Assembly: GCA_964451415.1 (NCBI GenBank) | Contig: CAYVHU010000014.1 | Coordinates: 6,521-70,520, forward strand | DNA: 64,000 nucleotides | Origin: an uncultured Magnetovibrio sp. | GTDB lineage: Bacteria > Pseudomonadota > Alphaproteobacteria > Rhodospirillales > Magnetovibrionaceae | Reading direction: 5' to 3' | In this document: positions 1 through 64,000 of the stretch, piece by piece | How positions within the stretch are numbered: position 1 is the stretch's first letter | Layout of the letters: each line of letters opens with the position of its first letter | Translations under genes and position numbers: made by a program | The notes under the pieces: generated by a model | The model's database searches: none | What the model saw: the letters and a program-made list of their open reading frames with translations, nothing else | Told to the model about the DNA's origin: nothing

Positions 1-9
1 TCGCCGGCC

Positions 10-1437
10 ATGCGCGGTTTGACGCGTCGTTTGCTGTTGAGTGGGGCCGCCGTGCCCAAGGGCATCAAGCCCGGATCGTTGATTTCGTTGCGTGCGCGGG
101 AATTGGCGGCCATGGGCGATTTTGCGGGCGTCAACGCTCTGCTGGGCGTGGTGCCGGGCTATCGCGGCAATCCGAACCTGCTGCGCGTTGAAATGGACAC
201 ACGTCTGTTGACCGGTGATGTGGCGCGGGCGTGTCAACTCGCCAATGCGAACATCCAAAGTCAGAAATCGGTCTATTGGCAACAGACCTTTAATTTTTGT
301 CAGGCCCTGGATGGGCAGATGGATTCCGCCCGACTGGGCTTGTCCTTGCTGGATGAAATGGGCGTCAAAGATCCCGTTTACACGAAGCTGATCGACGCCA
401 TCATCAACCAAGACAAGACACCTCCGGTGATCGACAGCCTGCCCGATCCGACCCCCTTGCAGTTGGCACTGGCGCGCGTGGCCAACGCCAAATTGCCCCC
501 CGACGTGATTTCGTCGAACCGTTTGGGCGTTCTACGGGCCATCGCCATCAGCCCCAACGCCAACGCGGAACTGCGCCTGGAAGCGGCCGAACGTGCCGAG
601 TCCGCAGGCGCGTTGCCCGTCGATTCCCTGCGTCAGCTTTACGCTTCGATCCGCTTTTCCGCCGATGAATTGAAAAATCCGTTGTCCGCCGCCGCGCGAC
701 GCTCCGGACCCATGAGCCGGGCTTTGCTGTATCGCGCCACGTTGATGCAAACGCTGCCCGCCGCGCAGGCCGAAGCTTTGCAGAGCGCCTTGAAACTGGC
801 GCGCGAGGGGGGGCGATACGCTTCCACCGTGCGCGCGTTTCTGCCCCAGTTGACCCGCCTGAAAGCCAGCAACGATCTGGTCTGGTTTGCCCCCGAGGCG
901 ATTCGTGCGTTTCTCATCATCGGACGCGATCAAGAAGCCACGGCCTGGTTCAATCTTCTGAAGGAAACCGCAGCGACCGATCCGCAAATGGCGCGTGCAC
1001 TGGAATCCCTGATGCCGGTGGCCCGGCTTTCGGGGTTCAAGGGCGCGGACACCTGGAACATGGACCGCCTGGATCCCTGGTGGACGTCCATCAAGGCGCA
1101 GCCGGATGCACGGCGTAAAGGGGCCGTTCTCGGGGCCGCTCTAGCGGGGTTGGGTGAAAATGTTTCCGACAGGATGTGGCTTAAATTAATCGACGGGCCA
1201 ACCCATAAAACCATGCTGGCGCCCTATCCTGCATTGTGGTTTTTGCTCGATAGCGCCGCAACCCAGTCGCGGGTCGGCGAAACGGTTCTGTTGAGCCTGG
1301 TGGTTATGGGTGACGGCGGTCCCGCACGTGCTGAACCGATCGTTTTGTATCGCATCTTGAAATCTTTGCGTTTTATCGGCCTCGATCATGAGGCCCGCGC
1401 GTTGGCACTGGAAGCGGTCGTGGCTGCGGGGATATAG
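10..1437 (+). CDS. conserved hypothetical protein (475 aa in the track). The frame is open back to nt 1, so the true 5' end may lie outside the window.
   Basis: Long ORF with GC-rich third positions, co-directional with and 9 nt upstream of xerD. All overlapping ORFs are antisense or off-frame shadows. I recognised no catalytic motif. Confidence 0.5.
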   Translation: MRGLTRRLLLSGAAVPKGIKPGSLISLRARELAAMGDFAGVNALLGVVPGYRGNPNLLRVEMDTRLLTGDVARACQLANANIQSQKSVYWQQTFNFCQALDGQMDSARLGLSLLDEMGVKDPVYTKLIDAIINQDKTPPVIDSLPDPTPLQLALARVANAKLPPDVISSNRLGVLRAIAISPNANAELRLEAAERAESAGALPVDSLRQLYASIRFSADELKNPLSAAARRSGPMSRALLYRATLMQTLPAAQAEALQSALKLAREGGRYASTVRAFLPQLTRLKASNDLVWFAPEAIRAFLIIGRDQEATAWFNLLKETAATDPQMARALESLMPVARLSGFKGADTWNMDRLDPWWTSIKAQPDARRKGAVLGAALAGLGENVSDRMWLKLIDGPTHKTMLAPYPALWFLLDSAATQSRVGETVLLSLVVMGDGGPARAEPIVLYRILKSLRFIGLDHEARALALEAVVAAGI

Positions 1438-1446
1438 GAAAAGCCG

Positions 1447-2403
1447 ATGGGATGCCGGCGGATTGAGGAAGGACCGGCACCGCGTTCGCTTGGGGTGTTC
1501 CTGGAAATGCTGGCGGCCGAACGTGGTGCGGCGTTCAATACGCTGGAAGGCTACCGCCGCGATCTTGTGGATTTTGCGGCCTTTGCGCAGCGCCGCAAGA
1601 TCGAACTTGAGGATGCGGACGCACAGACTATTCGCGCTTACCTCAAGCATTTGTCGGCGCGCGGCATGGCGGCGCGGACCCAGGCCAGACGTCTGTCGGC
1701 CCTGCGCCAGTTCTATCATTTCCTGTTTGCCGAGCGTTTGCGCGCCGACGATCCCAGCGTTGCGATCGATGGTCCCAAAGCCGGTCGGCCCCTGCCCAAG
1801 TACCTTTCCGAAAAAGAGGTCGAGCGTCTATTGACGTGCGCCGCCAAACACAAGGGGGTGGAGGGCAAGCGGTTGGTGGCGTTGATGGAAATTCTCTATG
1901 CCACGGGGTTGCGCGTGTCGGAACTGGTGGGGCTGCCGGTGGATGCGCTTTCGCGTGACGGACAGGTTCTGATCGTGCGGGGCAAGGGTGCGAAGGAGCG
2001 CATGGCTCCTTTGAGTGAACCGGCGCGCGATGCGATTGCGGCGTATCTTAAGGTGCGGACGCATTTCATTGCACGCACCGTGAAAAGCGTACCGTCCCGG
2101 ATCACATCACGTTATCTGTTTCCCTCGCGCGCGAAGCAGGGCTTTTTGACGCGGGCCCGGTTTGCGCAAATTCTCAAGGCCCTGGCCGTTGATGCCGAAC
2201 TGGATCCGCGGCGCGTGTCTCCCCATGTTTTGCGCCATTCCTTCGCCAGCCATCTTCTGGCCCATGGCGTGGACCTGCGCGCCTTGCAACAGATGCTGGG
2301 TCATGCGGATATCTCCACCACGCAAATTTATACCCATGTTCTGGATGAAAGGCTTAAGCGTCTGGTACAAAGCGCGCACCCCCTGGCGAAGCAAGAGCCT
2401 TGA
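1447..2403 (+). CDS. xerD: site-specific tyrosine recombinase XerD
   Basis: N-terminal core-binding segment 'FLEMLAAERGAAFNTLEGYRRDL'. C-terminal catalytic region 'VSPHVLRHSFASHLLAHGVDLRALQQMLGHADISTTQIYTHV' (HxxR ... nucleophile Y), typical of XerC/XerD. About 318 aa. Confidence 0.9.
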   Translation: MGCRRIEEGPAPRSLGVFLEMLAAERGAAFNTLEGYRRDLVDFAAFAQRRKIELEDADAQTIRAYLKHLSARGMAARTQARRLSALRQFYHFLFAERLRADDPSVAIDGPKAGRPLPKYLSEKEVERLLTCAAKHKGVEGKRLVALMEILYATGLRVSELVGLPVDALSRDGQVLIVRGKGAKERMAPLSEPARDAIAAYLKVRTHFIARTVKSVPSRITSRYLFPSRAKQGFLTRARFAQILKALAVDAELDPRRVSPHVLRHSFASHLLAHGVDLRALQQMLGHADISTTQIYTHVLDERLKRLVQSAHPLAKQEP

Positions 2404-2445
2404 AGCCCCTATCTTTCCTGAGGACCTGTATGTTAGAAAGCCGAC

Positions 2446-3402
2446 ATGAATCATTATCTGGATTTTGAAAAACCCATTGCCGAGTTGGAAGGCAAGATCG
2501 CCGAGCTGCGTCACTTGACGGGCGAAGGCGAAGTCAACATTGTCGAAGAAGTGGGCCGCCTGCAAGCCAAAGTGAACAAGCAGTTGCGCACCCTTTACAC
2601 CAAGTTGACGCCGTGGCAGAAGGCCCAGGTGGCCCGCCATCCGGATCGTCCCCATACCGTGGATTACATAGAAGAGATGATCACGGACTTCACGCCCTTG
2701 GCGGGGGACCGTTTATATGGGGAAGACGCCGCCATGATTGGTGGTCTGGGGCGCTTTCGCGGACGCTCGGTGATGATCATCGGGATCGAAAAAGGGGCCG
2801 ATACGGAAAGCCGTGTGAAGCACAATTTCGGTATGGCCAAGCCCGAAGGGTATCGCAAAGCCCAGCGTTTGATGAAAATGGCGGACCGTTTCAATTTGCC
2901 GGTGATTACCCTTGTGGATACCTCCGGCGCGTTTCCCGGCGCCGACGCCGAGGCCCGCGGTCAGGCGGAGGCCATCGCCAAATCCATCGAGGTCTGTTTC
3001 CAAATTCGTGTGCCTCTGGTTTGTGTCGTAATCGGCGAAGGGGGCTCCGGCGGTGCCATCGCCCTGGCCGGAGCCAACGCGGTTTTGATGCTGGAACACT
3101 CCATTTATTCGGTTATCTCGCCGGAAGGCTGTGCCTCGATTTTGTGGCGTGACGGGGCGATGAACAAGGAAGCCGCCGCTGCCTTGCGTTTGACCGTTCA
3201 AGACCTGGACCAGTTGGGGGTGATCGACGCGGTGATCCCCGAACCTCTGGGCGGGGCGCACCGCGACCCCAAAGCGGCGATCCACGCGGTGGCGGAAGAA
3301 ATTTCCCGCCAGTTAGAAGCGTTGACCGCCTTCGATGGCGGGCAACTGCGTGCCAAGCGGCGTGAGAAATTTCTCGAAATGGGGCAAAAGGGCCTGGGGT
3401 GA
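2446..3402 (+). CDS. accA: acetyl-CoA carboxylase carboxyltransferase alpha subunit
   Basis: '[18 protein letters not shown]', '[29 protein letters not shown]' and '[15 protein letters not shown]' are hallmark AccA segments. 318 aa. Confidence 0.93.
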
Positions 3403-3423
3403 GGGTGTCGCCTCGGGCTTTTC

Positions 3424-3494
3424 GTTCACAGCATGAACAAAGGATTGACGGCCCTTGTGAAGGGGCGTTAAAAAGGTGTGTTCAGTCTGTGAAC
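3424..3494 (+). promoter_or_regulatory. candidate promoter/operator: two copies of the palindrome GTTCA-N5-TGAAC flanking a sigma70-like TTGACG-17nt-TTAAAA
   Basis: GTTCAcagcaTGAAC at 3424..3438 and GTTCAgtctgTGAAC at 3480..3494. TTGACG at 3445..3450, a 17-nt spacer, TTAAAA at 3468..3473. It lies in the accA-regulator intergenic region. Confidence 0.35.
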
Positions 3495-3514
3495 GTGGGA
3501 GGAGCCCTAGGGTC

Positions 3515-4168
3515 GTGTCCGAACAAGGCGGCGTAAAAGGTGAACTGAAGCTGACGGACCGCACTATGTTGGGTCTGTTGGCGGAGCTTGAAGACAGCAA
3601 GGCTGTGACCCAGCGCGGTCTGGCCGTACGGCTCGGCGTTGCTTTGGGCTTGGTCAACAGTTTGCTGAAACGTGCGATACGAAAGGGTCTGGTCAAGGTC
3701 GTTCAGGTGCCGGCCAGGCGCTACGCCTATTACGTCACGCCCAAGGGTTTCGGCGAGAAAAGTCGTTTGGTGGCGGAATACCTTTCCAGTTCCTTGGACT
3801 TTTTCCGTCAGGCGCGCGATGAATTTTCGGCTGTTTACGCTGCCGCGGAAGCTCGTGGTTTGAGCCGCGTGGTTTTTTTCGGCACGGGGGAACTGGCGGA
3901 AATCGCTATGTTGTCGGCGCGCGACAGCGGCCTTGATGTTGTGGGCGTTGTCCAGCCCGGGGCTAATCAGGCGCGTTTTTCAGGTCTTTCGGTGATTAAT
4001 AGCTTAGATGCGCTTAAGGACATGGACATTGAAGCGGTGGTCATCACCGGCACCGATGATCCGCAACGCGCCTATACTTTATTGCGCGAGCATTTCGCCG
4101 ATGGGCGTATTTTGGTCGCGCCGTTGCTGCACGTCAGCCGCCAACCCGATGGGGAGGGCGCACAATGA
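3515..4168 (+). CDS. winged-helix (MarR-like) transcriptional regulator with a C-terminal Rossmann-like domain. The start is ambiguous (track 3476, GTG 3515, ATG 3566).
   Basis: wHTH segment 'AVTQRGLAVRLGVALGLVNSLLKRAIRKGLVKVVQVPARRYAYYVTPKGF', then 'RVVFFGTGELAEIAMLSA...VVGVVQP'. AGGAG at 3500..3504 precedes GTG 3515. The track start at 3476 would overlap the second palindrome and the putative -10. The stop overlaps the next start (ATGA). Confidence 0.6.
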   Translation: MSEQGGVKGELKLTDRTMLGLLAELEDSKAVTQRGLAVRLGVALGLVNSLLKRAIRKGLVKVVQVPARRYAYYVTPKGFGEKSRLVAEYLSSSLDFFRQARDEFSAVYAAAEARGLSRVVFFGTGELAEIAMLSARDSGLDVVGVVQPGANQARFSGLSVINSLDALKDMDIEAVVITGTDDPQRAYTLLREHFADGRILVAPLLHVSRQPDGEGAQ

Positions 4169-4662
4169 AGGCGTGGTTCGTGGTGCGCACCAAGACCGGC
4201 GCGGAAGATCGCGCGCGGTGGCATTTGAACAATCAGGATTTTGAGGTTTATCTGCCTCGATATCGCAAGACCATCCGTCACGCGCGCAAGACCTCAACCG
4301 TGTTGCGCGCGCTGTTTCCGGGATATTTGTTTGTGCGCATGGACACCGAACAGCAACGCTGGCGCGCCATCAACGGCACGCTGGGGGTCATTTCCCTGGT
4401 GCAGCTTGGCGATGGCCCATGTGCGATTTCCGACGGGATCGTCAACGCCGTTCGCGAACGTGAAGAAGGCGGTGTGGTGAGCTTGGCTCCCAACGGCCTG
4501 AAACCCGGAGACCACGTCCGCGTGCGCGAAGGTGTGTTCGCCGATCACACGGCCTTGCTGGCGGAAGTGTCCGACGACAGACGTGTGATCTTGCTTTTAA
4601 ACCTGATGGGCCGCGAAGTGCGCGTCAGTGCAAGCAGAGAAGACCTCGCCAAGGCGTCTTAA
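4165..4662 (+). CDS. NusG-family operon-specific antiterminator, RfaH-like (NGN + KOW domains)
   Basis: 165 aa. 'WFVVRTKTGAEDRARWHL...', 'LFPGYLFVRMD' (NGN), 'PGDHVRVREGVFADHTALL' (KOW) and 'LLLNLMGREVRVS' parallel the E. coli RfaH architecture. It sits directly upstream of the glycan operons. Confidence 0.75.
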   Translation: MKAWFVVRTKTGAEDRARWHLNNQDFEVYLPRYRKTIRHARKTSTVLRALFPGYLFVRMDTEQQRWRAINGTLGVISLVQLGDGPCAISDGIVNAVREREEGGVVSLAPNGLKPGDHVRVREGVFADHTALLAEVSDDRRVILLLNLMGREVRVSASREDLAKAS

Positions 4663-4717
4663 AAGAGCGTGCGAGGAAAAAAACTGAAATTTGGCACTTC
4701 GGAGATTTCACCCGGAG

Positions 4718-4729
4718 TGCGGTAGCGTG
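4718..4729 (+). promoter_or_regulatory. ops-like (operon polarity suppressor) element, TGCGGTAGCGTG
   Basis: 11/12 match to the enterobacterial ops GGCGGTAGCGTG (consensus GGCGGTAGnnTG). It is on the non-template strand, in the leader between the RfaH-like gene and the first NulO gene (ATG 4751). Confidence 0.5.
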
Positions 4730-4750
4730 TCTGAAGTTTGGATTCTTCAT

Positions 4751-5824
4751 ATGAGTACTTTTGTGATCGCCGAGGCTGGTGTCAACCATAATGGCCAGTT
4801 GGATCTGGCGATGAAGTTGATTGACGTCGCCGCCGATGCCGGTGCGGATGCGGTGAAGTTCCAGACTTTCAAGGCCGAGAAACTGGCCATGGAAAGCGCC
4901 GCCATGGCACGTTATCAAAAGCAAAACATCGGGCGCGATGAGCCACAGGTGGACATGCTGCGCCGTCTGGAATTGGCCCCCGAAGATCACGCCGTTCTGG
5001 TTGAACATTGTGCTGAGCGGAAGATCGAATTTCTGTCTTCCCCGTTTGACAATGACAGTGTGCGTTTCTTGTGTGGAGAACTGGGGCTGAAGACGATCAA
5101 AATTCCATCGGGTGAGTTAACCAACGCCCCCTATCTGTACGCCATTGCGACGTTCGGGGTGGATGTGATCCTGTCCACCGGCATGGCGGATATGAGCGAG
5201 ATTCGCGACGCATTGGATGTGCTGGCCTATGGCCTGCTGGGGGGGGGCGCGCCCAAAGGGGGCGACGCTGTAAAGGGCGCCTCGCAAACCCCGGAAGGCC
5301 GTGACGTTCTGGCACGCAAGGTGACGCTTTTGCATTGTACCAGCGAATATCCGGCCCCTCTGGACACCATAAATCTGAAAGCCATGGATACCTTGAGCGA
5401 TGCTTTTTGTGTGGCTGTCGGCCTGTCGGATCACAGCGAAGGCACGGCTGTGCCCATCGCTGCCGTGGCGCGTGGTGCGGTTGTGATCGAAAAGCACATC
5501 ACCTTGGACCGGACTTTGGCGGGGCCGGATCACAAGGCTTCCATCGAACCGGGAGAGTTGGCGCGCATGGTCAAAGGTATTCGCGATGTTGAAATGGCGC
5601 TGGGGACAGGTGACAAGGTTCCGTACGCGCAGGAACTTGAAAACCGTGCCATCGTGCGCAAGGGTCTGTTTTGTGCGCGCGACATCGCGGCGGGTGAGCT
5701 TTTCGGTCCCAACGATTTTCTGGTGCGTCGCCCGGAACAAGGGGCATCGCCCATGCGTTATTGGGATTTGCTGGGCACGCCCGCTGCGCGGGCCTATGTC
5801 AAGGGTGAGGCTGTGGACCCATGA
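4751..5824 (+). CDS. NeuB-family nonulosonic acid synthase (legionaminic/N-acetylneuraminic acid synthase type) with a C-terminal SAF domain
   Basis: 'FVIAEAGVNHNGQLDLAMKLIDVAADAGADAVKFQTF', 'LLHCTSEYPAP', 'GLSDHSEGTAVPIAAVARGAVVIEKHITLD', and a C-terminal 'RKGLFCARDIAAGELF' antifreeze-like/SAF domain. I chose ATG 4751 because the track start (4691) would swallow the ops-like leader. Confidence 0.85.
   Translation: MSTFVIAEAGVNHNGQLDLAMKLIDVAADAGADAVKFQTFKAEKLAMESAAMARYQKQNIGRDEPQVDMLRRLELAPEDHAVLVEHCAERKIEFLSSPFDNDSVRFLCGELGLKTIKIPSGELTNAPYLYAIATFGVDVILSTGMADMSEIRDALDVLAYGLLGGGAPKGGDAVKGASQTPEGRDVLARKVTLLHCTSEYPAPLDTINLKAMDTLSDAFCVAVGLSDHSEGTAVPIAAVARGAVVIEKHITLDRTLAGPDHKASIEPGELARMVKGIRDVEMALGTGDKVPYAQELENRAIVRKGLFCARDIAAGELFGPNDFLVRRPEQGASPMRYWDLLGTPAARAYVKGEAVDP
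5239..5247 (+). repeat. G9 homopolymer inside the NeuB-family gene (currently in frame)
   Basis: ctgctGGGGGGGGGcgcg encodes 'LLGGGAP' within a Gly/Pro/Lys-rich stretch that looks like an insertion relative to typical NeuB proteins. Confidence 0.9.
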
Positions 5825-6477
5825 ACGCACCTTTCCTCATCATCGGGGCGGGTGGTCATGGTCAGGTGGTGGCGGATTTGTTGCTGGAAATGGGCGAAGA
5901 CGTTGTCGGGTTCACGGACATTGATTCCGCACGTCACGCAGCCACGATCTTGGGTGTTCCGGTTCTGGGCGGTGACGAGGTGTTGGACGGTTTTGCCCCG
6001 CACGCCGTCAATCTGGCTCTGGGTATCGGGGCTGCGGGGGATGATCTGATCGGGGCGTTGGCCGCACGTCAGGTCATTGCCAAACGTTTACAAGGCCAGG
6101 GTTATTCGTTTCCCGCTCTGGTGCATCTGGATGCCATCGTCGGGCGCGGGTGTGTCCTTGGGGATGGTACACAACTGATGGCCGGGGCGGTGGTGCAGGC
6201 GGGTACGCACATCGGCGCGTTCGCCATTGTCAATTCGCGGGCGTGCGTTGATCATGATTGCCGGATCGCAACAGGGGTGCATATTGCGCCGGGGGCGACG
6301 CTGGGCGGCAACGTTGACGTGGGCGAGGGCGCATACATCGGCATCGGTGCGGCGGTGGTGCACGGTGTGCGGATCGGGCGCGGTGCCCTGATCGGGGCTG
6401 GCGCGGCGGTGCTTGAAGATGTAAAAGACGCAACGTGTGTTGTGGGCGTTCCGGCCAGGGAAATAAAGCGATGTTGA
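5821..6477 (+). CDS. NeuD/PglD-family hexapeptide-repeat sugar N/O-acetyltransferase
   Basis: N-terminal Rossmann-like 'LIIGAGGHGQVVADLL...VVGFTD', then left-handed beta-helix repeats 'IGAFAIVNSRACVDHDCRIATGVHIAPGATLGGNVDVGEGAYIGIGAAVVHGVRIG'. ATGA overlap with the upstream gene. Confidence 0.8.
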   Translation: MNAPFLIIGAGGHGQVVADLLLEMGEDVVGFTDIDSARHAATILGVPVLGGDEVLDGFAPHAVNLALGIGAAGDDLIGALAARQVIAKRLQGQGYSFPALVHLDAIVGRGCVLGDGTQLMAGAVVQAGTHIGAFAIVNSRACVDHDCRIATGVHIAPGATLGGNVDVGEGAYIGIGAAVVHGVRIGRGALIGAGAAVLEDVKDATCVVGVPAREIKRC

Positions 6478-7523
6478 AACACTGGCGTGAGACGCTGATC
6501 CAGCCCGCGTCCACCATTATGGACGCGATGGAAACCCTTGAAGACACCGCCATGCAGATTTTGCTGGTGGTGGACGATGAACACCACCTCAAGGGCGTGG
6601 TCACGGACGGCGATATTCGTCGTGCGTTACTTGCGGGCAAGGGCATGGACGCGGGCGTGTCGGAGATCATGGTCCAGGATCCGACGCACGGTCATCCGAG
6701 CGATAGCCGCGACATGTTGATCAGCCGTATGCGTTCCTTGGGCCTGAACCATATTCCGGTCGTTGATGACGGCGGTGTTCTGGTCGATTTGGTCACCTCT
6801 GAGCCGCCGGGGACGCGATCCAATTGGGTGGTGTTGATGGCCGGGGGACTGGGTTCGCGTTTGCGTCCGCTGACTGACGATGTGCCGAAGCCGATGCTGC
6901 GCATTGGGGAACGACCGATCCTTGAAACCATCATCGGCCAGTTGCACGAGTTCGGTTTTGGGCGGTTCTATATTTCCCTGAATTATCTGGCGGAACAAAT
7001 CGAGGATTATTTCGGCGACGGTTCGCGTTGGGGCATTGAGATCGATTACCTGCGCGAAGATGAGCCGCTGGGTACGGCGGGGGCGCTGTCTTTATTGAAG
7101 GAACAGACCGATGCGCCGTTGATTTTGATGAACGGCGATCTTCTGACCAAGCTTAACTTCGGCAAACTGATAGACTTTCATGAAGAACACAAAGCTTCGA
7201 TGAGTGTATGTGTGCGCGAATATTCGTATTCGGTTCCTTACGGTGTTTTGGAAATCGAAGGTGCGTTTCTCACCGCGATCAAGGAAAAACCAAAACGCCG
7301 CGCCTTGGTCAATGCGGGGATTTACGTGATTTCACCTGAAGTTCTGGATCGTATCAGGCCTGGTGAGCGTGTCGATATCACCGACATCATCACGCAGCTT
7401 CTGGATGAGGGTAAAAGGCCTGCCGTTTTCCCGGTTCACGAATATTGGATCGATATTGGCCAGAAACATGATATGGAGCGTGCGACCCGGGAGTTTTCCG
7501 AGATCTTCAATGCGGATCATTAG
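6471..7523 (+). CDS. CBS-domain + sugar-1-phosphate nucleotidyltransferase fusion (PtmE-like architecture)
   Basis: CBS pair ('LLVVDDEHHLKGVVTDGDIRRALL', 'HIPVVDDGGVLVDLV'), then 'VVLMAGGLGSRLRPLTDDVPKPML' (G-x-G-x-R NTP-transferase loop). Start ATG 6471 overlaps the upstream stop. Confidence 0.75.
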   Translation: MLKHWRETLIQPASTIMDAMETLEDTAMQILLVVDDEHHLKGVVTDGDIRRALLAGKGMDAGVSEIMVQDPTHGHPSDSRDMLISRMRSLGLNHIPVVDDGGVLVDLVTSEPPGTRSNWVVLMAGGLGSRLRPLTDDVPKPMLRIGERPILETIIGQLHEFGFGRFYISLNYLAEQIEDYFGDGSRWGIEIDYLREDEPLGTAGALSLLKEQTDAPLILMNGDLLTKLNFGKLIDFHEEHKASMSVCVREYSYSVPYGVLEIEGAFLTAIKEKPKRRALVNAGIYVISPEVLDRIRPGERVDITDIITQLLDEGKRPAVFPVHEYWIDIGQKHDMERATREFSEIFNADH

Positions 7524-7540
7524 GTAAGGACAATTTTTTA

Positions 7541-8707
7541 ATGAAAACCGATTTCTTTTTTCAAATTGACAATCGCCTCTATTATGGCATCGGCAAGTCG
7601 CGTGAACTCAATGCGTTGATCGCGGACGAAGGCTGGCAGAACGTGACCATACTGGTCGACGAAGGTGTCGCCAAAAACAGCGCCTACTACACCGAAATCA
7701 AAGGGGTCATCGAAGGGGCCGCCGACGGCGTGACAGAAATTCAGTTGCGCGGTTCGGAAGAACCGTCCTACGACTATCTGGACGTCATCGCCGATCAGGT
7801 GCGCGCGCTGGACAAGGTCGATGCGATCATTGCCATCGGTGGCGGTTCCGCCCTGGATATTGCCAAGGCCGTTGCCGGTCTGCGCACCAACCCGGGTCCG
7901 GGCATCCAGTATCGCGGCTTCGATCAGTTGAGTGTGCCCGCCGTGCCCAGCGTATGTATTCCCACCACGGCCGGAACCGGTTCGGAAGTCACCATTAATG
8001 CGGTGTTTACCGATAAGAGCGAGATGAAAAAACTGGGCATCAATGGTCGCTATATGAACGCGACCTATGCGGTGCTGGACGCATTGTGGCTGGACAGCTG
8101 TCCGCGCGAAGTTGCCATTTCGGCGGGCATGGACGCCATGGTTCACACCCTGGAAAGCTTCATGACCAACAACGCCAACCCGATGACGCGCGCGTTCAAC
8201 CGCGAGGCCTTTGTGACGTTGTACAAGAACCTGCCGACGCTGGTGAACGCACCGCACGACAAGGATGCCAGACAGGCCATCTTGATGGGAGCTTATCTGG
8301 CGGCGGCGGGACTATTCAATTCCGGTTCCGGTATTTCCGGCGCGTTGTCCTATCCGTTGGGCGTGCACTACAAGGTGCCCCACGGCATCGGTGGCGGCAT
8401 CTTTATCGCTTCGGTGGTGGATTACAATGTCGATCACGGCTGGTATGAATACGCCGAGCTTCTTGATTTGATCGAACCGCACATCGATTGGAACGATGAG
8501 CAAAAAGCCAAACGCTTTGCGGAAATTATGCGCGAATTGTCAGATACCATGGGCGTCCCCAAGACCCTGAGCCAGTGGGGCGTCACCAAGGATAACGTTG
8601 AACAGGTGGGCGAACTGATGCACCCCTTGCAAGGCGCGTTCGACCAAAACCCCGTTGCCTTTAACGCCAAAACCGACGCACTGGATATGCTGCGCCGCCA
8701 CGTTTAA
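7541..8707 (+). CDS. iron-containing (group III) alcohol dehydrogenase family oxidoreductase
   Basis: 'AIIAIGGGSALDIAKAVA', 'IPTTAGTGSEVT' and 'AGMDAMVHTLESF' are classic Fe-ADH motifs. 388 aa. Confidence 0.75.
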   Translation: MKTDFFFQIDNRLYYGIGKSRELNALIADEGWQNVTILVDEGVAKNSAYYTEIKGVIEGAADGVTEIQLRGSEEPSYDYLDVIADQVRALDKVDAIIAIGGGSALDIAKAVAGLRTNPGPGIQYRGFDQLSVPAVPSVCIPTTAGTGSEVTINAVFTDKSEMKKLGINGRYMNATYAVLDALWLDSCPREVAISAGMDAMVHTLESFMTNNANPMTRAFNREAFVTLYKNLPTLVNAPHDKDARQAILMGAYLAAAGLFNSGSGISGALSYPLGVHYKVPHGIGGGIFIASVVDYNVDHGWYEYAELLDLIEPHIDWNDEQKAKRFAEIMRELSDTMGVPKTLSQWGVTKDNVEQVGELMHPLQGAFDQNPVAFNAKTDALDMLRRHV

Positions 8708-8729
8708 AAAGTTAGAAGGATTTTAGATT

Positions 8730-9899
8730 ATGCCTGGTTTTGAAGTCTTCGGCGAAGAAGAACGCCAAGCCATTAACGAACTGTTCGATCTTAACGGCGG
8801 CATCTTGTTCGCCCACGGGTTTGACGCCATGCGTGCGGGTGTGTACCGCGTACGAGAATATGAACGCGCCTTTGCCGACACCATGGGGGCCGCGCACGGC
8901 CAGGCCGTGGCGTCCGGTACAGCGGCGATCAAGGTTGCGTTGAAGGCTTTGGGGGTGGGTCCCGGTGATGAAGTCATCACTCAGGCCTATACCTTCGTCG
9001 CCACCGCGGAAGCGATTTTTGAAACCGGGGCGACCCCGGTGATCGTCGATATTGACGAAACCTTGAACATGGACCCCGCCGCTTTGGAAGCCGCAATCAC
9101 GGACAAGACCAAGGTCATCGTACCGGTACACATGATGGGTGAAGGCGCGGATATGGACGCGGTGATGGCCATCGCCAAAAAGCACAATCTGCTGGTCATG
9201 GAAGATACCGCCCAGGCGCTGGGGGCGTCGATGAATGGCAGGCGTCTTGGCACCATCGGCCACATGGGGGCGTTCAGCACCGATGCCGGCAAGACGCTGA
9301 ACACCGGTGAAGGTGGCATGGTGCTGTCCAATGATGAGCAGCTTTACATCAACGCGCGTTCCTATCATGACCATGGTCATGAGTATTCGACCACCATCGG
9401 GCGTGGCGAAGAAGGCGCCTTGTGCCGTGGGTTCAACTACCGCATGACCGAACTTCACGCGGCCATCGGTCTGGTACAGCTTAAAAAACTCGACATGATC
9501 ATCAAGGCCCAGCGCGCCAACAAGGCCAAGATGATGACAGGCCTGAAGGATCTGGGCGTGCCGTTTCGCAAGTCGCTGGATCCCGCGGGCGACATCGGCG
9601 ACACCATCGTGTTCTACATGCCGGATCGTGCGCGGTGCGATAAATTCGTTACCGCCATGGGCGCGGCGGGTCTGGGCACCAAGAACCTGCCCGATGCCAT
9701 CCGCTGGCACTTTTCCAAGCACTGGGCGCACATGTTGAATGATCACCCGATCTATGGTGGCAAGCTTGATACGGCGTGGGAAAAGACCGCCGATATCCTG
9801 GAGCGCTCCGTCGCGCTGCCGGTGATGGTGAAAATGGACGACGAGCGCATTTCGTTTGTCTGTGAAACCCTCAACAAGATCGCTAAAGATATCTTGTGA
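8730..9899 (+). CDS. DegT/DnrJ/EryC1/StrS-family PLP-dependent sugar aminotransferase
   Basis: 'ASGTAAIKVALKALGVGPGDEVI', 'EDTAQALGA' and 'FSTDAGKTLNTGEGGMV' (PLP lysine context). Confidence 0.8.
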   Translation: MPGFEVFGEEERQAINELFDLNGGILFAHGFDAMRAGVYRVREYERAFADTMGAAHGQAVASGTAAIKVALKALGVGPGDEVITQAYTFVATAEAIFETGATPVIVDIDETLNMDPAALEAAITDKTKVIVPVHMMGEGADMDAVMAIAKKHNLLVMEDTAQALGASMNGRRLGTIGHMGAFSTDAGKTLNTGEGGMVLSNDEQLYINARSYHDHGHEYSTTIGRGEEGALCRGFNYRMTELHAAIGLVQLKKLDMIIKAQRANKAKMMTGLKDLGVPFRKSLDPAGDIGDTIVFYMPDRARCDKFVTAMGAAGLGTKNLPDAIRWHFSKHWAHMLNDHPIYGGKLDTAWEKTADILERSVALPVMVKMDDERISFVCETLNKIAKDIL

Positions 9900-10654
9900 G
9901 CCTGCCCGTAAAACTTCTGGCGATCGTTCCTGCGCGCGGTGGCTCCAAGGGCATTACGGGCAAAAATCTTGCCCGGGTGGGCGGGCGTTCACTGGTCGTG
10001 CGCGCGTTGGATGCTGCAAGGCGGGCAAAGGCTGTGAGTGACGTTTTTGTCACCACTGACGACGATGCCATCGCCCTTGAGTGTGAAAGGGCGGGCGTGT
10101 CGGTTGGGTATCGTCGACCGGCGCATCTGGCGGGTGACGAGACGGGCATGATGGAGGTGGTTCTGGACGCGCTCGATCATTATAAGGGCGAGCATGGTCA
10201 GGATCCCGAGGTCATCGTATTGTTGCAGCCGACCTGTCCGTTTCGCTGTGCAGAGGATGTTGACGGGGCGTGGGGTGTGCTGTGTGACGGCGGTTTCGAG
10301 ACCGTGGTCTCGGTTCATGAAATGCGCGAAAGTCCGTACGAGTGCCTACGTGAAAATGCCGAAGGCTACCGCATGTTGGCCCAATCCGCTGGTGCGGTGC
10401 GTCGTCAGGACTATCAAGAAGACTTTTATTTTATCAACGGGGCCGTTTATATGGCGCGTAGCGAGTATGTGCGCCGTGAAAAGGTTTTGTTCAAGGAAGG
10501 CGAAAGCGGTCTGTTTCATATGGATCCGCTGTACGGTATCGACATTGACCAGCCCGGGGATTTGCTTATGGCCCAGGCATTGGCCAATCATCCTGAGTTT
10601 ATAGACCGACTTTATCCCGAGGATCCTCATGCCCATCTCACCGACGTATCTTAA
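9896..10654 (+). CDS. acylneuraminate cytidylyltransferase family (CMP-NulO synthetase, NeuA/LegF-like)
   Basis: 'LLAIVPARGGSKGITGKNLARVGGRSLV', 'LLQPTCPFR' and 'RRQDYQEDFYFINGAVYM' are CTP_transf_3 hallmarks. Confidence 0.8.
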   Translation: MSLPVKLLAIVPARGGSKGITGKNLARVGGRSLVVRALDAARRAKAVSDVFVTTDDDAIALECERAGVSVGYRRPAHLAGDETGMMEVVLDALDHYKGEHGQDPEVIVLLQPTCPFRCAEDVDGAWGVLCDGGFETVVSVHEMRESPYECLRENAEGYRMLAQSAGAVRRQDYQEDFYFINGAVYMARSEYVRREKVLFKEGESGLFHMDPLYGIDIDQPGDLLMAQALANHPEFIDRLYPEDPHAHLTDVS

Positions 10655-11777
10655 AAAACTTCAATATCGCGTTTTTGATGCCACCGACGCCGAAGTGCCG
10701 GACGATTTCCGCAAACGCATGTACGCAGAAGGCGAACGCGTGGCGCGCGAAGTTCTCGAACCCAAGGGCCTTGAAGATCGCAAGGTGCTCATTATCGGCG
10801 GGGCCGGTTATATCGGCGTGCCGCTGACCACCCATCTTCTGGCGCGCGGTTATGGGGTGCGCTGTCTGGATTTGTTTTTGTTTGAAAACCGCGACGTGGT
10901 GCATCCGTTTCTGGGCGAAGAAGGCTACGAGTTCATGTTCGGCGACATGGCCGACAAGGATACCGTGGCGCGCGCGCTGGACGGCGTCACCGATGTGATC
11001 TTGCTGGCCGGTCTGGTGGGGGATCCGATCACCAAGAAGTACCCCGACGAAAGCGCCGCCATCAATGATCGCGGGGTCCTCAACGTGATCGAACAGTGCA
11101 ATGGCAAAGGCCTCAACAAGGTCGTGTTCGTGTCCACGTGTTCCAACTACGGTGAAATTCCGCCCGACACCACGGCGGACGAAAACTATGAACTCAAACC
11201 GCTGTCCTTGTATGCCAAGTCCAAGGTCGCTGCGGAAAAAGCAATGCTGAGCAACAAGGGCAACGTCGATTACGTTGGCAGTGTGATGCGCTTTTCCACA
11301 GCCTTCGGCCTGAGTGGTCGCATGCGCTTCGACTTGACGGTGAGCGAATTCACCCGCGAGCTGTTCGTCGGCAACAAGCTGGAAGTCTACGATGCCGACA
11401 CGTGGCGGCCATATTGTCACATGCAGGATTTTGCGCGCGGCCTGACCCGTCTTTTGGAAGCGCCCGCCGATGAGGTGGCGTTCGAAGTGTTCAATGCCGG
11501 CGGCGACGTCAACAACTATACCAAGGGCATGATGGTCGAGGCCATCTTGAAACAAATTCCCGACGGCGACGTGAGCTACGTCAAAGGCGGGTTTGATCGG
11601 CGCAATTACAAGGTCGATTTCTCGCGTATTCGCGAACGTCTGCATTTCACGCCGAAATACACGGTGGACGACGGTATTCGCGAGTTGATCTCTGTAATGA
11701 AGCAGGGCTTCTTCCTCGATTACGACCAGCGTCTCAATTATTATCGCAACAACGAAATCACATATCGCGTCAAATGA
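10629..11777 (+). CDS. NAD-dependent sugar-nucleotide epimerase/dehydratase (extended SDR)
   Basis: 'KVLIIGGAGYIGVPLTTHLLARGYGV' (GxxGxxG) and 'YAKSK' (YxxxK). 382 aa. Confidence 0.8.
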   Translation: MPISPTYLKKLQYRVFDATDAEVPDDFRKRMYAEGERVAREVLEPKGLEDRKVLIIGGAGYIGVPLTTHLLARGYGVRCLDLFLFENRDVVHPFLGEEGYEFMFGDMADKDTVARALDGVTDVILLAGLVGDPITKKYPDESAAINDRGVLNVIEQCNGKGLNKVVFVSTCSNYGEIPPDTTADENYELKPLSLYAKSKVAAEKAMLSNKGNVDYVGSVMRFSTAFGLSGRMRFDLTVSEFTRELFVGNKLEVYDADTWRPYCHMQDFARGLTRLLEAPADEVAFEVFNAGGDVNNYTKGMMVEAILKQIPDGDVSYVKGGFDRRNYKVDFSRIRERLHFTPKYTVDDGIRELISVMKQGFFLDYDQRLNYYRNNEITYRVK

Positions 11778-12946
11778 GCCTTGAACCCGACGATATTCTG
11801 AACGCCGTCAGCGGCGTTCTGGGACCGGCAGAAAGCTTTACACCGCTGCATGAGCCGGAATTTTCCGGCAACGAGTGGACCTATGTGAAGGACTGCATCG
11901 ACACCGGGTGGGTGTCGTCGGTGGGCGCGTATGTGGAGCGGATCGAGAAAGATCTGGCGGCTTACACCGGTGCAAAATTCGCGGTGGCCATGGTCAACGG
12001 CACGGCGGCGCTGCATATGGCGCTGATCGTGGCGGGGGTCGAGGCCGGTGACGAGGTCATCGCGCCGACCTTGAGTTTCGTCGCCACAGCCAACGCCATT
12101 GCGTACTGTCACGCCACGGCCCACTTCGTCGATATCGAGGAAGCCACCTTGGGCCTGGATGCCGTCAAACTGGATGCCTACCTGGGTGAAATCGCGCACA
12201 GGACGGATGCGGGTGTGGTCAATAAGCTCACCGGTCAGCGCATTGCCTGCGTGGTTTGCATGCACACCTTCGGTCATCCGGTGGACGTGGATGCGCTGCT
12301 TGACGTGTGTGATCGCTGGGGACTGACGCTGGTCGAAGATGCAGCGGAATCGTTGGGGTCACGCTACAAGGACAGGCATTGCGGCACGTTCGGCCACGTT
12401 GCGGCAATCAGCTTCAACGGCAACAAGATCGTGACCACCGGCGGCGGCGGTGCGTTGCTCACCAGTGACGAAGATCTGGCCCGGCGCGCCAAGCACCTCA
12501 GCACAACGGCCAAAACGCCGCATCCGTGGCTCTATGTTCACGATCAAGTGGGCTACAACTACCGTATGCCCAATATCAATGCGGCGCTTGGCTGTGCTCA
12601 ACTGGAACAATTGGATGGTTTTCTGGCGCAAAAACGTGAGCTGACCCGCAGCTACACCAGGGCGTTTGCGGGTCTGGACGGTGTGCGTGTGTTTGGCGAG
12701 GCCGATTTCGCCACCTCGAACTTTTGGCTCAACGCCATCATTCTGGATGATAAAAAACTGCGCGATCCGGTGCTGAAAATCCTTAACGCGGCAAACTACA
12801 TGGCGCGTCCGGCATGGACGCTCCTACACAAACTGCCGCCCTATGCGGGTGCGCCGCGCATGAGCGATCTGAGCGTGGCCGAACGTATCGAGGGGACGTT
12901 GATCAATATTCCCAGTTCTCCCAAGTTGGCGCGAAAGCGGACATAA
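11774..12946 (+). CDS. DegT-family aminotransferase, LegC-like
   Basis: 'VNGTAALHMALIVAGVEAGDEVI', 'VEDAAESLGS' and 'ISFNGNKIVTTGGGGALL'. Confidence 0.8.
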   Translation: MSLEPDDILNAVSGVLGPAESFTPLHEPEFSGNEWTYVKDCIDTGWVSSVGAYVERIEKDLAAYTGAKFAVAMVNGTAALHMALIVAGVEAGDEVIAPTLSFVATANAIAYCHATAHFVDIEEATLGLDAVKLDAYLGEIAHRTDAGVVNKLTGQRIACVVCMHTFGHPVDVDALLDVCDRWGLTLVEDAAESLGSRYKDRHCGTFGHVAAISFNGNKIVTTGGGGALLTSDEDLARRAKHLSTTAKTPHPWLYVHDQVGYNYRMPNINAALGCAQLEQLDGFLAQKRELTRSYTRAFAGLDGVRVFGEADFATSNFWLNAIILDDKKLRDPVLKILNAANYMARPAWTLLHKLPPYAGAPRMSDLSVAERIEGTLINIPSSPKLARKRT

Positions 12947-12951
12947 GAGCC

Positions 12952-14115
12952 ATGCGCAAGATTTGCGTTTTTACCGGTACGCGCGCGGAATACGGTCTGT
13001 TGTACTGGACCATGCGACAGGTTCAAGACGATCTGGATTTGCAGTTGCAAATTCTGGTCAGCGGGGCGCACCTGTCGGAACGTCTGGGCGCGACCTACCG
13101 GCAGATCGAGGCCGACGGTTTTGTTGTTGATGCCAAAGTGCCGATGAATTTGGAAGACGACAGCGACGCCGCCCTTGCCGTTGCCATGGGACAGGAACTT
13201 GCGGGTGTGGCGCGGGTTCTGGATGAATTGAAGCCCGATATCCTGGTGCTTTTGGGGGATCGCTACGAAACGTTTACGGCGGCAACGGCAGCCATGATGC
13301 TGCGCATTCCCATTGCGCATATTCATGGTGGTGAAGTGACCGAGGGGGCCCTGGATGATGCCATGCGTCACGGCATCACCAAGATGGCGCATCTGCATTT
13401 TACGGCGGCTGAGCCCTATCGCCAACGGGTCATCCAGCTTGGTGAAAACCCGGATCGTGTATTTAACGTTGGCGCACCGGGGCTGGAAGCCATTACCCGC
13501 ACGCCACTCATGAACCGGGAAGATCTGGCGCAAGATTTGGGGTTTTTCCTGGATGGCAGCGTGTTTGTGGTGACTTATCACCCCGAAACTCTGGGTAAAG
13601 TGGACGCGTCGAGCGGCATTGAAGACCTGTTGCAGGCCCTGAACCTGTTTCCTGAAGCGCGGATCATCCTTACCAAGGCGAACGCGGACAGCCAGGGGCG
13701 TGTCGTTAATGACCGGTTGGAGACCTACGCCGAACGCAACAAGGATCGTGTTTTCCTTAGCGCCTCCCTGGGCCAGCGCCGCTATTATTCTGCCGTTGCT
13801 CTGGCGGATGTGGTGATCGGCAATTCGTCCAGCGGCATTATCGAGGCGCCAGCACTGGGGACGCCTAGCGTCAACATCGGCGATCGGCAGAAGGGGCGCT
13901 TGCGCGCCGCATCGGTTGTGGATTGCGCCGAAAGCGCCAGTGCCATTGCAACCGCCATCGACGAAGCGTTGCACCGGGATCACCAAATTTCGGTCAATCC
14001 CTACGGCACAGGCGAGACGTCCAGCAAAATCATCACGGTGCTCAAGGCGTTTTTAAGGGCGCCGAGCGTGTCAAAAACATTCTTCGATCAGTCTGCGTAT
14101 CCATCAAAATCTTGA
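12952..14115 (+). CDS. hydrolysing UDP/GDP-N-acetylhexosamine 2-epimerase (NeuC/LegG family)
   Basis: 'MRKICVFTGTRAEYGLLYW', 'LGDRYETFTAATAAMMLRIPIAHIHGGE' and 'GNSSSGIIEAPALGTPSVNIGDRQKGR'. ATG 12952 lies 6 nt after the upstream stop. The track's longer start (12814) overlaps the previous gene. Confidence 0.85.
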   Translation: MRKICVFTGTRAEYGLLYWTMRQVQDDLDLQLQILVSGAHLSERLGATYRQIEADGFVVDAKVPMNLEDDSDAALAVAMGQELAGVARVLDELKPDILVLLGDRYETFTAATAAMMLRIPIAHIHGGEVTEGALDDAMRHGITKMAHLHFTAAEPYRQRVIQLGENPDRVFNVGAPGLEAITRTPLMNREDLAQDLGFFLDGSVFVVTYHPETLGKVDASSGIEDLLQALNLFPEARIILTKANADSQGRVVNDRLETYAERNKDRVFLSASLGQRRYYSAVALADVVIGNSSSGIIEAPALGTPSVNIGDRQKGRLRAASVVDCAESASAIATAIDEALHRDHQISVNPYGTGETSSKIITVLKAFLRAPSVSKTFFDQSAYPSKS

Positions 14116-14201
14116 TACACAGGATAATGGGAATGGATTTTTGTCTTCGATGGTGATGAACGCGATCTTTAAAGAACAATTTTCACGGTATTTGCCCAAG
14201 C

Positions 14202-15476
14202 ATGCATAAACGTTATTTTATTTTACATGGGAATATATTCTCCCAGCGTGATTGGGAACGTTTCGGGTGTGATTTCTTCCTTCAGCGCGGTTATGACGTT
14301 ATCCCCGTGGAACTGGTCGAGTTGCTGAGTCCCGGAACGTATTCTCAAATGACGAAAGGTACGTTCACGTCTAGGCAAAATGTTGTGCGCATCAATACCG
14401 AACAGGAAATGGATGAACTGGTGACGCATTTCGGCCCTGCGGACTTTGTACTTATGGCCTTTTACCTTAATGCGAAATCGGCCTTCGTGTTTCGAATTCT
14501 CACAAAATATAAGATTGACTATATGTCTTTGACCATCGGAGGAATTCCGACGAATGACTTCCGGAACTTTCGTAGTGCGCTCAACTTGAAAGAGTACCTT
14601 AAGTTTAAATATATGACGGTGAAGACGAAGGCATATTTGCTTAAACGGTATGTTTGGACGATGTTTGCTGATGGCGTGGGGTGGGTGTTTTTGCGCCCGC
14701 CACGTTGGTGGATGCGTGCGGGACGTTATCATAACGCGCTCAGCGCTGTTGCGCCCAAGCCTTGGAAGGCCGAGCTTATCTCCGTTCGTTCATTTGACAT
14801 GCAAGTGATTGATGCCGTTCAAAATCAAAATAAAAAAGAAGGCGAAATCTTCGAGAAGCCATATGCTGTTTTAATTGATGATGATTTTTTAGATCATCCG
14901 GATTTTATATATATGGGCATAAACCGTCCTGTGACAAAAGAACGGTTTAGCTGCGCCATGCAGTCGTTTATTGCAAAACTTGAAAAGGATCTAAGGCTGC
15001 GCGTTGTTGTCGCCGGGCACCCCAAGGCCTTGCCTGAAAATGCGTCCATTGTTTATGGGGCGTACCCGTTCATTCAAGATAGGACGGCAGAACTTGTCGC
15101 ACACAGCGAACTGGTCGTTGTGTGTTGCAGTACGGCGCTTTCGTTTGCCGTTCGTTTGCGTAAACCTGTGATTGTCATCACGACCGACGAAATCGAACGA
15201 AATAGATTTTACGGTGGTTTCGTTGCTAACATGTCGAGCTGGTTAGGTTTGCGTCGTACGAATATTGATCGTCTAAAAGCGCATGATTCGTTGGTGATGC
15301 CCGTGGTTGATCAGCGCTGCTACGAGAGCTATGAACAAAATTTTTTGGCGGAGAAGGGGGTTGGTTCGCATTCAATCTGGGAAGAAGCCGCACGCCATTT
15401 TGAGGCGCATATTTCAAAACGTGCATCGGACTCCATAAAAAGACGTAAAAATCCGGAGCTTAAAATTGAGAAATAA
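14202..15476 (+). CDS. hypothetical protein, possibly a GT-B-like glycosyl/NulO or polyol-phosphate transferase
   Basis: 424-aa ORF at the start of a visibly AT-richer block. C-terminal half 'RVVVAGHPKALP...TAELVAHSELVVVCCSTALSFAVRLRKPVIVI' resembles the HP-motif / nucleotide-sugar-binding half of GT-B enzymes. There is no closer match I can assert. Confidence 0.45.
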   Translation: MHKRYFILHGNIFSQRDWERFGCDFFLQRGYDVIPVELVELLSPGTYSQMTKGTFTSRQNVVRINTEQEMDELVTHFGPADFVLMAFYLNAKSAFVFRILTKYKIDYMSLTIGGIPTNDFRNFRSALNLKEYLKFKYMTVKTKAYLLKRYVWTMFADGVGWVFLRPPRWWMRAGRYHNALSAVAPKPWKAELISVRSFDMQVIDAVQNQNKKEGEIFEKPYAVLIDDDFLDHPDFIYMGINRPVTKERFSCAMQSFIAKLEKDLRLRVVVAGHPKALPENASIVYGAYPFIQDRTAELVAHSELVVVCCSTALSFAVRLRKPVIVITTDEIERNRFYGGFVANMSSWLGLRRTNIDRLKAHDSLVMPVVDQRCYESYEQNFLAEKGVGSHSIWEEAARHFEAHISKRASDSIKRRKNPELKIEK

Positions 15477-16443
15477 TCCCTTTCAATCTATCTATGACGC
15501 CTGCAATCAGGGCAATTCCATGGACAAGTTTAAAGAATTGCCGCCGTTTCCACGGCTTATTGATATTGAGGCGACCAATGCATGCAACTTCAGTTGTTTG
15601 ATGTGTCCGACCGGAAACCGTTCAATGACCCGAAAGACCGGTATGATGGAGCCGGCGGTTTTTGACAAGATTCTTGATGAATGCGCCCAGTGGAATTGTG
15701 CGTTGCGTTGGGTGCAATGGGGCGAAAACGTTATGCACCCGGACTTGCTTGATCATATTTCCGCAGCACATGAGCGAGGTGTTCTTACGCATTTGAACAC
15801 CAACGGCAGCAAGTTGGACGCAGAGGCAGTTGAACGTTTGATTTCGACGGGCCTTGATTCCATCAAATTTTCTTTCCAGGGTGTGGATCAAAACAGTTAC
15901 GCAGAGATGCGCAACAAGGACTTCTTTGAAGAATTGATGGCTGTTATCGAGCAGTTTCAGAAGATCCGAGGAGATCGGGAGGCTCCGTATATTCACATTT
16001 CAACCTCCATTACATACGAAGGCCCGGAACTTGTGGCGGCTTTTGAGAAACGGGCAAGACAGATTGCTGATTATGTGTCTGTAGGACGAACGGTTTTTGA
16101 TAACCTTAATCTTGATGGTGTGCGTATGAAGCCTGAGGAGGTTGCACGTCTGCAGCGTCTCAAAGAACAAGAATCTGTCGTCAAGGTTCACCCTGAATGC
16201 CCGAAGGTCTTTGACAAGATGTCCATCTTTTGGGATGGGGCGGTGTCGGCTTGTTGCGGCGATGCCGATAAGGTGATGCTTATTGGGTCCGTCTCTGATA
16301 ACACGCTTAAGGACATTTGGCATTCAAATAGAATGAACGAATATCGCACGATATTGGCGGATATGCGTCATAATGAACTTGATTTATGCCGCAATTGCTA
16401 TGATTACCAGGACTTGCAGAAAACCGGATCTCAGGAATTTTAG
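15466..16443 (+). CDS. radical SAM protein with a SPASM/twitch-like C-terminal Cys-rich domain
   Basis: 'IEATNACNFSCLMCP' (CxxxCxxC). C-terminal 'CPKVFDKMSIFWDGAVSACCGD...LDLCRNC'. Confidence 0.8.
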   Translation: MRNNPFQSIYDACNQGNSMDKFKELPPFPRLIDIEATNACNFSCLMCPTGNRSMTRKTGMMEPAVFDKILDECAQWNCALRWVQWGENVMHPDLLDHISAAHERGVLTHLNTNGSKLDAEAVERLISTGLDSIKFSFQGVDQNSYAEMRNKDFFEELMAVIEQFQKIRGDREAPYIHISTSITYEGPELVAAFEKRARQIADYVSVGRTVFDNLNLDGVRMKPEEVARLQRLKEQESVVKVHPECPKVFDKMSIFWDGAVSACCGDADKVMLIGSVSDNTLKDIWHSNRMNEYRTILADMRHNELDLCRNCYDYQDLQKTGSQEF

Positions 16444-16449
16444 TAAATT

Positions 16450-17124
16450 ATGCCCGATTACCTGAATGTCATTTATGACGAGAAATCACATCCGTTTACC
16501 GACTATCCCTCACGGCTTGCCGCATATCTCTATCAAGCATTCAAGCTGAATGAACGAGATACAATGCTTGAGTTGGGAAGCGGTCGTGGCGAGATGTTGA
16601 AGTGCTTTTCCGATCTCGGGATGACGGTTAAAGGCGTTGACTTGTCCCAAGAGGCGCAAGTTTTATCACCTGGGCTGGAAATGTCGAGTTGCGATTTGGA
16701 AACGGAAAAACTTCCCTTTCCGGATAGCTGTTTTGATGTTGTCTTTAATAAATCTGTTCTTGAACATATTCGGAATACGGATCATCTTATCCGTGAAATA
16801 CGACGCGTTCTAAAACCGGGCGGGTTAATCCTGTGCATGGTTCCAGACTGGGAATCGAATTATAAAATTTTCTTTGATGACTATACCCATAAATCGCCGT
16901 TTACGACCGTGTCGCTTAATGATTTATTGCGTATCCATGATTTTGTAGATGTCCGTGTTTACAAATTCAGGCAATTGCCCATCGTTTGGCGGCATCCTTG
17001 GCTGAATTTTGTTTGCGCGTTGATGAGTCCATTTGTGCCGATCAGAACCAATATCGGGTTTTTGCGATGGTCGCGCGAATTGATGATTGTTGCGTGTGGT
17101 ACCCAGCGAGAATCTGAACAATGA
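16450..17124 (+). CDS. class I SAM-dependent methyltransferase
   Basis: 'MLELGSGRGEMLKCFSDLGMTVKGVDLS' (motif I, post-I acidic residue), 'FDVVFNKSVLEHI' and 'LKPGGLIL'. Confidence 0.8.
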   Translation: MPDYLNVIYDEKSHPFTDYPSRLAAYLYQAFKLNERDTMLELGSGRGEMLKCFSDLGMTVKGVDLSQEAQVLSPGLEMSSCDLETEKLPFPDSCFDVVFNKSVLEHIRNTDHLIREIRRVLKPGGLILCMVPDWESNYKIFFDDYTHKSPFTTVSLNDLLRIHDFVDVRVYKFRQLPIVWRHPWLNFVCALMSPFVPIRTNIGFLRWSRELMIVACGTQRESEQ

Positions 17125-19281
17125 GTAAGAACAGACCTGTAAAAATTTTTCTCGGTGATCTTGTGCACACGTGGGAAAAAGCCAGTACCTGGACCTTTCC
17201 ACTGAATATCGGTTTTATTAGCGCATACGCCAGCAAGATCTTGGGCGATGACGTCGAGTTTCGTCTGTTCAAACGTCCCGAAAAAATGATCGAAGCGCTT
17301 CGCAACGATCCCCCCGATGTGGTTGGCTTTTCCTATTATGTGTGGAATGCGAACCTGAACGGCCTTTTGTGCAAGATCGCAAAGGATGCCAATCCCCATG
17401 TGCTTAGCGTCGGTGGGGGGCCGAATTTCACCTCCATCAACACCACCGAAGAGAAGGCGGCCCAAGTCTTCCAGAACCAGCCTCAACTGGATGCGTATGT
17501 GGTAAACCAAGGTGAGCGCGGTTTTGTCGAACTGATGCGAGCATTTTTGGGTGCGCGGCGAGACGTTGTCAAGTTGCGTACTTTGACGGTTGATGGATGC
17601 GTTATCAATGGTGACGTGACGGTGGGGCGCATACAAATCGGCCCGCCCCTGGACGCAATGCGCGATTTGGAAGAGGTGCCATCGCCGTACCTGAGCGGTA
17701 TTTTGGATGAGTTCTTTGACGAACCCTTTGCCCCGATTTTGGAAACCAATCGCTCATGCCCATACCGCTGTACCTTTTGCGCGTGGGGGATTGGAACTGC
17801 GAAAATGGCGCGCTTTAGCGTAGAACGCGTGGTTGAGGAAATTGACTACATTGGCCAGCGGTGCAAGAACGCGGCGCAAATGTTTATTGCAGATGCCAAT
17901 TTCGGCATGCTTAAACGCGACACCGATATCGCACGTAACCTGAATAATTCACACAAAAAATACGGCTTTCCTGGCCATTTGGCGGTGCAGTGGCACAAGT
18001 CACGCCCCGATCTGATTATTTCAGCAGCGCGCGAGGTCAAAGATATCGCGCGCATCGGTGCATCGATGCAGTCTTTGCACCCCGAAACCCTGGAGGCCGT
18101 GAAGCGCAAAAACCTGCCGTTGGAACAGGTCAAGGATATGCTTGAAGAGTTGAGTGCCGACGGCGAGGAAATGCCACTGGTCTCAGAGCTGATTCTAGGG
18201 TTGCCCCTGGAAACACGGGAGTCGCATCTGGAAGCCAACCGCACCATGATCAACGCGGGTGCAGAGATGATCAATTATAATCTCTACCTTCTTCCGGGTA
18301 CAGAAATGGATAGCCAGGAAAGTCGCAAAAAGTATTTCAAGGAAACGGGCTGGCGGTTGATGGACAACGCGTTCGGCGTCTATGACGGGGTCAGGGTGTT
18401 TGAGGGCCAGGAAACGGTACAGGCAACCTCGACCATGTCACGTGACGAGTTGCGGGGCTTTCGCTTTTATCATTTCCTTCTGCAGTTCATGTGGGGGGGG
18501 GCGCTGGTACTATGACTACATCAATCTGTTTCACGGGTTGGGCACCCATCCTGTCGACCTGCTTGATCGGATCAGCCGGACTTTTCCGCGTGATGACAGT
18601 TCGTTGGGCCGGTTGTATCAGGACTTCAAGGCCGACCACGAACTGGAAACGTTCAAGACTTACGAAGACATGTGTGGATATTGGACTGAGGATGAAGCCC
18701 TGGAACGTTTGCGTACCGGCGGTTATGGTAAGCTGAACTTTGCCTATACATATAAAGTACTGTTGGAATGTCGTTCCGAATTCGACCAGTTTTTGTTGCA
18801 AACGGCGGAATGCATGATCAAAGAAAACGTGCCGGATGATGCGGTTCGGATTATGGATGTTACGCGCGACATTTTGAGTTTCGGTGCAGCATTACAGGTG
18901 AAACTCAACGAAGATATGTCTCTGGTTCCGGTCAACTGGGGCGATTTTGGTTATGATATCTTAAGGTGGCGCAATAACGATTATCAAGGCTTGCCCGCGC
19001 CCTGCGAAGGCAATGCAGTGCACTACAAATTCAGCGTGCCCGACGCACAGCACGAAAAACTGACGCGCCTGTTGTCTCAATACAAATCGCATAACAAAAA
19101 TTTGACGTTGCGCAAGATGAGCGAGTACATCAAGCCGCATGAATTTTTCTATACTGTTGAACCCGTGGATGAACTTTTCAATGACGCCAAGAATGAAAAA
19201 ATACCGATGGTGCCACAGTCGGGAACTCATGACAGTTGGTCTTATCTTAAGGGGCGTCAGTCTGGTGATGACCAACGCTAA
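17121..19281 (+). pseudogene. B12-binding-domain radical SAM enzyme, split by a +1 frameshift at a G9 tract (track ORFs 17121..18515 and 18382..19281)
   Basis: N-terminal cobalamin-binding-like domain ('DVVGFSYYVWNANLN...SVGGGPNF') and radical SAM core 'ILETNRSCPYRCTFCAWG'. Frame A ends 'FMWGGALVL*' at 18515. Frame B continues '..GGGRWYYDYINLFHGLG...' to 19281. Removing one G gives a single 719-aa ORF. Confidence 0.65.
18493..18501 (+). repeat. G9 homopolymer at the frameshift point of the B12-radical SAM gene
   Basis: catgtGGGGGGGGGcgctgg. The reading frames switch exactly here. Confidence 0.9.
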
Positions 19282-19486
19282 CGACCACCATATGACACTC
19301 TGATGCCGGGGGGCAGGGGCCGTCCACACCATCACCTCATCGAAGATGGTTTGCGGCGCGGGTCTCGGCTTTTCTGCAAGTGCGCGTTGATATATAATGG
19401 ATGGATGTGGATGCAATGCCAGTTCCTGGTAATAAATACAAATTCATGGTGAATAGTACCGACCATCTTGCAGGTATTCAGGTCGT

Positions 19487-20641
19487 TTGATGAGAATACT
19501 GATGGCCGACGCAAAGAATAGTGACTTTCGAGAGCTGATTTCGCCTTTTCTTCGTGGAAAAATTGCAGATTTGGAAGAAAAGTACGGCTCCGACAGCCTT
19601 GAGTTGCGAGCCATTACAAGACAGTACCTGCGCGATCCTTTGGAAAATATCATTCACTCCAGGGAACGACGTCGGCATTACGAATCCGAGGTTCATCTCA
19701 TGTTTGACGGCGAGCCCGTCGTTGGGGTTGAACGCTTGTACAGGCGAACCGTATTGATCGAACCCACTACGGTGTGTGCGGCGCATTGCCGATGGTGCTT
19801 GCGTGGTCAGTATCCCGTGAAAACCATGAGTAATGAACAAATTGTGCACGCGACACGCTACATTGGTTCCAACGATTTGCGCGACGATATTGATGAGGTG
19901 CTGATTACAGGTGGGGATCCGTTAATGTCACAGCCCATGCTGGCGTTGACGTTGAGTGAATTGCGCCGCAATGCGCCAAACGTGCGTACGGTACGTATCG
20001 GCAGCCGACTGATTTTTCAGGAACCGAAAAAAATAAATGCGGATATGATGGATATTTTTGGCCGGTATCCAGACTTCAAGTTCGAAGTTGGCGTGAACGT
20101 CAACCATCCCATCGAGTTTTGGCCGGAGTGTATCGATGCGGTTCATCGTCTGCAAGACGGGGGCTTTCGGATTTACAACCAGCATCCGCTTTTGCGTGGT
20201 GTAAACGATGATCTCGAAACCTTGATCGAATTGTACGATGCGATGCGCCACAATGGGATCGAAGCTCATTACCTGTTCCATGCCATACCCTTGCGTGGTA
20301 TGAGCCATCACCGCACGTCCTTGCGCCGCGGTGCGAAGTTGGCGGGACTGCTGTGTAGCAACGGCCACTTCTCGGGTCGGGTCAAACCGCGGTATGCGGT
20401 GTTGAGCGATATTGGCAAGATCGTAATATACGAAGGTACGATCGTTGATCGTTGCCGTTCCGACAATACGGTGCTGTTGCAGTCTGGGTATCGGTTGGAA
20501 GAGCGTCAACGCTGGGTGCCGTCGTGGCAGATGCCCGATAGCGTCGTGCTCGACAATGACGGCTACATGCGTACGCGCTACCAAGACGGAACCGACGAAG
20601 ATGAAACTGAGAGCGCCGTTCCCCTTTCATACAGCGCCTGA
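19487..20641 (+). CDS. KamA-family (lysine 2,3-aminomutase-like) radical SAM/PLP aminomutase
   Basis: 'LIEPTTVCAAHCRWCLRGQY' (KamA-type CxxxCxxC), 'EVLITGGDPLM', 'YNQHPLLRGVNDD' and 'HYLFHAIPLRG'. 384 aa. Confidence 0.8.
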   Translation: MMRILMADAKNSDFRELISPFLRGKIADLEEKYGSDSLELRAITRQYLRDPLENIIHSRERRRHYESEVHLMFDGEPVVGVERLYRRTVLIEPTTVCAAHCRWCLRGQYPVKTMSNEQIVHATRYIGSNDLRDDIDEVLITGGDPLMSQPMLALTLSELRRNAPNVRTVRIGSRLIFQEPKKINADMMDIFGRYPDFKFEVGVNVNHPIEFWPECIDAVHRLQDGGFRIYNQHPLLRGVNDDLETLIELYDAMRHNGIEAHYLFHAIPLRGMSHHRTSLRRGAKLAGLLCSNGHFSGRVKPRYAVLSDIGKIVIYEGTIVDRCRSDNTVLLQSGYRLEERQRWVPSWQMPDSVVLDNDGYMRTRYQDGTDEDETESAVPLSYSA

Positions 20642-20695
20642 TTCTTTGAAATAAACAGTTAAAAACAAAAACTCTCAGACAAGGAAACAACGGAT

Positions 20696-21694
20696 ATGGG
20701 CTCACTTGATGGCCGTAAGGTTCTTTTAACAGGTGGCACGGGTTCATTTGGCAAGGCCTTTGTGAAGAAGCTCTTGCAAGAGCACGACGTGAAAAGGTTG
20801 GTTGTGTATTCGCGCGATGAACTCAAGCAATTCGATATGGCACAGGATATTGACGCGCCGAACTTGCGTTATTTTATTGGCGACGTCAGGGATGGAAATC
20901 GTTTGGAACGGGCGTTTGACGGCATTGATACCGTCATCCACGCTGCTGCGTTGAAGCAGGTGGTCACGGCTGAGTACAATCCCATCGAATGCATCATGAC
21001 CAACATCCTGGGTGCTGAAAACGTAATTAACGCCGCGATCAACAAAGGGGTCAGGCATGTGATTGCCCTGTCTACGGACAAGGCTGTTAATCCGCTTAAT
21101 CTTTATGGTGCAACCAAGTTGTGTTCCGACAAACTTTTCGTTGCCGCCAACAACATGTCGGGCAAGAGTGGATGCAAGTTTTCGGTCGTGCGTTACGGCA
21201 ACGTTATCGCATCGCGCGGCAGTGTTGTGCCGGTGTTTCGCAAGCAAAAACAGACGGGAACGTTAACCATAACCGACCCGCGCATGACGCGTTTCTGGCT
21301 GACTTTGGAACAGGGTACAGATTTTGTCATCAAGTGTCTGCGGTTGATGCGTGGGGGAGAAGTTTTCATTCCAAAAATTCCGTCCATGCGTATTGCTGAT
21401 TTGGCGACGGCTATGGCGCCGCAGTGCAAGCAAAAAGTTATCGGCATTCGCCCCGGTGAGAAACTGCATGAAGTGTTAATCCCCGCCGATGAGGCGGGTT
21501 ACACGCTTGAATTCAAGGATTATTATATTATCAATCCCAGTATCCATATGTGGGAAGAAAATCGCACCCGGGTCTACGGTGGTGAAGACGGGCACGCGGT
21601 TTCCGAAAATTTTGAATATTCCAGTGACGCCAACACCCAGTGGATTAGCGGCCAGGAATTGGCCGATATGATTGAGGGTGAGGTTGAAACTTGA
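20696..21694 (+). CDS. pseB: UDP-N-acetylglucosamine 4,6-dehydratase (inverting), PseB/FlaA1 type
   Basis: 'KVLLTGGTGSFGKAFVKKLL', 'VIHAAALKQVVTAEYNPIECIMTNILGAENVINAAI', 'STDKAVNPLNLYGATKL' and 'VVRYGNVIASRGSVVP'. Confidence 0.88.
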   Translation: MGSLDGRKVLLTGGTGSFGKAFVKKLLQEHDVKRLVVYSRDELKQFDMAQDIDAPNLRYFIGDVRDGNRLERAFDGIDTVIHAAALKQVVTAEYNPIECIMTNILGAENVINAAINKGVRHVIALSTDKAVNPLNLYGATKLCSDKLFVAANNMSGKSGCKFSVVRYGNVIASRGSVVPVFRKQKQTGTLTITDPRMTRFWLTLEQGTDFVIKCLRLMRGGEVFIPKIPSMRIADLATAMAPQCKQKVIGIRPGEKLHEVLIPADEAGYTLEFKDYYIINPSIHMWEENRTRVYGGEDGHAVSENFEYSSDANTQWISGQELADMIEGEVET

Positions 21695-22890
21695 ACCCTC
21701 GTTTTTTGGGCTATGGTTCGCAGAGTCTTGATGAACGGGACATAGAGGCCGTCGTTGAGGTTCTGAAAAGCGATTTTTTGACGCAGGGACCGGCGGTTGC
21801 GCGTTTCGAAGCGGCATTGGCCGAACGCGTTGGCGCAAAATACGCGGTCGCGGTATCGAGTGGAACGGCGGCTCTGCACCTTGCGTGTCTGGCGTCGGGG
21901 ATGAAACCCGGCGATGTCGGCGTAACGTCGGCGTTGACGTTTGTCGCTTCGGCCAATGCGTTTCTCTATGCGCAGGGACGGGCGCTGCTGAGTGATATTG
22001 ATGCGCAAACCTTGTGCATGTCCAAAGATACCCTGGCCCGGGCTTTGACCGGAGAGTCGCCGTTGAAGGCCGTCACGCCCGTTCACTTTGCAGGATTGAG
22101 TGTAGGACTGTCCGCTATTCGCAAGCATGTTGGCAATGATGTTTCTATTATTGAAGATGCCTGTCACGCCCTGGGGGGGGACGATGAAGACGGCCTGCCT
22201 GTGGGGTGTTGCGCGCATTCCAATATGACCGTGTTTTCGTTTCATCCCGTCAAACCAATTACGACGGGCGAGGGCGGGGCAATCACGACCAACGACCCGT
22301 ATCTTCGCGATTTATTGCAACGGTTGCGTAGCCACGGTATCGAAAAAGAGCCTGAGCTGCTGCAATTGCGTGATCAGGGTGTTGATGAGGATTCCGGGGC
22401 CGTTTTTCCGTGGTACTACGAACAACAGATGCTGGGGTACAATTACCGCATGAGCGATATCCATGCCGCTCTGGGGCTGTCGCAGTTGGCGAAACTGGAC
22501 GGCTTTATCGCCCGTCGCCGCGAAATTGCCTTGTTTTACGACCGGAAGGTGTCCCGGCTTGCCCATGTGCGTGGCGTGCATAGCGCGCCGGAAATGCGCA
22601 AACGTTCCGGCCTGCACCTTTACGTTATTCGTTGTAATTACAAAGCCTTGGGCAAAACCCGTGAACGGGTCATGACGGAATTGAAGACACGCGGTATCGG
22701 CAGCCAGGTCCACTATATTCCGCTTTACCGCCAGCCTTTCCATATGAAGAGGGAAAAATGGTGTTCCGGGGACTTTCCCATATGCGAAGGCTACTACGCG
22801 GAGGCGCTCAGCATTCCTTTGTTTGCGTCCATGAGGGATGAGGATGTTGAGCGCGTAAGCCAGGCTCTTGATGAAGTCCTCACGTCTTGA
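21691..22890 (+). CDS. pseC: UDP-4-amino-4,6-dideoxy-N-acetyl-beta-L-altrosamine transaminase, PseC type
   Basis: 'YGSQSLDERDIEAVVEVLKSDFLTQGP', 'EDACHALGG' and 'FSFHPVKPITTGEGGAITTND'. Follows pseB with an overlapping junction. Confidence 0.82.
   Translation: MNPRFLGYGSQSLDERDIEAVVEVLKSDFLTQGPAVARFEAALAERVGAKYAVAVSSGTAALHLACLASGMKPGDVGVTSALTFVASANAFLYAQGRALLSDIDAQTLCMSKDTLARALTGESPLKAVTPVHFAGLSVGLSAIRKHVGNDVSIIEDACHALGGDDEDGLPVGCCAHSNMTVFSFHPVKPITTGEGGAITTNDPYLRDLLQRLRSHGIEKEPELLQLRDQGVDEDSGAVFPWYYEQQMLGYNYRMSDIHAALGLSQLAKLDGFIARRREIALFYDRKVSRLAHVRGVHSAPEMRKRSGLHLYVIRCNYKALGKTRERVMTELKTRGIGSQVHYIPLYRQPFHMKREKWCSGDFPICEGYYAEALSIPLFASMRDEDVERVSQALDEVLTS
22173..22180 (+). repeat. G8 homopolymer inside pseC (in frame)
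   Basis: gccctGGGGGGGGacgat encodes 'ALGGDD'. Confidence 0.9.
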
Positions 22891-22939
22891 ACAGTAAGTC
22901 CCATGTCGCCAAGCCGCTCTGTCAGGTGCAACAAATCCC

Positions 22940-24745
22940 ATGAATTTCATGCATGAAGCCCTCAATTATATTCGCGAGGAAGCGAAATTATTCGCGTTGT
23001 TCCTCGGCTTGTCGCTCTTTCTGGCTCTCAGCGAGGGCTTGAGCGTTTCCCTGCTCATTCCCATCCTCGGGGCAGGTGGTGGCGGGGATACATTGTCGTC
23101 ATTGCCGGTTATCGGGCATTTTTTCAGGCCTTTGATGCAAATGAACGTTTCGCAGCGCATTTTGACGGTATCGGTCTTGTTATCCGCAGTGCTTGTTGTC
23201 CGTGGAGGATTGCAGTATGCAACCCAAATCCTTAGTGCCACATTGCCCTTGCGGATTCAGCGCAGAATCATGACGCAGGTGTTCGATCTTTTGATGCATG
23301 TGCAGTTGAATTATTTGCATGGGAAAAAAATCGGTGAACTCAAAACCTTGATTCAGGAACATCCCGTTCGCGTGGCTACGGCTTTGAGGAGTATCGCGGA
23401 TATCGTTTCAAGCTTCATTTTAATTTTTATTTACATGCTGTTGATGATTGCCATTTCCTGGCAGATTACCATCGTGACGATAGGGTTTGTCGGGGTTCTG
23501 CTGCTGATTTTGCGCTGGATCAGTGCGCGGCGTCTTGTTTTTGCTGGAACCCAGTTGTCAAAGACCATGGACAGGATGCATGAGGTCTTTTTTGGGGCGA
23601 TTCAGGGGGTGAAGCTGGTGCGTCTGGCCAATGCCGAAACGCGGATGAGCGATGAGTTCACGACGGCTGTAAATAATTTTTACGCCGTGGATTTAAAGCG
23701 ATACCAGATCGGTGAATTGCAATCTCCACTGTTTATGACCCTGGCCGGGCTGTTTGTCTGTGCGATTTTGATATTCGGTGCCTTAACGCAAAGTGGTAGC
23801 GCTTGGGTAGTCTTGGCCTTGATGTTTATCATCAGCTTGTATCGGATGCTTGGTCCCGCCAGCCGGATCGTCACCGCGCAGGTGTCGATTCACGCCAACA
23901 AGGATTCGTTCCAAAGATTGAAAAGTTTGTTTGCCGAGGCGACGGCAATGCGCCAGAAAAACGGCACGATCCGGGCAAGCGGATTGAACACGGGCATTTG
24001 TTTTGAGGACGTTACCTTTTCGTATCCGGCAACGGATGTTCCCGCCGTCCGCAATCTTTCCTTGATTATACCAGTGGGTAAAATGGTTGCGTTGGTGGGG
24101 CCATCTGGCAGCGGCAAAAGTACCATAGTCGGATTGGTGGCGCGTTTGTTCGATCCTCAAAAAGGACGTATTATGATTGATGGCGAGGATCTCAAAGATC
24201 TTGAAATCGGATCCTGGCGCCGGCGCATCGGGACGGTGACGCAAGAAACCTTCCTGTTCAACGACACCATATACAATAACATTTCGTTCGGACGCGACGA
24301 TGTGCCTCTGTCCGAAGTGCGTATGGCGGCGAAGTGGGCGGCGGCCGACACTTTTATCGAAGTCCTTCCCGATGGGTATGAAACGCGGGTTGGTGAGCGT
24401 GGCGCACGCCTTTCAGGCGGCCAGGCCCAGCGCCTGGCTCTGGCGCGCGCCATTATCAACAATCCGGACTTTCTGATTCTGGATGAGGCCACCAGTCATC
24501 TGGATAGCCTGAATGAACAGGTGATTCAAAAAACAATACAAGCCATGCATGGCAAAAAAACAATCCTTGTTGTCGCGCATCGCCTATCAACCATCAGAAA
24601 TGCCGACATGATTGCCGTCGTGAAAAACGGCACTATCGTGGAAACGGGCGTACATGAGGACTTGATGCAAAAACCTAGTGTTTACAAACGTCTGTTCGAA
24701 ACCCAGAGTCTGGAACTGACCGATATCGACACGGCAACATCATGA
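22940..24745 (+). CDS. MsbA-like ABC exporter (fused permease + ATPase)
   Basis: Six-TM N-terminal half. 'LVGPSGSGKST' (Walker A), 'LSGGQAQRLALARA' (signature) and 'FLILDEATSHLD' (Walker B). Confidence 0.88.
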   Translation: MNFMHEALNYIREEAKLFALFLGLSLFLALSEGLSVSLLIPILGAGGGGDTLSSLPVIGHFFRPLMQMNVSQRILTVSVLLSAVLVVRGGLQYATQILSATLPLRIQRRIMTQVFDLLMHVQLNYLHGKKIGELKTLIQEHPVRVATALRSIADIVSSFILIFIYMLLMIAISWQITIVTIGFVGVLLLILRWISARRLVFAGTQLSKTMDRMHEVFFGAIQGVKLVRLANAETRMSDEFTTAVNNFYAVDLKRYQIGELQSPLFMTLAGLFVCAILIFGALTQSGSAWVVLALMFIISLYRMLGPASRIVTAQVSIHANKDSFQRLKSLFAEATAMRQKNGTIRASGLNTGICFEDVTFSYPATDVPAVRNLSLIIPVGKMVALVGPSGSGKSTIVGLVARLFDPQKGRIMIDGEDLKDLEIGSWRRRIGTVTQETFLFNDTIYNNISFGRDDVPLSEVRMAAKWAAADTFIEVLPDGYETRVGERGARLSGGQAQRLALARAIINNPDFLILDEATSHLDSLNEQVIQKTIQAMHGKKTILVVAHRLSTIRNADMIAVVKNGTIVETGVHEDLMQKPSVYKRLFETQSLELTDIDTATS

Positions 24746-25815
24746 CAAACGACTTCCCTCTTAACGTTTTGCTGGTTACCTTTCAAACGGGGTGCGCAAA
24801 TTCGATTGTTTTGATCGCCAAGGCGCTACGCCAGCGCGGCGCACGCATCCATGGCGTATGCGCGGGGGCTTGCGTTCGCGTGTTTGAAAGAGAAGCCGTT
24901 TCCCATCAGGTTCTGGACGTCAATGTGTCCGATGCGCAAATTGATGCGCTCCTCGATGCACAGGCGCCGGATCTGGTGATCACGGGTTCAAACGCCGCCA
25001 ATCGTTTTGAATTCAATTTTCGCCTAAGGGCGCGTCAGCGCGGCGTACAGGTGATAACGACCTTGGACTATTGGAGCGCCTACCAGGGACGTTTCCACGA
25101 TAACGAAACCGGTGTGACGTCGCTTCCGGATAAACTTCTGGTCACCGACGCGGTAATGCGCGATGAGTTGCGCAAGGCCGGTTTCAAGGATGCGCGGATC
25201 GAGATTGTCGGAAATCCGTATTTTGAACATTTGGCCCTTGAGGCGTCGGCGACAAGAAATCCGCGAATACGTGCGTACAAACGGATTTTGTTTACGTCCC
25301 AGCCAATCGCTGCTCTGTTTGGGACATCTTCGAAAAATCCTCGCTTTCTCGGCTACGAAGAAGGTGGCGTTTTTGACGCCCTGGTTGACGACCTCAAGGC
25401 CCGGCCCGAGTGCCGTCTATACGTCAAACCGCATCCCAGAGAAGATCTTACGGTGTGGAGGGGACGTTTGAAAAAAGCGAAAGCGGTAGAGAAACAGATT
25501 TTCTTCATTGGGGGGCGTGGTCGCTCCCTGGGCCTGTTGCAAGCGGCCGATGTCGTGGTTGGGATGACCAGCAATATGTTGCTGGAAGCACTCGTTGTCG
25601 GCACGGCGGCGGTATCGTTCCAACCCGACACGAACGGCAAATTTGAATTTTATGGGACTTCGTCGGGACTGGTACCGACGGCGCGCAAGATCGACAGGTT
25701 GCCCCCCTTGATTGATGAGGCCCTGACACGCAGCGCGACGACGGTACGCGAAAAGGTTGGTGTTTTATATAAAGGCGCCCTTGCGCGCTGCATTGACGTC
25801 ATAACGGCGAAATAA
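24742..25815 (+). CDS. hypothetical GT-B-like protein (candidate glycosyl/NulO transferase). Its 3' end is duplicated as a decayed remnant at 29969..30200.
   Basis: 'RILFTSQP...', 'LYVKPHPRED' and 'LLQAADVVVGMTSNMLLEALVVGTAAVSFQP' resemble the C-terminal half of GT-B transferases. 357 aa. Confidence 0.5.
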   Translation: MTNDFPLNVLLVTFQTGCANSIVLIAKALRQRGARIHGVCAGACVRVFEREAVSHQVLDVNVSDAQIDALLDAQAPDLVITGSNAANRFEFNFRLRARQRGVQVITTLDYWSAYQGRFHDNETGVTSLPDKLLVTDAVMRDELRKAGFKDARIEIVGNPYFEHLALEASATRNPRIRAYKRILFTSQPIAALFGTSSKNPRFLGYEEGGVFDALVDDLKARPECRLYVKPHPREDLTVWRGRLKKAKAVEKQIFFIGGRGRSLGLLQAADVVVGMTSNMLLEALVVGTAAVSFQPDTNGKFEFYGTSSGLVPTARKIDRLPPLIDEALTRSATTVREKVGVLYKGALARCIDVITAK

Positions 25816-25828
25816 CGAATAGCACGGG

Positions 25829-26620
25829 GTGAACGCGTTGAAAGTTGCAGCCATTATTGAAGCCCGCATGCGTTCTTCTCGCCTGCCGGGCAAGCTCATG
25901 TTGCCTATTGTGGAGAAGCCTGCTCTGGCGCATTTGTTCGAGCGGTTGAGGCGATGCAAAAAACTTGACGATATCATCCTTGCTACCACCGAAACGCCCT
26001 GCGACGTTGTGTTGGCGGATTTTGCGCAACGTCAGGACGTAAATTTCTTCCGTGGTAGCGAAAATGACGTCATGTCGCGGGTTTTATATGCTGCGCGTGA
26101 ATTTGATGTTGATGTCATCGTCGAGATCACCAGCGATTGCCCTTTGGTTGACACTGCCATGGTGGACGCGGCTATAGATCAGTTTTTTACTGGGAAACTG
26201 GAGTATTTATCCAACGTTATCAAGCGCACGTATCCGCGCGGTCTGGATGTCCAGATTTTCACACGCACGGCTCTTGAGCGGACGTTTGAGAGCACCGGCG
26301 ATCCGGTGGACCGGGAACATGTTTCGTTGTTTATTTACGAACACCCGGAAATTTTCAGACTGGGTCATTTCGGATGTGAAGGCACGCGGTTGGAGTGGCC
26401 AGAGCAAAGAATCACTCTGGACACGCCCGAGGATTATTTTGTGATCCGGTCCGTTTTTGAAAATCTTTATCCCGAAAATCCGGAATTCGGTTATGCGGAC
26501 ATCCATGGGTTTTTGCAAGAAAACCCTGATATTGCCGCGATAAACATGGAAATTGTCCAAAAGCGGGCGCGTGGTTACGATTTCACGCTCAAGGCCCGTC
26601 AGGCCTTGGGGTTGGAGTAG
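25829..26620 (+). CDS. SpsF-type cytidylyltransferase (CTP_transf_3 family; candidate CMP-pseudaminic acid synthetase), copy 1
   Basis: 'VAAIIEARMRSSRLPGKLMLPI', 'ITSDCPLVD' and 'TLDTPEDYFVIRSVFE'. Confidence 0.8.
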   Translation: MNALKVAAIIEARMRSSRLPGKLMLPIVEKPALAHLFERLRRCKKLDDIILATTETPCDVVLADFAQRQDVNFFRGSENDVMSRVLYAAREFDVDVIVEITSDCPLVDTAMVDAAIDQFFTGKLEYLSNVIKRTYPRGLDVQIFTRTALERTFESTGDPVDREHVSLFIYEHPEIFRLGHFGCEGTRLEWPEQRITLDTPEDYFVIRSVFENLYPENPEFGYADIHGFLQENPDIAAINMEIVQKRARGYDFTLKARQALGLE

Positions 26621-26639
26621 GTTGAGCGGGTATCATCGC

Positions 26640-26666
26640 CTGTAAGCGGATTGCCGGGGCTTACAG
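26640..26666 (+). other. stem-loop CTGTAAGC-N11-GCTTACAG just downstream of cytidylyltransferase copy 1 (conserved in copy 2)
   Basis: 8-bp perfect inverted repeat with no trailing T-run. The identical structure occurs at 31032..31058. Confidence 0.4.
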
Positions 26667-26917
26667 TTATGGCTGTCAGGAACATGGGGAACACGTCATG
26701 CGCTCTCGCCGATGAGGCCGAAGACGTTCAGTCAACGGCTGGAATGTATCGGCGTCAACGCCCGTCAGGGTGCGATATTGTCGTTTGGGAATAAGCCACT
26801 CGCTGTTACTTTAGCATCGGAAGGGCCTCCTGCGCCCTTCCTCCGTTGAATCACGGATCAGTTAACAAAGATTCACCAGACTTTTGCAACAGGTCTAATA
26901 ATTGGAAGTTTTTCGCT

Positions 26918-28069
26918 ATGATTAAGTACTGCACTCAATGCCTCTATCCCGAGACCAAACCGGATCTTCATATTGACGCCGAAGGCGTGTGTAGTGCCTG
27001 TCGCAGTTATGAAAAAAGAACAAAAATAAATTGGGAAGATCGTGCCCTGGATTTAGAGCGAATCCTTGAAAAATATCGGAATCGAGATGGTTCAAATTAT
27101 GATTGTATCGTTCCCGTAAGCGGTGGAAAAGATAGTACGTATCAAGTTCTAAAAGTTTTAGAATTCGGGTTAAACCCGCTGTGCGTAACAGGCACGACTT
27201 GTTCTTTATCTGAGATTGGGCGTCGAAATATAGAGAATTTAAAAAATCTCGGTGTGGACTATATCGAGGTCACGACCAATCCCATTGTACGAAGGAAAAT
27301 GAACCGTTTGTGCTTGCGCACGATCGGTGATATTTCCTGGCCGGAACACGTTAAAATCTTCACAATTCCCGTTCAGGTCGCTGTGAAATATAACGTTAAG
27401 CTCATCATCTGGGGGGAAAATCCTCAACATGAGTATGGCGGTCCTGCCGCTTCGCAACAAAGCAATGTGCTCGACCGGAATTGGTTGGAAGAGTTCGGTG
27501 GCCTTCTTGGTTTTCGCGTGACTGATTTTATCGATCAGGAAGGAATTGAAAAACGACACCTTATTCCTTTCACGTACCCGAGTGACAAGGAACTTCAGGC
27601 GGTGGGAGTAACGGGCCTGTTTCTCGGCTACTATGTTCCCTGGGATGGGTACACCAATGCCTTGTATGCGCAAGCCTACGGGTTCGAGACCTATCCAAAT
27701 GTCGTGGAAGGCTCTCTCGCAGACTATGAAAATTTAGATAATCACCATATGGGTATTCATGATTATTTTAAATATTTGAAGTTTGGCTTTGGTCGTGCGA
27801 GTGATATTGCATCCAACCATATTCGAAGGGGGCGTCTCCGTCGGGCAGATGCGCTCAATCTTATTAAACGACATGACGGTAAATTTCCGTGGACCTATCT
27901 TGGAAAACCTGTTGAGGACATCCTTTCGGAAATTTCGGTTCCCTTTGATGAATTCATTAAAATTTGCGATCAGTTTACGAACAAGAGATTGTTTGAATGC
28001 GATCATGACAACGTTTTGATCAAGGATAAGAACTTGAACTTGACCAAGACGAATGACGATAATTTGTAA
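26918..28069 (+). CDS. N-acetyl sugar amidotransferase (WbpG/PseA-like PP-loop ATP pyrophosphatase)
   Basis: N-terminal zinc-ribbon 'CTQCLYPETKPDL...GVCSACRSYE' and PP-loop 'CIVPVSGGKDSTYQ'. AT-rich gene. ATG 26918 chosen over the longer track start. Confidence 0.8.
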   Translation: MIKYCTQCLYPETKPDLHIDAEGVCSACRSYEKRTKINWEDRALDLERILEKYRNRDGSNYDCIVPVSGGKDSTYQVLKVLEFGLNPLCVTGTTCSLSEIGRRNIENLKNLGVDYIEVTTNPIVRRKMNRLCLRTIGDISWPEHVKIFTIPVQVAVKYNVKLIIWGENPQHEYGGPAASQQSNVLDRNWLEEFGGLLGFRVTDFIDQEGIEKRHLIPFTYPSDKELQAVGVTGLFLGYYVPWDGYTNALYAQAYGFETYPNVVEGSLADYENLDNHHMGIHDYFKYLKFGFGRASDIASNHIRRGRLRRADALNLIKRHDGKFPWTYLGKPVEDILSEISVPFDEFIKICDQFTNKRLFECDHDNVLIKDKNLNLTKTNDDNL

Positions 28070-28695
28070 TGCGTGTCGCCATCATAGATTATGGCCTTTG
28101 CAATTTAGGATCCGTATGCCGTGCCGTTGAAGTCAATGGCGGCTCGCCGTTCATAACGGCGGAGCCCAAGGAAGCGGTAACGGCCGACAAATTTATTTTG
28201 CCGGGCGTTGGTGCTTTTCCCGATGCGATGTCCAATCTTAATGCTTCTGGAATGAGCGAAGCCTTGCGCGAAATGGTGCTTGGTAAATCACGTCTCTTCC
28301 TTGGCGTGTGTCTTGGTATGCAACTTCTTGCGGACAGTTCGACGGAGGGGGGGCGAACTCCGGGTTTGGGTTGGGTGCCGGGGATCGTGAAAAAACTTGA
28401 ACCAGCAGAAGAAACACCTAAAAAAAGAGAGCGTGTGCCTCATGTCGGCTGGAATGAGGTTATTCCGAACGCCGCAAACCGATTATTTGCGAACATAGAC
28501 AAGGAAGCGGATTTTTATTTTGTTCACAGTTACCATTTCGATGTTTTATCGGAAGATCATGTTTTAGCGACAACGCCATATTGCAACGGTTTCGTGTCGG
28601 CGGTACAAAAAGACAATATTTTTGGGACGCAATTTCATCCCGAAAAAAGCCAAAAGAACGGTCTGAATTTGTTGGCTAATTTCCTTGCCCTTTAA
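28069..28695 (+). CDS. HisH-like glutamine amidotransferase subunit (glycan-locus paralog, WbuY-type)
   Basis: 'MRVAIIDYGLCNLGSVCRAV', 'ILPGVGAFPDAM', 'FLGVCLGMQLL' (catalytic Cys) and 'FGTQFHPEKS'. Confidence 0.85.
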   Translation: MRVAIIDYGLCNLGSVCRAVEVNGGSPFITAEPKEAVTADKFILPGVGAFPDAMSNLNASGMSEALREMVLGKSRLFLGVCLGMQLLADSSTEGGRTPGLGWVPGIVKKLEPAEETPKKRERVPHVGWNEVIPNAANRLFANIDKEADFYFVHSYHFDVLSEDHVLATTPYCNGFVSAVQKDNIFGTQFHPEKSQKNGLNLLANFLAL

Positions 28696-28697
28696 CA

Positions 28698-29453
28698 ATG
28701 CTTAAATCTCGCATCATCCCGACCTTGTTGTATCGAGACCTTGGTTTGGTCAAAGGGATCAGTTTTGATTCCTGGCGGCGTATCGGTCCTGCGATGCAAG
28801 CCATAAAAGTTTACAATATGCGCGATGTCGATGAACTTGCGTTTCTCGATATCACGGCGACCAACGATCACCGGGAGCCGGATTATGCTCTTATCGAAAG
28901 CTTGGCGACGGAATGTTTCGCACCGTTTGCGGTCGGTGGCGGAATTTGTAAGCTGGAACACGTTCGGAAATTATTAATGGCGGGAGCGGACAAGGTCATC
29001 ATCAATACAGCTGCGGTTCAGTCTCCGGAATTTATCGGCGCCGTCGCGGATAAATTTGGAAGTCAATGCGTTGTCGTTTCTATCGACGTGCGAAAATCAA
29101 AAGATATTGGGTATGAGGTCTATACCGAATCCGCGACCAAGCCGACAGGTTTTGGCCTTGTGGAAATCATCTCTAAAGCCGAAGCGTGCGGAGCCGGTGA
29201 AATTTTGATTACGTCCATCGAACGTGATGGAACCATGAAAGGGTGCGATTTGGATCTGATCGAAATTGCATGTGAAAGTGTTTCCATCCCGGTTATAGCC
29301 TCTGGCGGGGTTGGCAATTACGACCATATGGGCCAAGCCTTGAGCGTTGGCGCTTCCGCCGTTGCTGCGGCCAGCATTTTCCATTTTACGCAACAAACGC
29401 CCTTGGAGGCTAAAAAGTATCTGCGACGTCAAGGCTATAGCGTTAGGCTTTGA
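28698..29453 (+). CDS. HisF-like cyclase subunit (glycan-locus paralog, WbuZ-type)
   Basis: 'RIIPTLLYRDLGLVKG', 'DELAFLDITA', 'GGGICKLEHVRKLLMAGADKVIINTAAV', 'GAGEILITSIERDGTMKG' and 'PVIASGGVGN'. Confidence 0.85.
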   Translation: MLKSRIIPTLLYRDLGLVKGISFDSWRRIGPAMQAIKVYNMRDVDELAFLDITATNDHREPDYALIESLATECFAPFAVGGGICKLEHVRKLLMAGADKVIINTAAVQSPEFIGAVADKFGSQCVVVSIDVRKSKDIGYEVYTESATKPTGFGLVEIISKAEACGAGEILITSIERDGTMKGCDLDLIEIACESVSIPVIASGGVGNYDHMGQALSVGASAVAAASIFHFTQQTPLEAKKYLRRQGYSVRL

Positions 29454-29515
29454 CGCAGGCGAAAGCCTGCTTGCGATCGGAAATGAAATGATGTTGGAAT
29501 CTCCTGACGTTTTGG

Positions 29516-29893
29516 TTGTGGTTGAATTCGAGGGTCAGATTGCGCAGGCTCTTGAACGCACGATGGCACATACGAAAGACGATGACCCTGTGCCCCGGTG
29601 CGTGGCTGTCGTTTGGCGAAGGGAATCCGCACAAAGCCCTGTCCACCTTCATGCGCTTGCACAAAAGCGCCATCACCCCGAGGACAAAGTTGGAGCCGAT
29701 GGACATTGACGAAGAGTTGGAAAACCTGGCTCCCGATCTGATCGCGTTCTCCGTGGAGGAGTTGTCCCGGACCAGGCTTGCACAGGCAAACCCATCCGCG
29801 CCACCAGCCAATCAGAACCAGCCAAAAGTCGGAAGGAACGATCCGTGCCCCTGCGGCTCCGGAAAGAAATTCAAAAAATGCAGCCTGAACTGA
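29516..29893 (+). CDS. small SEC-C-motif protein, possibly a gene remnant
   Basis: C-terminal '[17 protein letters not shown]' is the SecA-type SEC-C metal-binding motif. The N-terminal part looks non-genic, and an overlapping frame (29478..29709) is also open, which suggests a frameshifted relic. Confidence 0.35.
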
Positions 29894-29968
29894 AATCATA
29901 AACCGCGTGGTTTCCCGGACGTTTACGAAGAAATCAAGATTTACGGAACAGCAAATCGCCTTTATTTT

Positions 29969-30200
29969 GAAGCCCTCGTTGTCGGCACGGCGGTGGTATC
30001 GTTCCAACTCGACACGAACGGCAAATTTGAATTCTATGGGACTTCGTTGTGATTAAACAGCTAGTGCCGATGGCGCGCAGGACCGACAGGTTGGCCCCCT
30101 TGATCGATGAGGCCCTGATGCGCAGCGTGACGGCGGTGCGCGACAAGGTCGGTGTTTTGTATAAAGACGGCCCTTGCGCACTGCATTGACGGTATACGGC
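29969..30200 (+). pseudogene. decayed 3' remnant of the GT-B-like gene (paralog of 25585..25815)
   Basis: Translates 'EALVVGTAVVSFQLDTNGKFEFYGTS' (compare 'EALVVGTAAVSFQPDTNGKFEFYGTS' in the intact gene), then hits stops ('tgattaa') and frame breaks. No N-terminal part is present. Confidence 0.7.
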
Positions 30201-30220
30201 GAAATAACGAATAGTACGGG

Positions 30221-31012
30221 GTGAACACGTTGAAAGTTGCAGCCATTATTGAAGCCCGCATGCGGTCCTCACGCCTGCCGGGGAAGATCATGTTGCCTAT
30301 TGTGGGGAAGCCCGCCTTGGCGCATTTGTTCGAGCGGTTGAGGCGATGCAAGAATCTTGACGATGTCATCCTTGCAACCCCTGAAACGCCCTGCGACGTT
30401 GTGTTGGCGGACTTTGCGCAGCGTCAGGGCGTAAATTTTTTCCGTGGTAGCGAAAACGATGTCATGTCGCGGGTTTTATATGCCGCGCGTGAATTTGATG
30501 TCGATGTCATCGTCGAGATCACCAGCGATTGCCCTTTGGTTGACCCTGCCATGGTGGATGCGGCCATCGACCAGTTTTTTTCCGAGAAACTGGAGTATTT
30601 ATCCAACGTTATCAAGCGCACGTATCCGCGCGGTCTGGATGTCCAGATTTTCACTCGCACGGCTCTGGAGCGGGCGTTTGAGAACACCGGCGATCCGGTT
30701 GACCGGGAACATGTTGCGTTGTTTATTTACGAACACCCGGAAATTTTCAAACTGGGTCATTTCGGATGCGAAGGTACGCGGTTGGAGTGGCCAGAGCAGA
30801 GAATCACCCTGGACACGCCCGAGGATTATTTTGTTATCCGGTCCGTTTTTGAGAACCTTTATGCTGAAAACCCGGAGTTCGGTTATGTGGATATCCATGG
30901 GTTTTTGCAAAAAAACCCTGATATCGCCGCGATAAACATGGAAATTGTCCAAAAGCGAGCACGCGGTTACGATTTCACGCTCAAGGCCCGTCAGGCCTTG
31001 GGGTTGGAGTAG
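30221..31012 (+). CDS. SpsF-type cytidylyltransferase, copy 2
   Basis: 263 aa, same length as copy 1. By eye about 17 substitutions (for example A3T, E29G, D70G, T109P) and no indels. Confidence 0.8.
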   Translation: MNTLKVAAIIEARMRSSRLPGKIMLPIVGKPALAHLFERLRRCKNLDDVILATPETPCDVVLADFAQRQGVNFFRGSENDVMSRVLYAAREFDVDVIVEITSDCPLVDPAMVDAAIDQFFSEKLEYLSNVIKRTYPRGLDVQIFTRTALERAFENTGDPVDREHVALFIYEHPEIFKLGHFGCEGTRLEWPEQRITLDTPEDYFVIRSVFENLYAENPEFGYVDIHGFLQKNPDIAAINMEIVQKRARGYDFTLKARQALGLE

Positions 31013-31031
31013 GTTGAGCGGGTATCATCGC

Positions 31032-31058
31032 CTGTAAGCGGATTGCCGGGGCTTACAG
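31032..31058 (+). other. stem-loop CTGTAAGC-N11-GCTTACAG (copy 2)
   Basis: Identical to 26640..26666. Confidence 0.4.
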
Positions 31059-31142
31059 TTATGGCTGTCAGGCAAACGGGTTTGCCCCGGCACGCATGCG
31101 CAGGCTTACCCTTTATATTGTGCGTGTGATCCCGACCTCCTG

Positions 31143-31457
31143 GTGCACCGGCATTTTTCGGATGCCTTCGGTGTCGGCAATACGGACCTTGATGCTGCTC
31201 AAATGTTAAAAGATGTGTGCCTTGATACGGTTAGTATATGCACGCCGACCGCTACCCATGAAGTCATTCTCAAGCAAGGCCTGGATGCGGGCGTACGTGC
31301 GATTTGGTGTGAAAAGCCCTTGGGTCGGGACGTGTTGCCTTTGCAGCGACGGGTTGCCCAGGCCGTTGATATCGACACTTCGGAGGATTACGCCCGGGTG
31401 ACAACCATGGTCGAGGTGAACGTCAGGGCCGATATGCGCACCAGGGAAGGACAATAG
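31143..31457 (+). pseudogene. fragment of a Gfo/Idh/MocA-family oxidoreductase
   Basis: 'LDTVSICTPTATHEVILKQGLDAGVRAIWCEKPL' is the end of the N-terminal Rossmann domain of this family. The GxGxxG start and the whole C-terminal domain are missing (104 aa in total). Confidence 0.55.
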
Positions 31458-31458
31458 C

Positions 31459-33378
31459 TTGAGTACGAAGCAGAACAAGGTTGTGGTTTTTCGCTGGTTG
31501 TCATGGATGAATTTGCCTGTGGCCTTGCTGATGCGTTTGTTTGGTATGCGCGTTGTGTTCATTGAGACAACAAATCGGCTGCGCTCTCTGTGCGGACATG
31601 CTCGCCTTGACGCACTGGGCCTGGAATGGGTCAATTATCCCGCTTACAAAGGATATCAAGTCGATGCCGAACTGAAGCTTGTGCCCGCTTTTGCGCTGAA
31701 GATTCTTGAGACTTCTTTTGGCACCCTTGAATGTGATGTGCTTATACAAAACGTTTCAGCATTACAAGGCGACGAGGGGAAGGCACGGGCTGTGTTGTTG
31801 GCTGTTTTGCAAACGTCTCTAGAGCCATACGCTCACTCTTATGCCCTTGCAGAATATTTTCAAGAAAACGGGATGCAGGCCTACATTTTCCAGGCACGCG
31901 ATGTGTTTTGTGCAATGCTGAACGATCCCAGGATTACAAGGGTTCGTAATCTCAATCCGTTCTTTCGCGTGCCTTGGGTGCTTTTGAGACAAATTGCCAA
32001 TGTGATTTCGGCAAGATCTATGCGGCGGCTTCGGCAGGTTCTCAGAACACGAACCCAAGGACATGCGACGCATTGCGCTGATGTGGAAAGCACCCCTGCT
32101 TACGCGCCAAAGGTTTTGTATTTCCCCCACAAAGGGATCAGTTACGGGGACTTGTTCCTTAAGGATCAATACTATGTCGACGATCCGGACAGCCCTTTCC
32201 ATCGGGAGCGGATCCAGCATGTGGAATTGAACTGGATGTTGTCACAAGCTGAGCGTAAGTCCATTGCCGCAGATTATGAAAAGCATGGTCTTAATGTGGA
32301 GTTTGTGGATCTCCCTCAAATTTCGGTAGACACTGTTGTGCGCGGTATGGTCGTTATGGCCAAGGTGCTATTTGGGCGCCCGAGATTTCTGACCAAGACC
32401 TTGATGTTTGCCCGAATTTTGAAACAAGTGAGTGCGTGTGAGAAAGCTTTTTCACATTATTCAGGTGCTCAGGTCGCACTCCTTGGGCATGACTATTTAT
32501 TTCCGAAGATCGCTATCGTTGCTCTTCAAGCTATTGGTGTTAAAGTTGTTGCCGTGCAGGAAAGATTTGTTAGTGCATTTATTCCTTCGCATTCTATACT
32601 TGCTGACGTTTATTGTGTTCACGGAAATCTTGTTAAACGACAACTTGAAAAAGCACCCTACGCGCACATTAAGACTTTGAGTGTTACCGGAGATCCCAGA
32701 GCGTCTAAAATTTTTCAATATCAAGATGTGGCTCTGGCGGAAAGAGCAGAGCGGTTTTCGGCTTTTCGTAACGTCTGTCTTGTCCTTGATTTTCATTCCG
32801 ATCCGGACCCCTTCGCAAATGCGATGTACTGCCATGCCTGCAACTGGTCCAGTAATATATATTTTTACGAGGTCGTGGCCAGGCTTGCCGAGGATCACCC
32901 CGAATGTATGTTTATTATTCGAGGCAAAAATGCAAAGTGGTTGAATATCCCCGCATTGCGGAGCGTTGCCTTACGCTTGGACGCCTATCCCAATGTGATT
33001 GTTGATCAGCGTTACGATTTAATGGATCGTTCTTATTGTCTGGCTGCAATGGCAGATATTATTATTGCCCGTCAGACGTCACTTTGTGACCAGTGTCTGG
33101 CGGCAGGTCGCCCTGTCTTGATATATGATGTGTTGGAAAATGGTGATCCCATTGTTGCCCCGTGGTTCGATTATGAGCCGTTTTCGATTCTGATCAACAA
33201 TGAACAAGATCTGCACCGACGCTTTCATGATGTACTTTATGCAGATGATTATATATCAGAAGAATTGTTTCGTGAAATGCGTCAGGACCACTACAACGTC
33301 ACATCGGATGCAGACGTTATCGCCGCCCCTCAACGTGTGAAATCAGTCGTTCATGGGGTTTTGGATCGGAACCTTTAA
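31459..33378 (+). CDS. large hypothetical protein (639 aa), possibly a GT-B-like/polymer-forming transferase
   Basis: AT-richer ORF. C-terminal half 'VALLGHDYLFPKIAIVALQAIGVKVVAVQERF...', 'FIIRGKNAKW' and 'MADIIIARQTSLCDQCLAAGRPVLIYD' resemble Rossmann-like transferase halves. No firm family assignment. Confidence 0.5.
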   Translation: MSTKQNKVVVFRWLSWMNLPVALLMRLFGMRVVFIETTNRLRSLCGHARLDALGLEWVNYPAYKGYQVDAELKLVPAFALKILETSFGTLECDVLIQNVSALQGDEGKARAVLLAVLQTSLEPYAHSYALAEYFQENGMQAYIFQARDVFCAMLNDPRITRVRNLNPFFRVPWVLLRQIANVISARSMRRLRQVLRTRTQGHATHCADVESTPAYAPKVLYFPHKGISYGDLFLKDQYYVDDPDSPFHRERIQHVELNWMLSQAERKSIAADYEKHGLNVEFVDLPQISVDTVVRGMVVMAKVLFGRPRFLTKTLMFARILKQVSACEKAFSHYSGAQVALLGHDYLFPKIAIVALQAIGVKVVAVQERFVSAFIPSHSILADVYCVHGNLVKRQLEKAPYAHIKTLSVTGDPRASKIFQYQDVALAERAERFSAFRNVCLVLDFHSDPDPFANAMYCHACNWSSNIYFYEVVARLAEDHPECMFIIRGKNAKWLNIPALRSVALRLDAYPNVIVDQRYDLMDRSYCLAAMADIIIARQTSLCDQCLAAGRPVLIYDVLENGDPIVAPWFDYEPFSILINNEQDLHRRFHDVLYADDYISEELFREMRQDHYNVTSDADVIAAPQRVKSVVHGVLDRNL

Positions 33379-34886
33379 TGTGCGACAATCGAGCTGTCTT
33401 CTACACACAGGCTTCATCTGTGATTGGTGGGGGGCATGTCATGCGTTGTCTTTCATTGGCGGAACGATTGCAGGCGATGGGGTGGTCGAGCACATTTATT
33501 TGTACGCCCGAAACCCTGAAAATTATTTCTTCTTTCACTTTGGGATCGCTTGAAATTTGTGTGATTGATCAGCGCGAATGGGGCTCAGTAGACGCTTTGT
33601 CGGCTGTCTTTTCTGAAACTTGTGATGTTTTGATCATTGATGATTACAAGATTGAACGCACATTCGAATCCAAGTGTAGATCTTGGGCAAAACGGATTGT
33701 AATTATTGATGATCTTGCGGATCGTTGCCACGACTGTGACGTGCTGATTGACCAGAGCGCGGGTCGGGATTCCGCAGATTACCGTGATCTCACGTCGGAT
33801 AAAACCACTCTATTACTCGGGACTGATTATGCCTTGTTGCGCCCTGAATTTGCCAATAAGCGTGGGGCTTCTATTGCGCGCCGAAAACGGGCCGGGACGA
33901 CAAAGCGCATTTTGGTGTCTCTAGGGATGACGGATCCTTCTCATGTAACCGGCGCCGTGCTAAGCGCTTTTGATCAGTGCGCGATTGATATGGAAGTGGA
34001 GGTTGTTCTTGGTTCTTCGGCACCACATTTGGATAAGGTGCGCGCGCAAATCGAAACCATGAAAACCCCAGTACACCTTCATGTGGACCATCCTCGGATC
34101 GCAGATTTGATGGTGCAGGCCGACCTCGCCATTGGTGCAGCCGGAAGCACATCTTGGGAACGGTGTTGCTTGGGGTTGCCTTGCTTGATGGTTGTCATTG
34201 CGGATAACCAGCGCGAAATTTCCAAGGCACTGGAAGCGCGTGGTGTTGCGATTGTCTTGGGCGATACAAGGCATTTTTCCTCACAAATCATCCCGGAGAT
34301 CTTGAAAAAGGTGTTTGATGATCCAGACCGTCTGTCTCAAATGTCAACCCGCGCGCTGGACGTATGTGATGGCCTTGGTGTAGCGCGTGTTCTGAACGCA
34401 CTTGTTCCTGTTTATGCGCAAAGAGGAGTGTGTGTTTGTTCCCGCCCGGTTCGAAATTCGGATGTGCAATTGATTTACGGCTGGCAGAGAATGGAAGGTG
34501 CGCGGATATATTGTCGCAATCCCACGCCTCCCACTTGGGACGAACACGTTGAATGGTTCGAACGCCGCCTGCACCAGGTTACGGGCGTATTCGAATTATT
34601 GGAGGTGCATGGAGAGCCGGTCGGGGTTGTGCGTTTGGACCCGTTTGATCATCAGGAAAATGAATATGAGGTCTCTATTCTCGTGGCACTCGACCGGCAA
34701 GGACAAGGCGTGGGCACGGCCGGTTTGGAAATTTTACATCGTCTTATGCCTGAGGGCATAATGTGGGCTCATATCCTGAGCGCTAACGAAGCCTCGCGGA
34801 AAATGTTTCGCCGGGCGGGTTTTTTCTCCGTTGAAGAAGAATTATTTTGCCGTACTCCGGGAGAATCCCAAAACTTTGAAGTGTAA
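33378..34886 (+). CDS. bifunctional PseG (UDP-2,4-diacetamido-2,4,6-trideoxy-beta-L-altropyranose hydrolase) / PseH-like GNAT N-acetyltransferase fusion
   Basis: N-terminal 'FYTQASSVIGGGHVMRCLSLAERLQAMGW' (PseG signature). C-terminal 'RPVRNSDVQLIYGWQ...WDEHVEWF...VALDRQGQGVGTAGLEILH...NEASRKMFRRAGF' (GNAT). Confidence 0.8.
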   Translation: MCDNRAVFYTQASSVIGGGHVMRCLSLAERLQAMGWSSTFICTPETLKIISSFTLGSLEICVIDQREWGSVDALSAVFSETCDVLIIDDYKIERTFESKCRSWAKRIVIIDDLADRCHDCDVLIDQSAGRDSADYRDLTSDKTTLLLGTDYALLRPEFANKRGASIARRKRAGTTKRILVSLGMTDPSHVTGAVLSAFDQCAIDMEVEVVLGSSAPHLDKVRAQIETMKTPVHLHVDHPRIADLMVQADLAIGAAGSTSWERCCLGLPCLMVVIADNQREISKALEARGVAIVLGDTRHFSSQIIPEILKKVFDDPDRLSQMSTRALDVCDGLGVARVLNALVPVYAQRGVCVCSRPVRNSDVQLIYGWQRMEGARIYCRNPTPPTWDEHVEWFERRLHQVTGVFELLEVHGEPVGVVRLDPFDHQENEYEVSILVALDRQGQGVGTAGLEILHRLMPEGIMWAHILSANEASRKMFRRAGFFSVEEELFCRTPGESQNFEV

Positions 34887-34906
34887 TGTATTGAGACGTG
34901 AAATAG

Positions 34907-35983
34907 ATGCCTTTAGTTAAATCACAAGATATGGAAAACAGTATTATTCATGACCGCTCCATCGGTGCAGGTTGTTCGCCGTACATTATTGCGGAACTGT
35001 CGGGCAATCATAATGGTAAATTGGATCGTGCCCTTGCAATCATGGAGGCCGCTAAAGCGGCCGGTGCTGACGCCCTCAAGTTGCAGACCTATACCGCTGA
35101 CACGTTAACAATTGACTGCGATGGTCCGGGGTTTGTTTTGAAGGGCGGCTTGTGGCATGGCCGAACGTTGTATGATTTGTACAGTGAAGCTTCAACGCCT
35201 TGGGCATGGCATGAAGTTTTATTCGCCAAGGGACGGGAATTGGGGCTTAGCGTATTGAGTTCTCCGTTCGATGAAACGGCGGTCGATTTTCTTGAAGATT
35301 TAGGCTGCCCAGCCTACAAGATCGCTTCGTTTGAAGCCGCCGATTTTCCGCTGATTGAAAAAGTGGCGTCAACGGGTAAGCCGATGATTGTTTCTACGGG
35401 AATGATCTCAGAAGATGAAATAGATGAACTTGTGGCTTGTATCAAACGAGCAGGAGGAGGCCCGTTAACCCTCTTGCATTGTGTCAGTGCATATCCGGCA
35501 TTGCCGGAATCTTGTAATTTGCGGACACTACCCCGCTTGGCCGAAAAGTATGGCTGTGTTGTCGGTTTGTCTGATCATACCATGGGGACAGCTGTATCGA
35601 TTGCGGCCGTAGCAGTGGGCGCATCTGTGATCGAAAAACATGTGACCTTGTGCCGTTCCGATGGCGGGCCAGATGCGGCATTTTCCCTTGAGCCCAACGA
35701 ACTGGGCGACTTGGTGCGGGATTGTCGTATAACTTGGGCGGCCCTGGGGGACGTGCGGTTTGGGCAACAAAAAGAGGCGGAAGAAAACCTCGTTTTTCGA
35801 CGCTCACTGTATGCTGTGCAAGATATTTTCGCTGGGGAACGGTTGAGCTATGAAAACGTTAGATCTATTCGTCCGGGATATGGCTTGCCTCCCCAAATGA
35901 TTTCTAAAGTCGTTGGCAAAACAGCGACGGTCAATATAAAACGCGGAACGCCAATGTCTTGGGATTTATGCGATGAAACGTGA
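34907..35983 (+). CDS. pseI: pseudaminic acid synthase
   Basis: 'PYIIAELSGNHNGKLDRALAIMEAAKAAGADALKLQTYTADTLT', 'LLHCVSAYPA', 'GLSDHTMGTAVSIAAVAVGASVIEKHVTL' and a C-terminal SAF domain. Confidence 0.85.
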   Translation: MPLVKSQDMENSIIHDRSIGAGCSPYIIAELSGNHNGKLDRALAIMEAAKAAGADALKLQTYTADTLTIDCDGPGFVLKGGLWHGRTLYDLYSEASTPWAWHEVLFAKGRELGLSVLSSPFDETAVDFLEDLGCPAYKIASFEAADFPLIEKVASTGKPMIVSTGMISEDEIDELVACIKRAGGGPLTLLHCVSAYPALPESCNLRTLPRLAEKYGCVVGLSDHTMGTAVSIAAVAVGASVIEKHVTLCRSDGGPDAAFSLEPNELGDLVRDCRITWAALGDVRFGQQKEAEENLVFRRSLYAVQDIFAGERLSYENVRSIRPGYGLPPQMISKVVGKTATVNIKRGTPMSWDLCDET

Positions 35984-36110
35984 CGTGATCAAGACGTCAT
36001 TTCCTGGCCGGATTATGTCGACGAAACTGAGGCCAATGCTTCTGGGGGTCGTGCCTTTGCCAATGTGCCGATGCTGAACCAGCTGACGGCGGCAATCAAT
36101 ACCATTCCGG

Positions 36111-36449
36111 TTGGGGTCTCGCTTGTTGGCGGTGCTGGTGCGCGCCATGCTGTCCCAACCCGATGTGTTGGTTCTGGATGAAGCGACGAGCCATTTGGAT
36201 ACCATTACCGCGTCGGCAATCCAGCGTGCAATTCAAGAAGTTTGTACCCATCACACGGTGGTGATCGTTGCGCATCGCTTGTCCACGATTCGCTACGCTG
36301 AGCGCCTTGTGGTGATGGAAGCGGGTAAAGTTGCTGAAATTGACAACCATGACGAATTGTTTGAAAAGGGTGACGTTTACCGGCGCCTGTTTGATAGCCA
36401 GAAGTTGGATCTGAACGTGAACGAGGGCGCACAACATGACATCGCTTAA
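36111..36449 (+). pseudogene. C-terminal remnant of an ABC-transporter ATPase domain
   Basis: 'PDVLVLDEATSHLD' (Walker B), 'VVIVAHRLSTIRYAERLVVMEAGKVAEIDNHDELF' and 'YRRLFDSQ'. No Walker A, signature motif or TM domain. In-frame stops lie just upstream (36075, 36084). Confidence 0.6.
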
Positions 36450-37431
36450 AGCCGTCATCACCACCGTGCCGTTCGGCGCTATTGATCCCAAGCCCATCGA
36501 ACTTCTGGAAGGTGCCGGACTGGCGTACGAGATCAATCCCCTTGGGCGTAAGCTGCGTCCCGAAGAAGTGGCAGGTGTGATCGGTGATGCTGACATCGTC
36601 ATTGCGGGAACCGAACCCATTACCGCCGATGTGATGGCTGCATGTGCGAATCTGAAAGCCATTTGCCGCGTTGGTATCGGGTTGGACAGCGTGGATTTGC
36701 TGGCGGCGCGTAAACGCAACATCGGGGTGTCGTTTACTCCCGACGGGCCGTCGCCCGCAGTGGCGGAACTGACCATAGGTTTGATCGTCGATTTGCTACG
36801 TGAAGTCACCAAGGCGGATCGCGATATCCGCGTGGGAACCTGGTTTCGTAAGGCCGGACGGCGTGTGTCTGAATGCACAGTGGGGGTGATCGGCTGCGGG
36901 CGCGCCGGCGGCAGGGTGATCCGCCACCTGGTGGGCGGCTTTCCCGGTGTGAAGGTGCTCGCCAACGACCTTCGCAAGGTACCGGAACTGGACGGACTGG
37001 TTACGTGGACGGACAAGAAAACGATTTACCGAGAATGCGACGTGATCACGCTTCATGTCCCTCTGACCCCGGAAACGCAAAACCTGATTTCCGCAAAGGA
37101 ATTGGCAGATTTCAAGGCGCGAGCGATACTGTTGAACACAGCGCGTGGCGGCGTGGTGAACGAGGTTGATCTGGCGTGCGCTTTGCGTGACGGTATTCTG
37201 GGGGCCGCGGCCATAGATGCTTTTGAAGAAGAGCCGTATAAGGGCGAATTGTGTGGTCTGGACAACGTGGTGTTGACCTGTCACTTGGGATCGATGAGTG
37301 AAGATTGCCGTGCGCGCATGGAAATCGAAGCCACGCAAGAAGCCATACGTTTTGTTCAGGGCAAGCCTTTCTCCACGCCTGTTCCTGAAGACGAATATGC
37401 TATGGCTGCACGCTTGATGGATAGGAACTAG
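36436..37431 (+). CDS. D-isomer-specific 2-hydroxyacid dehydrogenase (phosphoglycerate dehydrogenase-like)
   Basis: 'VGVIGCGRAGGRVIRHL' (NAD fold), 'ECDVITLHVPLTPETQNLI', 'LLNTARGGVVNE' and 'AAAIDAFEEEP'. Confidence 0.8.
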   Translation: MTSLKAVITTVPFGAIDPKPIELLEGAGLAYEINPLGRKLRPEEVAGVIGDADIVIAGTEPITADVMAACANLKAICRVGIGLDSVDLLAARKRNIGVSFTPDGPSPAVAELTIGLIVDLLREVTKADRDIRVGTWFRKAGRRVSECTVGVIGCGRAGGRVIRHLVGGFPGVKVLANDLRKVPELDGLVTWTDKKTIYRECDVITLHVPLTPETQNLISAKELADFKARAILLNTARGGVVNEVDLACALRDGILGAAAIDAFEEEPYKGELCGLDNVVLTCHLGSMSEDCRARMEIEATQEAIRFVQGKPFSTPVPEDEYAMAARLMDRN

Positions 37432-37438
37432 GGCGATT

Positions 37439-38344
37439 ATGAAAATACTGGTAACGGGTGGTTCCGGCTTTTTAGGCAGCCACGTGGCGGATGCGCTGAG
37501 TGAGGCGGGTCACGACGTGACAGTGTTCGACATCAAGCCGTCGGCGTATCTGCAAGACACGCAAAGAATGCTCGTCGGTGACGTCACCGATTTTGAACAG
37601 GTTAGCCGGGCCGTTCAGGGCTGCGACGTTATCTATCATCTGGCCGCCCTCGCCGACATCGACGAGGCCATCAACAAACCGGTAGATACCATGACGGTGA
37701 ACCTGATGGGCACGCTCAACATGCTGGAAGCGGTCCGTAAACACGGCATCAAGCGGTTTGTTTTCTCCAGTTCCATCTATGTGTATTCGAACCAGGGTTC
37801 ATTTTACCGGACCTCCAAGCAGGCTTGTGAGCATTTGATTCAGGATTATCATGAGCGCTATGGAATTGAATATACAATATTACGCTATGGTTCTCTTTAT
37901 GGTCCACGGGCGGATGGAAGCAACTCGGTCTTCAAGATGATCACGTCTGCCTTGGAAGTGGGCAAAATCGAATACAGTGGCAATGGTCGGGAAGTCCGTG
38001 AATACATCCATATCCGTGATGCTGCTTTGATGAGCGCGGACGTTCTGGACGATGAATTCAAGGGTGCCATTTTGCATTTGACGGGACGCGAACGCATGAC
38101 GACGCGCGCCATGCTGGAAATGCTTGCAGAGATGCTGAACGGTGATGTTGATGTTGTTTTCGGGGATGGAAACATCGCCGGCCACTATTTGCAAACCCCC
38201 TACAATTACACGCCGCGCATCGGTCGCAAGATGACGCGCAACACCTACATTGATTTAGGACTCGGGCTTTTGGACTGTATTCAATTTCTTGATAGGTCCA
38301 ACTCCCCAATGCATCCGTCCTGCAGACACGATACGGACGGCTGA
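37439..38344 (+). CDS. NAD-dependent epimerase/dehydratase (extended SDR)
   Basis: 'MKILVTGGSGFLGSHVADAL', 'FSSSIYVY' and 'YRTSK' (YxxxK). Confidence 0.8.
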   Translation: MKILVTGGSGFLGSHVADALSEAGHDVTVFDIKPSAYLQDTQRMLVGDVTDFEQVSRAVQGCDVIYHLAALADIDEAINKPVDTMTVNLMGTLNMLEAVRKHGIKRFVFSSSIYVYSNQGSFYRTSKQACEHLIQDYHERYGIEYTILRYGSLYGPRADGSNSVFKMITSALEVGKIEYSGNGREVREYIHIRDAALMSADVLDDEFKGAILHLTGRERMTTRAMLEMLAEMLNGDVDVVFGDGNIAGHYLQTPYNYTPRIGRKMTRNTYIDLGLGLLDCIQFLDRSNSPMHPSCRHDTDG

Positions 38345-38365
38345 AAAAACTAGAGGAAGACCATT

Positions 38366-39112
38366 ATGATCGCAGCGATTTTGATCGGCCGCGAAGGATC
38401 CACCGGGTTTCCCGGCAAGAACGTATACCCTGTTTTGGGCCGTCCTCTGGTTGCCTATCCGTTGATGGCCGCCCAGGCGGCACCCAGCATTGATCGCACC
38501 TATGTGTCCACCGACAGCGAAGCGATCAAGACGATTGCGCATGATTTCGGTGTGCACGTTATCGATCGTCCAGATTATCTTTGCACCAAGGAAGCCCTGG
38601 GTGAAGATGCCTATGTTCATGCCTATGGGCTGATCAAGGCGCAGTGCGAAGAAAAGGGCGAGGAACTGGAACTGCTGGTCTTGCTGATGGCCAACGCACC
38701 GACCATTTCGAGCGTGCAGTTGGAAGAGGGCATCGCCGTGCTGCGCAAGCAACCCAAAACCGACAGTGCCGTGACGGTGAGTTGTTACAACATGTGGAGT
38801 CCGTTGCGGGCACGCAAGGTGGATGCCTCTGGGCATTTGCAGCCGTTCGTTCCCTTTGAGACTTTTGGGAACCCCAAAACCTTGAATTGCGACCGTGACA
38901 GTCAAGGTGAGGTGTGGTTCGCCGATATGGGCGTATCCATCGTGCGGCCTGAAAACCTCGACACCATGGAAGATGGTTTGTTGCCGCAAAAGTGGATGGG
39001 GAAAAATATCTGGCCAATCAAGAACGTTGGCGGGCTGGATGTGGATTATAATTATCAAATGCCACAGGCCGAATTCTGGTTAAAGGAAAATGGCATTCAA
39101 AAGGCCGATTAG
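38366..39112 (+). CDS. cytidylyltransferase (CTP_transf_3 family), the fourth member in this window
   Basis: 'MIAAILIGREGSTGFPGKNVYPVLGRPLVAYPL' and 'LLMANAPTI'. 248 aa. Confidence 0.7.
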   Translation: MIAAILIGREGSTGFPGKNVYPVLGRPLVAYPLMAAQAAPSIDRTYVSTDSEAIKTIAHDFGVHVIDRPDYLCTKEALGEDAYVHAYGLIKAQCEEKGEELELLVLLMANAPTISSVQLEEGIAVLRKQPKTDSAVTVSCYNMWSPLRARKVDASGHLQPFVPFETFGNPKTLNCDRDSQGEVWFADMGVSIVRPENLDTMEDGLLPQKWMGKNIWPIKNVGGLDVDYNYQMPQAEFWLKENGIQKAD

Positions 39113-39114
39113 TC

Positions 39115-39780
39115 TTATCCGGTAACAATGAATACGCGTGTGTGGTTCTGGTGCAGGATGTAACGTACCGGGTAATCCCGTGGGGAACCTGACGTGCTGG
39201 CTTTTTCCAGGGTATCGCGTTTGTTTTTACCGGGTGCGACCAACACAATGATCCGACTGTCGAGCAGGGCTGCAGGGGTGAGGCTGATACGGGGATGGTC
39301 CGTTCTGTCTACGGCCAATACGCTTAAAGGCGGGGTAAGGCACGCAACGTGCGGGAAAATGGATGCAACGTGGCCGTCTTCCCCCATGCCCAGGAAGGTT
39401 ACAGAAAACGGACGAGTGATGGGGCGTAGGCGGGATTCTATCTCGTCCAGGGCTTGTGTCGGATGAGCCGCAGCCGTTTTCAATCCGGTGAAGGTGGCGA
39501 GTCTGGTGCCGCTGTTCGACAGGATTTTTTGAACCAGCCGTTCGTTACTGTCGGGATGCTCTGCGTCAACCCAACGTTCGTCCGACAGGATAATGTCGAC
39601 GTGTTCCCAGGTTACGTTTTGTTGCGCTAATAAAGGTAGAACTAATCCAGCGGTGCGTCCACCCGGAACGACCAAAGAGGCGCGAGACGTTATCTCTAAA
39701 CCTTGCCGTAGATGAGTGGCGATAATCTCTGCCGCTGTTTCGGCCCAGTTGTCTGGAGAGTGGATGGTGTCATGAACCAT
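39115..39780 (-). CDS. pgl: 6-phosphogluconolactonase
   Basis: 'LVVPGGRTAGLVL', 'ILSDERWV' and 'FLGMGEDGHVASIFP' are typical of the 6PGL/NagB-family lactonase. It is the only convincing minus-strand gene in the window. Confidence 0.8.
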   Translation of the reverse strand: MVHDTIHSPDNWAETAAEIIATHLRQGLEITSRASLVVPGGRTAGLVLPLLAQQNVTWEHVDIILSDERWVDAEHPDSNERLVQKILSNSGTRLATFTGLKTAAAHPTQALDEIESRLRPITRPFSVTFLGMGEDGHVASIFPHVACLTPPLSVLAVDRTDHPRISLTPAALLDSRIIVLVAPGKNKRDTLEKASTSGSPRDYPVRYILHQNHTRVFIVTG

Positions 39781-39860
39781 ATGTACAATTTCATGTTGTT
39801 TTCAGGGTGCCGAACCCTAAGCCGGGTCAGGACAATCAAGTAGCAGGAGTGATTCAGGGT

Positions 39861-40910
39861 ATGTCTGATCTGGTTAAACTGGATGGTTATACATGCGGCG
39901 TTTGTGGATACGATGAGTTCTTACCCGTGGACTTTACGTCCTATACCATGGCCTCGGGGTCGAGCAACACCGACGTAAACGACTTCGTTAATCATATTTG
40001 CGATAACTGCGGCGTGGTGACACCTTATCCGCAGCCCGATCTGGATAAATTAGCGAAGCATTACAATGATGCCTACCGAAAGGACCGGTACGCCCTAGAC
40101 TTGGATGGCGAGTTCTTTCGCCCCCCGGTACAAATTCCTTGGAGCGGGGTAAGCTTTCTGCGGTTCCAGTCATTTTTTGATATGGTTCAGCGTCACAAGG
40201 GGAACGTTCCGGAACTGGTTCCGACCGCATCTGATACCTTCATTGATTACGGTGCATATCAAGGTATGTTTTTGTACGGTGCGAAACAGGCCTGGGGCTG
40301 TAATGGTATTGCCTATGATTACAACGAAGATGGCATCGCCTTTGCGCGCAATGCTCTTGACATGGGAAATTCCGTGGTTGCCCGGAACATTTACAGTGAC
40401 ACGTTTGCCGTGAGGGCGAAGTACGTTTCGTTGGTCCACGCGTTTGAACATCTTCAATATCCTGGAAAGTTTCTGGATCATCTGAAGCGTGAAGTTATGA
40501 CCGACGGCGGGTGGCTTTACATTGAAGTGCCAAATGCTTTTGGCTTTCCGATGTCCGACCCGACCCATTATTATTCCTACACGCTCGATGCCTTGAAGCG
40601 CACCATGGAAACCAATGGCTTTAAAGTGCATGATATCTGGATTGGCAACTATCCAATTTTAAAAGAATATGAATGGTCCACGCCAATTCAGAACATTTAT
40701 TGTTTGGCGCGACCATCCAGCAGTACCGAGACCAACGACCATCCGCGCGTACGTGCACAGAGCGTCTATAATGAACTGCGCAAAAGTTATCGCGTTCTGT
40801 CCTCTCGTTACGTCTGGGACGAATTCAGAAAGTTGATGTGGGATTGCGTGCGCATGGTCAAACACATATGGAAACTGGTTACACTTGATTTTCTGGGAAT
40901 GAAACGGTAA
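39861..40910 (+). CDS. class I SAM-dependent methyltransferase with an N-terminal Cys4 zinc-ribbon
   Basis: 'CGVCGYDEF...CDNCGVV', then 'FIDYGAYQGMFLYGA', 'KYVSLVHAFEHLQYP' and 'GGWLYIEVPN'. GGAG precedes ATG 39861. Confidence 0.7.
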   Translation: MSDLVKLDGYTCGVCGYDEFLPVDFTSYTMASGSSNTDVNDFVNHICDNCGVVTPYPQPDLDKLAKHYNDAYRKDRYALDLDGEFFRPPVQIPWSGVSFLRFQSFFDMVQRHKGNVPELVPTASDTFIDYGAYQGMFLYGAKQAWGCNGIAYDYNEDGIAFARNALDMGNSVVARNIYSDTFAVRAKYVSLVHAFEHLQYPGKFLDHLKREVMTDGGWLYIEVPNAFGFPMSDPTHYYSYTLDALKRTMETNGFKVHDIWIGNYPILKEYEWSTPIQNIYCLARPSSSTETNDHPRVRAQSVYNELRKSYRVLSSRYVWDEFRKLMWDCVRMVKHIWKLVTLDFLGMKR

Positions 40911-41725
40911 TGCCGTTTTCCGTTTCCAATATTGGGTTACCGCCGCATGGGTGTGAACCCAGGTTTGATAAAGTTAAAGAGCTTGGTTTTGATGGCGTTG
41001 AAGTTGCGCCGAGCCGGGTGTGGTGTGATACGTGGAAAGGCTTGCGTGCCGCAGATGTCGAGCGATACCGTCAACAGATTGAGGCGGCGGGGCTCAAAGT
41101 GGTTGGCCTGCATTCTTTGTTTTTCGATCAACCCGATTTGACGATTTTTGGTGACGATCACACGCGCGCCAGGTCTGTGGAATTTTTAGCGCATCTCTCT
41201 ACGGTATGCCGGGACCTAGGTGGCAAAACATTGATTTTCGGTTCACCGAACGCTCGACGACGAGGCCCCATGACGAAGCCGCAGGCTCTGGATTTGGCGG
41301 CGCGAACTTTTGATGAACTGAGCGCAAAAACCCAAGGCCATGGCACCCTGTTTTGTATGGAGCCCTTGGGGCCCACGGAAACGGATTTTTGCAATACCAT
41401 TGCCGAGATCGAAGACCTGTATGCACGCATTGACACGGATATTGTGCGCTTTCAAATTGATGTGCGGGCGTTGAGTGCCAACGGTGAGGTCGTCTCGAGC
41501 GTGTTCGAAAAGGTTAAATCCCTGCTGGCGCATGTGCACGTGAACGCGGCCGATCTCGGGGCGTTGCGCACCGATGATGGCGTTGAACATAAGATGGCGG
41601 GGAATTTTTTGAAACAGATCAAGTATGCCAGCTTCTTGTCTCTCGAACAGCGTAGCGTGGATGAGAGTGATTACTGGACGCCCCTTGCCCAAAGCATGAA
41701 AATTATGAAAGAATTTTATGCATGA
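40910..41725 (+). CDS. sugar phosphate isomerase/epimerase (xylose-isomerase-like TIM barrel)
   Basis: 'ELGFDGVEVAP', 'GLKVVGLHSLF', 'LIFGSP' and 'FCMEPLGPTETDF' are typical AP_endonuc_2/TIM-barrel segments. Confidence 0.65.
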   Translation: MPFSVSNIGLPPHGCEPRFDKVKELGFDGVEVAPSRVWCDTWKGLRAADVERYRQQIEAAGLKVVGLHSLFFDQPDLTIFGDDHTRARSVEFLAHLSTVCRDLGGKTLIFGSPNARRRGPMTKPQALDLAARTFDELSAKTQGHGTLFCMEPLGPTETDFCNTIAEIEDLYARIDTDIVRFQIDVRALSANGEVVSSVFEKVKSLLAHVHVNAADLGALRTDDGVEHKMAGNFLKQIKYASFLSLEQRSVDESDYWTPLAQSMKIMKEFYA

Positions 41726-42486
41726 CACCTTTTGCTAAGCCCGATTGGACTCCCAGGGTGCCTGACAACGCAAAGATTTTGGTTGTCGGTGCTTCCGGTG
41801 GCATCGGCCAGGCTGTGGTTCGGATGTTGACCGACGGTTCGTCGTGTATGATCGGTGTCCATGGCCGCAATGGCAGTTGTTTGAACCCGGGCAACACCAT
41901 CGTGCCTTTGGTGGCGTCTTTGAAAACGATGGACGATTGTGAGGCGCTGGTTGCAAAATTTGTTGGCGCGGCTGGCGGTATTGATGGTTTGGTTGTGCTG
42001 TCAGGCAGTATTTCTTCGACTGCACATTGGTCCGAAGTGTCTGAAGACAGTTGGCTTGATGATATGAACGCCAACCTCAATGTGCCGTTCTATCTGGCTC
42101 GGGCAGCTTTTGAACGGATGAAAAAGAAAGGCGGAAAGATCGTCCTCAACGGGACGGAATCCGCGCTTCATGGGGGGAGTTCGACAGCCTTTGCCTATGG
42201 CGTCGCCAAACACGGTGTTGAATGTATGGTGAAAGGATTGGCGCGTGATGGGGCGCCGCATGATATTTTAGTCAATGGCGTGCGTATAGGCTTCGTTGAT
42301 AGCGGTTTTCACAAACGCTGGCAGAACAAAACAGATGCTGATTTGGAGAATAGAGTTGATATGATTCCGCTCAAACGTGCCGGACATGTTGATGAGGTCG
42401 CCGCACTCGTCATATATCTAATGTCTGGATATGCTGATTTCATCACGGGTCAGATGATTGGTTTGACGGGTGGGGATTGGCTTTAA
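41722..42486 (+). CDS. short-chain dehydrogenase/reductase (classical SDR)
   Basis: 'ILVVGASGGIGQAVVRML' (TGxxxGxG-like), 'YGVAKHG' (YxxxK) and 'RAGHVDEVAALVIYLMSGYADFITGQMIGLTGG'. Confidence 0.8.
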   Translation: MTPFAKPDWTPRVPDNAKILVVGASGGIGQAVVRMLTDGSSCMIGVHGRNGSCLNPGNTIVPLVASLKTMDDCEALVAKFVGAAGGIDGLVVLSGSISSTAHWSEVSEDSWLDDMNANLNVPFYLARAAFERMKKKGGKIVLNGTESALHGGSSTAFAYGVAKHGVECMVKGLARDGAPHDILVNGVRIGFVDSGFHKRWQNKTDADLENRVDMIPLKRAGHVDEVAALVIYLMSGYADFITGQMIGLTGGDWL

Positions 42487-42555
42487 ACTGTTGTTTGCGG
42501 ATAAGTTACTTGATTTTGCAAGTGTATTTGCACCTTGATAAGGAAATAGGACTTC

Positions 42556-44133
42556 ATGGGAATTCGCGTGCTTTTCGTCTATCCCAATACCTTTGGGATG
42601 AACATGCTGCCGCCCGCGATTGCATTGTTTTCGGCGCTGTTGAAGCGCGAAGGCCATCAGATCGCAGTGTTTGATGCGACCTATTATCAGACCGATTACG
42701 GTATCGACAGCGATGGTACCAAAATGGAAATGCTGAACGTTGTGCCCTACAATATGGATGGGCGCGGCATTAATTTGCGCACTACCGAGTGGCGGCAGGA
42801 CTTACATGAACAGGTGGAACGCTTCCAGCCGGACTTAATTGCCGTGTCCTCGACCGAGGACATGTGGGAATTGGGTATGCACATTCTGGAGGAGGTTGAA
42901 GACTATAAAACGCGCAACGCTGTGCCGGTAATTGCCGGTGGCGTGTTTCCCACATTTGCCCCCGATATCACGCTCAACTGGCCATTGATCGATATGGTGT
43001 GCGTGGGAGAAGGGGAAAATGCACTGGTCGATTTGTGTGCCAAAATCGAGCGTGGCGAAGATTATTTCGACGTGACCAACCTGTGGCTTAAGGACAAGGA
43101 CGGACGGATTGTCAAGAATGCAGTGACCAAGCCTGTCGATATTAACGCCCTGCCCATGATTGACATTGGTATCTTTGAAGATGCACGCTTGTATCGGCCC
43201 ATGGCCGGGCGTGTATACCGCATGTTGCCGATCGAAACCATTCGCGGCTGTCCGTATTCCTGCCGCTACTGCAATTCGCCGACACAAATGGCTCTCTATA
43301 AGGAAATGACGGGCGCAAAATTCCTGCGCAAGAAGAAAATGGATCTGGTGCACAAGGAATTGCGCTATTTCAAAGATGAACTGAATCTGGAATACGCATA
43401 TTTCTGGGCTGATACATTTCTGGCAATGAACAACCGCGAGCTGGATGAGTTCTGCGAAATGTATTCCGACATCAAGTTGCCGTTTTGGATGCAGACGCGT
43501 CCCGAAACCATCAATCACGACAATATCAAAAAGCTCAGTGAAGTGGGTTTGCACAGGATTTCGTTTGGTCTGGAGCACGGCAACGAGGAATTTCGCGCGC
43601 GCATGTTAGGTCGGCGCTGGAAAAACGAGGATATCATCGAATCCTTGAAAATACCGCACCAGTACGGAGTGCAGTTCTCGGTCAACAACATCACCGGGTT
43701 TCCTGAGGAAACCCGTGAAATCGCCATGGATACGGTGGAGCTTAATCGCCATATCGGTGCGGACAATGCCAATATTTATTCGTTCGTTCCGTTTCACGGA
43801 ACGCCCTTGCGCAAGGTGTGTGAGGACAAGGGATTGATTGCTCACGAAACCATCACGAAGTGCCTCACCGATGCCCCGGTGTTTGAGATGGAGCAATATT
43901 CCATCGACGAAATAATGGGCCTGCGCAAATGCTTTGTACTCTATGTGGCGTTCCCGAAAAACCGCTGGAAGGACATTGCGCGCGCCGAAGCGAACACCCC
44001 TGAAGGCAACCGTATTTTTGCGGAATTGAAGGAAGAGTACATGGATAAGTATTTCCATGCTCCGGCGGACAATCCCAATGCCGAAATCGCCAATGTGGCG
44101 GATTTGGAATACGGTATGCAGGCCAGCACTTAA
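42556..44133 (+). CDS. B12-binding-domain radical SAM enzyme
   Basis: N-terminal 'IRVLFVYPNTFGMNMLPPAIALFSALLKREGH...IAVSSTEDMW...VIAGGVFPTF' and radical SAM core 'IETIRGCPYSCRYCNSP'. 525 aa. Confidence 0.8.
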   Translation: MGIRVLFVYPNTFGMNMLPPAIALFSALLKREGHQIAVFDATYYQTDYGIDSDGTKMEMLNVVPYNMDGRGINLRTTEWRQDLHEQVERFQPDLIAVSSTEDMWELGMHILEEVEDYKTRNAVPVIAGGVFPTFAPDITLNWPLIDMVCVGEGENALVDLCAKIERGEDYFDVTNLWLKDKDGRIVKNAVTKPVDINALPMIDIGIFEDARLYRPMAGRVYRMLPIETIRGCPYSCRYCNSPTQMALYKEMTGAKFLRKKKMDLVHKELRYFKDELNLEYAYFWADTFLAMNNRELDEFCEMYSDIKLPFWMQTRPETINHDNIKKLSEVGLHRISFGLEHGNEEFRARMLGRRWKNEDIIESLKIPHQYGVQFSVNNITGFPEETREIAMDTVELNRHIGADNANIYSFVPFHGTPLRKVCEDKGLIAHETITKCLTDAPVFEMEQYSIDEIMGLRKCFVLYVAFPKNRWKDIARAEANTPEGNRIFAELKEEYMDKYFHAPADNPNAEIANVADLEYGMQAST

Positions 44134-44151
44134 ACAGTCCAGTACTTAAAG

Positions 44152-45297
44152 GTGAAGCCCATCATATATACCAAGGACAACAGCTTCGTCGGTTTTTCCG
44201 GCGTGGATCGAGACATCACGGCCATTCTGACCCGGGTGCGGGCGTTGGCGTCCGGGCTGGACGATATGAATCTGGACGCGCACCGTCTGGAAATTTTGCG
44301 CCGCGTCTGCGGCAACCTGCTTGCCGACGAAGGCAAAGGCGTCGACGGATTTTGGCTGCGCCCACACATCGTCGAAGAGCTACGCCGGATTAGCGATGAT
44401 GAGTTGCCGCGCTATTTGTTCTATCGTTTCCGTTACGACGTGTTTCCGGCAAAGAAGGAACTGGACGCCTTTCCGCCGTGCGTACAGATCGAGCCGACCT
44501 CGGTGTGTAATTACCGTTGCGTGTTTTGCTACCAGACCGACCCCAAGCTGCAAGACAGGAAAGCCGGACACAAGGGCCGCATGAGCCTGGATGTGTTCAA
44601 GGCCGTGGTTGATCAGATCGAAGGCGAGGTCGAAGCCGTAAGTCTGGCCAGTCGCGGTGAACCGTTGCTGTGCAAGGATATCGTCCCCATGCTGGAATAC
44701 ATTTCCGGCAAATTTTTAGGGTTAAAGATCAATACCAACGCTTGGTATTTAACGGAAGAAAAGGCCCATGCCTTGCTGTCTGCGGACTGCAACACCATCG
44801 TTTTTTCCGCCGATGCGGCGGACGACGAACTGTACGCCAAGCTGCGCGTCAACGGACGACTGGATCAGGTGTTGGCAAATATACGCATGTTCGCCGACAT
44901 CCGGGCCAAACACTATTCCGCTTCGCGCACCATTACGCGAGTTTCGGGGGTGAAGTTTTCCGATCAGCAGGATTTCGCAGCCATCGAGAACTTCTGGAAG
45001 GACTACGTCGATCAGGTGGCGTTCGTCGAATATAACCCGTGGGTCAGCGTTTACGATGCGCAGCCCAGCGGTGTGGAGGCGGCCTGTTCGGATTTGTGGC
45101 GGCGCACCTTTGTGTGGTGGGACGGGCGCGTCAATCCGTGTGACGTGGACTACCTGTCCCATCTGGCGGTGGGCGACATCACCGAGACGCCCCTGTCGGA
45201 AATCTGGCGCGGCGAAGGGTACGAGGCCCTGCGCCAACAGCATTTGGACGGCGATCGTGCAAACCTGATGCCGTGTCGCAATTGTTCTTTGGTGTAG
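44152..45297 (+). CDS. radical SAM protein with a SPASM-like C-terminal domain (GTG start)
   Basis: 'IEPTSVCNYRCVFCYQ'. C-terminal 'ACSDLWRRTFVWWDGRVNPCDVD...MPCRNCS'. Confidence 0.8.
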   Translation: MKPIIYTKDNSFVGFSGVDRDITAILTRVRALASGLDDMNLDAHRLEILRRVCGNLLADEGKGVDGFWLRPHIVEELRRISDDELPRYLFYRFRYDVFPAKKELDAFPPCVQIEPTSVCNYRCVFCYQTDPKLQDRKAGHKGRMSLDVFKAVVDQIEGEVEAVSLASRGEPLLCKDIVPMLEYISGKFLGLKINTNAWYLTEEKAHALLSADCNTIVFSADAADDELYAKLRVNGRLDQVLANIRMFADIRAKHYSASRTITRVSGVKFSDQQDFAAIENFWKDYVDQVAFVEYNPWVSVYDAQPSGVEAACSDLWRRTFVWWDGRVNPCDVDYLSHLAVGDITETPLSEIWRGEGYEALRQQHLDGDRANLMPCRNCSLV

Positions 45298-45303
45298 GGT
45301 CCC

Positions 45304-45975
45304 ATGGCATTCCCCCTCGACCTTGAGCGTTACCGCAGTGTGGTTTTCGATTGCGATGGTGTGTTGCTGGATTCCAACTTGGTCAAGACCGAAGCCTTCC
45401 GCCGTGCCGTGGGGCATTACGGCCATGATGTCACGGAAAAACTGGTTGAGCACCACGTCACCAACGGCGGCATTTCCAGGTTCAAGAAATTCGCTTATTT
45501 TTTTGAGGTGCTTTTGGGGCGTGCACCGCATGAAGGGGAAATGGAAGACGTTCTGGCGCGATTTTCCGCGGCGACGAAACAAGGTCTGGTGGATTGTGAC
45601 GAGGCCCCGAAATTGCGTGAGATTTTGTCTTCTATTCCCGAAGATCGGCCCCGTTTGGTGGTTTCCGGGGGCGCCCAGGACGAACTGCACGAGGTCTTTT
45701 CCAAACGGGGTTTGACACCGTATTTCACGGCCATTTTTGGCAGTCCCGACACCAAGGAGGAAATTTTGTCCCGGGAAATCGCCAACGGAAACCTGCTTGA
45801 ACCCGCCTTGTATATTGGCGATTCCCGTTACGATTACCTTGCGGCCAAGGCTTGCGGTCTGGACTTTGTTTTTGTTTCCGGGTGGACGGAATTTTCCGGT
45901 TGGGAAGACTTTTGCGCCGACAAAAACATTCGCGTTTTTGAGAGCGTGTCCGCTATTTTTAACGCAAGCACCTGA
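45304..45975 (+). CDS. HAD-superfamily hydrolase (phosphatase/phosphomutase-like)
   Basis: 'VVFDCDGVLLDSN' (DxDG motif I), 'VVSGGAQ' and 'LYIGDSRYDYLAAKACG' (motif IV). Confidence 0.75.
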   Translation: MAFPLDLERYRSVVFDCDGVLLDSNLVKTEAFRRAVGHYGHDVTEKLVEHHVTNGGISRFKKFAYFFEVLLGRAPHEGEMEDVLARFSAATKQGLVDCDEAPKLREILSSIPEDRPRLVVSGGAQDELHEVFSKRGLTPYFTAIFGSPDTKEEILSREIANGNLLEPALYIGDSRYDYLAAKACGLDFVFVSGWTEFSGWEDFCADKNIRVFESVSAIFNAST

Positions 45976-45979
45976 TCTT

Positions 45980-47800
45980 ATGAACGCCTCGAAAAATCAA
46001 GCAGTGATCGCAACCCTGACGCGGCACGCCAAAAAGGTCTGCGCCATGGTGTCCCGGGGTGGCGCGTTTACGGTGTGGGTTTTCGGGGGTGACGCCAAGC
46101 TGCGTTTGAACTTGTCGAGCATGTTGCCATTGAACGCAACGTTGGGCGTTTTGGGGACCCGCCTTGATGAAGCCGCCGATACGGTGGAACGTGAATTGCT
46201 GGATTTGGATCAACAGGTCTTGTCGGAAGAAAAGGACCGTCTGGCCTGGTGCGCCAGTTTGATCGGTGATCGCAGCCCGTATGCCGGGGATCTTCAGCTT
46301 AACACGGCGCGCTATATAGTTATGGATGGCATCGTTCGTGCGGGCGGGCGACATTTATTTTTTGTTGAAAACGATATTATCGCTCAGGCATTGGTACGTG
46401 CCGCCCAGACCAACGCTCTTCACGTGAGTTGGCATGGTGGGCAACGCCGAGCGTCTTCGTTCATGAAGACGGTGCGCGCCAAGATGTCAGCGTTAAGGAC
46501 CCATTGGCGACAATCGAGCGTGTTGAAAAAAATGCGGCGCACCCGTCCGGCACCATGGGGAAAGCTGGAAGAATGTGACGTTTTGCTGATCGATTGGGCG
46601 GGTGTCAATGGCTTTGACCCCGTGCACCACACCGGGCGCACGCACAATCTTGTGCGCATGGCGGAGATCTTGCGCAAGGCGGGACTCAAGGTTGGCTTCA
46701 TCGCCAATGCATTGAGTTGGACCCAGCCGTATGAGGCCATCGCCGCCAACGTCACCGCTGCTTTTGACCCAGTGGTTTTGATTGATGAATGTCGGAGCAT
46801 GGGCTCGGTTGTGCGCGGAGCATGGGCGACGTGGGGCATGCTGCGGCGGCTTAAATTTAACTTTCGAGCAGCGGGCCATGATCTGAGTGCACTGTTTGAA
46901 CTGGAATGCAACAAAGATAAAATCTATCCGCAATCCACATTGGCCTACACCCTTGCTGACGTGGCCAGGACCTTGGCAACGCACAAGGTTATGCCCAAAG
47001 CAATTGTCTATCCGTTTGAGAATCAGGGCTGGGAACGTGCCTTGATTGTCGGCATGCGCAGGCATTTGCCGAATACGCGTCTGATTGCGTATCAGCACTC
47101 TCCGTTTGCAGCGCGCTATATCGGCATTTTCCCACCGCGTAATGACATCAATGTTGATCGATTGCCGGACCGGTTTGTGGTGATGGGGCCGCACTATGTA
47201 AAATTGTTTGCGGACCATGGTTGGCCTTGGAAGCGTCTGGTGCTCGGCGGCAGCGTGCGTTTCGAAGCGGCTCTGGCCGATCCCCCGCAACCCGTTCGCG
47301 GTGGAATCAAGACGGTTCTGGCGGTGCCTTCTATTGATTTTGCCGAAGCTTTGGATCTGGTGGTCAAGGTGGGAACGGCGATCAAATTTGTTCCCGGCGC
47401 ACATTTGGTGGTGAATTTTCATCCCGTGGTAGATCAGGCTTTTCGGGATGATTTGGTTGAGGCCGTGGGGAAGGACATCATGGAAAAAGCCAAGGTTTCG
47501 TATGCCCGCGCAGCGGATTTGATCGCTGGGGCCGACGTTTTGGTTTACAACAGTTCCGGTGCGGTGTTTGACGCGTGTTTTGCCGGAGTGCCCGCGGTGC
47601 ACGTTGCCGTGGATGGTTGCTTGAGTTATGACAAGGTGCCGGGCACGATATCGCGGCGCGTTTATACAGTGGATGACCTGACAGACGTGTTGCGTGAACT
47701 TTTATCCAAACGTCAGAATGTGGCTCCTGATTTGTCTGTTGGCGGTGTGGTTGGGCCGGTTGACGAAGGTGCCATCGTGAGCGCCGTGAGGGGGGCATGA
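45980..47800 (+). CDS. large hypothetical protein (about 606 aa), possibly a GT-B-like transferase
   Basis: ATG 45980 lies 4 nt after the HAD stop. The track start (45737) overlaps the HAD gene. C-terminal 'HLVVNFHPVVDQ...ADLIAGADVLVYNSSGAVFDACFAGVPAVHV' resembles a GT-B C-terminal half. Confidence 0.5.
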   Translation: MNASKNQAVIATLTRHAKKVCAMVSRGGAFTVWVFGGDAKLRLNLSSMLPLNATLGVLGTRLDEAADTVERELLDLDQQVLSEEKDRLAWCASLIGDRSPYAGDLQLNTARYIVMDGIVRAGGRHLFFVENDIIAQALVRAAQTNALHVSWHGGQRRASSFMKTVRAKMSALRTHWRQSSVLKKMRRTRPAPWGKLEECDVLLIDWAGVNGFDPVHHTGRTHNLVRMAEILRKAGLKVGFIANALSWTQPYEAIAANVTAAFDPVVLIDECRSMGSVVRGAWATWGMLRRLKFNFRAAGHDLSALFELECNKDKIYPQSTLAYTLADVARTLATHKVMPKAIVYPFENQGWERALIVGMRRHLPNTRLIAYQHSPFAARYIGIFPPRNDINVDRLPDRFVVMGPHYVKLFADHGWPWKRLVLGGSVRFEAALADPPQPVRGGIKTVLAVPSIDFAEALDLVVKVGTAIKFVPGAHLVVNFHPVVDQAFRDDLVEAVGKDIMEKAKVSYARAADLIAGADVLVYNSSGAVFDACFAGVPAVHVAVDGCLSYDKVPGTISRRVYTVDDLTDVLRELLSKRQNVAPDLSVGGVVGPVDEGAIVSAVRGA

Positions 47801-48705
47801 ACCCCGTCCCGACCCTCAGTGTCATCATGACCGTTTTCAATGGCGATGCGTTTTTGCAAGAAACGCTGGATGGCGTTTGGGCGCAGACGTTTACGGATTT
47901 TGAGCTGGTGGTGGTCAACAACGGTTCCACCGATGGCACCCAGGCGATTTTGGACGCCGTGGACGATGCACGGTTGCGGGTTATCCAGGCGCCCGCACGC
48001 GGCGGCACCTTCGGCGATGGTATCCGCCTTGCCTACGCGCATGCGTGCGGCACGTACATCGCGGTGCAAGACGCCGACGATGTGTCCTTGCCGACGCGCT
48101 TTGAGAAACAGGTTGCCGCGCTTGAGGCGAACGGCAGCCTTGGCCTTGTTTTTGGCGCGTATCAGGACATGGACGCCGACGGCAATGTGGATGTCGTTCA
48201 CCATCCGCCGGGCGAGCAGCACGATTTGGCCAACGCATTACAGTCTCACAATCCACTGGCCCATTCCACGTACATGTACCGCAAGGCGGCGTCCGATCAG
48301 GTGGGGGGCTATGCGGGCGAATACGCCTACGGTCCCGATTTTGCGCTGGTGGTGCGGCTGATGAAAAAGGGCTGGGGCGTGAAGGGGCTTGACGATGTGG
48401 TGTTGAAACTGCGCTGTCATCCGGGGCAGGTTTCCATCGCGTCTGATTTTAGTGTTATGCGGGCGCACGATGCGTTGTATCTGTTTCGCGAAGCCTCCGG
48501 TTTGGCGGGGATATCGCCTCAGGCCAGACGTGCGGGACGTCACCGGATTGCGAAGTGCGCGGTTCAATACGCCCTGGCTTTGCTTAAGGAAGGACGCGTG
48601 CGTGAAGGCGTCAAACAGATGCTGATGGGATTGTTGCGCTATCCCCTTTATGGCTCTGCCTACTTGGTGTATCGATTAGCCTTCCAAAAGGGGAGAAAAA
48701 CATGA
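47797..48705 (+). CDS. family 2 glycosyltransferase
   Basis: 'LSVIMTVFNGDAFLQETLDGVWAQTFTDFELVVVNNGSTDGT' and 'QDADDVSLPTR' (DxD). Confidence 0.85.
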   Translation: MNPVPTLSVIMTVFNGDAFLQETLDGVWAQTFTDFELVVVNNGSTDGTQAILDAVDDARLRVIQAPARGGTFGDGIRLAYAHACGTYIAVQDADDVSLPTRFEKQVAALEANGSLGLVFGAYQDMDADGNVDVVHHPPGEQHDLANALQSHNPLAHSTYMYRKAASDQVGGYAGEYAYGPDFALVVRLMKKGWGVKGLDDVVLKLRCHPGQVSIASDFSVMRAHDALYLFREASGLAGISPQARRAGRHRIAKCAVQYALALLKEGRVREGVKQMLMGLLRYPLYGSAYLVYRLAFQKGRKT

Positions 48706-49487
48706 AAGTCGTGATTCTGTGTGGCGGTAAGGGGACGCGTATCCGCGGTGTGGATGACAGCCTGCCCAAGCCCATGATCCCGGTTGGCCCCTATCCGATC
48801 GTGTGGCACATCATGCGTTCTTACGCTCATTTCGGCTTTAAGGATTTTGTCTTGTGTCTTGGATACAAGGGTGGGGCGATCAAGGATTTTTTCCTGAATT
48901 ACCGCTCAACGGTGTCGGATTTCACCATTGATTTCGCCAAAGGCGGTGAAACCACATTTGATAAAGCGAACGAACAGCTCGACTGGCGTGTGACCCTGGC
49001 AGAAACCGGCGAAAATACCCTGACCGGTTCGCGGGTGAAAAAGATAGAACACTATATTGGTGATGATGAAAGTTTTATGCTGACCTACGGCGACGGCGTG
49101 TGCGACATCGACATTCATGAATTGTTGGCCTTTCACAAAAGCCATGGCAAGCACATGAGCGTCTCGGGTGTGCGTCCGCCGGGACGTTTCGGCGAACTGG
49201 ATCATGACGAAAAGGGCCAAATCGTTGAGTTCAATGAAAAGCCCCAAGCCACCGGGGGGCGGATTTCCGGCGGGTTCTTTGTCTGTCAGCGCGAAGTTCT
49301 CGATTATCTCGACGCGGAGCGTGATGATGAAACGCTGGAAACCGAACCCATGCGCCATCTGGCGCGTGACGGACAAATGATGATGTACGGCCACGACGGC
49401 TTTTGGCAGTGCATGGATACATATCGGGACTATGCGTTGCTCAATGATCTGGTCGAAAACGGTACCGCGCCATGGATCAAATGGTAG
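48702..49487 (+). CDS. rfbF: glucose-1-phosphate cytidylyltransferase
   Basis: 'MKVVILCGGKGTRIRG...LPKPMIPVGPYPIVWHIM', 'FVLCLGYKG' and 'HDGFWQCMDTYRD'. Confidence 0.9.
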   Translation: MKVVILCGGKGTRIRGVDDSLPKPMIPVGPYPIVWHIMRSYAHFGFKDFVLCLGYKGGAIKDFFLNYRSTVSDFTIDFAKGGETTFDKANEQLDWRVTLAETGENTLTGSRVKKIEHYIGDDESFMLTYGDGVCDIDIHELLAFHKSHGKHMSVSGVRPPGRFGELDHDEKGQIVEFNEKPQATGGRISGGFFVCQREVLDYLDAERDDETLETEPMRHLARDGQMMMYGHDGFWQCMDTYRDYALLNDLVENGTAPWIKW

Positions 49488-50551
49488 AGCTTATGGACTC
49501 CATGGCTTTCAAGGGACGGCGTGTCCTCGTCACCGGCTCCACCGGGTTCAAGGGCAGCTGGTTGTGTACGTGGCTTTTGCATCTGGGCGCGGACGTTTCC
49601 GGTTTTGCGTTGCCGCCGGAACCCGATGCGCCGTTGTTCGATCAGTTGCGCCTGCGCGATCGCCTCGACCAGCACGACGGCGACATCCGCGATATGAATA
49701 CCGTGCGCGCCATGCTGGACGCGACGCAGCCGGAAATCATCTTCCATCTGGCCGCCCAGCCGCTGGTGCGTTACAGCTATCTTGAGCCGAAACTGACGTT
49801 CGATACCAACGTCGGCGGCGCGGTGAACCTGCTGGACGGGATCAGGGCATCCAAGGGCGTGAAGGCGCTGGTGTTCGTGACCTCCGACAAGGCCTATCGC
49901 AACAAGGAATGGGTGTGGGGGTATCGCGAAAACGATGAACTGGGCGGGCACGACCCGTATTCCGCTTCCAAGGCGGCGGCGGAAATCGTGTTCGCGGGCT
50001 ATCAGGACAGTTTTTTTAAGGACCGTGCGGATTTTGCCGCCGCTTCGGTGCGCGCGGGCAACGTGATCGGCGGTGGAGACATGTCGGCGGATCGCATCGT
50101 CCCCGATTGTATCCGTGCCTTCAAAAACGCAGATGAAATCGTGTTGCGTAACCCGGATTCCACGCGCCCCTGGCAGCATGTGCTGGAGCCGTTGTCGGGC
50201 TACATGGCGGTTGCGCAGGGTTTGCTGGTCGATGCGGATCGCACCCGCGGGGCGTGGAATTTCGGTCCCGATGCGCAAAACGTGCGCACCGTGCGCGAGC
50301 TTGCCGAAACCGCCTCGAAAATTTGGGGTGCGGGCAGCGTGCGTGTGGAACGCGATCCCAACCAGCCCCACGAAGCAAACCTTCTGATGCTCAACTCAGA
50401 CAAGGCCAAGTCGGAACTGGGCTGGCGCGTGCACTGGGATTTCGAGGCGGCGGTCGCCCATACGGTGAACTGGTATAAACGTGTCCATGACGGCGAAGAT
50501 GCGTTTGACGTGACCAAGGAACAGTTGGAAGCCTTTGTGGGAGACGCCTAG
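49472..50551 (+). CDS. rfbG: CDP-glucose 4,6-dehydratase
   Basis: 'RVLVTGSTGFKGSWLCTWLLHLGADVSGF', 'VFVTSDKAYRN', 'DPYSASKAAAE' and 'VRAGNVIGGGD'. Confidence 0.9.
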   Translation: MDQMVELMDSMAFKGRRVLVTGSTGFKGSWLCTWLLHLGADVSGFALPPEPDAPLFDQLRLRDRLDQHDGDIRDMNTVRAMLDATQPEIIFHLAAQPLVRYSYLEPKLTFDTNVGGAVNLLDGIRASKGVKALVFVTSDKAYRNKEWVWGYRENDELGGHDPYSASKAAAEIVFAGYQDSFFKDRADFAAASVRAGNVIGGGDMSADRIVPDCIRAFKNADEIVLRNPDSTRPWQHVLEPLSGYMAVAQGLLVDADRTRGAWNFGPDAQNVRTVRELAETASKIWGAGSVRVERDPNQPHEANLLMLNSDKAKSELGWRVHWDFEAAVAHTVNWYKRVHDGEDAFDVTKEQLEAFVGDA

Positions 50552-50992
50552 GTGATTGACGGCCTTGTCATCACGCCGCTGGAACAAATCCGCGATGAAC
50601 GCGGTGCCGTTTTGCACATGTTGCGCCGTGACGCGCCGCACTTCGCGGGCTTTGGCGAGGTGTATTTTTCCGTCGTCAATCCGGGCGTGGTGAAGGGCTG
50701 GCGGCGGCACCGGGAAATGGTCATGAGCCTTTGTGTGCCCAAGGGCCGCGTCAAGCTGGTGTTGGCCGATCAGCGCGAAGGCAGTGTTACCGCCGGTGAA
50801 ATTCAAGAGATCGTTCTGGGCGAAGCGCCACCCGATTATCGTCTGGTGAGCGTGCCTGCCATGGTGTGGAGCGGCTTTCAGTGTATCGGTGAGGAGCCCG
50901 CGATGATCGCCAATTGCGCCTCGATCCCCCACGCGCCGGATGAGGTCGAACGCCTTCCCCTTGAGAGCGATGCCATCCGTTATGTCTGGTAA
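50552..50992 (+). CDS. cupin-fold sugar-nucleotide 3,5-epimerase/isomerase-like protein (RmlC/WxcM-like), GTG start
   Basis: 'ITPLEQIRDERGAVLHML...GEVYFSVVNPGVVKGWRRH'. 146 aa. Confidence 0.6.
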   Translation: MIDGLVITPLEQIRDERGAVLHMLRRDAPHFAGFGEVYFSVVNPGVVKGWRRHREMVMSLCVPKGRVKLVLADQREGSVTAGEIQEIVLGEAPPDYRLVSVPAMVWSGFQCIGEEPAMIANCASIPHAPDEVERLPLESDAIRYVW

Positions 50993-51914
50993 AACCGTCG
51001 TCGTCACCGGGGTTAGCAGCTTTGTCGGCTGTCATCTGGCACAGGCTTTCGCGGACTCAGGAGATCGCGTGATCGCGGTCACGTCGCGCCCGCAAACGGC
51101 CTATGAAGGCGTGCGCGCCCGGCGCTTGGCGTATATTCAAGACGACGTTGAATTTCAGGTGTGCGATTTGTGCGATGCGGATGCGTTGGCGGCGCTCACC
51201 GAAACGTGCCAGCCCGACGTGTGGGTGCAACATGCCGGTTACGCCGACAACTACGCCTCGCGCGATTACAATCTGGAAAAGTCTCTTGCGTTGAACGTCG
51301 TGGCGCTGGAGCCGTTGTATAAACGTTTGGCGCACACACATTGCGGCGTCATCGTCACCGGCTCCTCCATGGAATATGCCTCAAGCGAGGTCGCGAACCG
51401 CGAAGACGATGTGTGTTGGCCGGACTTGCCCTACGGCGTGTCCAAGCTGGCGGAGACGATTGAGGCCTCGCGCCTTGCGCGTCAATACGCGGTGGCGACC
51501 CGCGTGGCCCGGCTTTACATTCCCGTCGGTCCGCTGGATGCGCCGGGGAAGCTGCTGGATTTTGTGATCGGGCAATTGTCGAAGGGCGAAGTTGCAGACT
51601 TGTCGGCGTGTACGCAACGCCGGGATTTCGTCGGCGTTGCCGACATTGCCAACGCGTATACCTTGTTGGCGAAGGATATGGATCGACAAATTTTCGATGT
51701 TTTCAACATTTGCTCGGGCGAAGCGGTGGAACTCAAATCCCTGTTGCAGGAACTAGCGCGTATCATGGGGGCAAACGAGGCTTTATTGAATTTTGGCGCG
51801 AAACCTATGCGTCCCGGCGAGCCGATGGTGTCCTTTGGCGACAACGCCAAGGCGAAAGCCGTGCTGGGCTGGCAGCCGCGCCCGCTCCAAAGCGCGCTTC
51901 AGGTGTTGTTGTAA
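50982..51914 (+). CDS. NAD(P)-dependent epimerase/reductase (extended SDR)
   Basis: 'KTVVVTGVSSFVGCHLAQAF' and 'YGVSK' (YxxxK). Start ATG 50982 overlaps the upstream gene end. Confidence 0.75.
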   Translation: MSGKTVVVTGVSSFVGCHLAQAFADSGDRVIAVTSRPQTAYEGVRARRLAYIQDDVEFQVCDLCDADALAALTETCQPDVWVQHAGYADNYASRDYNLEKSLALNVVALEPLYKRLAHTHCGVIVTGSSMEYASSEVANREDDVCWPDLPYGVSKLAETIEASRLARQYAVATRVARLYIPVGPLDAPGKLLDFVIGQLSKGEVADLSACTQRRDFVGVADIANAYTLLAKDMDRQIFDVFNICSGEAVELKSLLQELARIMGANEALLNFGAKPMRPGEPMVSFGDNAKAKAVLGWQPRPLQSALQVLL

Positions 51915-51917
51915 GCC

Positions 51918-52910
51918 ATGCGTCTGGAACATCTTCACTATTTGCGCTGTCCAAAAAGCGGAACCCCCCTTGAACTCGTGGACGAGATCGTCGAGGCGGG
52001 CCGCGTTAAAACGGGGCGTCTGGTGGCTCCGGGCGGACAAAGCTATCCCATCGTCGATTTCATTCCGCGCTTTGTGGGGGGCGATAACTATGCTGCCAAT
52101 TTCGGTTTTGAGTGGCAGGTCCACGCCCGCACCCAGTTCGACGCGGATGCGCGCCACAATATGTCCGAAGAGCGCGTTTTTGGCGTTTCAAAGTGGGATC
52201 GCGATTTAAGCGGCGAGATCATTTTGGAGGCCGGTTCCGGGTCGGGGCGCTTTAGCGAACACCTGTTGGGCACCGGCGCGATGGTGGTGTCGTTCGATTA
52301 TTCGCAAGCCGTCGAACCCAACTATGCTTCCAACGGCGCGCACGAAAACCTGTTGTTGGTGCAGGCCGACATTTACAATATGCCCTTTGCAAAAGCGTCC
52401 TTCGACAAGGTGTTTTGTTTTGGCGTGTTGCAGCACACCCCCGATCCCCATGCTTCGTTTCAGGCCCTTGTGGCGATGATGAAGCCCGGCGCAAAAATTG
52501 CCACCGACATTTATCTGAAGACCTTCAAACGCTATTATCTGAACACACGCTATTGGGTGCGTCCGCTGACGCGCACCATGAACCCGCAGAAACTCTATGC
52601 TAGGTGCAAGGCCTACATTGATTTCATGTGGCCGCTGGCGCGTCTGATCCGTCGTATCCCCAAGGTGGGCGAGGCCATCAACTGGCGGCTTCTGATTGCC
52701 GATTACGCCGTACAAATGCCCGATGCCAGCGACGAAACACTCAAGACGTGGGCCTATCTGGATACCTTCGACATGCTCTCGCCCGCCTTCGACATTCCGC
52801 AAACGCCGGGGACGTTCCGGCGCTGGCATGAAGAGGCCGGGTTGGCGGACATTGACGTAGGCCTCGGTCCCAACGGTGTGGTCGGCACCGCCGTCAAAGC
52901 GAAAGCCTGA
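51918..52910 (+). CDS. class I SAM-dependent methyltransferase with an N-terminal Trm112-like segment
   Basis: 'LRCPKSGTPLEL', 'ILEAGSGSGRFSEHLL', 'FDKVFCFGVLQHTPDP' and 'MKPGAKI'. Confidence 0.75.
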   Translation: MRLEHLHYLRCPKSGTPLELVDEIVEAGRVKTGRLVAPGGQSYPIVDFIPRFVGGDNYAANFGFEWQVHARTQFDADARHNMSEERVFGVSKWDRDLSGEIILEAGSGSGRFSEHLLGTGAMVVSFDYSQAVEPNYASNGAHENLLLVQADIYNMPFAKASFDKVFCFGVLQHTPDPHASFQALVAMMKPGAKIATDIYLKTFKRYYLNTRYWVRPLTRTMNPQKLYARCKAYIDFMWPLARLIRRIPKVGEAINWRLLIADYAVQMPDASDETLKTWAYLDTFDMLSPAFDIPQTPGTFRRWHEEAGLADIDVGLGPNGVVGTAVKAKA

Positions 52911-52912
52911 AC

Positions 52913-54859
52913 ATGTGCGGCATCGCCGGATATATCGACTTGAAGACGTCCACGTCTGAAGAGGTGCTGGAACGCCATGCCCTCGCTATGGCGGGGGCGA
53001 TGGTGCGCCGCGGTCCCGACGATCAAGGCGCATGGACGGATGCGCAAGCCGGTGTTGCGCTGGCGCAGGCGCGACTTTCGATCATCGACTTGAGCGAGGC
53101 GGGTCACCAGCCGATGGTTTCTCACAACGGACGTTATGTGATCGTCTACAATGGCGAGGTCTATAATGCCGAGGATTTGCGCGCCCATCTGGACGGTGTG
53201 GATTGGCGCGGGCACTCCGACACCGAAGTAATCCTGGAAGCGTGCGCGCGTTGGGGGCTGACGGTAACGCTTGAAAAACTGATTGGCATGTTTGCCTTTG
53301 CCCTTTGGGACCGTGAAGAGCGGACCTTGAGCCTGGTGCGCGATCGCTTCGGCATCAAGCCATTGTATTGGGGCGAGGTCGATGGAAAGTTCCTGTTCGC
53401 CAGTGAACTAAAGGCGTTGATGGCGCTGAAAGGATGGACGCGCAGGATTGATCGCAATGCCTTAGCGTCGTACATGCGCTTCAACTACGTCCCCGCGCCG
53501 CAGTCGATTTTTCAAGGCCTGCACAAGCTGCAACCGGGTCATATCCTGACCTTTCATGCCGGGCGCGGTGCCGTTGATATAGAACGCTATTGGAATGTGC
53601 GCGCCATCGCCGCCGCCGGGGCGCGCAATCCGTTGAAACTGGACGACGCGCAGGCCGAAGACGAATTGGATCGTCTGGTGCGCGACGCGGTCAAACGGCG
53701 CATGGTGGCCGACGTGCCGCTGGGCGCATTTCTGTCCGGTGGCATCGACAGTTCCACCGTGGTGGCCGCCATGCAGGCGCAAAGCGTGCGCGCCGTCAAA
53801 ACGTTTACCATCGGCTTCGATGTCGAGGGCTATGACGAAAGTGCGCATGCCGCCGCCATTGCCAAACATCTGGGTACGGATCATACCGAGCTTCGCGTGA
53901 CCCCACAGCATGCTTTGGATGTAGTGCCCGATTTGGCGACATGGTACGACGAGCCGTTTGCTGACTCCTCGCAAATCCCAACTTTTCTCATCAGCAAGCT
54001 GGCGCGCGAACACGTCACGGTGTCCCTGTCCGGTGATGGTGGGGATGAGTTGTTCGCAGGCTATGAGCGTCACAAATGGGGCGAAGCCCTGTGGCGTCGT
54101 ACCGGCTGGCTGCCGCGTCCGGCGGCGCGTTTGGGGGCTGCGGCCTTGCGCCTGCCGCCGGATGCGCTGTGGCGCGGCGTGAATGCGATTTTGCCGCACC
54201 GCTTGAAGGTCTCCCACCCCGCACTGAAGGCGCACAAGCTGGCTGACGTGTTGGCGTTGAGCGATCCGCAGGCCCTGTATCGCCGTCTGGTCACCGCCTG
54301 GGACGATCCGAACGCCTTGGTGCCGGGGGCGCATGAACCGCACGGTTTGGAATGGGACACAACACTGGCCCGGGATATTCCGGGCGTGATGGAACAAATG
54401 CAGGTGCTGGATGCGCTGACGTATCTGCCGGACGATATTTTGACCAAGGTGGACCGCGCGTCCATGGCGGTGTCTTTGGAAGCGCGCGTGCCACTGCTGG
54501 ATCACCGTATTGCGGAATTCGCCTTTGGCTTGCCGCGGTCCCTGCGCCATCGTGGGGGACAGGGCAAATGGCTGTTGCGCAAGGTGCTGGCGCGTTACGT
54601 TCCGCCAAGCCTGTTTGAACGCCCGAAAATGGGCTTCGGCATTCCCGTCGGTCCATGGCTGCGCGGTCCCTTGCGCGATTGGGCCGAAAATCTTCTGAGT
54701 GTCGAGGCCCTGGAAGACGGCGGCTATCTGGCGTCTGCGCCGATTCGAAAAACATGGGCGGAGCATTTGTCGGGACGGGCGGACTGGACCACCCACCTGT
54801 GGACGGTGTTGATGTTTCAGGCGTGGCGGGAACGCTGGAAAGATGGGGCCGCGCGATGA
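52913..54859 (+). CDS. asnB: asparagine synthase (glutamine-hydrolysing) family amidotransferase, glycan-locus type
   Basis: 'MCGIAGYI' (Ntn Cys2), 'YNGEVYN', 'HSDTEV', 'GAFLSGGIDSSTVVA' (PP-loop), 'LSGDGGDELFAGY' and 'DRASMAVSLEARVPLLD'. Confidence 0.88.
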   Translation: MCGIAGYIDLKTSTSEEVLERHALAMAGAMVRRGPDDQGAWTDAQAGVALAQARLSIIDLSEAGHQPMVSHNGRYVIVYNGEVYNAEDLRAHLDGVDWRGHSDTEVILEACARWGLTVTLEKLIGMFAFALWDREERTLSLVRDRFGIKPLYWGEVDGKFLFASELKALMALKGWTRRIDRNALASYMRFNYVPAPQSIFQGLHKLQPGHILTFHAGRGAVDIERYWNVRAIAAAGARNPLKLDDAQAEDELDRLVRDAVKRRMVADVPLGAFLSGGIDSSTVVAAMQAQSVRAVKTFTIGFDVEGYDESAHAAAIAKHLGTDHTELRVTPQHALDVVPDLATWYDEPFADSSQIPTFLISKLAREHVTVSLSGDGGDELFAGYERHKWGEALWRRTGWLPRPAARLGAAALRLPPDALWRGVNAILPHRLKVSHPALKAHKLADVLALSDPQALYRRLVTAWDDPNALVPGAHEPHGLEWDTTLARDIPGVMEQMQVLDALTYLPDDILTKVDRASMAVSLEARVPLLDHRIAEFAFGLPRSLRHRGGQGKWLLRKVLARYVPPSLFERPKMGFGIPVGPWLRGPLRDWAENLLSVEALEDGGYLASAPIRKTWAEHLSGRADWTTHLWTVLMFQAWRERWKDGAAR

Positions 54860-55923
54860 AGATTTGCGCGCTTGGTGCTGCCACAAGTGCGCATGTCATG
54901 GCGCGTGCGGCCGTTTTTCGCGAATTCGGCCATGAGGTTACGGTCATTTCGCCGTGTGAGGTGCATGATAATCATGGCCTGCAAACGATTGCGTGTCCGC
55001 GCGCAGGGCGTGGCCGTGCGGCGTGGTTGTGGTCCGTTATTCAGGCGGTGCGCGGTGTTCATGCCGATGTCTATCATGCCCATTACGCCGCTGAGTTGAC
55101 GACGTGGGCGTGCTGGGTATTGCGCAAGCGTCCGTTGGTGATCACGGTGATGGGGGGCGACGTTTTGTTCGACGAGCAGGGCAGCCTCGGCTTCGTGGGC
55201 CGCTGGCTCACCCGGCGCGCGTTGAAAAGTGCCGATCTGGTCACGGTGAAGTCTGCGCTGCTGGGCGATGTGGTGGCGGGCTTCGGCGTGGCCCGCGAAC
55301 GTATCATGGACGTGGTGTGGGGCGTGGACGCGCGGGTTTTCAAGCCTGACGCCGAAGGGGCCTTGGCGCGCCGTGCGGACTGGGGATGTCGCGTGCAAGA
55401 CAGGGTCCTGTTCAGCCCGCGCATGCTGAAGCCCCTGTACAATCAGGTGCTGATGGTCGAAGCGCTGGCGCATATTCCAGATGCCAAACTGGTGCTGAGT
55501 ACCTACAATGAAGACCCGATCTATCGTGCCGAGGTCGAAGCGAAGGCACGCGATTTGAATGTGGGGGACCGCGTCGTCTTTGTGCCCGCCGTGGAGCCGG
55601 GCGAGATGGCGGCGAGTTACAGTGCTGCCGATGTGGTGTTGAGCCTGCCGCCCAGCGACGGCACGCCCCAGTCGGTGATGGAGGCCATGGCCTGCGCCAC
55701 GCCGGTGGTGATGACGGACCTGGAGCGCTTCAAGCCGTTTTTTACCCATAATCAGACCGTCTGGTTCACGGCCCTGAAGGCGCAAAGCGTCGCTGCCGCC
55801 GTGGCGGCGCTTCTGGCGGAAGACGGTGCGCGCGTGGCGGTGGCGGCGCGAGAACTGGTGCGTGAGCACGCTGATTTTGAAACCCAGGCGTGCGCCCTTG
55901 AGCGGCGTCTGGCGGACCTTTAG
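54856..55923 (+). CDS. GT4-type (GT-B) glycosyltransferase
   Basis: 'MKICALGAATSAHVMARA', 'HAHYAAE' and 'DGTPQSVMEAMACATPVVMTD' (E-x7-E region). ATG 54856 overlaps the asnB stop (ATGA). Confidence 0.8.
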   Translation: MKICALGAATSAHVMARAAVFREFGHEVTVISPCEVHDNHGLQTIACPRAGRGRAAWLWSVIQAVRGVHADVYHAHYAAELTTWACWVLRKRPLVITVMGGDVLFDEQGSLGFVGRWLTRRALKSADLVTVKSALLGDVVAGFGVARERIMDVVWGVDARVFKPDAEGALARRADWGCRVQDRVLFSPRMLKPLYNQVLMVEALAHIPDAKLVLSTYNEDPIYRAEVEAKARDLNVGDRVVFVPAVEPGEMAASYSAADVVLSLPPSDGTPQSVMEAMACATPVVMTDLERFKPFFTHNQTVWFTALKAQSVAAAVAALLAEDGARVAVAARELVREHADFETQACALERRLADL

Positions 55924-55925
55924 CC

Positions 55926-57784
55926 ATGTGCGGGATCGCGGGGATCATCAATCCGCCGGGCAAGGCGGTGGCGGCATTGGACATCCAGATGATGTCAACC
56001 GCCATGGAACATCGCGGGCCGGACGATCTGGGCTTTTTGGGTTGGCGCGAAGGTGGCTCTGTCAGGATCGAGCGCGAGGCTCTTCGCGCCGTAGATGCTG
56101 CGCAACTGGCGGTTGCCCATCGTAGGCTATCCATTATCGACGAAGGGGCAGGCGGCTGGCAGCCCATGGCCACGGCGGACGGGCGTTTCGCCATCACCTT
56201 CGTTTCCGCATCCGATACCGAAGTCCTGTTGGCGGCCCTGTCCCACTGGGGTGTGGAAAAGACGCTGCCGAAACTCACCGGCATGTTCGCCTTTGCCGTG
56301 CTGGATACCCGGGCGCGCACCGTGACGCTGGCGCGCGATCCCTTTGGCATCGAGCCGTTGAGCTATGCGTGTGTCAAGGGTGGTCTGGCGTTTGCCTCGG
56401 AACTGACCGGGTTGCTGATGCTGGCGGGGGTGGGGCGCGTGGTCGAGTCATCGGCTCTTTACGATTATCTGCGTTTCGGTTTTACTGACCGGGGCGAACG
56501 CACGTTGTTCGCCGTCATCAAACATCTGCCGCCCGCGCATTTTGCGGTTGTCGATCTGGACCATCCCCAGGTCGTTTGTCCGCAGCGCAATTGGACGGTC
56601 TGATTCAGACTCAGGGTGAGCCGTTCGGTTCCACGTCTATTTTTGCTCAAAATCGGGTGTTTAAGCTGGCCGCCGCCGCCGGCATCAAGGTGACGCTGGA
56701 CGGGCAGGGGGCCGACGAAATTCTGGCGGTCTATATGTCGTTTCTGGCGGCAAGGCTGGCGAGTATGATCATGTCCGGTCACTGGGGACGCGGGATCAGG
56801 CTTTTCGGGGCGCTGGATGGCAAAACAGGAATGGCTTTGCGCGCCATGCGCTTTATTCTGCCGCAAGCTCTGCAAGATCCGGCACGCCGTCTGATCGGTG
56901 AGGGACTGGTTCCGTCATGGGTGAACGGTGCGTGGTTCGCCCGCCATGGTGTCGAACCCGAAGCCCCGCAAAAGCCGGTATCGGGAGACATCTTGCGTCA
57001 TGAGCTGCGCGAAAGCCTTACCGATCGCATTCTTCCCTCCTTGCTGCGCTATCAGGATCGAAATTCGATGGCTCTCTCCGTGGAAAGCCGGGTTCCTTTT
57101 TTAACGACCAGTCTGGTTGATTTTCTATATGCGCTTCCTGAAGAATATTTAATTTCGGATACGGGGGAAACGAAGCCCGTCTTTTGTGCTGCCATGCGCG
57201 GCCTTGTGCCGGATGCGATTTTGGACCGGCGTGACAAAATCGGGTTCGCCACACCGCAAAAGGCGTGGCTGAGCGAGGCCGGGACATGGTTGGACGATGC
57301 GGCGTGGCCCACCGCCGTGCACGCGGTGTTCGCAGGCGACGGGGTGGAACGCCCGGCGGTGGAAGCGACGGCCAAACGTCTGGACCACGTCCACTTTTTG
57401 GGTCGTGTGCCCTATGATATGCTGCCCGCCATTGCGGCGCGCGCGGTGGGCTCGTTCGTGTGTACGGAAAATCTTCAAAGTCGGGCATCAAGCGGTCTGG
57501 CGCCGTTGAAGCTTTTTGAAAGTCTGGCCTGCGGATTGCCGGTGATCGCCATCGATCAGCCGTTTCAAGCCGATGTGGTCCGTGATGCGAAATGTGGTCT
57601 GGTGATCGAAGCGGGCGATTCGCATGCGCTTGCCGGTGCGGTGGTGCAGTTGACGGACCGTCCGCAAGAACGCCATAAAATGGCTGAAAATGCGCGCGCG
57701 GTGGCGCTTGAAGACCATTCCTGGGCGGCGCGCGCGCGCGAAACGCAAAACGTTCTTTTGCGTGTCCTGAAACACGATGCATAA
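55926..57784 (+). pseudogene. eroded mosaic: asparagine-synthase-like N-terminus, then (after a frameshift) the synthetase C-terminal part lacking the PP-loop, fused to a GT4 C-terminal fragment
   Basis: Track ORFs 55926..56603 ('MCGIAGII...' but 'FAITFVSASDTEV' lacks the NGEIYN segment) and 56576..57784 ('GEPFGSTSIFAQNRVFKLAAAAGIKVTLDGQGADE', 'YQDRNSMALSVESRVPFL', then 'HFLGRVPYDML...LKLFESLACGLPVIA...GLVIEAGD'). There is no SGGxDS loop anywhere. Confidence 0.55.
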
Positions 57785-57813
57785 TCGCTTATCAAAATTT
57801 AGGAAGTGAGAGA

Positions 57814-58755
57814 ATGAAGAAATTTGCTTTGATCGGTGCGGCGGGCTACGTCGCGCCGCGCCACATGAAGGCCATCAAAAGCGTCGGTGGCGATCTGGTT
57901 GCGGCGTTCGATCCCGCCGACAGCGTGGGCGTGATCGACAGCCATTTTCCGGATGCGCGCTTTTTTACCGAGTTTGAGCGTTTCGATCGCCACATCGACA
58001 AGATCGCCCGCCAGGGCAAGGGCGTTGATTATGTGAGCATCTGTTCACCCAACTACCTGCACGATGCCCACGCGCGGTTTGGTTTGCGCTCAGGTGCGGA
58101 CGTGATCTGCGAAAAACCGCTGGTGTTGAACCCGTGGAATCTGGACGGTCTGGCGGAGATGGAGCAACACACCGGCAAACGCCTGTACACCATTTTGCAG
58201 TTGCGTTTGCACCCGGCCATTCTGGCCTTGAAAGCACGCATCGACGCGCTGCCCGCCGATCAGGTATTTGAAGTGGATCTGACCTACATCACCTCGCGCG
58301 GGGCGTGGTACTTCGTGTCGTGGAAGGGGGACGAGGCCAAGTCCGGCGGCATCGCCACCAATATCGGCGTGCATTTCTACGACATGCTGGCGTTCGTGTT
58401 CGGTGATTTGCAAACCAGTCACGTGCATTTGCGCACGCCCGCCCACGCGGCGGGCTATCTGGAATTCAAACGCGCTCGTGTGCGCTGGTTCCTGTCAGTG
58501 GATCGCAACGATCTGCCCGCGCACACACCCGAAGGCCAGACCACCTATCGTTCCATCACCGTGGACGGGGACGAAGTGGAATTTTCCGGCGGCTTCACCG
58601 ACCTGCACACTTTGAGCTACCAAGACGTGTTGGACGGTGGCGGTTTCGGCATCGACGTGGTGCGCCCGTCCATTGAACTGGTATCGAAAATCCGCACCTG
58701 CGATGTGGAACCGGGTCGTGGCGAAATGCATCCCTTTGCTCAGGGCAAGGCTTAA
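57814..58755 (+). CDS. wbpB: Gfo/Idh/MocA oxidoreductase, WbpB-like (UDP-2-acetamido-2-deoxy-glucuronate 3-dehydrogenase type)
   Basis: 'MKKFALIGAAGYVAPRHMKAIKSVGGDLVAAFDPADSVGVIDSHFPDARFFTEFERFDRH' and 'CEKPLVLN'. Confidence 0.8.
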   Translation: MKKFALIGAAGYVAPRHMKAIKSVGGDLVAAFDPADSVGVIDSHFPDARFFTEFERFDRHIDKIARQGKGVDYVSICSPNYLHDAHARFGLRSGADVICEKPLVLNPWNLDGLAEMEQHTGKRLYTILQLRLHPAILALKARIDALPADQVFEVDLTYITSRGAWYFVSWKGDEAKSGGIATNIGVHFYDMLAFVFGDLQTSHVHLRTPAHAAGYLEFKRARVRWFLSVDRNDLPAHTPEGQTTYRSITVDGDEVEFSGGFTDLHTLSYQDVLDGGGFGIDVVRPSIELVSKIRTCDVEPGRGEMHPFAQGKA

Positions 58756-58758
58756 GCG

Positions 58759-59343
58759 GTGGGTCGCGCACCGCACATCGAAGGCGTGAGCATTCACGAA
58801 AGCGCCTATGTCGATGAGCCGTGTGAAATTGGCCAAGGCACCAAAATCTGGCACTTCTCCCACGTGTTGGCGGATACAAAAATCGGCGAAAACTGTGTAT
58901 TGGGGCAAAACGTGGTGGTCGGGCCGGATGTTTCTATCGGCAACCACGTCAAGATCCAGAACAACGTCAGCATCTACAAGGGCGTGACCTTGGAAGACGG
59001 CGTGTTTTGCGGACCGTCGTGCGTGTTCACCAACGTCAACAATCCGCGTGCGGAAATCTCGCGCAAGGATGAATTTCGCGACACGTATGTCAGGCGCGGC
59101 GCCACCATCGGCGCCAACGCCACCATCGTGTGCGGGCATACACTGGGGGCGTATTGTTTTATCGCCGCCGGTGCGGTGGTGGCGTGCGATGTCCCCGACT
59201 ATGCCCTGATGGCCGGTGTTCCGGCGCGACGCATCGGCTGGATGAGCCGCGCGGGTGTGAAGCTGGGCATTGATCTGGTGTGCCCGAGAGAGGGCACGCG
59301 CTACCGTTTGAACGGCGCGGGTGTGTTGGAGCTGGTGGAATAA
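58759..59343 (+). CDS. wbpD: hexapeptide-repeat N-acetyltransferase, WbpD-like
   Basis: '[62 protein letters not shown]'. Confidence 0.8.
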
Positions 59344-60480
59344 ATGGCCATTCCTTTTATTGATTTACAGGCCCAGCGCCGCGCCCTGGGCAGCGAACTG
59401 AATGAGGCTATCGCACGGGTTCTGGCGCGCGGTGATTTCATTCAAGGTCATGAAGTGCGTGAATTCGAACGCGCCTTGGCGGACTTTACAGGGGCCGTCC
59501 ATGTGGTGAGCTGCGCCAACGGCACCGATGCCTTGAGCCTGGTCGGTATGGCCGAAGATGTGGGGGCCGGGGACGCGGTATTCGTGCCCGCGTTTACCTT
59601 TGTCGCCACAGCCGAGGCCTTTGCGCTTCTGGGTGCGACACCGTATTTCGTGGATGTGGACGCGCGGACCTTCAACATGGATGTCGAGAGCCTTAAGGCG
59701 GGCATTGCGGACGCGCGGACCCGGGGCCTCACCCCTAAAATGGTAGTCGCGGTTGATCTGTTCGGTCAGCCTGCGGACTATGAAGCCATTGCCCCCGTGG
59801 TGCGTGAAAACGACATGGTGCTGGTCGCCGACGCCGCCCAGGCGCTGGGTGCGGCCCAGGCGCTGGGGGGCTCACTCCATGGCAAGAAAGTGGGGACGCT
59901 GGCGGATTACACCACCACCAGCTTTTTTCCCGCCAAGCCGCTGGGATGTTACGGCGACGGCGGCGCGGTGCTGTGCGCGGATGGGGACAAGGCGGCGCTG
60001 ATCAAGTCCCTCACCCAGCACGGCAAGGGCAGGGAAAAGTACGACAACGTGCGCATCGGCATGAACAGCCGCTTGGATACGCTGCAAGGCGCGATTTTGA
60101 TGGAAAAGCTGAAGATTTACGAAACCGAAGTGGCGGCGCGAAACGCAAGCGCCGCGCGCTATACCCAGGCGCTCAGGGATGTTGTCGAGACACCTGTTGT
60201 GCGGGACGGGGCGACGTCGTGCTGGGCGCAGTACACCTTGAAGCTTGAGAATCGCGACGCCGTACGGGCGCACTTGAAAGACGCCGGCGTCCCCAGTGCG
60301 GTGTACTACCCCATGCCCCTCAACCGACAGGGCGGCTATGCCGATTGTCCATCTGTTCCCGGCGGCGTGGCGGTGTCGGAGGCCCTGTCCCAACAGGTCC
60401 TGAGCCTGCCCATGCACGCCTATCTGGACACTCCCACACAGAACATTATCATTGAGGCCGTGAAGGCAATGCTTAAATGA
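59344..60480 (+). CDS. wbpE: DegT-family aminotransferase, WbpE-like
   Basis: 'IPFIDLQAQRRALGSELNEAIARVL', 'CANGTDAL' and 'TSFFPAKPLGCYGDGGAV'. Confidence 0.85.
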   Translation: MAIPFIDLQAQRRALGSELNEAIARVLARGDFIQGHEVREFERALADFTGAVHVVSCANGTDALSLVGMAEDVGAGDAVFVPAFTFVATAEAFALLGATPYFVDVDARTFNMDVESLKAGIADARTRGLTPKMVVAVDLFGQPADYEAIAPVVRENDMVLVADAAQALGAAQALGGSLHGKKVGTLADYTTTSFFPAKPLGCYGDGGAVLCADGDKAALIKSLTQHGKGREKYDNVRIGMNSRLDTLQGAILMEKLKIYETEVAARNASAARYTQALRDVVETPVVRDGATSCWAQYTLKLENRDAVRAHLKDAGVPSAVYYPMPLNRQGGYADCPSVPGGVAVSEALSQQVLSLPMHAYLDTPTQNIIIEAVKAMLK

Positions 60481-60512
60481 AAGTGAAATGCGCAATCCGG
60501 TGAGGACATAGG

Positions 60513-63500
60513 ATGCAGTTCATCAAAAACGGCCCGGATATTCCCGAACGCTTACTACAAGCGCATGAAGAGGGGCGCGTGGTGTTTTTTTGTGGTGCTG
60601 GCATTTCTTACCCAGCCGGGTTGCCAGACTTCGAGAAACTTGTAAAACAGATATTTAAGTTTCTTGAAATGACACCCGATGCTGTGCAGAACACAGCAAC
60701 CAAGGCCAAGCAATTCGATACAGCTATTAACCTTCTGGAATCCAACATCATTGGCGGGCGTGAGGCCGTGCGCAATGCCTTGGCAAATATCTTGACCCCT
60801 GACCTTGGCAAGCGGGATGCTACAGCGACACATGATGCATTGTTGACGTTAGGAAGGAACCGTGAAAGGCAAACGCGCCTGATCACCACCAACTTTGACC
60901 GGCTGTTTGAGACGGTGATTGTAAACAAAGAACTGTCGGTTGAACGTTTTCGCGCCCCGTTGCTACCGGTTCCAAAAAAACGCTGGGATGGGCTTGTTTA
61001 CCTGCATGGTCTGCTGACAGAAACACCAACTTCAAATGACCTGGATCGTCTGGTTCTGTCCAGCGGCGACTTTGGCCTAGCATACCTTACCGAACGCTGG
61101 GCATCCCGCTTCGTCAGTGAACTGTTTCGTAACTACATTGTTTGTTTTGTCGGTTACAGTATCAACGACCCAGTTCTGCGATACATGATGGACGCGCTCG
61201 CTGCCGACCTTTTGTTGGGTGAGAGCCCACCGGAAATGTTTGCATTCGGTAGCTATTCCAAGGGCAAGGAAGAGAAATGCACCAACGAATGGCAAGCCAA
61301 GAATGTGACACCCATTCTCTATCGCGAACACAAGCGTCATGCATACTTGCACAAGACCTTGAGAACCTGGGCCGAGATTTATCGTGATGGTATTCGCGGC
61401 AAGGAACGCATCGTCGTCGAAAGTGCCATGGCTCGCCCTTTGGCGAGCACCAAGCAGGACGATTTTGTAGGTCGTCTCCTTTGGGCAATAAGCGATCCCC
61501 AAGGTCTACCGGCCAAGCGCTTTGCAGAGCATAATCCAGTGCCTTCTCTGGATTGGCTGGAACCATTGAGTGAAAACCGTTATGGACATGCCGACCTGCG
61601 CCGTTTTGGCGTGACGCCAAGGCCCGCTCAAGACGATAAACTTTCATTCAGTCTTACTTGTAGGCCGCTGCCCTACGACCTAGCCCCACGGATGGCTCTT
61701 GTCGGTGTTGGTGTATACAGCACACTATGGGACAAAGTGATGCTGCAGCTTGCCCAATGGTTGGTGCGGCATCTTGGTGATCCGGCCCTCCTGCTATGGT
61801 TGGTTAAGCGTGGTGGTCAGTTGCACGAAGACCTAATCCGGTTAATCAAAGGTGAGCTGAGCAAGTTAACCAAGCTCGAACGCGATGGCGACACGGGTGA
61901 ATTGAACCGGACCCGCGCCAACGCTCCGAATGCTATTCCGGACTCAAACATGCGAACGCTTTGGCGTTTGCTACTGTCCGGGCGTGTGAAATCATTTGCG
62001 TACAAAAATGATCTCTATTCGTGGTGTGACAGCTTCAAGCGCGACAGCCTGACAACCACCTTGCGCTTAGAACTTCGCAAAATACTGACTCCTCGCGTGT
62101 TACTGCGCGAACCGTTTTTCGGATCAGAGGGGAACGGCGAAAATGGCGATCCACAACACGTAGAGGACATCGTCGATTGGGATGTCGTGCTATTCACGGA
62201 CCATGTTCATTCTGGCCTATCCAATCTAACAAATGATCAGGGCTGGGCTGATGTTCTCCCCGACCTATTGCCTGACTTTGGCTCGCTGCTACGTGATGCT
62301 CTCGACCTCAAGCGGGAACTCGGAGGGGCTGACGATAAAAGAGATTTGTCCTACATAAATCAGCCTTCAATCAGCCAGCATGCGCAAAATAGTAACTTTC
62401 GCGACTGGACGGCTCTTATTGAACTGACGCGTGACGCCTGGTTGGCAACATTAGCCAAATCTCCTGAACGAGCCCGTCTTACAGCCGAATCCTGGTGGTT
62501 CGTGCCCTATCCTTTATTCCGGCGTTTAGCGTTTTTTGCTGCGACACAAGAATCCGTCATCCCTACTCACCAAGCACTCGACTGGTTGCTAAACGACGAT
62601 CATTGGTGGCTTTGGTCGACTGAAACCAAACATGAAGCTCTACGTCTTCTGATCTTCTTGGCACCGAAAATAGATCAGACTGATCGGGATAGACTCGTGC
62701 AAGCTATCTTAGGCGGCCCCCCGCGCGCCATGTTTGAGAAGGACATTGAGACCGAGAATTTGAACCAAATAATGGAACGAGATATTTGGTTGCGTCTTGC
62801 CAAAATGGAAAATATCGGATCAATGTTAAATATTGCCGGGAAAAAGCGCCTGGACGAACTTTCAATCAAATATCCACAATGGAAACTTGCTAAAGACGAG
62901 CAGGACGAATTCCCGTACTGGCGTGATGATGGTAATGAATGGCGAAAATTTGTTGCCACGCCGCGTCTTCGTCGCGATCTGATCGAATGGCTCAAGCAAC
63001 ATCCCAGCGCGGATCCTTGGCACGGTGATGATTGGCAAAAACGCTGCCGAGACGACTTTGCCACCACAGCATGTGCCTTGCGTGCGCTAGCCAATGAGAA
63101 AAAGTGGTCTGAAGACCGGTGGCGCAAAGCATTGCAAGCTTGGTCAGAGGAAAAACTAATCAAGCGCGCGTGGCGTTACATGGCACCAGTGGTCGTTGAT
63201 ATTCCTGACGAGGTGTTGCAAGAGCTCGCCCACGCTATCAGTCGGTGGCTGCAAAGCATCTCCAAGATTTTAGACTGCCATGACGCCCTCTTTTTTAACC
63301 TTGCTCACCGTATCCTGTCGTTGGATCATCAAGATGGGACCGACACCGACGATCCCGTAACACGCGCCATTAACCACCCCGTAGGCCATGTGACAGAGGC
63401 ATTGCTGAACTGGTGGTATCAAAAAAAACCGGAAGATGAGCAAGGCTTGCCTGACGAGATCAGGCCAATTTTAACCGAACTTTGTGATACACAATCCGAC

Positions 63501-64000
63501 AAGTTCAGACATGGCCGAGTATTGCTGGCGGCGCATGCGATCTTCTTGTTTCGCGTTGACAGGCAATGGACTGAAGAATACCTGTTGCCACTGTTTGACT
63601 GGAATCGCTCCGTGGATGAGGCCCGTGCCGCATGGGAAGGGTTTCTCTGGTCGTCACGCTTTTATGGTCCTTTAATGGAAGCGATCAAGCCCGCCTTCCT
63701 CGACACCGCACAACATTATACATCTTTCAGTAAACATAACGAACAGTACGCTGACTTCCTGACATTTTCTGCACTTGAGCACAGAGACATCTTTACAATC
63801 ACAGAATTGGCCAGTGCTACCCGCGCATTGCCGTCAGACGGTCTTATAAAAGCCGTTCAGGTTCTGGTTTGTACTCTCGAAGAAGCGGGGGGGCAGCGTT
63901 CCAACTATTGGAAAAATAGGATTGTTCCCTATCTCAATAAGATTTGGCCAAAGGCGCGGGACCGCAAATCGCCGGCTATTGCGGAAAGTCTTGGGCGCTT
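60513..64000 (+). CDS. very large SIR2-domain (SIR2_2-type) protein, 3' end outside the window (more than 1,162 codons). Candidate sirtuin-type NADase defence effector (DSR-like).
   Basis: Not in the supplied ORF track because it has no stop in the window. I translated the frame by hand from ATG 60513 (GAGGA 7 nt upstream) to 64000 and saw no stop. N-terminus: 'RVVFFCGAGISYPAGLPDFEKL', 'RLITTNFDRLFE', 'WDGLVYLHGL', 'LVLSSGDFGLAY' and 'FVGYSINDPVL'. This matches the GAG / TTN.D / H-G / G-Y-S pattern of the SIR2_2 family and is followed by about 900 aa of W-rich, helical-looking sequence. Confidence 0.65.
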   Translation, partial: MQFIKNGPDIPERLLQAHEEGRVVFFCGAGISYPAGLPDFEKLVKQIFKFLEMTPDAVQNTATKAKQFDTAINLLESNIIGGREAVRNALANILTPDLGKRDATATHDALLTLGRNRERQTRLITTNFDRLFETVIVNKELSVERFRAPLLPVPKKRWDGLVYLHGLLTETPTSNDLDRLVLSSGDFGLAYLTERWASRFVSELFRNYIVCFVGYSINDPVLRYMMDALAADLLLGESPPEMFAFGSYSKGKEEKCTNEWQAKNVTPILYREHKRHAYLHKTLRTWAEIYRDGIRGKERIVVESAMARPLASTKQDDFVGRLLWAISDPQGLPAKRFAEHNPVPSLDWLEPLSENRYGHADLRRFGVTPRPAQDDKLSFSLTCRPLPYDLAPRMALVGVGVYSTLWDKVMLQLAQWLVRHLGDPALLLWLVKRGGQLHEDLIRLIKGELSKLTKLERDGDTGELNRTRANAPNAIPDSNMRTLWRLLLSGRVKSFAYKNDLYSWCDSFKRDSLTTTLRLELRKILTPRVLLREPFFGSEGNGENGDPQHVEDIVDWDVVLFTDHVHSGLSNLTNDQGWADVLPDLLPDFGSLLRDALDLKRELGGADDKRDLSYINQPSISQHAQNSNFRDWTALIELTRDAWLATLAKSPERARLTAESWWFVPYPLFRRLAFFAATQESVIPTHQALDWLLNDDHWWLWSTETKHEALRLLIFLAPKIDQTDRDRLVQAILGGPPRAMFEKDIETENLNQIMERDIWLRLAKMENIGSMLNIAGKKRLDELSIKYPQWKLAKDEQDEFPYWRDDGNEWRKFVATPRLRRDLIEWLKQHPSADPWHGDDWQKRCRDDFATTACALRALANEKKWSEDRWRKALQAWSEEKLIKRAWRYMAPVVVDIPDEVLQELAHAISRWLQSISKILDCHDALFFNLAHRILSLDHQDGTDTDDPVTRAINHPVGHVTEALLNWWYQKKPEDEQGLPDEIRPILTELCDTQSDKFRHGRVLLAAHAIFLFRVDRQWTEEYLLPLFDWNRSVDEARAAWEGFLWSSRFYGPLMEAIKPAFLDTAQHYTSFSKHNEQYADFLTFSALEHRDIFTITELASATRALPSDGLIKAVQVLVCTLEEAGGQRSNYWKNRIVPYLNKIWPKARDRKSPAIAESLGR

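Follow-up and report, generated by a model that had tools for sequence, protein, structure and literature searches.

The nonulosonic-acid (NulO) island of an uncultured Magnetovibrio sp. carries two groups of radical SAM genes, raising the question of whether one tailoring unit is present twice and of what the second group does. The window, the whole stretch of 64,000 nucleotides that was analysed, contains this second block (module 2, 36436-47800) within the island and 3′ of the pseudaminic-acid genes, as the original prediction had placed it. Pfam and NCBIfam profile matches bore out the eleven genes assigned to the block and their coordinates. Module 2, the glycosyltransferase gene behind it and the first set (module 1, 15466-19281) comprise the following features.

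36436-37431, +: D-2-hydroxyacid dehydrogenase, SerA-like (Pfam 2-Hacid_dh_C, 7.9e-43)
37439-38344, +: extended SDR, GalE-like, of the nucleotide-sugar epimerase/dehydratase type (Pfam Epimerase, 3.3e-49)
38366-39112, +: cytidylyltransferase, divergent CMP-ulosonate-synthetase type (CTP_transf_3, 1.5e-13)
39115-39780, -: pgl, 6-phosphogluconolactonase (TIGR01198, 140.4 bits, cutoff 124.45)
39807-40910, +: zinc-ribbon and class I SAM methyltransferase (Methyltransf_23, 1.2e-13)
40910-41725, +: TIM barrel, keto-sugar epimerase/isomerase-like (AP_endonuc_2, 1.2e-25)
41722-42486, +: classical SDR, FabG-like reductase (adh_short_C2, 3.2e-32; FabG-type NCBIfam matches)
42556-44133, +: B12-radical SAM enzyme (B12-binding, 47.8 bits, cutoff 32.1; Radical_SAM, 9e-21)
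44152-45297, +: BtrN-like twitch radical SAM enzyme (Radical_SAM, 1.7e-17; SPASM, 7.6e-14)
45304-45975, +: HAD-IA phosphatase (HAD_2, 1.3e-12)
45980-47800, +: 606-aa protein, GT-B fold in an AF2 model (no Pfam match)
47797-48705, +: GT2 glycosyltransferase (Glycos_transf_2, 3e-24)
15466-16443, +: module 1, BtrN-like twitch radical SAM enzyme (Radical_SAM and SPASM)
16450-17124, +: module 1, class I methyltransferase (Methyltransf_11, 2.4e-19)
17121-19281, +: module 1, KedN5-like B12-radical SAM gene, frameshifted (NF033712 KedN5, 1.2e-58)

A set of B12-radical SAM, radical SAM/SPASM and methyltransferase genes had been thought to occur twice in the island. Three Pfam domain types are indeed common to both modules, and the unlike gene order and clear divergence noted at the time were recovered, but the two sets are not duplicates by sequence. 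Pairwise comparison gave 23% identity (E 2e-6) for the B12-radical SAM proteins and 24% (E 2e-22) for 15466 and 44152, and no relatedness was detected between the methyltransferases 16450 and 39807 (E 0.006). The B12 enzymes belong to different subfamilies, KedN5-like in module 1 and nearest to TIGR04013/BchE/HpnJ in module 2 (42556). The description of two proteins as radical SAM/SPASM enzymes also had to be reworded: 15466 and 44152 each have only four C-terminal cysteines and are of the twitch type. Both are BtrN-like, BtrN being the best PDB match of 15466 (2e-13), and cysteines 245/263/308/311 of 15466 have the same 18/45/3 spacing as those of 44152.

The B12-radical SAM gene of module 1 is split in the window by a +1 frameshift at a G9 run (18493-18501). 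One protein of about 714 residues is encoded in two parts by ORFs 17121-18515 and 18382-19281, and 18382-19281 was rejected as a separate gene of unknown function, being the C-terminal part of this frameshifted protein. Its homologues are all about 670-715 aa long; one of 714 aa (P0141) aligns at 84% to the first ORF and at 74% to the second. The tract reads G9 in the window as against TGGGGCGGGCGC in L034; G9 is also found in two SRA runs and one NCBI assembly. The gene resembles the KedN5 family of methylcobalamin radical SAM C-methyltransferases, matching NF033712 over model positions 15-390. Differences from that family are the score (199 bits, cutoff 700), the frameshift and the setting, a NulO island instead of an enediyne cluster.

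The distribution of the two modules bears on the same question. At 13 or more other loci, module 2 occurs without any module-1 gene within 10 kb; both are found together, besides the window, in only one closely related, syntenic island, and more distant homologues of the module-1 B12 enzyme have no radical SAM partner. Paralogous copies of one tailoring unit, performing the same chemistry on Leg-type and Pse-type sugars, would account for the shared domain types, the identical cysteine spacing and the presence of both sets in one related island. Against the separate B12 subfamilies, the unrelated methyltransferases, the frameshifted gene and the independent occurrence of module 2, we consider such a duplication very improbable. 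Judged by sequence and distribution, it is largely refuted and module 2 is to be regarded as no paralogue or copy of module 1.

Module 2 had further been suspected to be a conserved cassette. We compared 24 non-redundant loci, window included, and its core recurs across lineages. The B12 enzyme is present in all 24, the GalE-like SDR in 14, the cytidylyltransferase in 14 (13 clustered loci plus the window gene) and the twitch radical SAM enzyme in 13; these four form the core. Usually it is accompanied by a GT-B protein of about 610 aa, a SerA-like dehydrogenase (9/24 loci; frequent, not universal) and the GT2 enzyme (8/24), whose gene lies directly 3′ of that for the ~610-aa protein in L006, L033 and L040. 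Cassette proteins with 47-87% identity occur in Rhodospirillales, Thalassospiraceae, Terasakiella, Methylocystaceae, Nitrospinaceae and SAR11, and Thioglobus has the B12 enzyme and the SDR only. We regard module 2 as a mobile cassette. At least eight loci (the window, L002, L009, L011, L021, L024, L026 and L030) have Pse/Leg-type genes no more than 10 kb away. In several loci (L006, L010) a NeuB-type synthase is absent over the same distance, and the acceptor could therefore be something other than a nonulosonic acid. The expectation that no characterised pathway would fit agrees with our search for one, which found no match to module 2.

Module 2 probably remodels an activated surface sugar. 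Our overall reading, a horizontally spread surface-glycan cassette whose radical enzymes remodel a CMP-activated ulosonic acid, we regard as having an even chance of being right; its mechanistic steps are all inferred and are set out below in an arbitrary order. The first would be the attachment of a CMP handle by the cassette cytidylyltransferase to an ulosonic acid, most probably a NulO from the adjacent Pse/Leg genes. In 38366, the CTP_transf_3 match covers only the N-terminal 67 residues and the PseF model reaches 66 bits (cutoff 205.7). Its nearest PDB entries are 6ifd (3.1e-14), which is Aeromonas caviae PseF (PMC13656337), and NeuA. All 12 sequences compared keep R9, K18 and D225xD227, and orthologues are 52-81% identical, consistent with a CMP-ulosonate-type cytidylyltransferase whose catalytic motifs are intact. 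The neighbouring SDR 37439 is nearest to the epimerase/dehydratase-family structures 6wjb and 6dnt and to UDP-glucose 4-epimerase 4zrm (1e-31 to 1e-28).

A comparable arrangement is known for the tailoring of CMP-legionaminic acid in Acinetobacter baumannii K loci. There, the ela and aci modules lie behind the core NulO genes and replace the core cytidylyltransferase gene lgaG; ElaB is the cytidylyltransferase of the ela module, and ElaABC is a precedent for oxidation and reduction at the CMP level with a dedicated cytidylyltransferase (PMC13656337, PMC9676051). The chemistry proposed for ElaABC is conversion of a CMP-sugar hydroxyl to a ketone, resolved stereospecifically by a FabG-like SDR (PMC13656337, PMC9676051). 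Module 2 likewise stands directly behind core NulO genes with its own CTP_transf_3 cytidylyltransferase and oxidoreductases. At the enzyme-class level the likeness extends to the FabG-like SDR 41722, which is the same kind of enzyme as ElaC, proposed to reduce CMP-8-keto-Leg (PMC13656337). However, the oxidant ElaA is an NAD(P)-dependent Gfo/Idh/MocA enzyme. No Gfo/Idh/MocA gene is found in module 2, the nearest GFO gene being at 57814; the module has instead two radical SAM enzymes, the GalE-like SDR and the SerA-like dehydrogenase.

In a second step, the twitch enzyme may turn a secondary hydroxyl of the nucleotide-linked sugar into a ketone by oxidation, in the manner of BtrN, the 2-deoxy-scyllo-inosamine dehydrogenase of the butirosin pathway. 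Among solved structures, BtrN comes closest to 44152 and also to 15466, at low identity (E about 1e-11 for 44152, and to 1e-13 for the pair). The alignment takes in the radical SAM core and the single-cluster twitch domain: of the four C-terminal cysteines of 44152 (312, 330, 375, 378), C330, C375 and C378 match BtrN residue for residue and C312 by coordinate offset only. All seven cluster cysteines, the four auxiliary ones included, are invariant in 13/13 sequences. We assign 44152, a core member of the cassette, to the BtrN-like radical SAM enzymes of the twitch type, with a single auxiliary cluster. In contrast to BtrN, it has a ~100-residue N-terminal extension, and it presumably acts on a nucleotide-linked acidic sugar where BtrN acts on an aminocyclitol.

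The fate of the ketone would differ between genomes. An aminotransferase adjoins the radical enzyme in most cassette copies, mirroring the alcohol-ketone-amine logic of BtrN/BtrS, and may convert the ketone to an extra amino group; it is HisC-like and not DegT-like as is BtrS. The slot between pgl (-) and the B12 gene holds such an aminotransferase in the syntenic relative L040 (family assigned from orthologous genes) and the methyltransferase, TIM barrel and SDR in the window, and this swap suggests a keto intermediate. In the window, the keto-sugar epimerase-like TIM barrel and the FabG/ElaC-like reductase could yield an epimeric alcohol, which the zinc-ribbon methyltransferase may O-methylate. 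Weak NCBIfam matches link 40910 to 5-keto-L-gluconate epimerase, fructoselysine 3-epimerase and psicose 3-epimerase; its nearest PDB entries are TM0416 and, weakly (E 2e-4), the 3-keto-D-glucoside 4-epimerase 6wn6, and its nearest characterised relatives epimerise the carbon adjoining a ketone. The TIM-barrel and SDR genes belong to the variable insert: the TIM barrel also occurs in L004 and L015, and in L004 it adjoins an SDR 54% identical to 41722. The methyltransferase 39807, with an N-terminal CxxC...CxxC motif (C30/C33/C65/C68), has no orthologue among the other cassette loci tested and is part of the window-specific insert; the gene caller gives 349 aa in L001, making 39861 the likely start.

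The cobalamin radical SAM enzyme would most likely methylate an unactivated carbon. Like the cobalamin-dependent class B enzymes whose substrates are sugars or cytidylylated compounds (GenK/GenD1, Fom3) and their structural relatives TsrM, MgmA, TokK and OxsB, 42556 combines a B12-binding Rossmann domain at the N terminus with a radical SAM barrel bearing CxxxCxxC (C232/C236/C239, invariant in 25/25 sequences), and its AF2 model (pLDDT 82) matches TsrM, MgmA, AprD4, OxsB, CysS and TokK over the full length. Each of the five SAR11 loci scanned has an AdoCbl-II riboswitch (75-101 bits) at most a few kb from the B12 orthologue; in L032 it is directly upstream of a BtuB-like receptor gene. The SAR11 orthologues thus have riboswitch-controlled cobalamin uptake genes as neighbours. 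We take 42556, a core member, to be a cobalamin-type enzyme of class B architecture. It has 2480 homologues, the best 120 being 64-87% identical, and meets no curated family cutoff (best TIGR04013, 105 bits against 251). Its context is surface polysaccharide, not antibiotic as for the class B enzymes, and AprD4 is equally close to it, being its closest solved structure by sequence. Since AprD4 is a diol dehydratase with no cobalamin bound (PMC12931638), methylation by 42556 is not assured.

The dehydrogenase 36436 is closest to 3-phosphoglycerate dehydrogenases (NCBIfam PGDH, 1.3e-56, below cutoff; structure 1wwk, 1.2e-45), and the aminotransferases of other loci are HisC/CobD-like, a family acting on phosphorylated small molecules. 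Because both enzyme types normally use small phosphorylated acids, a small-molecule branch fits them better than sugar chemistry. In fosfomycin biosynthesis (Fom1/Fom3) a cytidylyltransferase adjoins the B12-radical SAM gene, as in module 2, and the radical enzyme methylates a cytidylylated small molecule. Together with the HAD phosphatase and pgl, this favours a product along the lines originally predicted, here taken as a methylated and activated substituent of the hydroxy-acid or amino-acid/polyol-phosphate kind (resembling glyceroyl or serinol phosphate), made by a SerA/SerC/SerB-like branch with CTP activation and decorating a Pse/Leg sugar or polymer. Such a product is possible, but the fit is poorer. 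Dehydrogenase, HAD and pgl are dispensable, many core-bearing loci lacking them and SAR11 L032 lacking all three; 38366 is in the CMP-ulosonate family and not TagD-, IspD- or LicC-like; a GalE-like nucleotide-sugar SDR is among the core members; and the module has no ligase, ATP-grasp, CoA-ligase or acyltransferase to activate and attach an acid. We hold this substituent to be unlikely.

A self-contained route from central metabolism to a non-NulO 2-ulosonic acid appears more doubtful still. Here, pgl would convert 6-phosphogluconolactone to 6-phosphogluconate, the 2-hydroxyacid dehydrogenase would oxidise C2 to give 2-keto-6-phosphogluconate and the HAD would release 2-ketogluconate. This would then receive CMP, be deoxygenated or methylated by radical chemistry, and be transferred. 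The pgl match exceeds its equivalog cutoff, and a pgl-like (Glucosamine_iso) gene occupies the same slot and orientation in L040 and lies near the cassette in Nitrospina L002. The HAD weakly matches phosphoglycolate and 6-phosphogluconate phosphatases (YqaB, 3.3e-7), 2-ketogluconate(-6-P) reductases are of the same family as 36436, and the closest solved structure to 42556 by sequence, AprD4, is a sugar diol dehydratase. L004, where an HpcH-type pyruvate aldolase gene adjoins a dehydrogenase, an SDR and a CTP_transf_3 gene that is no orthologue of 38366, points to other ways of obtaining an ulosonate. Yet few cassette loci carry pgl or HAD; HAD counterparts are found only in L002, L011 and L030 (26-29% identity), with none in L040. 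Moreover, 36436 is closer to PGDH than to GhrB/2-ketogluconate reductases, and we know of no hexulosonate-type residue from these taxa.

In the favoured remodelling of a CMP-activated ulosonic acid, the GT-B protein would finally transfer the finished sugar. The 606-aa protein 45980 had been listed as unknown; it has no Pfam match and only a weak TIGR04326 match (2.7e-9), but its AF2 model (pLDDT 91.6) has a GT-B fold with an extra N-terminal Rossmann-like domain. This model matches GT-B proteins (NeuC/2-epimerases, OleD, capsule polymerase 8qoy and WaaA) at about 1e-8, making 45980 a putative dedicated transferase. Its 18 homologues are 37-62% identical and, in L006, L033 and L040, follow the twitch radical SAM gene.

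The window is occupied almost entirely by one surface-polysaccharide island, whose genes are co-directional and whose G+C content is 46-55%, as compared to 57-64% in the flanks. Its landmarks are listed below; single numbers are start coordinates, by which genes are named hereafter.

Landmarks of the surface-polysaccharide island
3476-4662, island start: MarR-EPS regulator (3476) and RfaH-type antiterminator (4165)
4691, legionaminic-acid-type block: NeuB
5821, same block: NeuD-like acetyltransferase
6435, same block: CBS-nucleotidyltransferase
7541, same block: Fe-ADH
9896, same block: cytidylyltransferase
10629, same block: SDR
12814, same block: hydrolysing 2-epimerase
Also in this block: two DegT aminotransferases
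15466-19281, set 1, between the legionaminic-acid-type block and the KamA-like gene: radical SAM enzyme (15466), methyltransferase (16450), B12-radical SAM enzyme (17121-19281, split)
19487-20641, directly after set 1: KamA-like aminomutase, radical SAM (lysine/arginine/glutamate 2,3-aminomutase family)
20696, pseudaminic-acid genes: PseB
21691, pseudaminic-acid genes: PseC
33378, pseudaminic-acid genes: PseG-GNAT fusion
34907-35983, pseudaminic-acid genes: PseI
Interspersed among the pseudaminic-acid genes: ABC exporter, GT4, WbuX-HisH-HisF amidotransferase trio, two cytidylyltransferase copies
36436-47800, module 2, first gene 450 bases past pseI: SerA-like dehydrogenase (36436), GalE-like SDR (37439), cytidylyltransferase (38366), pgl (39115-39780, minus strand), methyltransferase (39807), TIM barrel (40910), FabG-like SDR (41722), B12-radical SAM enzyme (42556), radical SAM enzyme (44152), HAD (45304), 606-aa protein (45980)
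Downstream of module 2: GT2, CDP-glucose pathway genes, methyltransferase, AsnB-like and GT1 genes

All eleven genes listed for module 2 in the original prediction were found, with the domain content stated there. The pgl product passes its equivalog cutoff, methyltransferase 39807 bears a CxxC...CxxC ribbon, and the 606-aa protein, for which Pfam gives no match, has its start codon (ATG) at 45980. The prediction also held that the set occurs twice, module 2 repeating set 1. The same three domain types are indeed present at 15466-19281; otherwise, the resemblance lies below paralogue level. The two B12-radical SAM proteins share 23% identity (E 2e-6) and their best families differ, being KedN5-like for set 1 (1.2e-58) and TIGR04013/BchE/HpnJ-like for module 2. 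The methyltransferases (E 0.006) show no detectable kinship, and the radical SAM enzymes 15466 and 44152, both described as SPASM enzymes, align end to end with 24% identity (E 2e-22). Similarity clearly beyond the superfamily level did not extend to all three components, and pairwise identity and family assignment rule out a recent duplication of set 1 into module 2. The single true likeness of the two sets beyond the generic fold is that both contain a twitch-type, BtrN-like radical SAM enzyme. No module-1 gene was found within 10 kb of the cassette in any of the other loci carrying module 2. Adjacency of the B12 and twitch radical SAM genes of set 1 is retained solely in a close relative (locus L034), on whose scaffold both modules are found, ordered as in the window. 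Co-occurrence of the modules thus amounts to one case in one lineage. The idea that the set-1 pair is widely conserved was rejected, as B12 homologues at 59% and 53% identity stand without a radical SAM partner.

In order to follow module 2 in other genomes, we used the B12 protein 42556, for which 2480 homologues were found at E≤1e-20, the best 120 being 64-87% identical. Neighbourhoods were drawn from metagenomic contigs and from a genome scan in which each species was represented once, and all ORFs of 24 non-redundant loci were clustered. The resulting counts are given below; that of the cytidylyltransferase includes the window gene, which the ORF filter had dropped.

Components of the cassette among the 24 loci
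B12 enzyme: 24/24
GalE-like SDR: 14/24
38366-type cytidylyltransferase: 14/24 (52-81% identity)
Twitch radical SAM enzyme: 13/24
SerA-like dehydrogenase: 9/24
HisC-like aminotransferase: 8/24
GT2: 8/24
Glucose-1-phosphate cytidylyltransferase: 8/24

The cassette was found in marine Rhodospirillales, Thalassospiraceae, Terasakiella, Methylocystaceae and Nitrospinaceae, as well as in many single-cell genomes of SAR11. On a Thioglobus contig, only the B12 enzyme and the SDR are present, and a Taylorbacteria genome encodes a B12 homologue of 43% identity. At least eight loci, the window included, have Pse/Leg-type genes within 10 kb. The neighbourhood survey upheld the view of module 2 as a conserved tailoring cassette. 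Its radical enzymes match no curated functional family, and our literature search found no paper on this gene combination and no characterised pathway to which it maps. Overall, module 2 is a widespread, uncharacterised tailoring cassette; what had been observed was partly confirmed, and the interpretation attached to it partly supported.

The B12-radical SAM enzyme 42556 shows both structural features of class B radical SAM enzymes. Its CxxxCxxC motif (C232, C236, C239) is invariant in 25/25 sequences, and it combines an N-terminal B12-binding Rossmann domain (PF02310, 47.8 bits as compared to a cutoff of 32.1) with the corresponding fold. Over its full length, the model (pLDDT 82) superposes on TsrM, MgmA (9CCB; PMC11796369), OxsB, CysS and TokK with TM-scores of 0.57-0.63, normalised to query length. 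It superposes equally well on AprD4, which binds no cobalamin (PMC12931638). Sequence and fold thus fit a methyltransferase and an AprD4-like dehydratase alike, and in the family-profile search 42556 reached no curated methyltransferase family cutoff. Genomic context gives indirect support to cobalamin use. In the five SAR11 loci scanned (L032, L014, L015, L020 and L021), an AdoCbl-II riboswitch (RF01689, 75-101 bits) was found each time within a few kb of the 42556 orthologue. At L032 11666-14282, it lies directly upstream of a TonB receptor gene with BtuB as its best family match; a DUF6580 gene comes next. The BtuB-like receptor family occurs in five SAR11 loci and the DUF6580 family in seven. 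The B12 regulation of SAR11 btuB has been called unknown in one published study (PMC9296465). 5S rRNA or tRNA genes lie near the riboswitch locus in L032 and L015. In a Thalassospiraceae locus (L006, 2329-4083), we also observed a second, unrelated B12-radical SAM gene, PhpK/BchE-like and coding for 584 aa, 4 kb upstream of the cassette. Several cobalamin radical enzymes per locus may therefore be common in such glycan loci.

We then considered the other radical SAM enzyme of each set. SPASM domains carry seven or eight C-terminal cysteines holding two auxiliary [4Fe-4S] clusters. Only four C-terminal cysteines are present in 44152 and five, including an adjacent pair, in 15466; the Pfam SPASM match on 44152 covers a half-domain. 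Both proteins have the CxxxCxxC motif together with four cysteines of a single-cluster type that can be aligned to BtrN, spaced 18/45/3 in each case (C312, C330, C375 and C378 in 44152; C245, C263, C308 and C311 in 15466). BtrN is the best PDB match of both (5.6e-11 for 44152 and 2e-13 for 15466), with alignments that span radical SAM core and C-terminal domain and take in the PC and CxNC cysteines (C330, C375 and C378 in 44152). The first auxiliary cysteine (C312/C245) falls just beyond the aligned stretch and was matched by coordinate offset and the 18/45/3 spacing only; its pairing with the fourth ligand follows what we take to be the ligand numbering of the BtrN auxiliary cluster. Each of the seven cluster cysteines in 44152 is conserved without exception (13/13 orthologues). 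Cysteine count, BtrN alignment and invariance together argue for twitch enzymes with one auxiliary cluster and against two-cluster SPASM peptide maturases, so that 44152 and 15466 are assigned, from sequence, to the twitch type of the carbohydrate-acting kind. Maturation of a RiPP or other peptide was rejected, in view of the BtrN-like twitch domain, the co-directional glycan operon and a context without precursor-like features. From its similarity to BtrN and from the adjoining aminotransferase or reductase genes, we infer that 44152 performs a two-electron oxidation of a secondary alcohol.

The cytidylyltransferase 38366 bears on the nature of the substrate. It matches PF02348 over its N-terminal part only (51.5 bits as compared to a cutoff of 22.6), and residues R9, K18, D225 and D227 of the Arg/Lys loop and DxD motif are invariant. 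It has the CTP_transf_3 profile and the catalytic motifs of CMP-ulosonic acid synthetases. None of the named equivalog models was reached, TIGR03584 (PseF) giving 66 bits for a cutoff of 205.7 and the KdsB models 32-43 for cutoffs of 193-255. The nearest solved structures are NeuA and PDB 6ifd, the latter identified as Aeromonas caviae PseF (PMC13656337). Judged by these features, 38366 is a cytidylyltransferase of the CMP-ulosonate type. A dedicated cytidylyltransferase accompanied by oxidoreductases (36436, 37439 and 41722) directly downstream of pseI is an architecture that parallels the Acinetobacter ela and aci modules, where such genes follow the core genes for nonulosonic acids (NulOs). 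In the ela module, the dedicated cytidylyltransferase ElaB stands beside ElaA and ElaC, which, according to the published proposal, would oxidise C8 of CMP-Leg and reduce it again (PMC13656337, PMC9676051). Module 2 differs by lacking a C8 dehydrogenase of the ElaA Gfo/Idh/MocA type: the Pfam scan detected no GFO_IDH_MocA domain in 36436-47800, the only one of the window being at 57814. The chemistry proposed here would parallel that of BtrN/BtrS and of the B12-radical SAM sugar methylases. Phosphonate tailoring of the Fom1/Fom3 or PntC kind was rejected, as Pfam scans of the window revealed no PEP mutase or phosphonopyruvate decarboxylase domain.

Two other substrates deserve consideration. 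The original prediction favoured an activated hydroxy-acid or polyol-phosphate substituent, that is, a branch making a small phosphorylated acid; the SerA-like dehydrogenase, the HisC/CobD-like aminotransferase, the HAD and pgl do fit such a product, and the same four would fit equally well a hexulosonic acid route that starts from 6-phosphogluconate. These genes are missing from many loci that retain the core, and module 2 is without an enzyme for attaching an acid. For these two reasons, both readings rank below an ulosonic acid substrate, and the small-acid product is not the best supported one.

The most informative mechanistic observation is a swap of genes within an otherwise shared frame. 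In the syntenic locus L040 (ERZ23498358 scaffold_32), the order is dehydrogenase, SDR, MT21, cytidylyltransferase, pgl on the minus strand, aminotransferase, B12 enzyme, twitch enzyme, 610-aa protein and GT2. Here, pgl and the B12 gene are separated by a class I/II (Aminotran_1_2) aminotransferase gene (6138-7226), orthologues of which in L006, L002 and L032 are HisC/CobD-like. In the window, the corresponding slot (39807-42486) is filled by the methyltransferase, the TIM barrel and the FabG-like SDR; the HAD gene is an extra of the window, missing from L040. The TIM barrel and SDR genes also travel together in L004. Characterised nearest relatives of the TIM barrel are 3-keto-D-glucoside 4-epimerase, ketose 3-epimerases and 5-keto-L-gluconate epimerase, all of which epimerise a carbon adjoining a ketone. 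Since an aminotransferase and an epimerase with a reductase are alternative consumers of a ketone, the swap points to a keto intermediate in the pathway, and the BtrN-like enzyme is the obvious candidate for making the ketone.

A scheme can be drawn from these data, which we regard as a lead, not a result. The substrate would be an ulosonic acid, most likely a NulO from the neighbouring pathway, and would be given a CMP handle. A secondary alcohol would be oxidised radically. The resulting ketone would be resolved by amination in most genomes, and in the window by epimerisation and reduction, possibly followed by O-methylation. The cobalamin enzyme would add a methyl group, and the product would be transferred by the 606-aa protein, the model of which (pLDDT 91.6) has a GT-B fold with an additional N-terminal domain. 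In the loci examined, GT2 always comes after the 606/610-aa protein.

How phages, predators and the immune system recognise a bacterial surface is influenced by its nonulosonic acids. To our knowledge, their tailoring steps so far all rely on NAD(P), PLP, acyl or SAM chemistry. We tentatively propose an undescribed surface-sugar route in which a pair of radical SAM enzymes, including a cobalamin-dependent one, would turn a CMP-activated NulO or other ulosonic acid into a product that is C-methylated and either aminated or epimerised. If true, with a radical SAM pair working on an activated ulosonic acid, C-H functionalisation would join the NulO tailoring repertoire, and new sugar structures would be predicted in SAR11, Nitrospina and Rhodospirillales, marine bacteria of very high abundance. 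It is possible, with no greater confidence, that the swappable ketone-resolving slot generates strain-level glycan diversity and that the product sugar is chemically undescribed; exchange of aminotransferase for epimerase and reductase offers a simple, testable model for the diversification of hypervariable glycan islands. Just as speculatively, the glycan structure of SAR11 and other abundant marine bacteria might be tied to vitamin B12 supply through riboswitch-controlled BtuB, a linkage that would concretely connect B12 availability with SAR11 cell-surface composition. The cassette is present in Terasakiella sp. A23, apparently a cultured isolate, which makes the idea directly testable.

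In the B12-radical SAM gene of set 1 (17121-19281), a +1 frameshift within a run of nine G (18493-18501) splits the reading frame. All homologues of its product are about 670-715 aa long. ORFs 17121-18515 and 18382-19281 align to one of these, P0141 (714 aa), at 84% and 74%, respectively, showing that the latter, "unknown" ORF is the C-terminal third of this gene. In a relative, TGGGGCGGGCGC stands in place of the G9 at 18493-18501; its G run is interrupted and its gene is intact (714 aa). Since the G9 allele was seen in two SRA sequencing runs and one NCBI assembly, it must be genuine or else a homopolymer artefact that recurs. The frameshift could reflect phase variation, a pseudogene or such an artefact. 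Poly-G tracts as enriched phase-variation switches were rejected, as the 64-kb window contains three G runs of at least eight, as compared to about three expected, by our own estimate, from base composition.

Several further observations concern the island. An Rfam scan of the window returned zero matches, and a promoter and terminator scan of module 2 gave nothing exceeding the shuffled expectation. At the island head, a XerC/D-like tyrosine recombinase gene (1447-2403) and accA precede the 3476 regulator; the roughly 55 kb following the RfaH-type antiterminator lie nearly all on one strand, with a G+C content below that of the flanks. The KamA-like gene (19487-20641) suggests a beta-amino-acid substituent; the related island L034 has none. 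Proteins 14202-15476 (424 aa) and 31459-33378 (639 aa) have no Pfam or NCBIfam match; they are possible transferases or polymerases for the Leg and Pse parts. Pairwise comparison revealed no similarity among these two and the 45980 protein, so that a family of homologous NulO transferases was rejected. A direct repeat of about 1 kb (25585-26620 and 29969-31012, 92-94% identical) comprises the 3' end of a GT4 gene and a 263-aa cytidylyltransferase, the two protein copies of which are 94% identical. The copies flank the WbuX-HisH-HisF amidotransferase trio, and the repeat resembles what a recombinational insertion or duplication would leave behind. Finally, behind a full AsnB-like gene (52913) come an ORF with a GATase domain only (55926-56603) and another (56576-57784) in which a GT1 domain is fused to the C-terminal portion of asparagine synthase; 55926-57784 looks like a second asnB, rearranged or frameshifted.

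Follow-up and report, generated by a model that had tools for sequence, protein, structure and literature searches.

The right-hand end of the window (the whole 64,000-nucleotide stretch of Magnetovibrio DNA analysed here) is taken up by a long reading frame, and the locus raises the question of which protein this frame encodes and whether the gene is still whole. A reading of the sequence alone had suggested that the frame, which is absent from the ORF track, encodes a SIR2 defence protein of the single-gene DSR1/DSR2 type. All features given coordinates below lie on the forward strand. Re-translation from the ATG at 60513 confirmed that the frame continues up to base 64000, where the window ends, with no stops or frameshifts on the way (1162 codons; '3open' in the ORF listing). 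Since the frame has no stop within the window, an ORF track that requires one would miss the gene, which explains its absence there. A Shine-Dalgarno sequence, GAGGA, can be read directly at 60502..60506, 6 nt 5' of the ATG, and the start codon follows, after the 32-nt gap that had been reported, the stop at 60480 of a DegT/DnrJ/EryC1-type sugar aminotransferase gene ('wbpE', 59344..60480; PF01041, E=1.4e-89), which forms no part of the defence gene. A promoter-like site, TGGACA-16 nt-TATCAT, is located at 60425..60452, inside the 3' end of the aminotransferase gene. It matches the consensus at 10/12 positions, and one such site was found versus 0.3 expected in shuffled sequences. By this consensus match the site is a possible promoter of the gene's own; otherwise, transcription would reach the gene by read-through from the glycan genes.

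The NCBIfam equivalog model NF041818 scored 1807 bits for the 1162 residues in the window (curated cut-off, 1400 bits) and 1845.9 bits on the parent contig, C14, where model positions 1-1200 of 1263 were matched. The PADLOC Dsr1 model scored 1535 bits, with aa 1-1162 aligned to model positions 1-1179 of 1275, while the 11 matches obtained with PADLOC models (E up to 1) included no Dsr2 model. The protein shares 67-72% identity with 120 proteins of full length, many of which are named Dsr1 (the named relatives are 1250-1266 aa long). BLASTP revealed 50% identity over aa 1-1191 to two PGAP-annotated E. coli Dsr1 proteins, both distinct from the assayed EcDsr1 (WP_029488749.1). A sequence search of the PDB found no solved Dsr1 structure. 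Judging from these profile and homology matches, we conclude that the ORF is dsr1, an already known one-gene anti-phage system, and that 60513..64000 holds its codons 1-1162. The proposal of a DSR1/DSR2-type protein is thus supported and narrowed to Dsr1. The partner genes that had been placed outside the window are not missing, because Dsr1 is a one-gene system. No conserved partner gene was found: the neighbours are glycan enzymes at this locus, and BREX, type I restriction-modification, integrase or hypothetical genes in the case of homologues.

The N-terminal part of the protein, approximately aa 1-300 (60513..61412), is a predicted SIR2 (SIR2_2-type) NADase effector domain, as indicated by Pfam, PADLOC and PDB matches. 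Pfam SIR2_2 (PF13289) aligned with aa 122-268 (60876-61316; E=5e-23), the PADLOC ThsA and LmuA SIR2 models with aa 13-264, and the KomC SIR2 NADase (PDB 8zsf) with aa 12-262 (E=2e-5). The four motifs singled out in the sequence-only reading, GAG, TTNFD, LHG and GYSINDP, are all found at the claimed residues (G28-A29-G30, T125-T126-N127-F128-D129, L164-H165-G166 and G214-Y215-S216-I217-N218-D219-P220). In an alignment of 28 homologues that includes the two E. coli Dsr1 proteins, every residue of these motifs is invariant except I217, which is at least 90% conserved. Asn127 (codon 60891..60893), in the TTNFD motif, aligns with TTNYD of KomC, and His165 (codon 61005..61007), in a YLHG motif, aligns with KomC His146, the residue altered in PDB entry 9xvc, 'KomC(H146N)'. 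Both residues are invariant in alignments of 28 and of 50 homologues and are predicted to be catalytic. The SIR2 fold and the Asn/His pair expected from the sequence are thus corroborated by the PF13289 match, by conservation and by the KomC alignment.

The remainder of the protein, aa ~301-1162 in the window (61413..64000) and extending natively to aa 1255, is a putative alpha-helical repeat sensor domain, assigned by AF2 modelling and homology. The AF2 model of this domain is all-alpha, with pLDDT of 85-95 for aa 840-1180; the model of the SIR2 half is poor (mean pLDDT 61). Foldseek returned only generic HEAT/ARM-like solenoids (CAND1, SF3B1, karyopherins; TM 0.1-0.28), and the fold therefore adds nothing specific to the identity of the protein. 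An exhaustive search with the sensor alone revealed 2662 clusters at 50% identity that match the sensor region. Among the best 150 of these 2662, full-length matches have the sensor beginning near residue 300 of ~1250-aa proteins, and all matches were either SIR2-fused or stand-alone sensors, with no Avs7 or other effector fusions. The large C-terminal helical domain that had been suspected is therefore confirmed, at ~950 aa and with homology to recognised Dsr1 sensors. Its presumed role in sensing, and the presumed triggering by a capsid protein, are drawn from published work on Dsr1.

Dsr1 as described previously (Gao et al. 2020; Garb et al. 2022) has the same one-gene architecture, with a ~300-aa SIR2_2 NADase and a ~950-aa helical sensor, the same Asn/His pair, and a likewise patchy, horizontally spread distribution. 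The copy studied here differs in being interrupted by an IS5-family element at codon 1191 of 1255 and in lying in a polysaccharide cluster rather than in a defence island or an integrase-borne islet. By analogy with other members, the sensor would bind a late-made phage structural protein, which in the case of E. coli Dsr1 is the major capsid protein. Binding would free the SIR2 domain, which would then break NAD+ down into ADP-ribose and nicotinamide; this loss of NAD+ would starve the phage and sometimes the cell. DSR1 was observed to deplete NAD+ on infection, transiently and without collapse of the culture (Garb et al. 2022), and the 'abortive infection' label attached to the gene earlier fits DSR1 only in part. 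The sensor of Dsr1 has been described as homologous to the sensor of Avs7 and as triggered by the major capsid protein of the phage, and Dsr1 is reported to lose its toxicity when the NADase is mutated (bioRxiv 10.64898/2026.01.04.697583). Phage-triggered NAD+ depletion and protection would carry over to the present protein from other Dsr1 members, with NADase activity, trigger and phage range extrapolated from homologues that share about 50% identity with it or less. The major capsid protein trigger, shown for EcDsr1, may not hold in this clade.

Several other systems resemble Dsr1 in part. According to the same preprint, Avs7 and Dsr1 have in common a bilobed sensor of helical repeats that recognises phage major capsid proteins, but the STAND NTPase and the other effectors of Avs7 are absent from the protein studied here. 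DSR2 of Bacillus subtilis follows the same logic, a single large protein with an N-terminal SIR2 NADase and a C-terminal helical sensor whose binding to a phage structural protein, the tail tube, leads to NAD+ depletion; its sensor, however, is unrelated by sequence. KomC and Thoeris ThsA have homologous SIR2 domains whose catalytic Asn and His align with those of Dsr1, but are short, lack the Dsr1 sensor and depend for their activation on partner proteins or on signalling molecules.

The base composition of dsr1 is foreign to the genome, as had been judged by eye: the GC content is 0.509 versus a genome mean of 0.567, GC3 is 0.528 versus 0.73-0.74 in the three upstream genes, and a GC content this low occurs in only 3.4% of the genome's 3.5-kb windows. 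Dsr1-like matches were found in 3 of 41 relatives and in 21 of 301 genomes of the order; the gene is therefore not a housekeeping gene. The closest homologues follow BREX genes (pglX/pglZ/brxL) or hsdRMS and toxin-antitoxin genes, while the E. coli dsr1 copies adjoin a tyrosine integrase. From the patchy distribution, low GC content and defence-island relatives, we conclude that dsr1 is an accessory, horizontally acquired gene. Its transfer would have placed it between the gene for the sugar aminotransferase and one, in convergent orientation, for a glycosyltransferase.

Two other identities were weighed against that of an acquired dsr1. The gene could belong to a different SIR2 defence family (DSR2, Thoeris ThsA, SIR2-HerA, Avs5 or pAgo-associated SIR2) whose necessary partners lie off the contig. 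The SIR2 domain alone does have weak similarity to the ThsA (E=1e-11) and LmuA models and to generic models of SIR2 defence proteins, and a DSR2 structure (8wkt) is present in the fold search, but as a generic structural match at rank 29 with TM of about 0.1. The ThsA- and LmuA-type matches do not extend past the SIR2 domain, whereas the alignments with the Dsr1 models run from end to end; Pfam, PADLOC and NCBIfam profile searches gave no signal for HerA, Argonaute or a STAND NTPase, as they gave none for Dsr2; and the flanking genes are glycan enzymes on either side here and vary from locus to locus among homologues. We consider such a family extremely improbable. A housekeeping or glycan-pathway sirtuin, either a CobB-like deacylase or one of the enzymes encoded by the polysaccharide cluster, would fit the orientation of the gene, which is on the same strand as the glycan genes and tightly behind them. 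The CobB-type NCBIfam deacylase models, however, scored 14.9 and 10.9 bits versus cut-offs of 221 and 243, 38 of the 41 relatives have no match, the base composition is foreign, and homologues are found in defence islands, not in glycan loci. The probability of a sirtuin of this kind is negligible.

Beyond the window, the native dsr1 frame runs for another 29 codons, to codon 1191 (C14 position 70605, equivalent to window position 64085). Homology stops there, at ...PDYL (aa 1191), and is followed by GCGLN, five residues derived from an insertion sequence (IS), and a stop codon. The remaining 64 codons are found, in frame, at the end of contig C24. The 3' end had been expected outside the window, which is true in that the frame passes the window end, but the IS cuts the gene only about 85 nt further on and the tail is on another contig. 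The frame thus falls short of the 1250-1275 or so codons of a complete dsr1. At the junction, the left dsr1 flank reads ...CCTGATTATCTAG, its continuation without the IS would be TACATAGGCTTC, and the IS side reads GGTGTGGACTC. The tetranucleotide CTAG is duplicated at both dsr1-IS junctions, and the IS ends are imperfect inverted repeats, GGTGTGGACTCAATTGACC / GGTCTGAACCCAATTCAAC. A further contig, C7, is closed by the same left end, from a second copy of the IS. We conclude that dsr1 at this locus is a family member by descent and an interrupted allele.

The IS copy in dsr1 is known from 97 and 52 nt of its ends, the body being unassembled. Inward translation of its end gives ...RRLTTRYEKLSANFLAMVHIFAIRLWVN and a stop codon, so that the transposase of this copy is seen as its last 28 codons only. 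This 28-aa tail alone gave no Pfam match, and the family was assigned from a complete 829-bp copy in a relative (G016) that has CTAG on both sides and an end 90% identical to that of the dsr1 copy. The ORF of the complete copy, ending ...RRLTTRSEKLSSNVLAMVHIFAIRLWVN, is a DDE_Tnp_1 transposase (PF01609, E=1.6e-14). Of two other loci, one (L024) carries a solo remnant of the IS end only, and the other (L022) has no transposase ORF within reach of the IS end. The DDE_Tnp_1 domain, short imperfect terminal inverted repeats starting with GG, the CTAG duplication and many copies are shared with the small (~0.8-kb) IS5 subgroup that has CTAG/YTAR targets; the placement of the dsr1 element is at family level, with the transposase seen in full in the G016 copy. 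On these likenesses, the interrupting element is an insertion sequence of the IS5 family, about 0.83 kb long, which would have landed at a CTAG at codon 1191 after the transfer of dsr1. At its opposite end, C24 carries a DUF4096 transposase fragment; this derives from another element, itself truncated, and not from the IS in dsr1.

The allele as assembled encodes 1191 native and five IS-derived residues, 1196 aa in all, and lacks the final 64 of 1255. Because the genome is metagenome-derived, its contigs break at this multi-copy IS and assemblers can misthread repeats, the junction might be a minority variant or an assembly artefact, most cells having an intact 1255-codon dsr1. The condition of the detached 3' piece would agree with this: conservation within the family is lowest in the tail (tail-to-body identity ratio of 0.80 on average, with a family range of 0.56-0.90), and the ratio of the detached piece, 0.74, is within this range, indicating no faster decay than that of the body. 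However, an identical dsr1-IS junction is present in three separate assemblies (C14, VAPL010051315.1 and a Logan contig), and an artefact would not yield the matching CTAG duplication and inverted repeats at both junctions. In the metagenome collection, the left flank was found once, IS-joined, and the empty-site 39-mer was absent from the whole collection. The protein collection contains no intact near-identical protein either, the cluster of the present protein having one member and the next match being 72% identical. An intact population with a spurious or rare junction is thus very unlikely, although intact dsr1 may exist in part of the population, since assemblies drop minority variants.

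A further alternative accepts the insertion but holds that the 1196-aa protein works, the last 64 residues being dispensable or their loss changing specificity or regulation only. The truncation costs the protein just 5% of its length and spares the catalytic domain together with 890 of the approximately 955 residues of the sensor, the frame ends cleanly five codons into the IS, and the missing tail is the part in which the family is most variable. On the other hand, an alignment of 49 homologues has 18 tail positions with conservation of 90% or more, the length of complete homologues is 1250-1266 aa (named proteins) or mostly 1190-1330 aa (representatives), and the shorter representatives are either fragments or proteins without the N-terminal SIR2 part rather than C-terminal truncations. 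Removal of terminal helices commonly destabilises alpha-solenoids, which also counts against a working truncated protein. We regard a functional product as unlikely, though with a real chance of being correct; the allele is probably inactive or impaired and the insertion recent. Improbable, too, is a non-neutral interruption, in which dsr1 is repeatedly switched off as costly or autoimmune, or the clipped protein has an altered trigger range or basal NADase activity, the position among surface-glycan (phage receptor) genes, with which dsr1 may be co-transcribed, maybe coupling receptor variation to intracellular defence. Disrupted Dsr1 genes, if surveyed systematically, could signal the cost of NAD+-depleting defences. 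Very probably, then, the locus carries a horizontally acquired dsr1 in a surface-polysaccharide cluster, cut by an IS at codon 1191 and, as we infer, inactive or impaired. The system is known and its decay by an IS is ordinary, so that the case has little significance beyond correct annotation.

The downstream glycosyltransferase gene has orthologues in 15 relatives, at 40-50% identity. In an empty-site search, the genes flanking dsr1 were absent from all four glycosyltransferase neighbourhoods examined in relatives; as synteny is not conserved, the boundaries of the dsr1 insertion could not be dated. The locus indicates that a defence gene can sit cleanly in a polysaccharide locus without an adjacent mobility gene. 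For annotation, the gene should be named dsr1 and marked as IS-interrupted, and the glycan island should be drawn past it. The earlier placement of the gene at the distal edge of the island was wrong: beyond dsr1, C24 continues with glycosyltransferase, methyltransferase and sugar-epimerase genes. The likely order of contigs is C14, the IS and C24 reversed, probably followed by C20.

An open reading frame of 1162 aa starting at ATG 60513 extends as far as the final complete codon in the window (it is open at the 3' end in an ORF list that allows open ends), and its translation contained no stops, in agreement with the sequence-only reading. The frame is absent from the ordinary ORF track because it has no stop within the window. 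The GAGGA Shine-Dalgarno sequence claimed for it sits 6 nt 5' of the ATG, the stop of the upstream gene at 60480 leaves the claimed 32-nt gap, and each of the SIR2 motifs was recovered by translation at the residue assigned to it. A sigma-70-like promoter match (10/12) is located at 60425-60452, in the final 60 nt of the aminotransferase gene just 5' of dsr1.

The product had been proposed to be a SIR2 defence protein of the DSR1/DSR2 type. The HMM searches recommended for this proposal fit Dsr1, not Dsr2: Pfam SIR2_2 matched aa 122-268 (E=5e-23), the PADLOC Dsr1 model PDLC02183 aligned aa 1-1162 with model positions 1-1179 of 1275 (1535 bits), and the score with NF041818, the NCBIfam equivalog for 'anti-phage defense-associated sirtuin Dsr1', was 1807 bits, above the curated cut-off of 1400 bits. 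PADLOC matches to ThsA, LmuA and generic SIR2 models were confined to aa 13-264, and no Dsr2 model scored. A CobB-type deacylase was rejected, the NCBIfam models scoring 11-15 bits versus cut-offs above 220. In a large protein collection, 3901 relatives were found; the best 120, with lengths of 1245-1266 aa, match the entire query at 66-72% identity, and many of them carry Dsr1 as their NCBI or UniRef name, with hosts including Stenotrophomonas, Pseudomonas, Alcanivorax, Caldimonas, Parvibaculum and Desulfobulbus. Among 5426 complete E. coli genomes, 90 have a gene annotated as dsr1 whose SIR2 part is detectably similar in DNA sequence; two of the encoded proteins (of 1274 and 1276 aa) share 50% identity with the Magnetovibrio protein across residues 1-1191. 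In alignments of 28 and of 50 homologues, no variation was seen in the GAG loop, TTNFD or LHG, nor in GYSINDP save for I217, which is at least 90% conserved. A sequence search of the PDB returned no Dsr1 structure; the nearest solved protein was the SIR2 NADase KomC, in which the Asn of TTNYD aligns with N127 and H146 aligns with H165; H146 is the residue altered in entry 9xvc, 'KomC(H146N)'. These comparisons support the interpretation of the ORF as dsr1, a known system.

The 3' end of the gene had been placed outside the window. The frame does continue past the window, but it stops at 70621-70623 of contig C14 (of which the window is 6521-70520, and which ends at 70657), yielding 1196 aa versus ca. 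1260 in relatives, and the rest of the gene lies on another contig, C24. Homology to the family ends exactly at ...PDYL (aa 1191), and the final five residues, GCGLN, are unlike anything in the family. When the C-termini of two homologues served as tblastn queries, the missing part was located (58-60% identity) at C24 4512 to 4333, minus strand, at the extreme end of this 4.6-kb contig, 52 nt short of its terminus. The junction reads ...TATCTAG|GGTGTGGACTCAATTGACC... on C14 and ...GGGTTCAGACC|CTAGTACAT... on reversed C24. CTAG is duplicated at the two junctions, the terminal inverted repeats are imperfect (14/19 bases matching), and joining the flanks with a single CTAG restores one frame of 1255 codons whose sole stop is terminal. 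We conclude that the dsr1 observation is confirmed and that the gene is now interrupted by an ordinary IS insertion.

Only the two ends of this element (C14 70603-70657 and C24 4509-4564; ca. 0.83 kb, transposase antisense to dsr1) are present, its body being absent from the assembly. The C14-side end, read inward on the opposite strand, encodes ...RRLTTRYEKLSANFLAMVHIFAIRLWVN followed by a stop. A 97-nt IS end, obtained by extending the C14 end with a metagenome contig, had matches in 15 of 301 genomes of the order. A complete copy in a relative, G016, measures 829 bp and has a CTAG at each side; it shares 90% identity at its end with the IS end in dsr1, and its ORF contains a DDE_Tnp_1 domain (E=1.6e-14) and terminates in ...RRLTTRSEKLSSNVLAMVHIFAIRLWVN. 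Judged by these sequences, the insert in dsr1 is an IS5-family element. Because the C24-side end also closes contig C7, where a further copy of the IS left end (148089-148139) adjoins TTAG, the element is multi-copy, and it is one cause of contig breaks in this assembly. Beside the complete G016 copy, other IS5-type transposase fragments were observed (C55 198-912), some with ambiguous bases (X in translation); this locus is an IS-rich patch. In relative G079 (C3, ca. 1501-1590), 90 nt of the IS end (87% identity) survive alone as a remnant, without a transposase and with unrelated genes to either side.

The dsr1-IS junction is present in three assemblies: C14, NCBI metagenome contig VAPL010051315.1 and a Logan contig of SRR6439370. 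A 37-mer of the left flank occurred once in the metagenome collection, on the IS-bearing contig, and a 39-mer across the uninterrupted site was absent from that collection. No near-identical full-length protein was present in the protein collection, where the cluster holding this Dsr1 has a single member. A minority intact allele may exist, as assemblies hide minority variants. Of 18 family positions with at least 90% conservation, the detached 3' piece retains 13, and its tail-to-body divergence is ordinary (ratio 0.74; family range 0.56-0.90). Taken with the perfect duplication, this family-typical divergence suggests that the insertion is recent. Since the missing tail includes conserved positions, and truncation at this point is seen in none of the listed relatives, we infer that the IS-bearing allele is impaired.

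The gene had been assigned to the distal edge of a glycan island, an assignment that did not hold, as glycan genes go on past dsr1 on C24. Upstream are a GFO/IDH/MocA oxidoreductase, a hexapeptide acyltransferase and a DegT aminotransferase, a wbpB/D/E-like set. On C24, ca. 22 nt separate the dsr1 stop from that of a GT4-family glycosyltransferase gene in convergent orientation (also a weak Pfam 'GT4-conflict' match). Beyond it come genes for a GT2 glycosyltransferase, for a C-methyltransferase (Methyltransf_13/14) that has a zinc-binding N-domain, and for a dTDP-sugar (dTDP-4-dehydrorhamnose) 3,5-epimerase-like protein; these four genes span 363-4292. A truncated DUF4096 (IS4/IS5-type) transposase N-terminal fragment (3-236, minus strand) is next, its frame breaking off after ca. 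90 codons. C24 and C20 overlap by 55 nt, their starts (1-55) being reverse complements of each other, which suggests the order C14, IS, C24 reversed, C20; C20 carries further glycosyltransferase-like genes. Thus, dsr1 is inside a polysaccharide cluster. No integrase or other mobility gene adjoins it. Orthologues of the downstream glycosyltransferase were found in 15 relatives; the other dsr1-flanking genes are absent from the four orthologue neighbourhoods examined.

A housekeeping gene conserved in all relatives was the alternative named against a defence role. Only 3 of 41 relatives, this genome included, contain matches, the two others being distant (24-39% identity) and fragmentary. Of the 301 genomes examined from the order, Dsr1-like matches at E<=1e-50 occur in 21, and the equivalog cut-off is passed in this genome alone. 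The compositional difference seen by eye was borne out: dsr1 has a GC of 0.509 and a GC3 of 0.528, versus GC3 values of 0.73-0.74 in the three genes upstream and 0.65-0.73 in the four downstream; against a genome mean GC of 0.567, a value as low as that of dsr1 is reached in 3.4% of 3.5-kb genome windows. The closest homologue (72% identity) lies directly 3' of BREX genes (pglX-type methylase, pglZ, brxL), a homologue at 69% identity directly follows hsdR-hsdM-hsdS, ahead of RelB and ParE-type toxin-antitoxin genes, and E. coli dsr1 copies adjoin a tyrosine integrase at the yjjG site. A housekeeping role is ruled out by the patchy presence, foreign composition and defence-linked homologues; composition, patchiness and neighbours of homologues fit a mobile defence gene.

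The BREX-linked closest homologue lies in JBGCVJ010291641.1 (1-9780), where it is the final gene of the BREX cluster. The homologue behind hsdS lies in BPKF01000005.1 (645-14452) and ends a type I R-M operon, its start abutting the hsdS stop, with toxin-antitoxin pairs downstream. The distant Dsr1-like genes of two same-family relatives (L003 and L006 on G002:C8; L004, L005 and L007 on G007:C98), with 39% identity in the SIR2 part and 24-39% in the sensor, fall into several pieces whose open frames measure 632-743 aa; these genes are possibly split or broken.

An AF2 model built with 50 homologues was weak as a whole (mean pLDDT 61), with the SIR2 half mostly below 50, but showed stacked helical pairs with confidence at aa 840-1180 (pLDDT 85-95). 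Foldseek against the PDB returned generic alpha-solenoids only (TM 0.1-0.28), with DSR2 at rank 29 without significance. The protein thus described has a SIR2_2 domain with the catalytic pair, a large helical C-terminal domain and membership of the Dsr1 family. In B. subtilis, DSR1 lowers NAD+ upon infection and blocks phi29, the depletion being transient and without culture collapse (bioRxiv 10.1101/2021.12.14.472415), and it is overcome by phage NAD+-reconstitution pathways (10.1101/2024.02.11.579819). The Dsr1 and Avs7 sensors are homologous; for E. coli Dsr1, the major capsid protein was the sole trigger found in phage ZL19, and toxicity is lost when the NADase domain is disrupted (10.64898/2026.01.04.697583). 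By analogy, the sensor of the Magnetovibrio Dsr1 would bind a phage capsid or other structural protein and, once bound, would release the NADase.

An exhaustive search with the sensor only (aa 301-1162) yielded 2662 clusters at E<=0.001, 760 of them at E<=1e-30. Among the best 150 of the 2662, full-length matches align from near residue 300 of proteins of ca. 1250 aa; the remainder are shorter entries without the N-terminal part, some of 960-1040 aa without a Pfam domain, and look like stand-alone sensors or split forms. Four library proteins of 960-1040 aa (P0122, P0134, P0139 and P0152), in which no SIR2 or other Pfam domain was found, consist of a Dsr1-type sensor alone, with up to 55% identity to the Magnetovibrio protein, and are possibly split Dsr1 systems or sensors with a separate effector.
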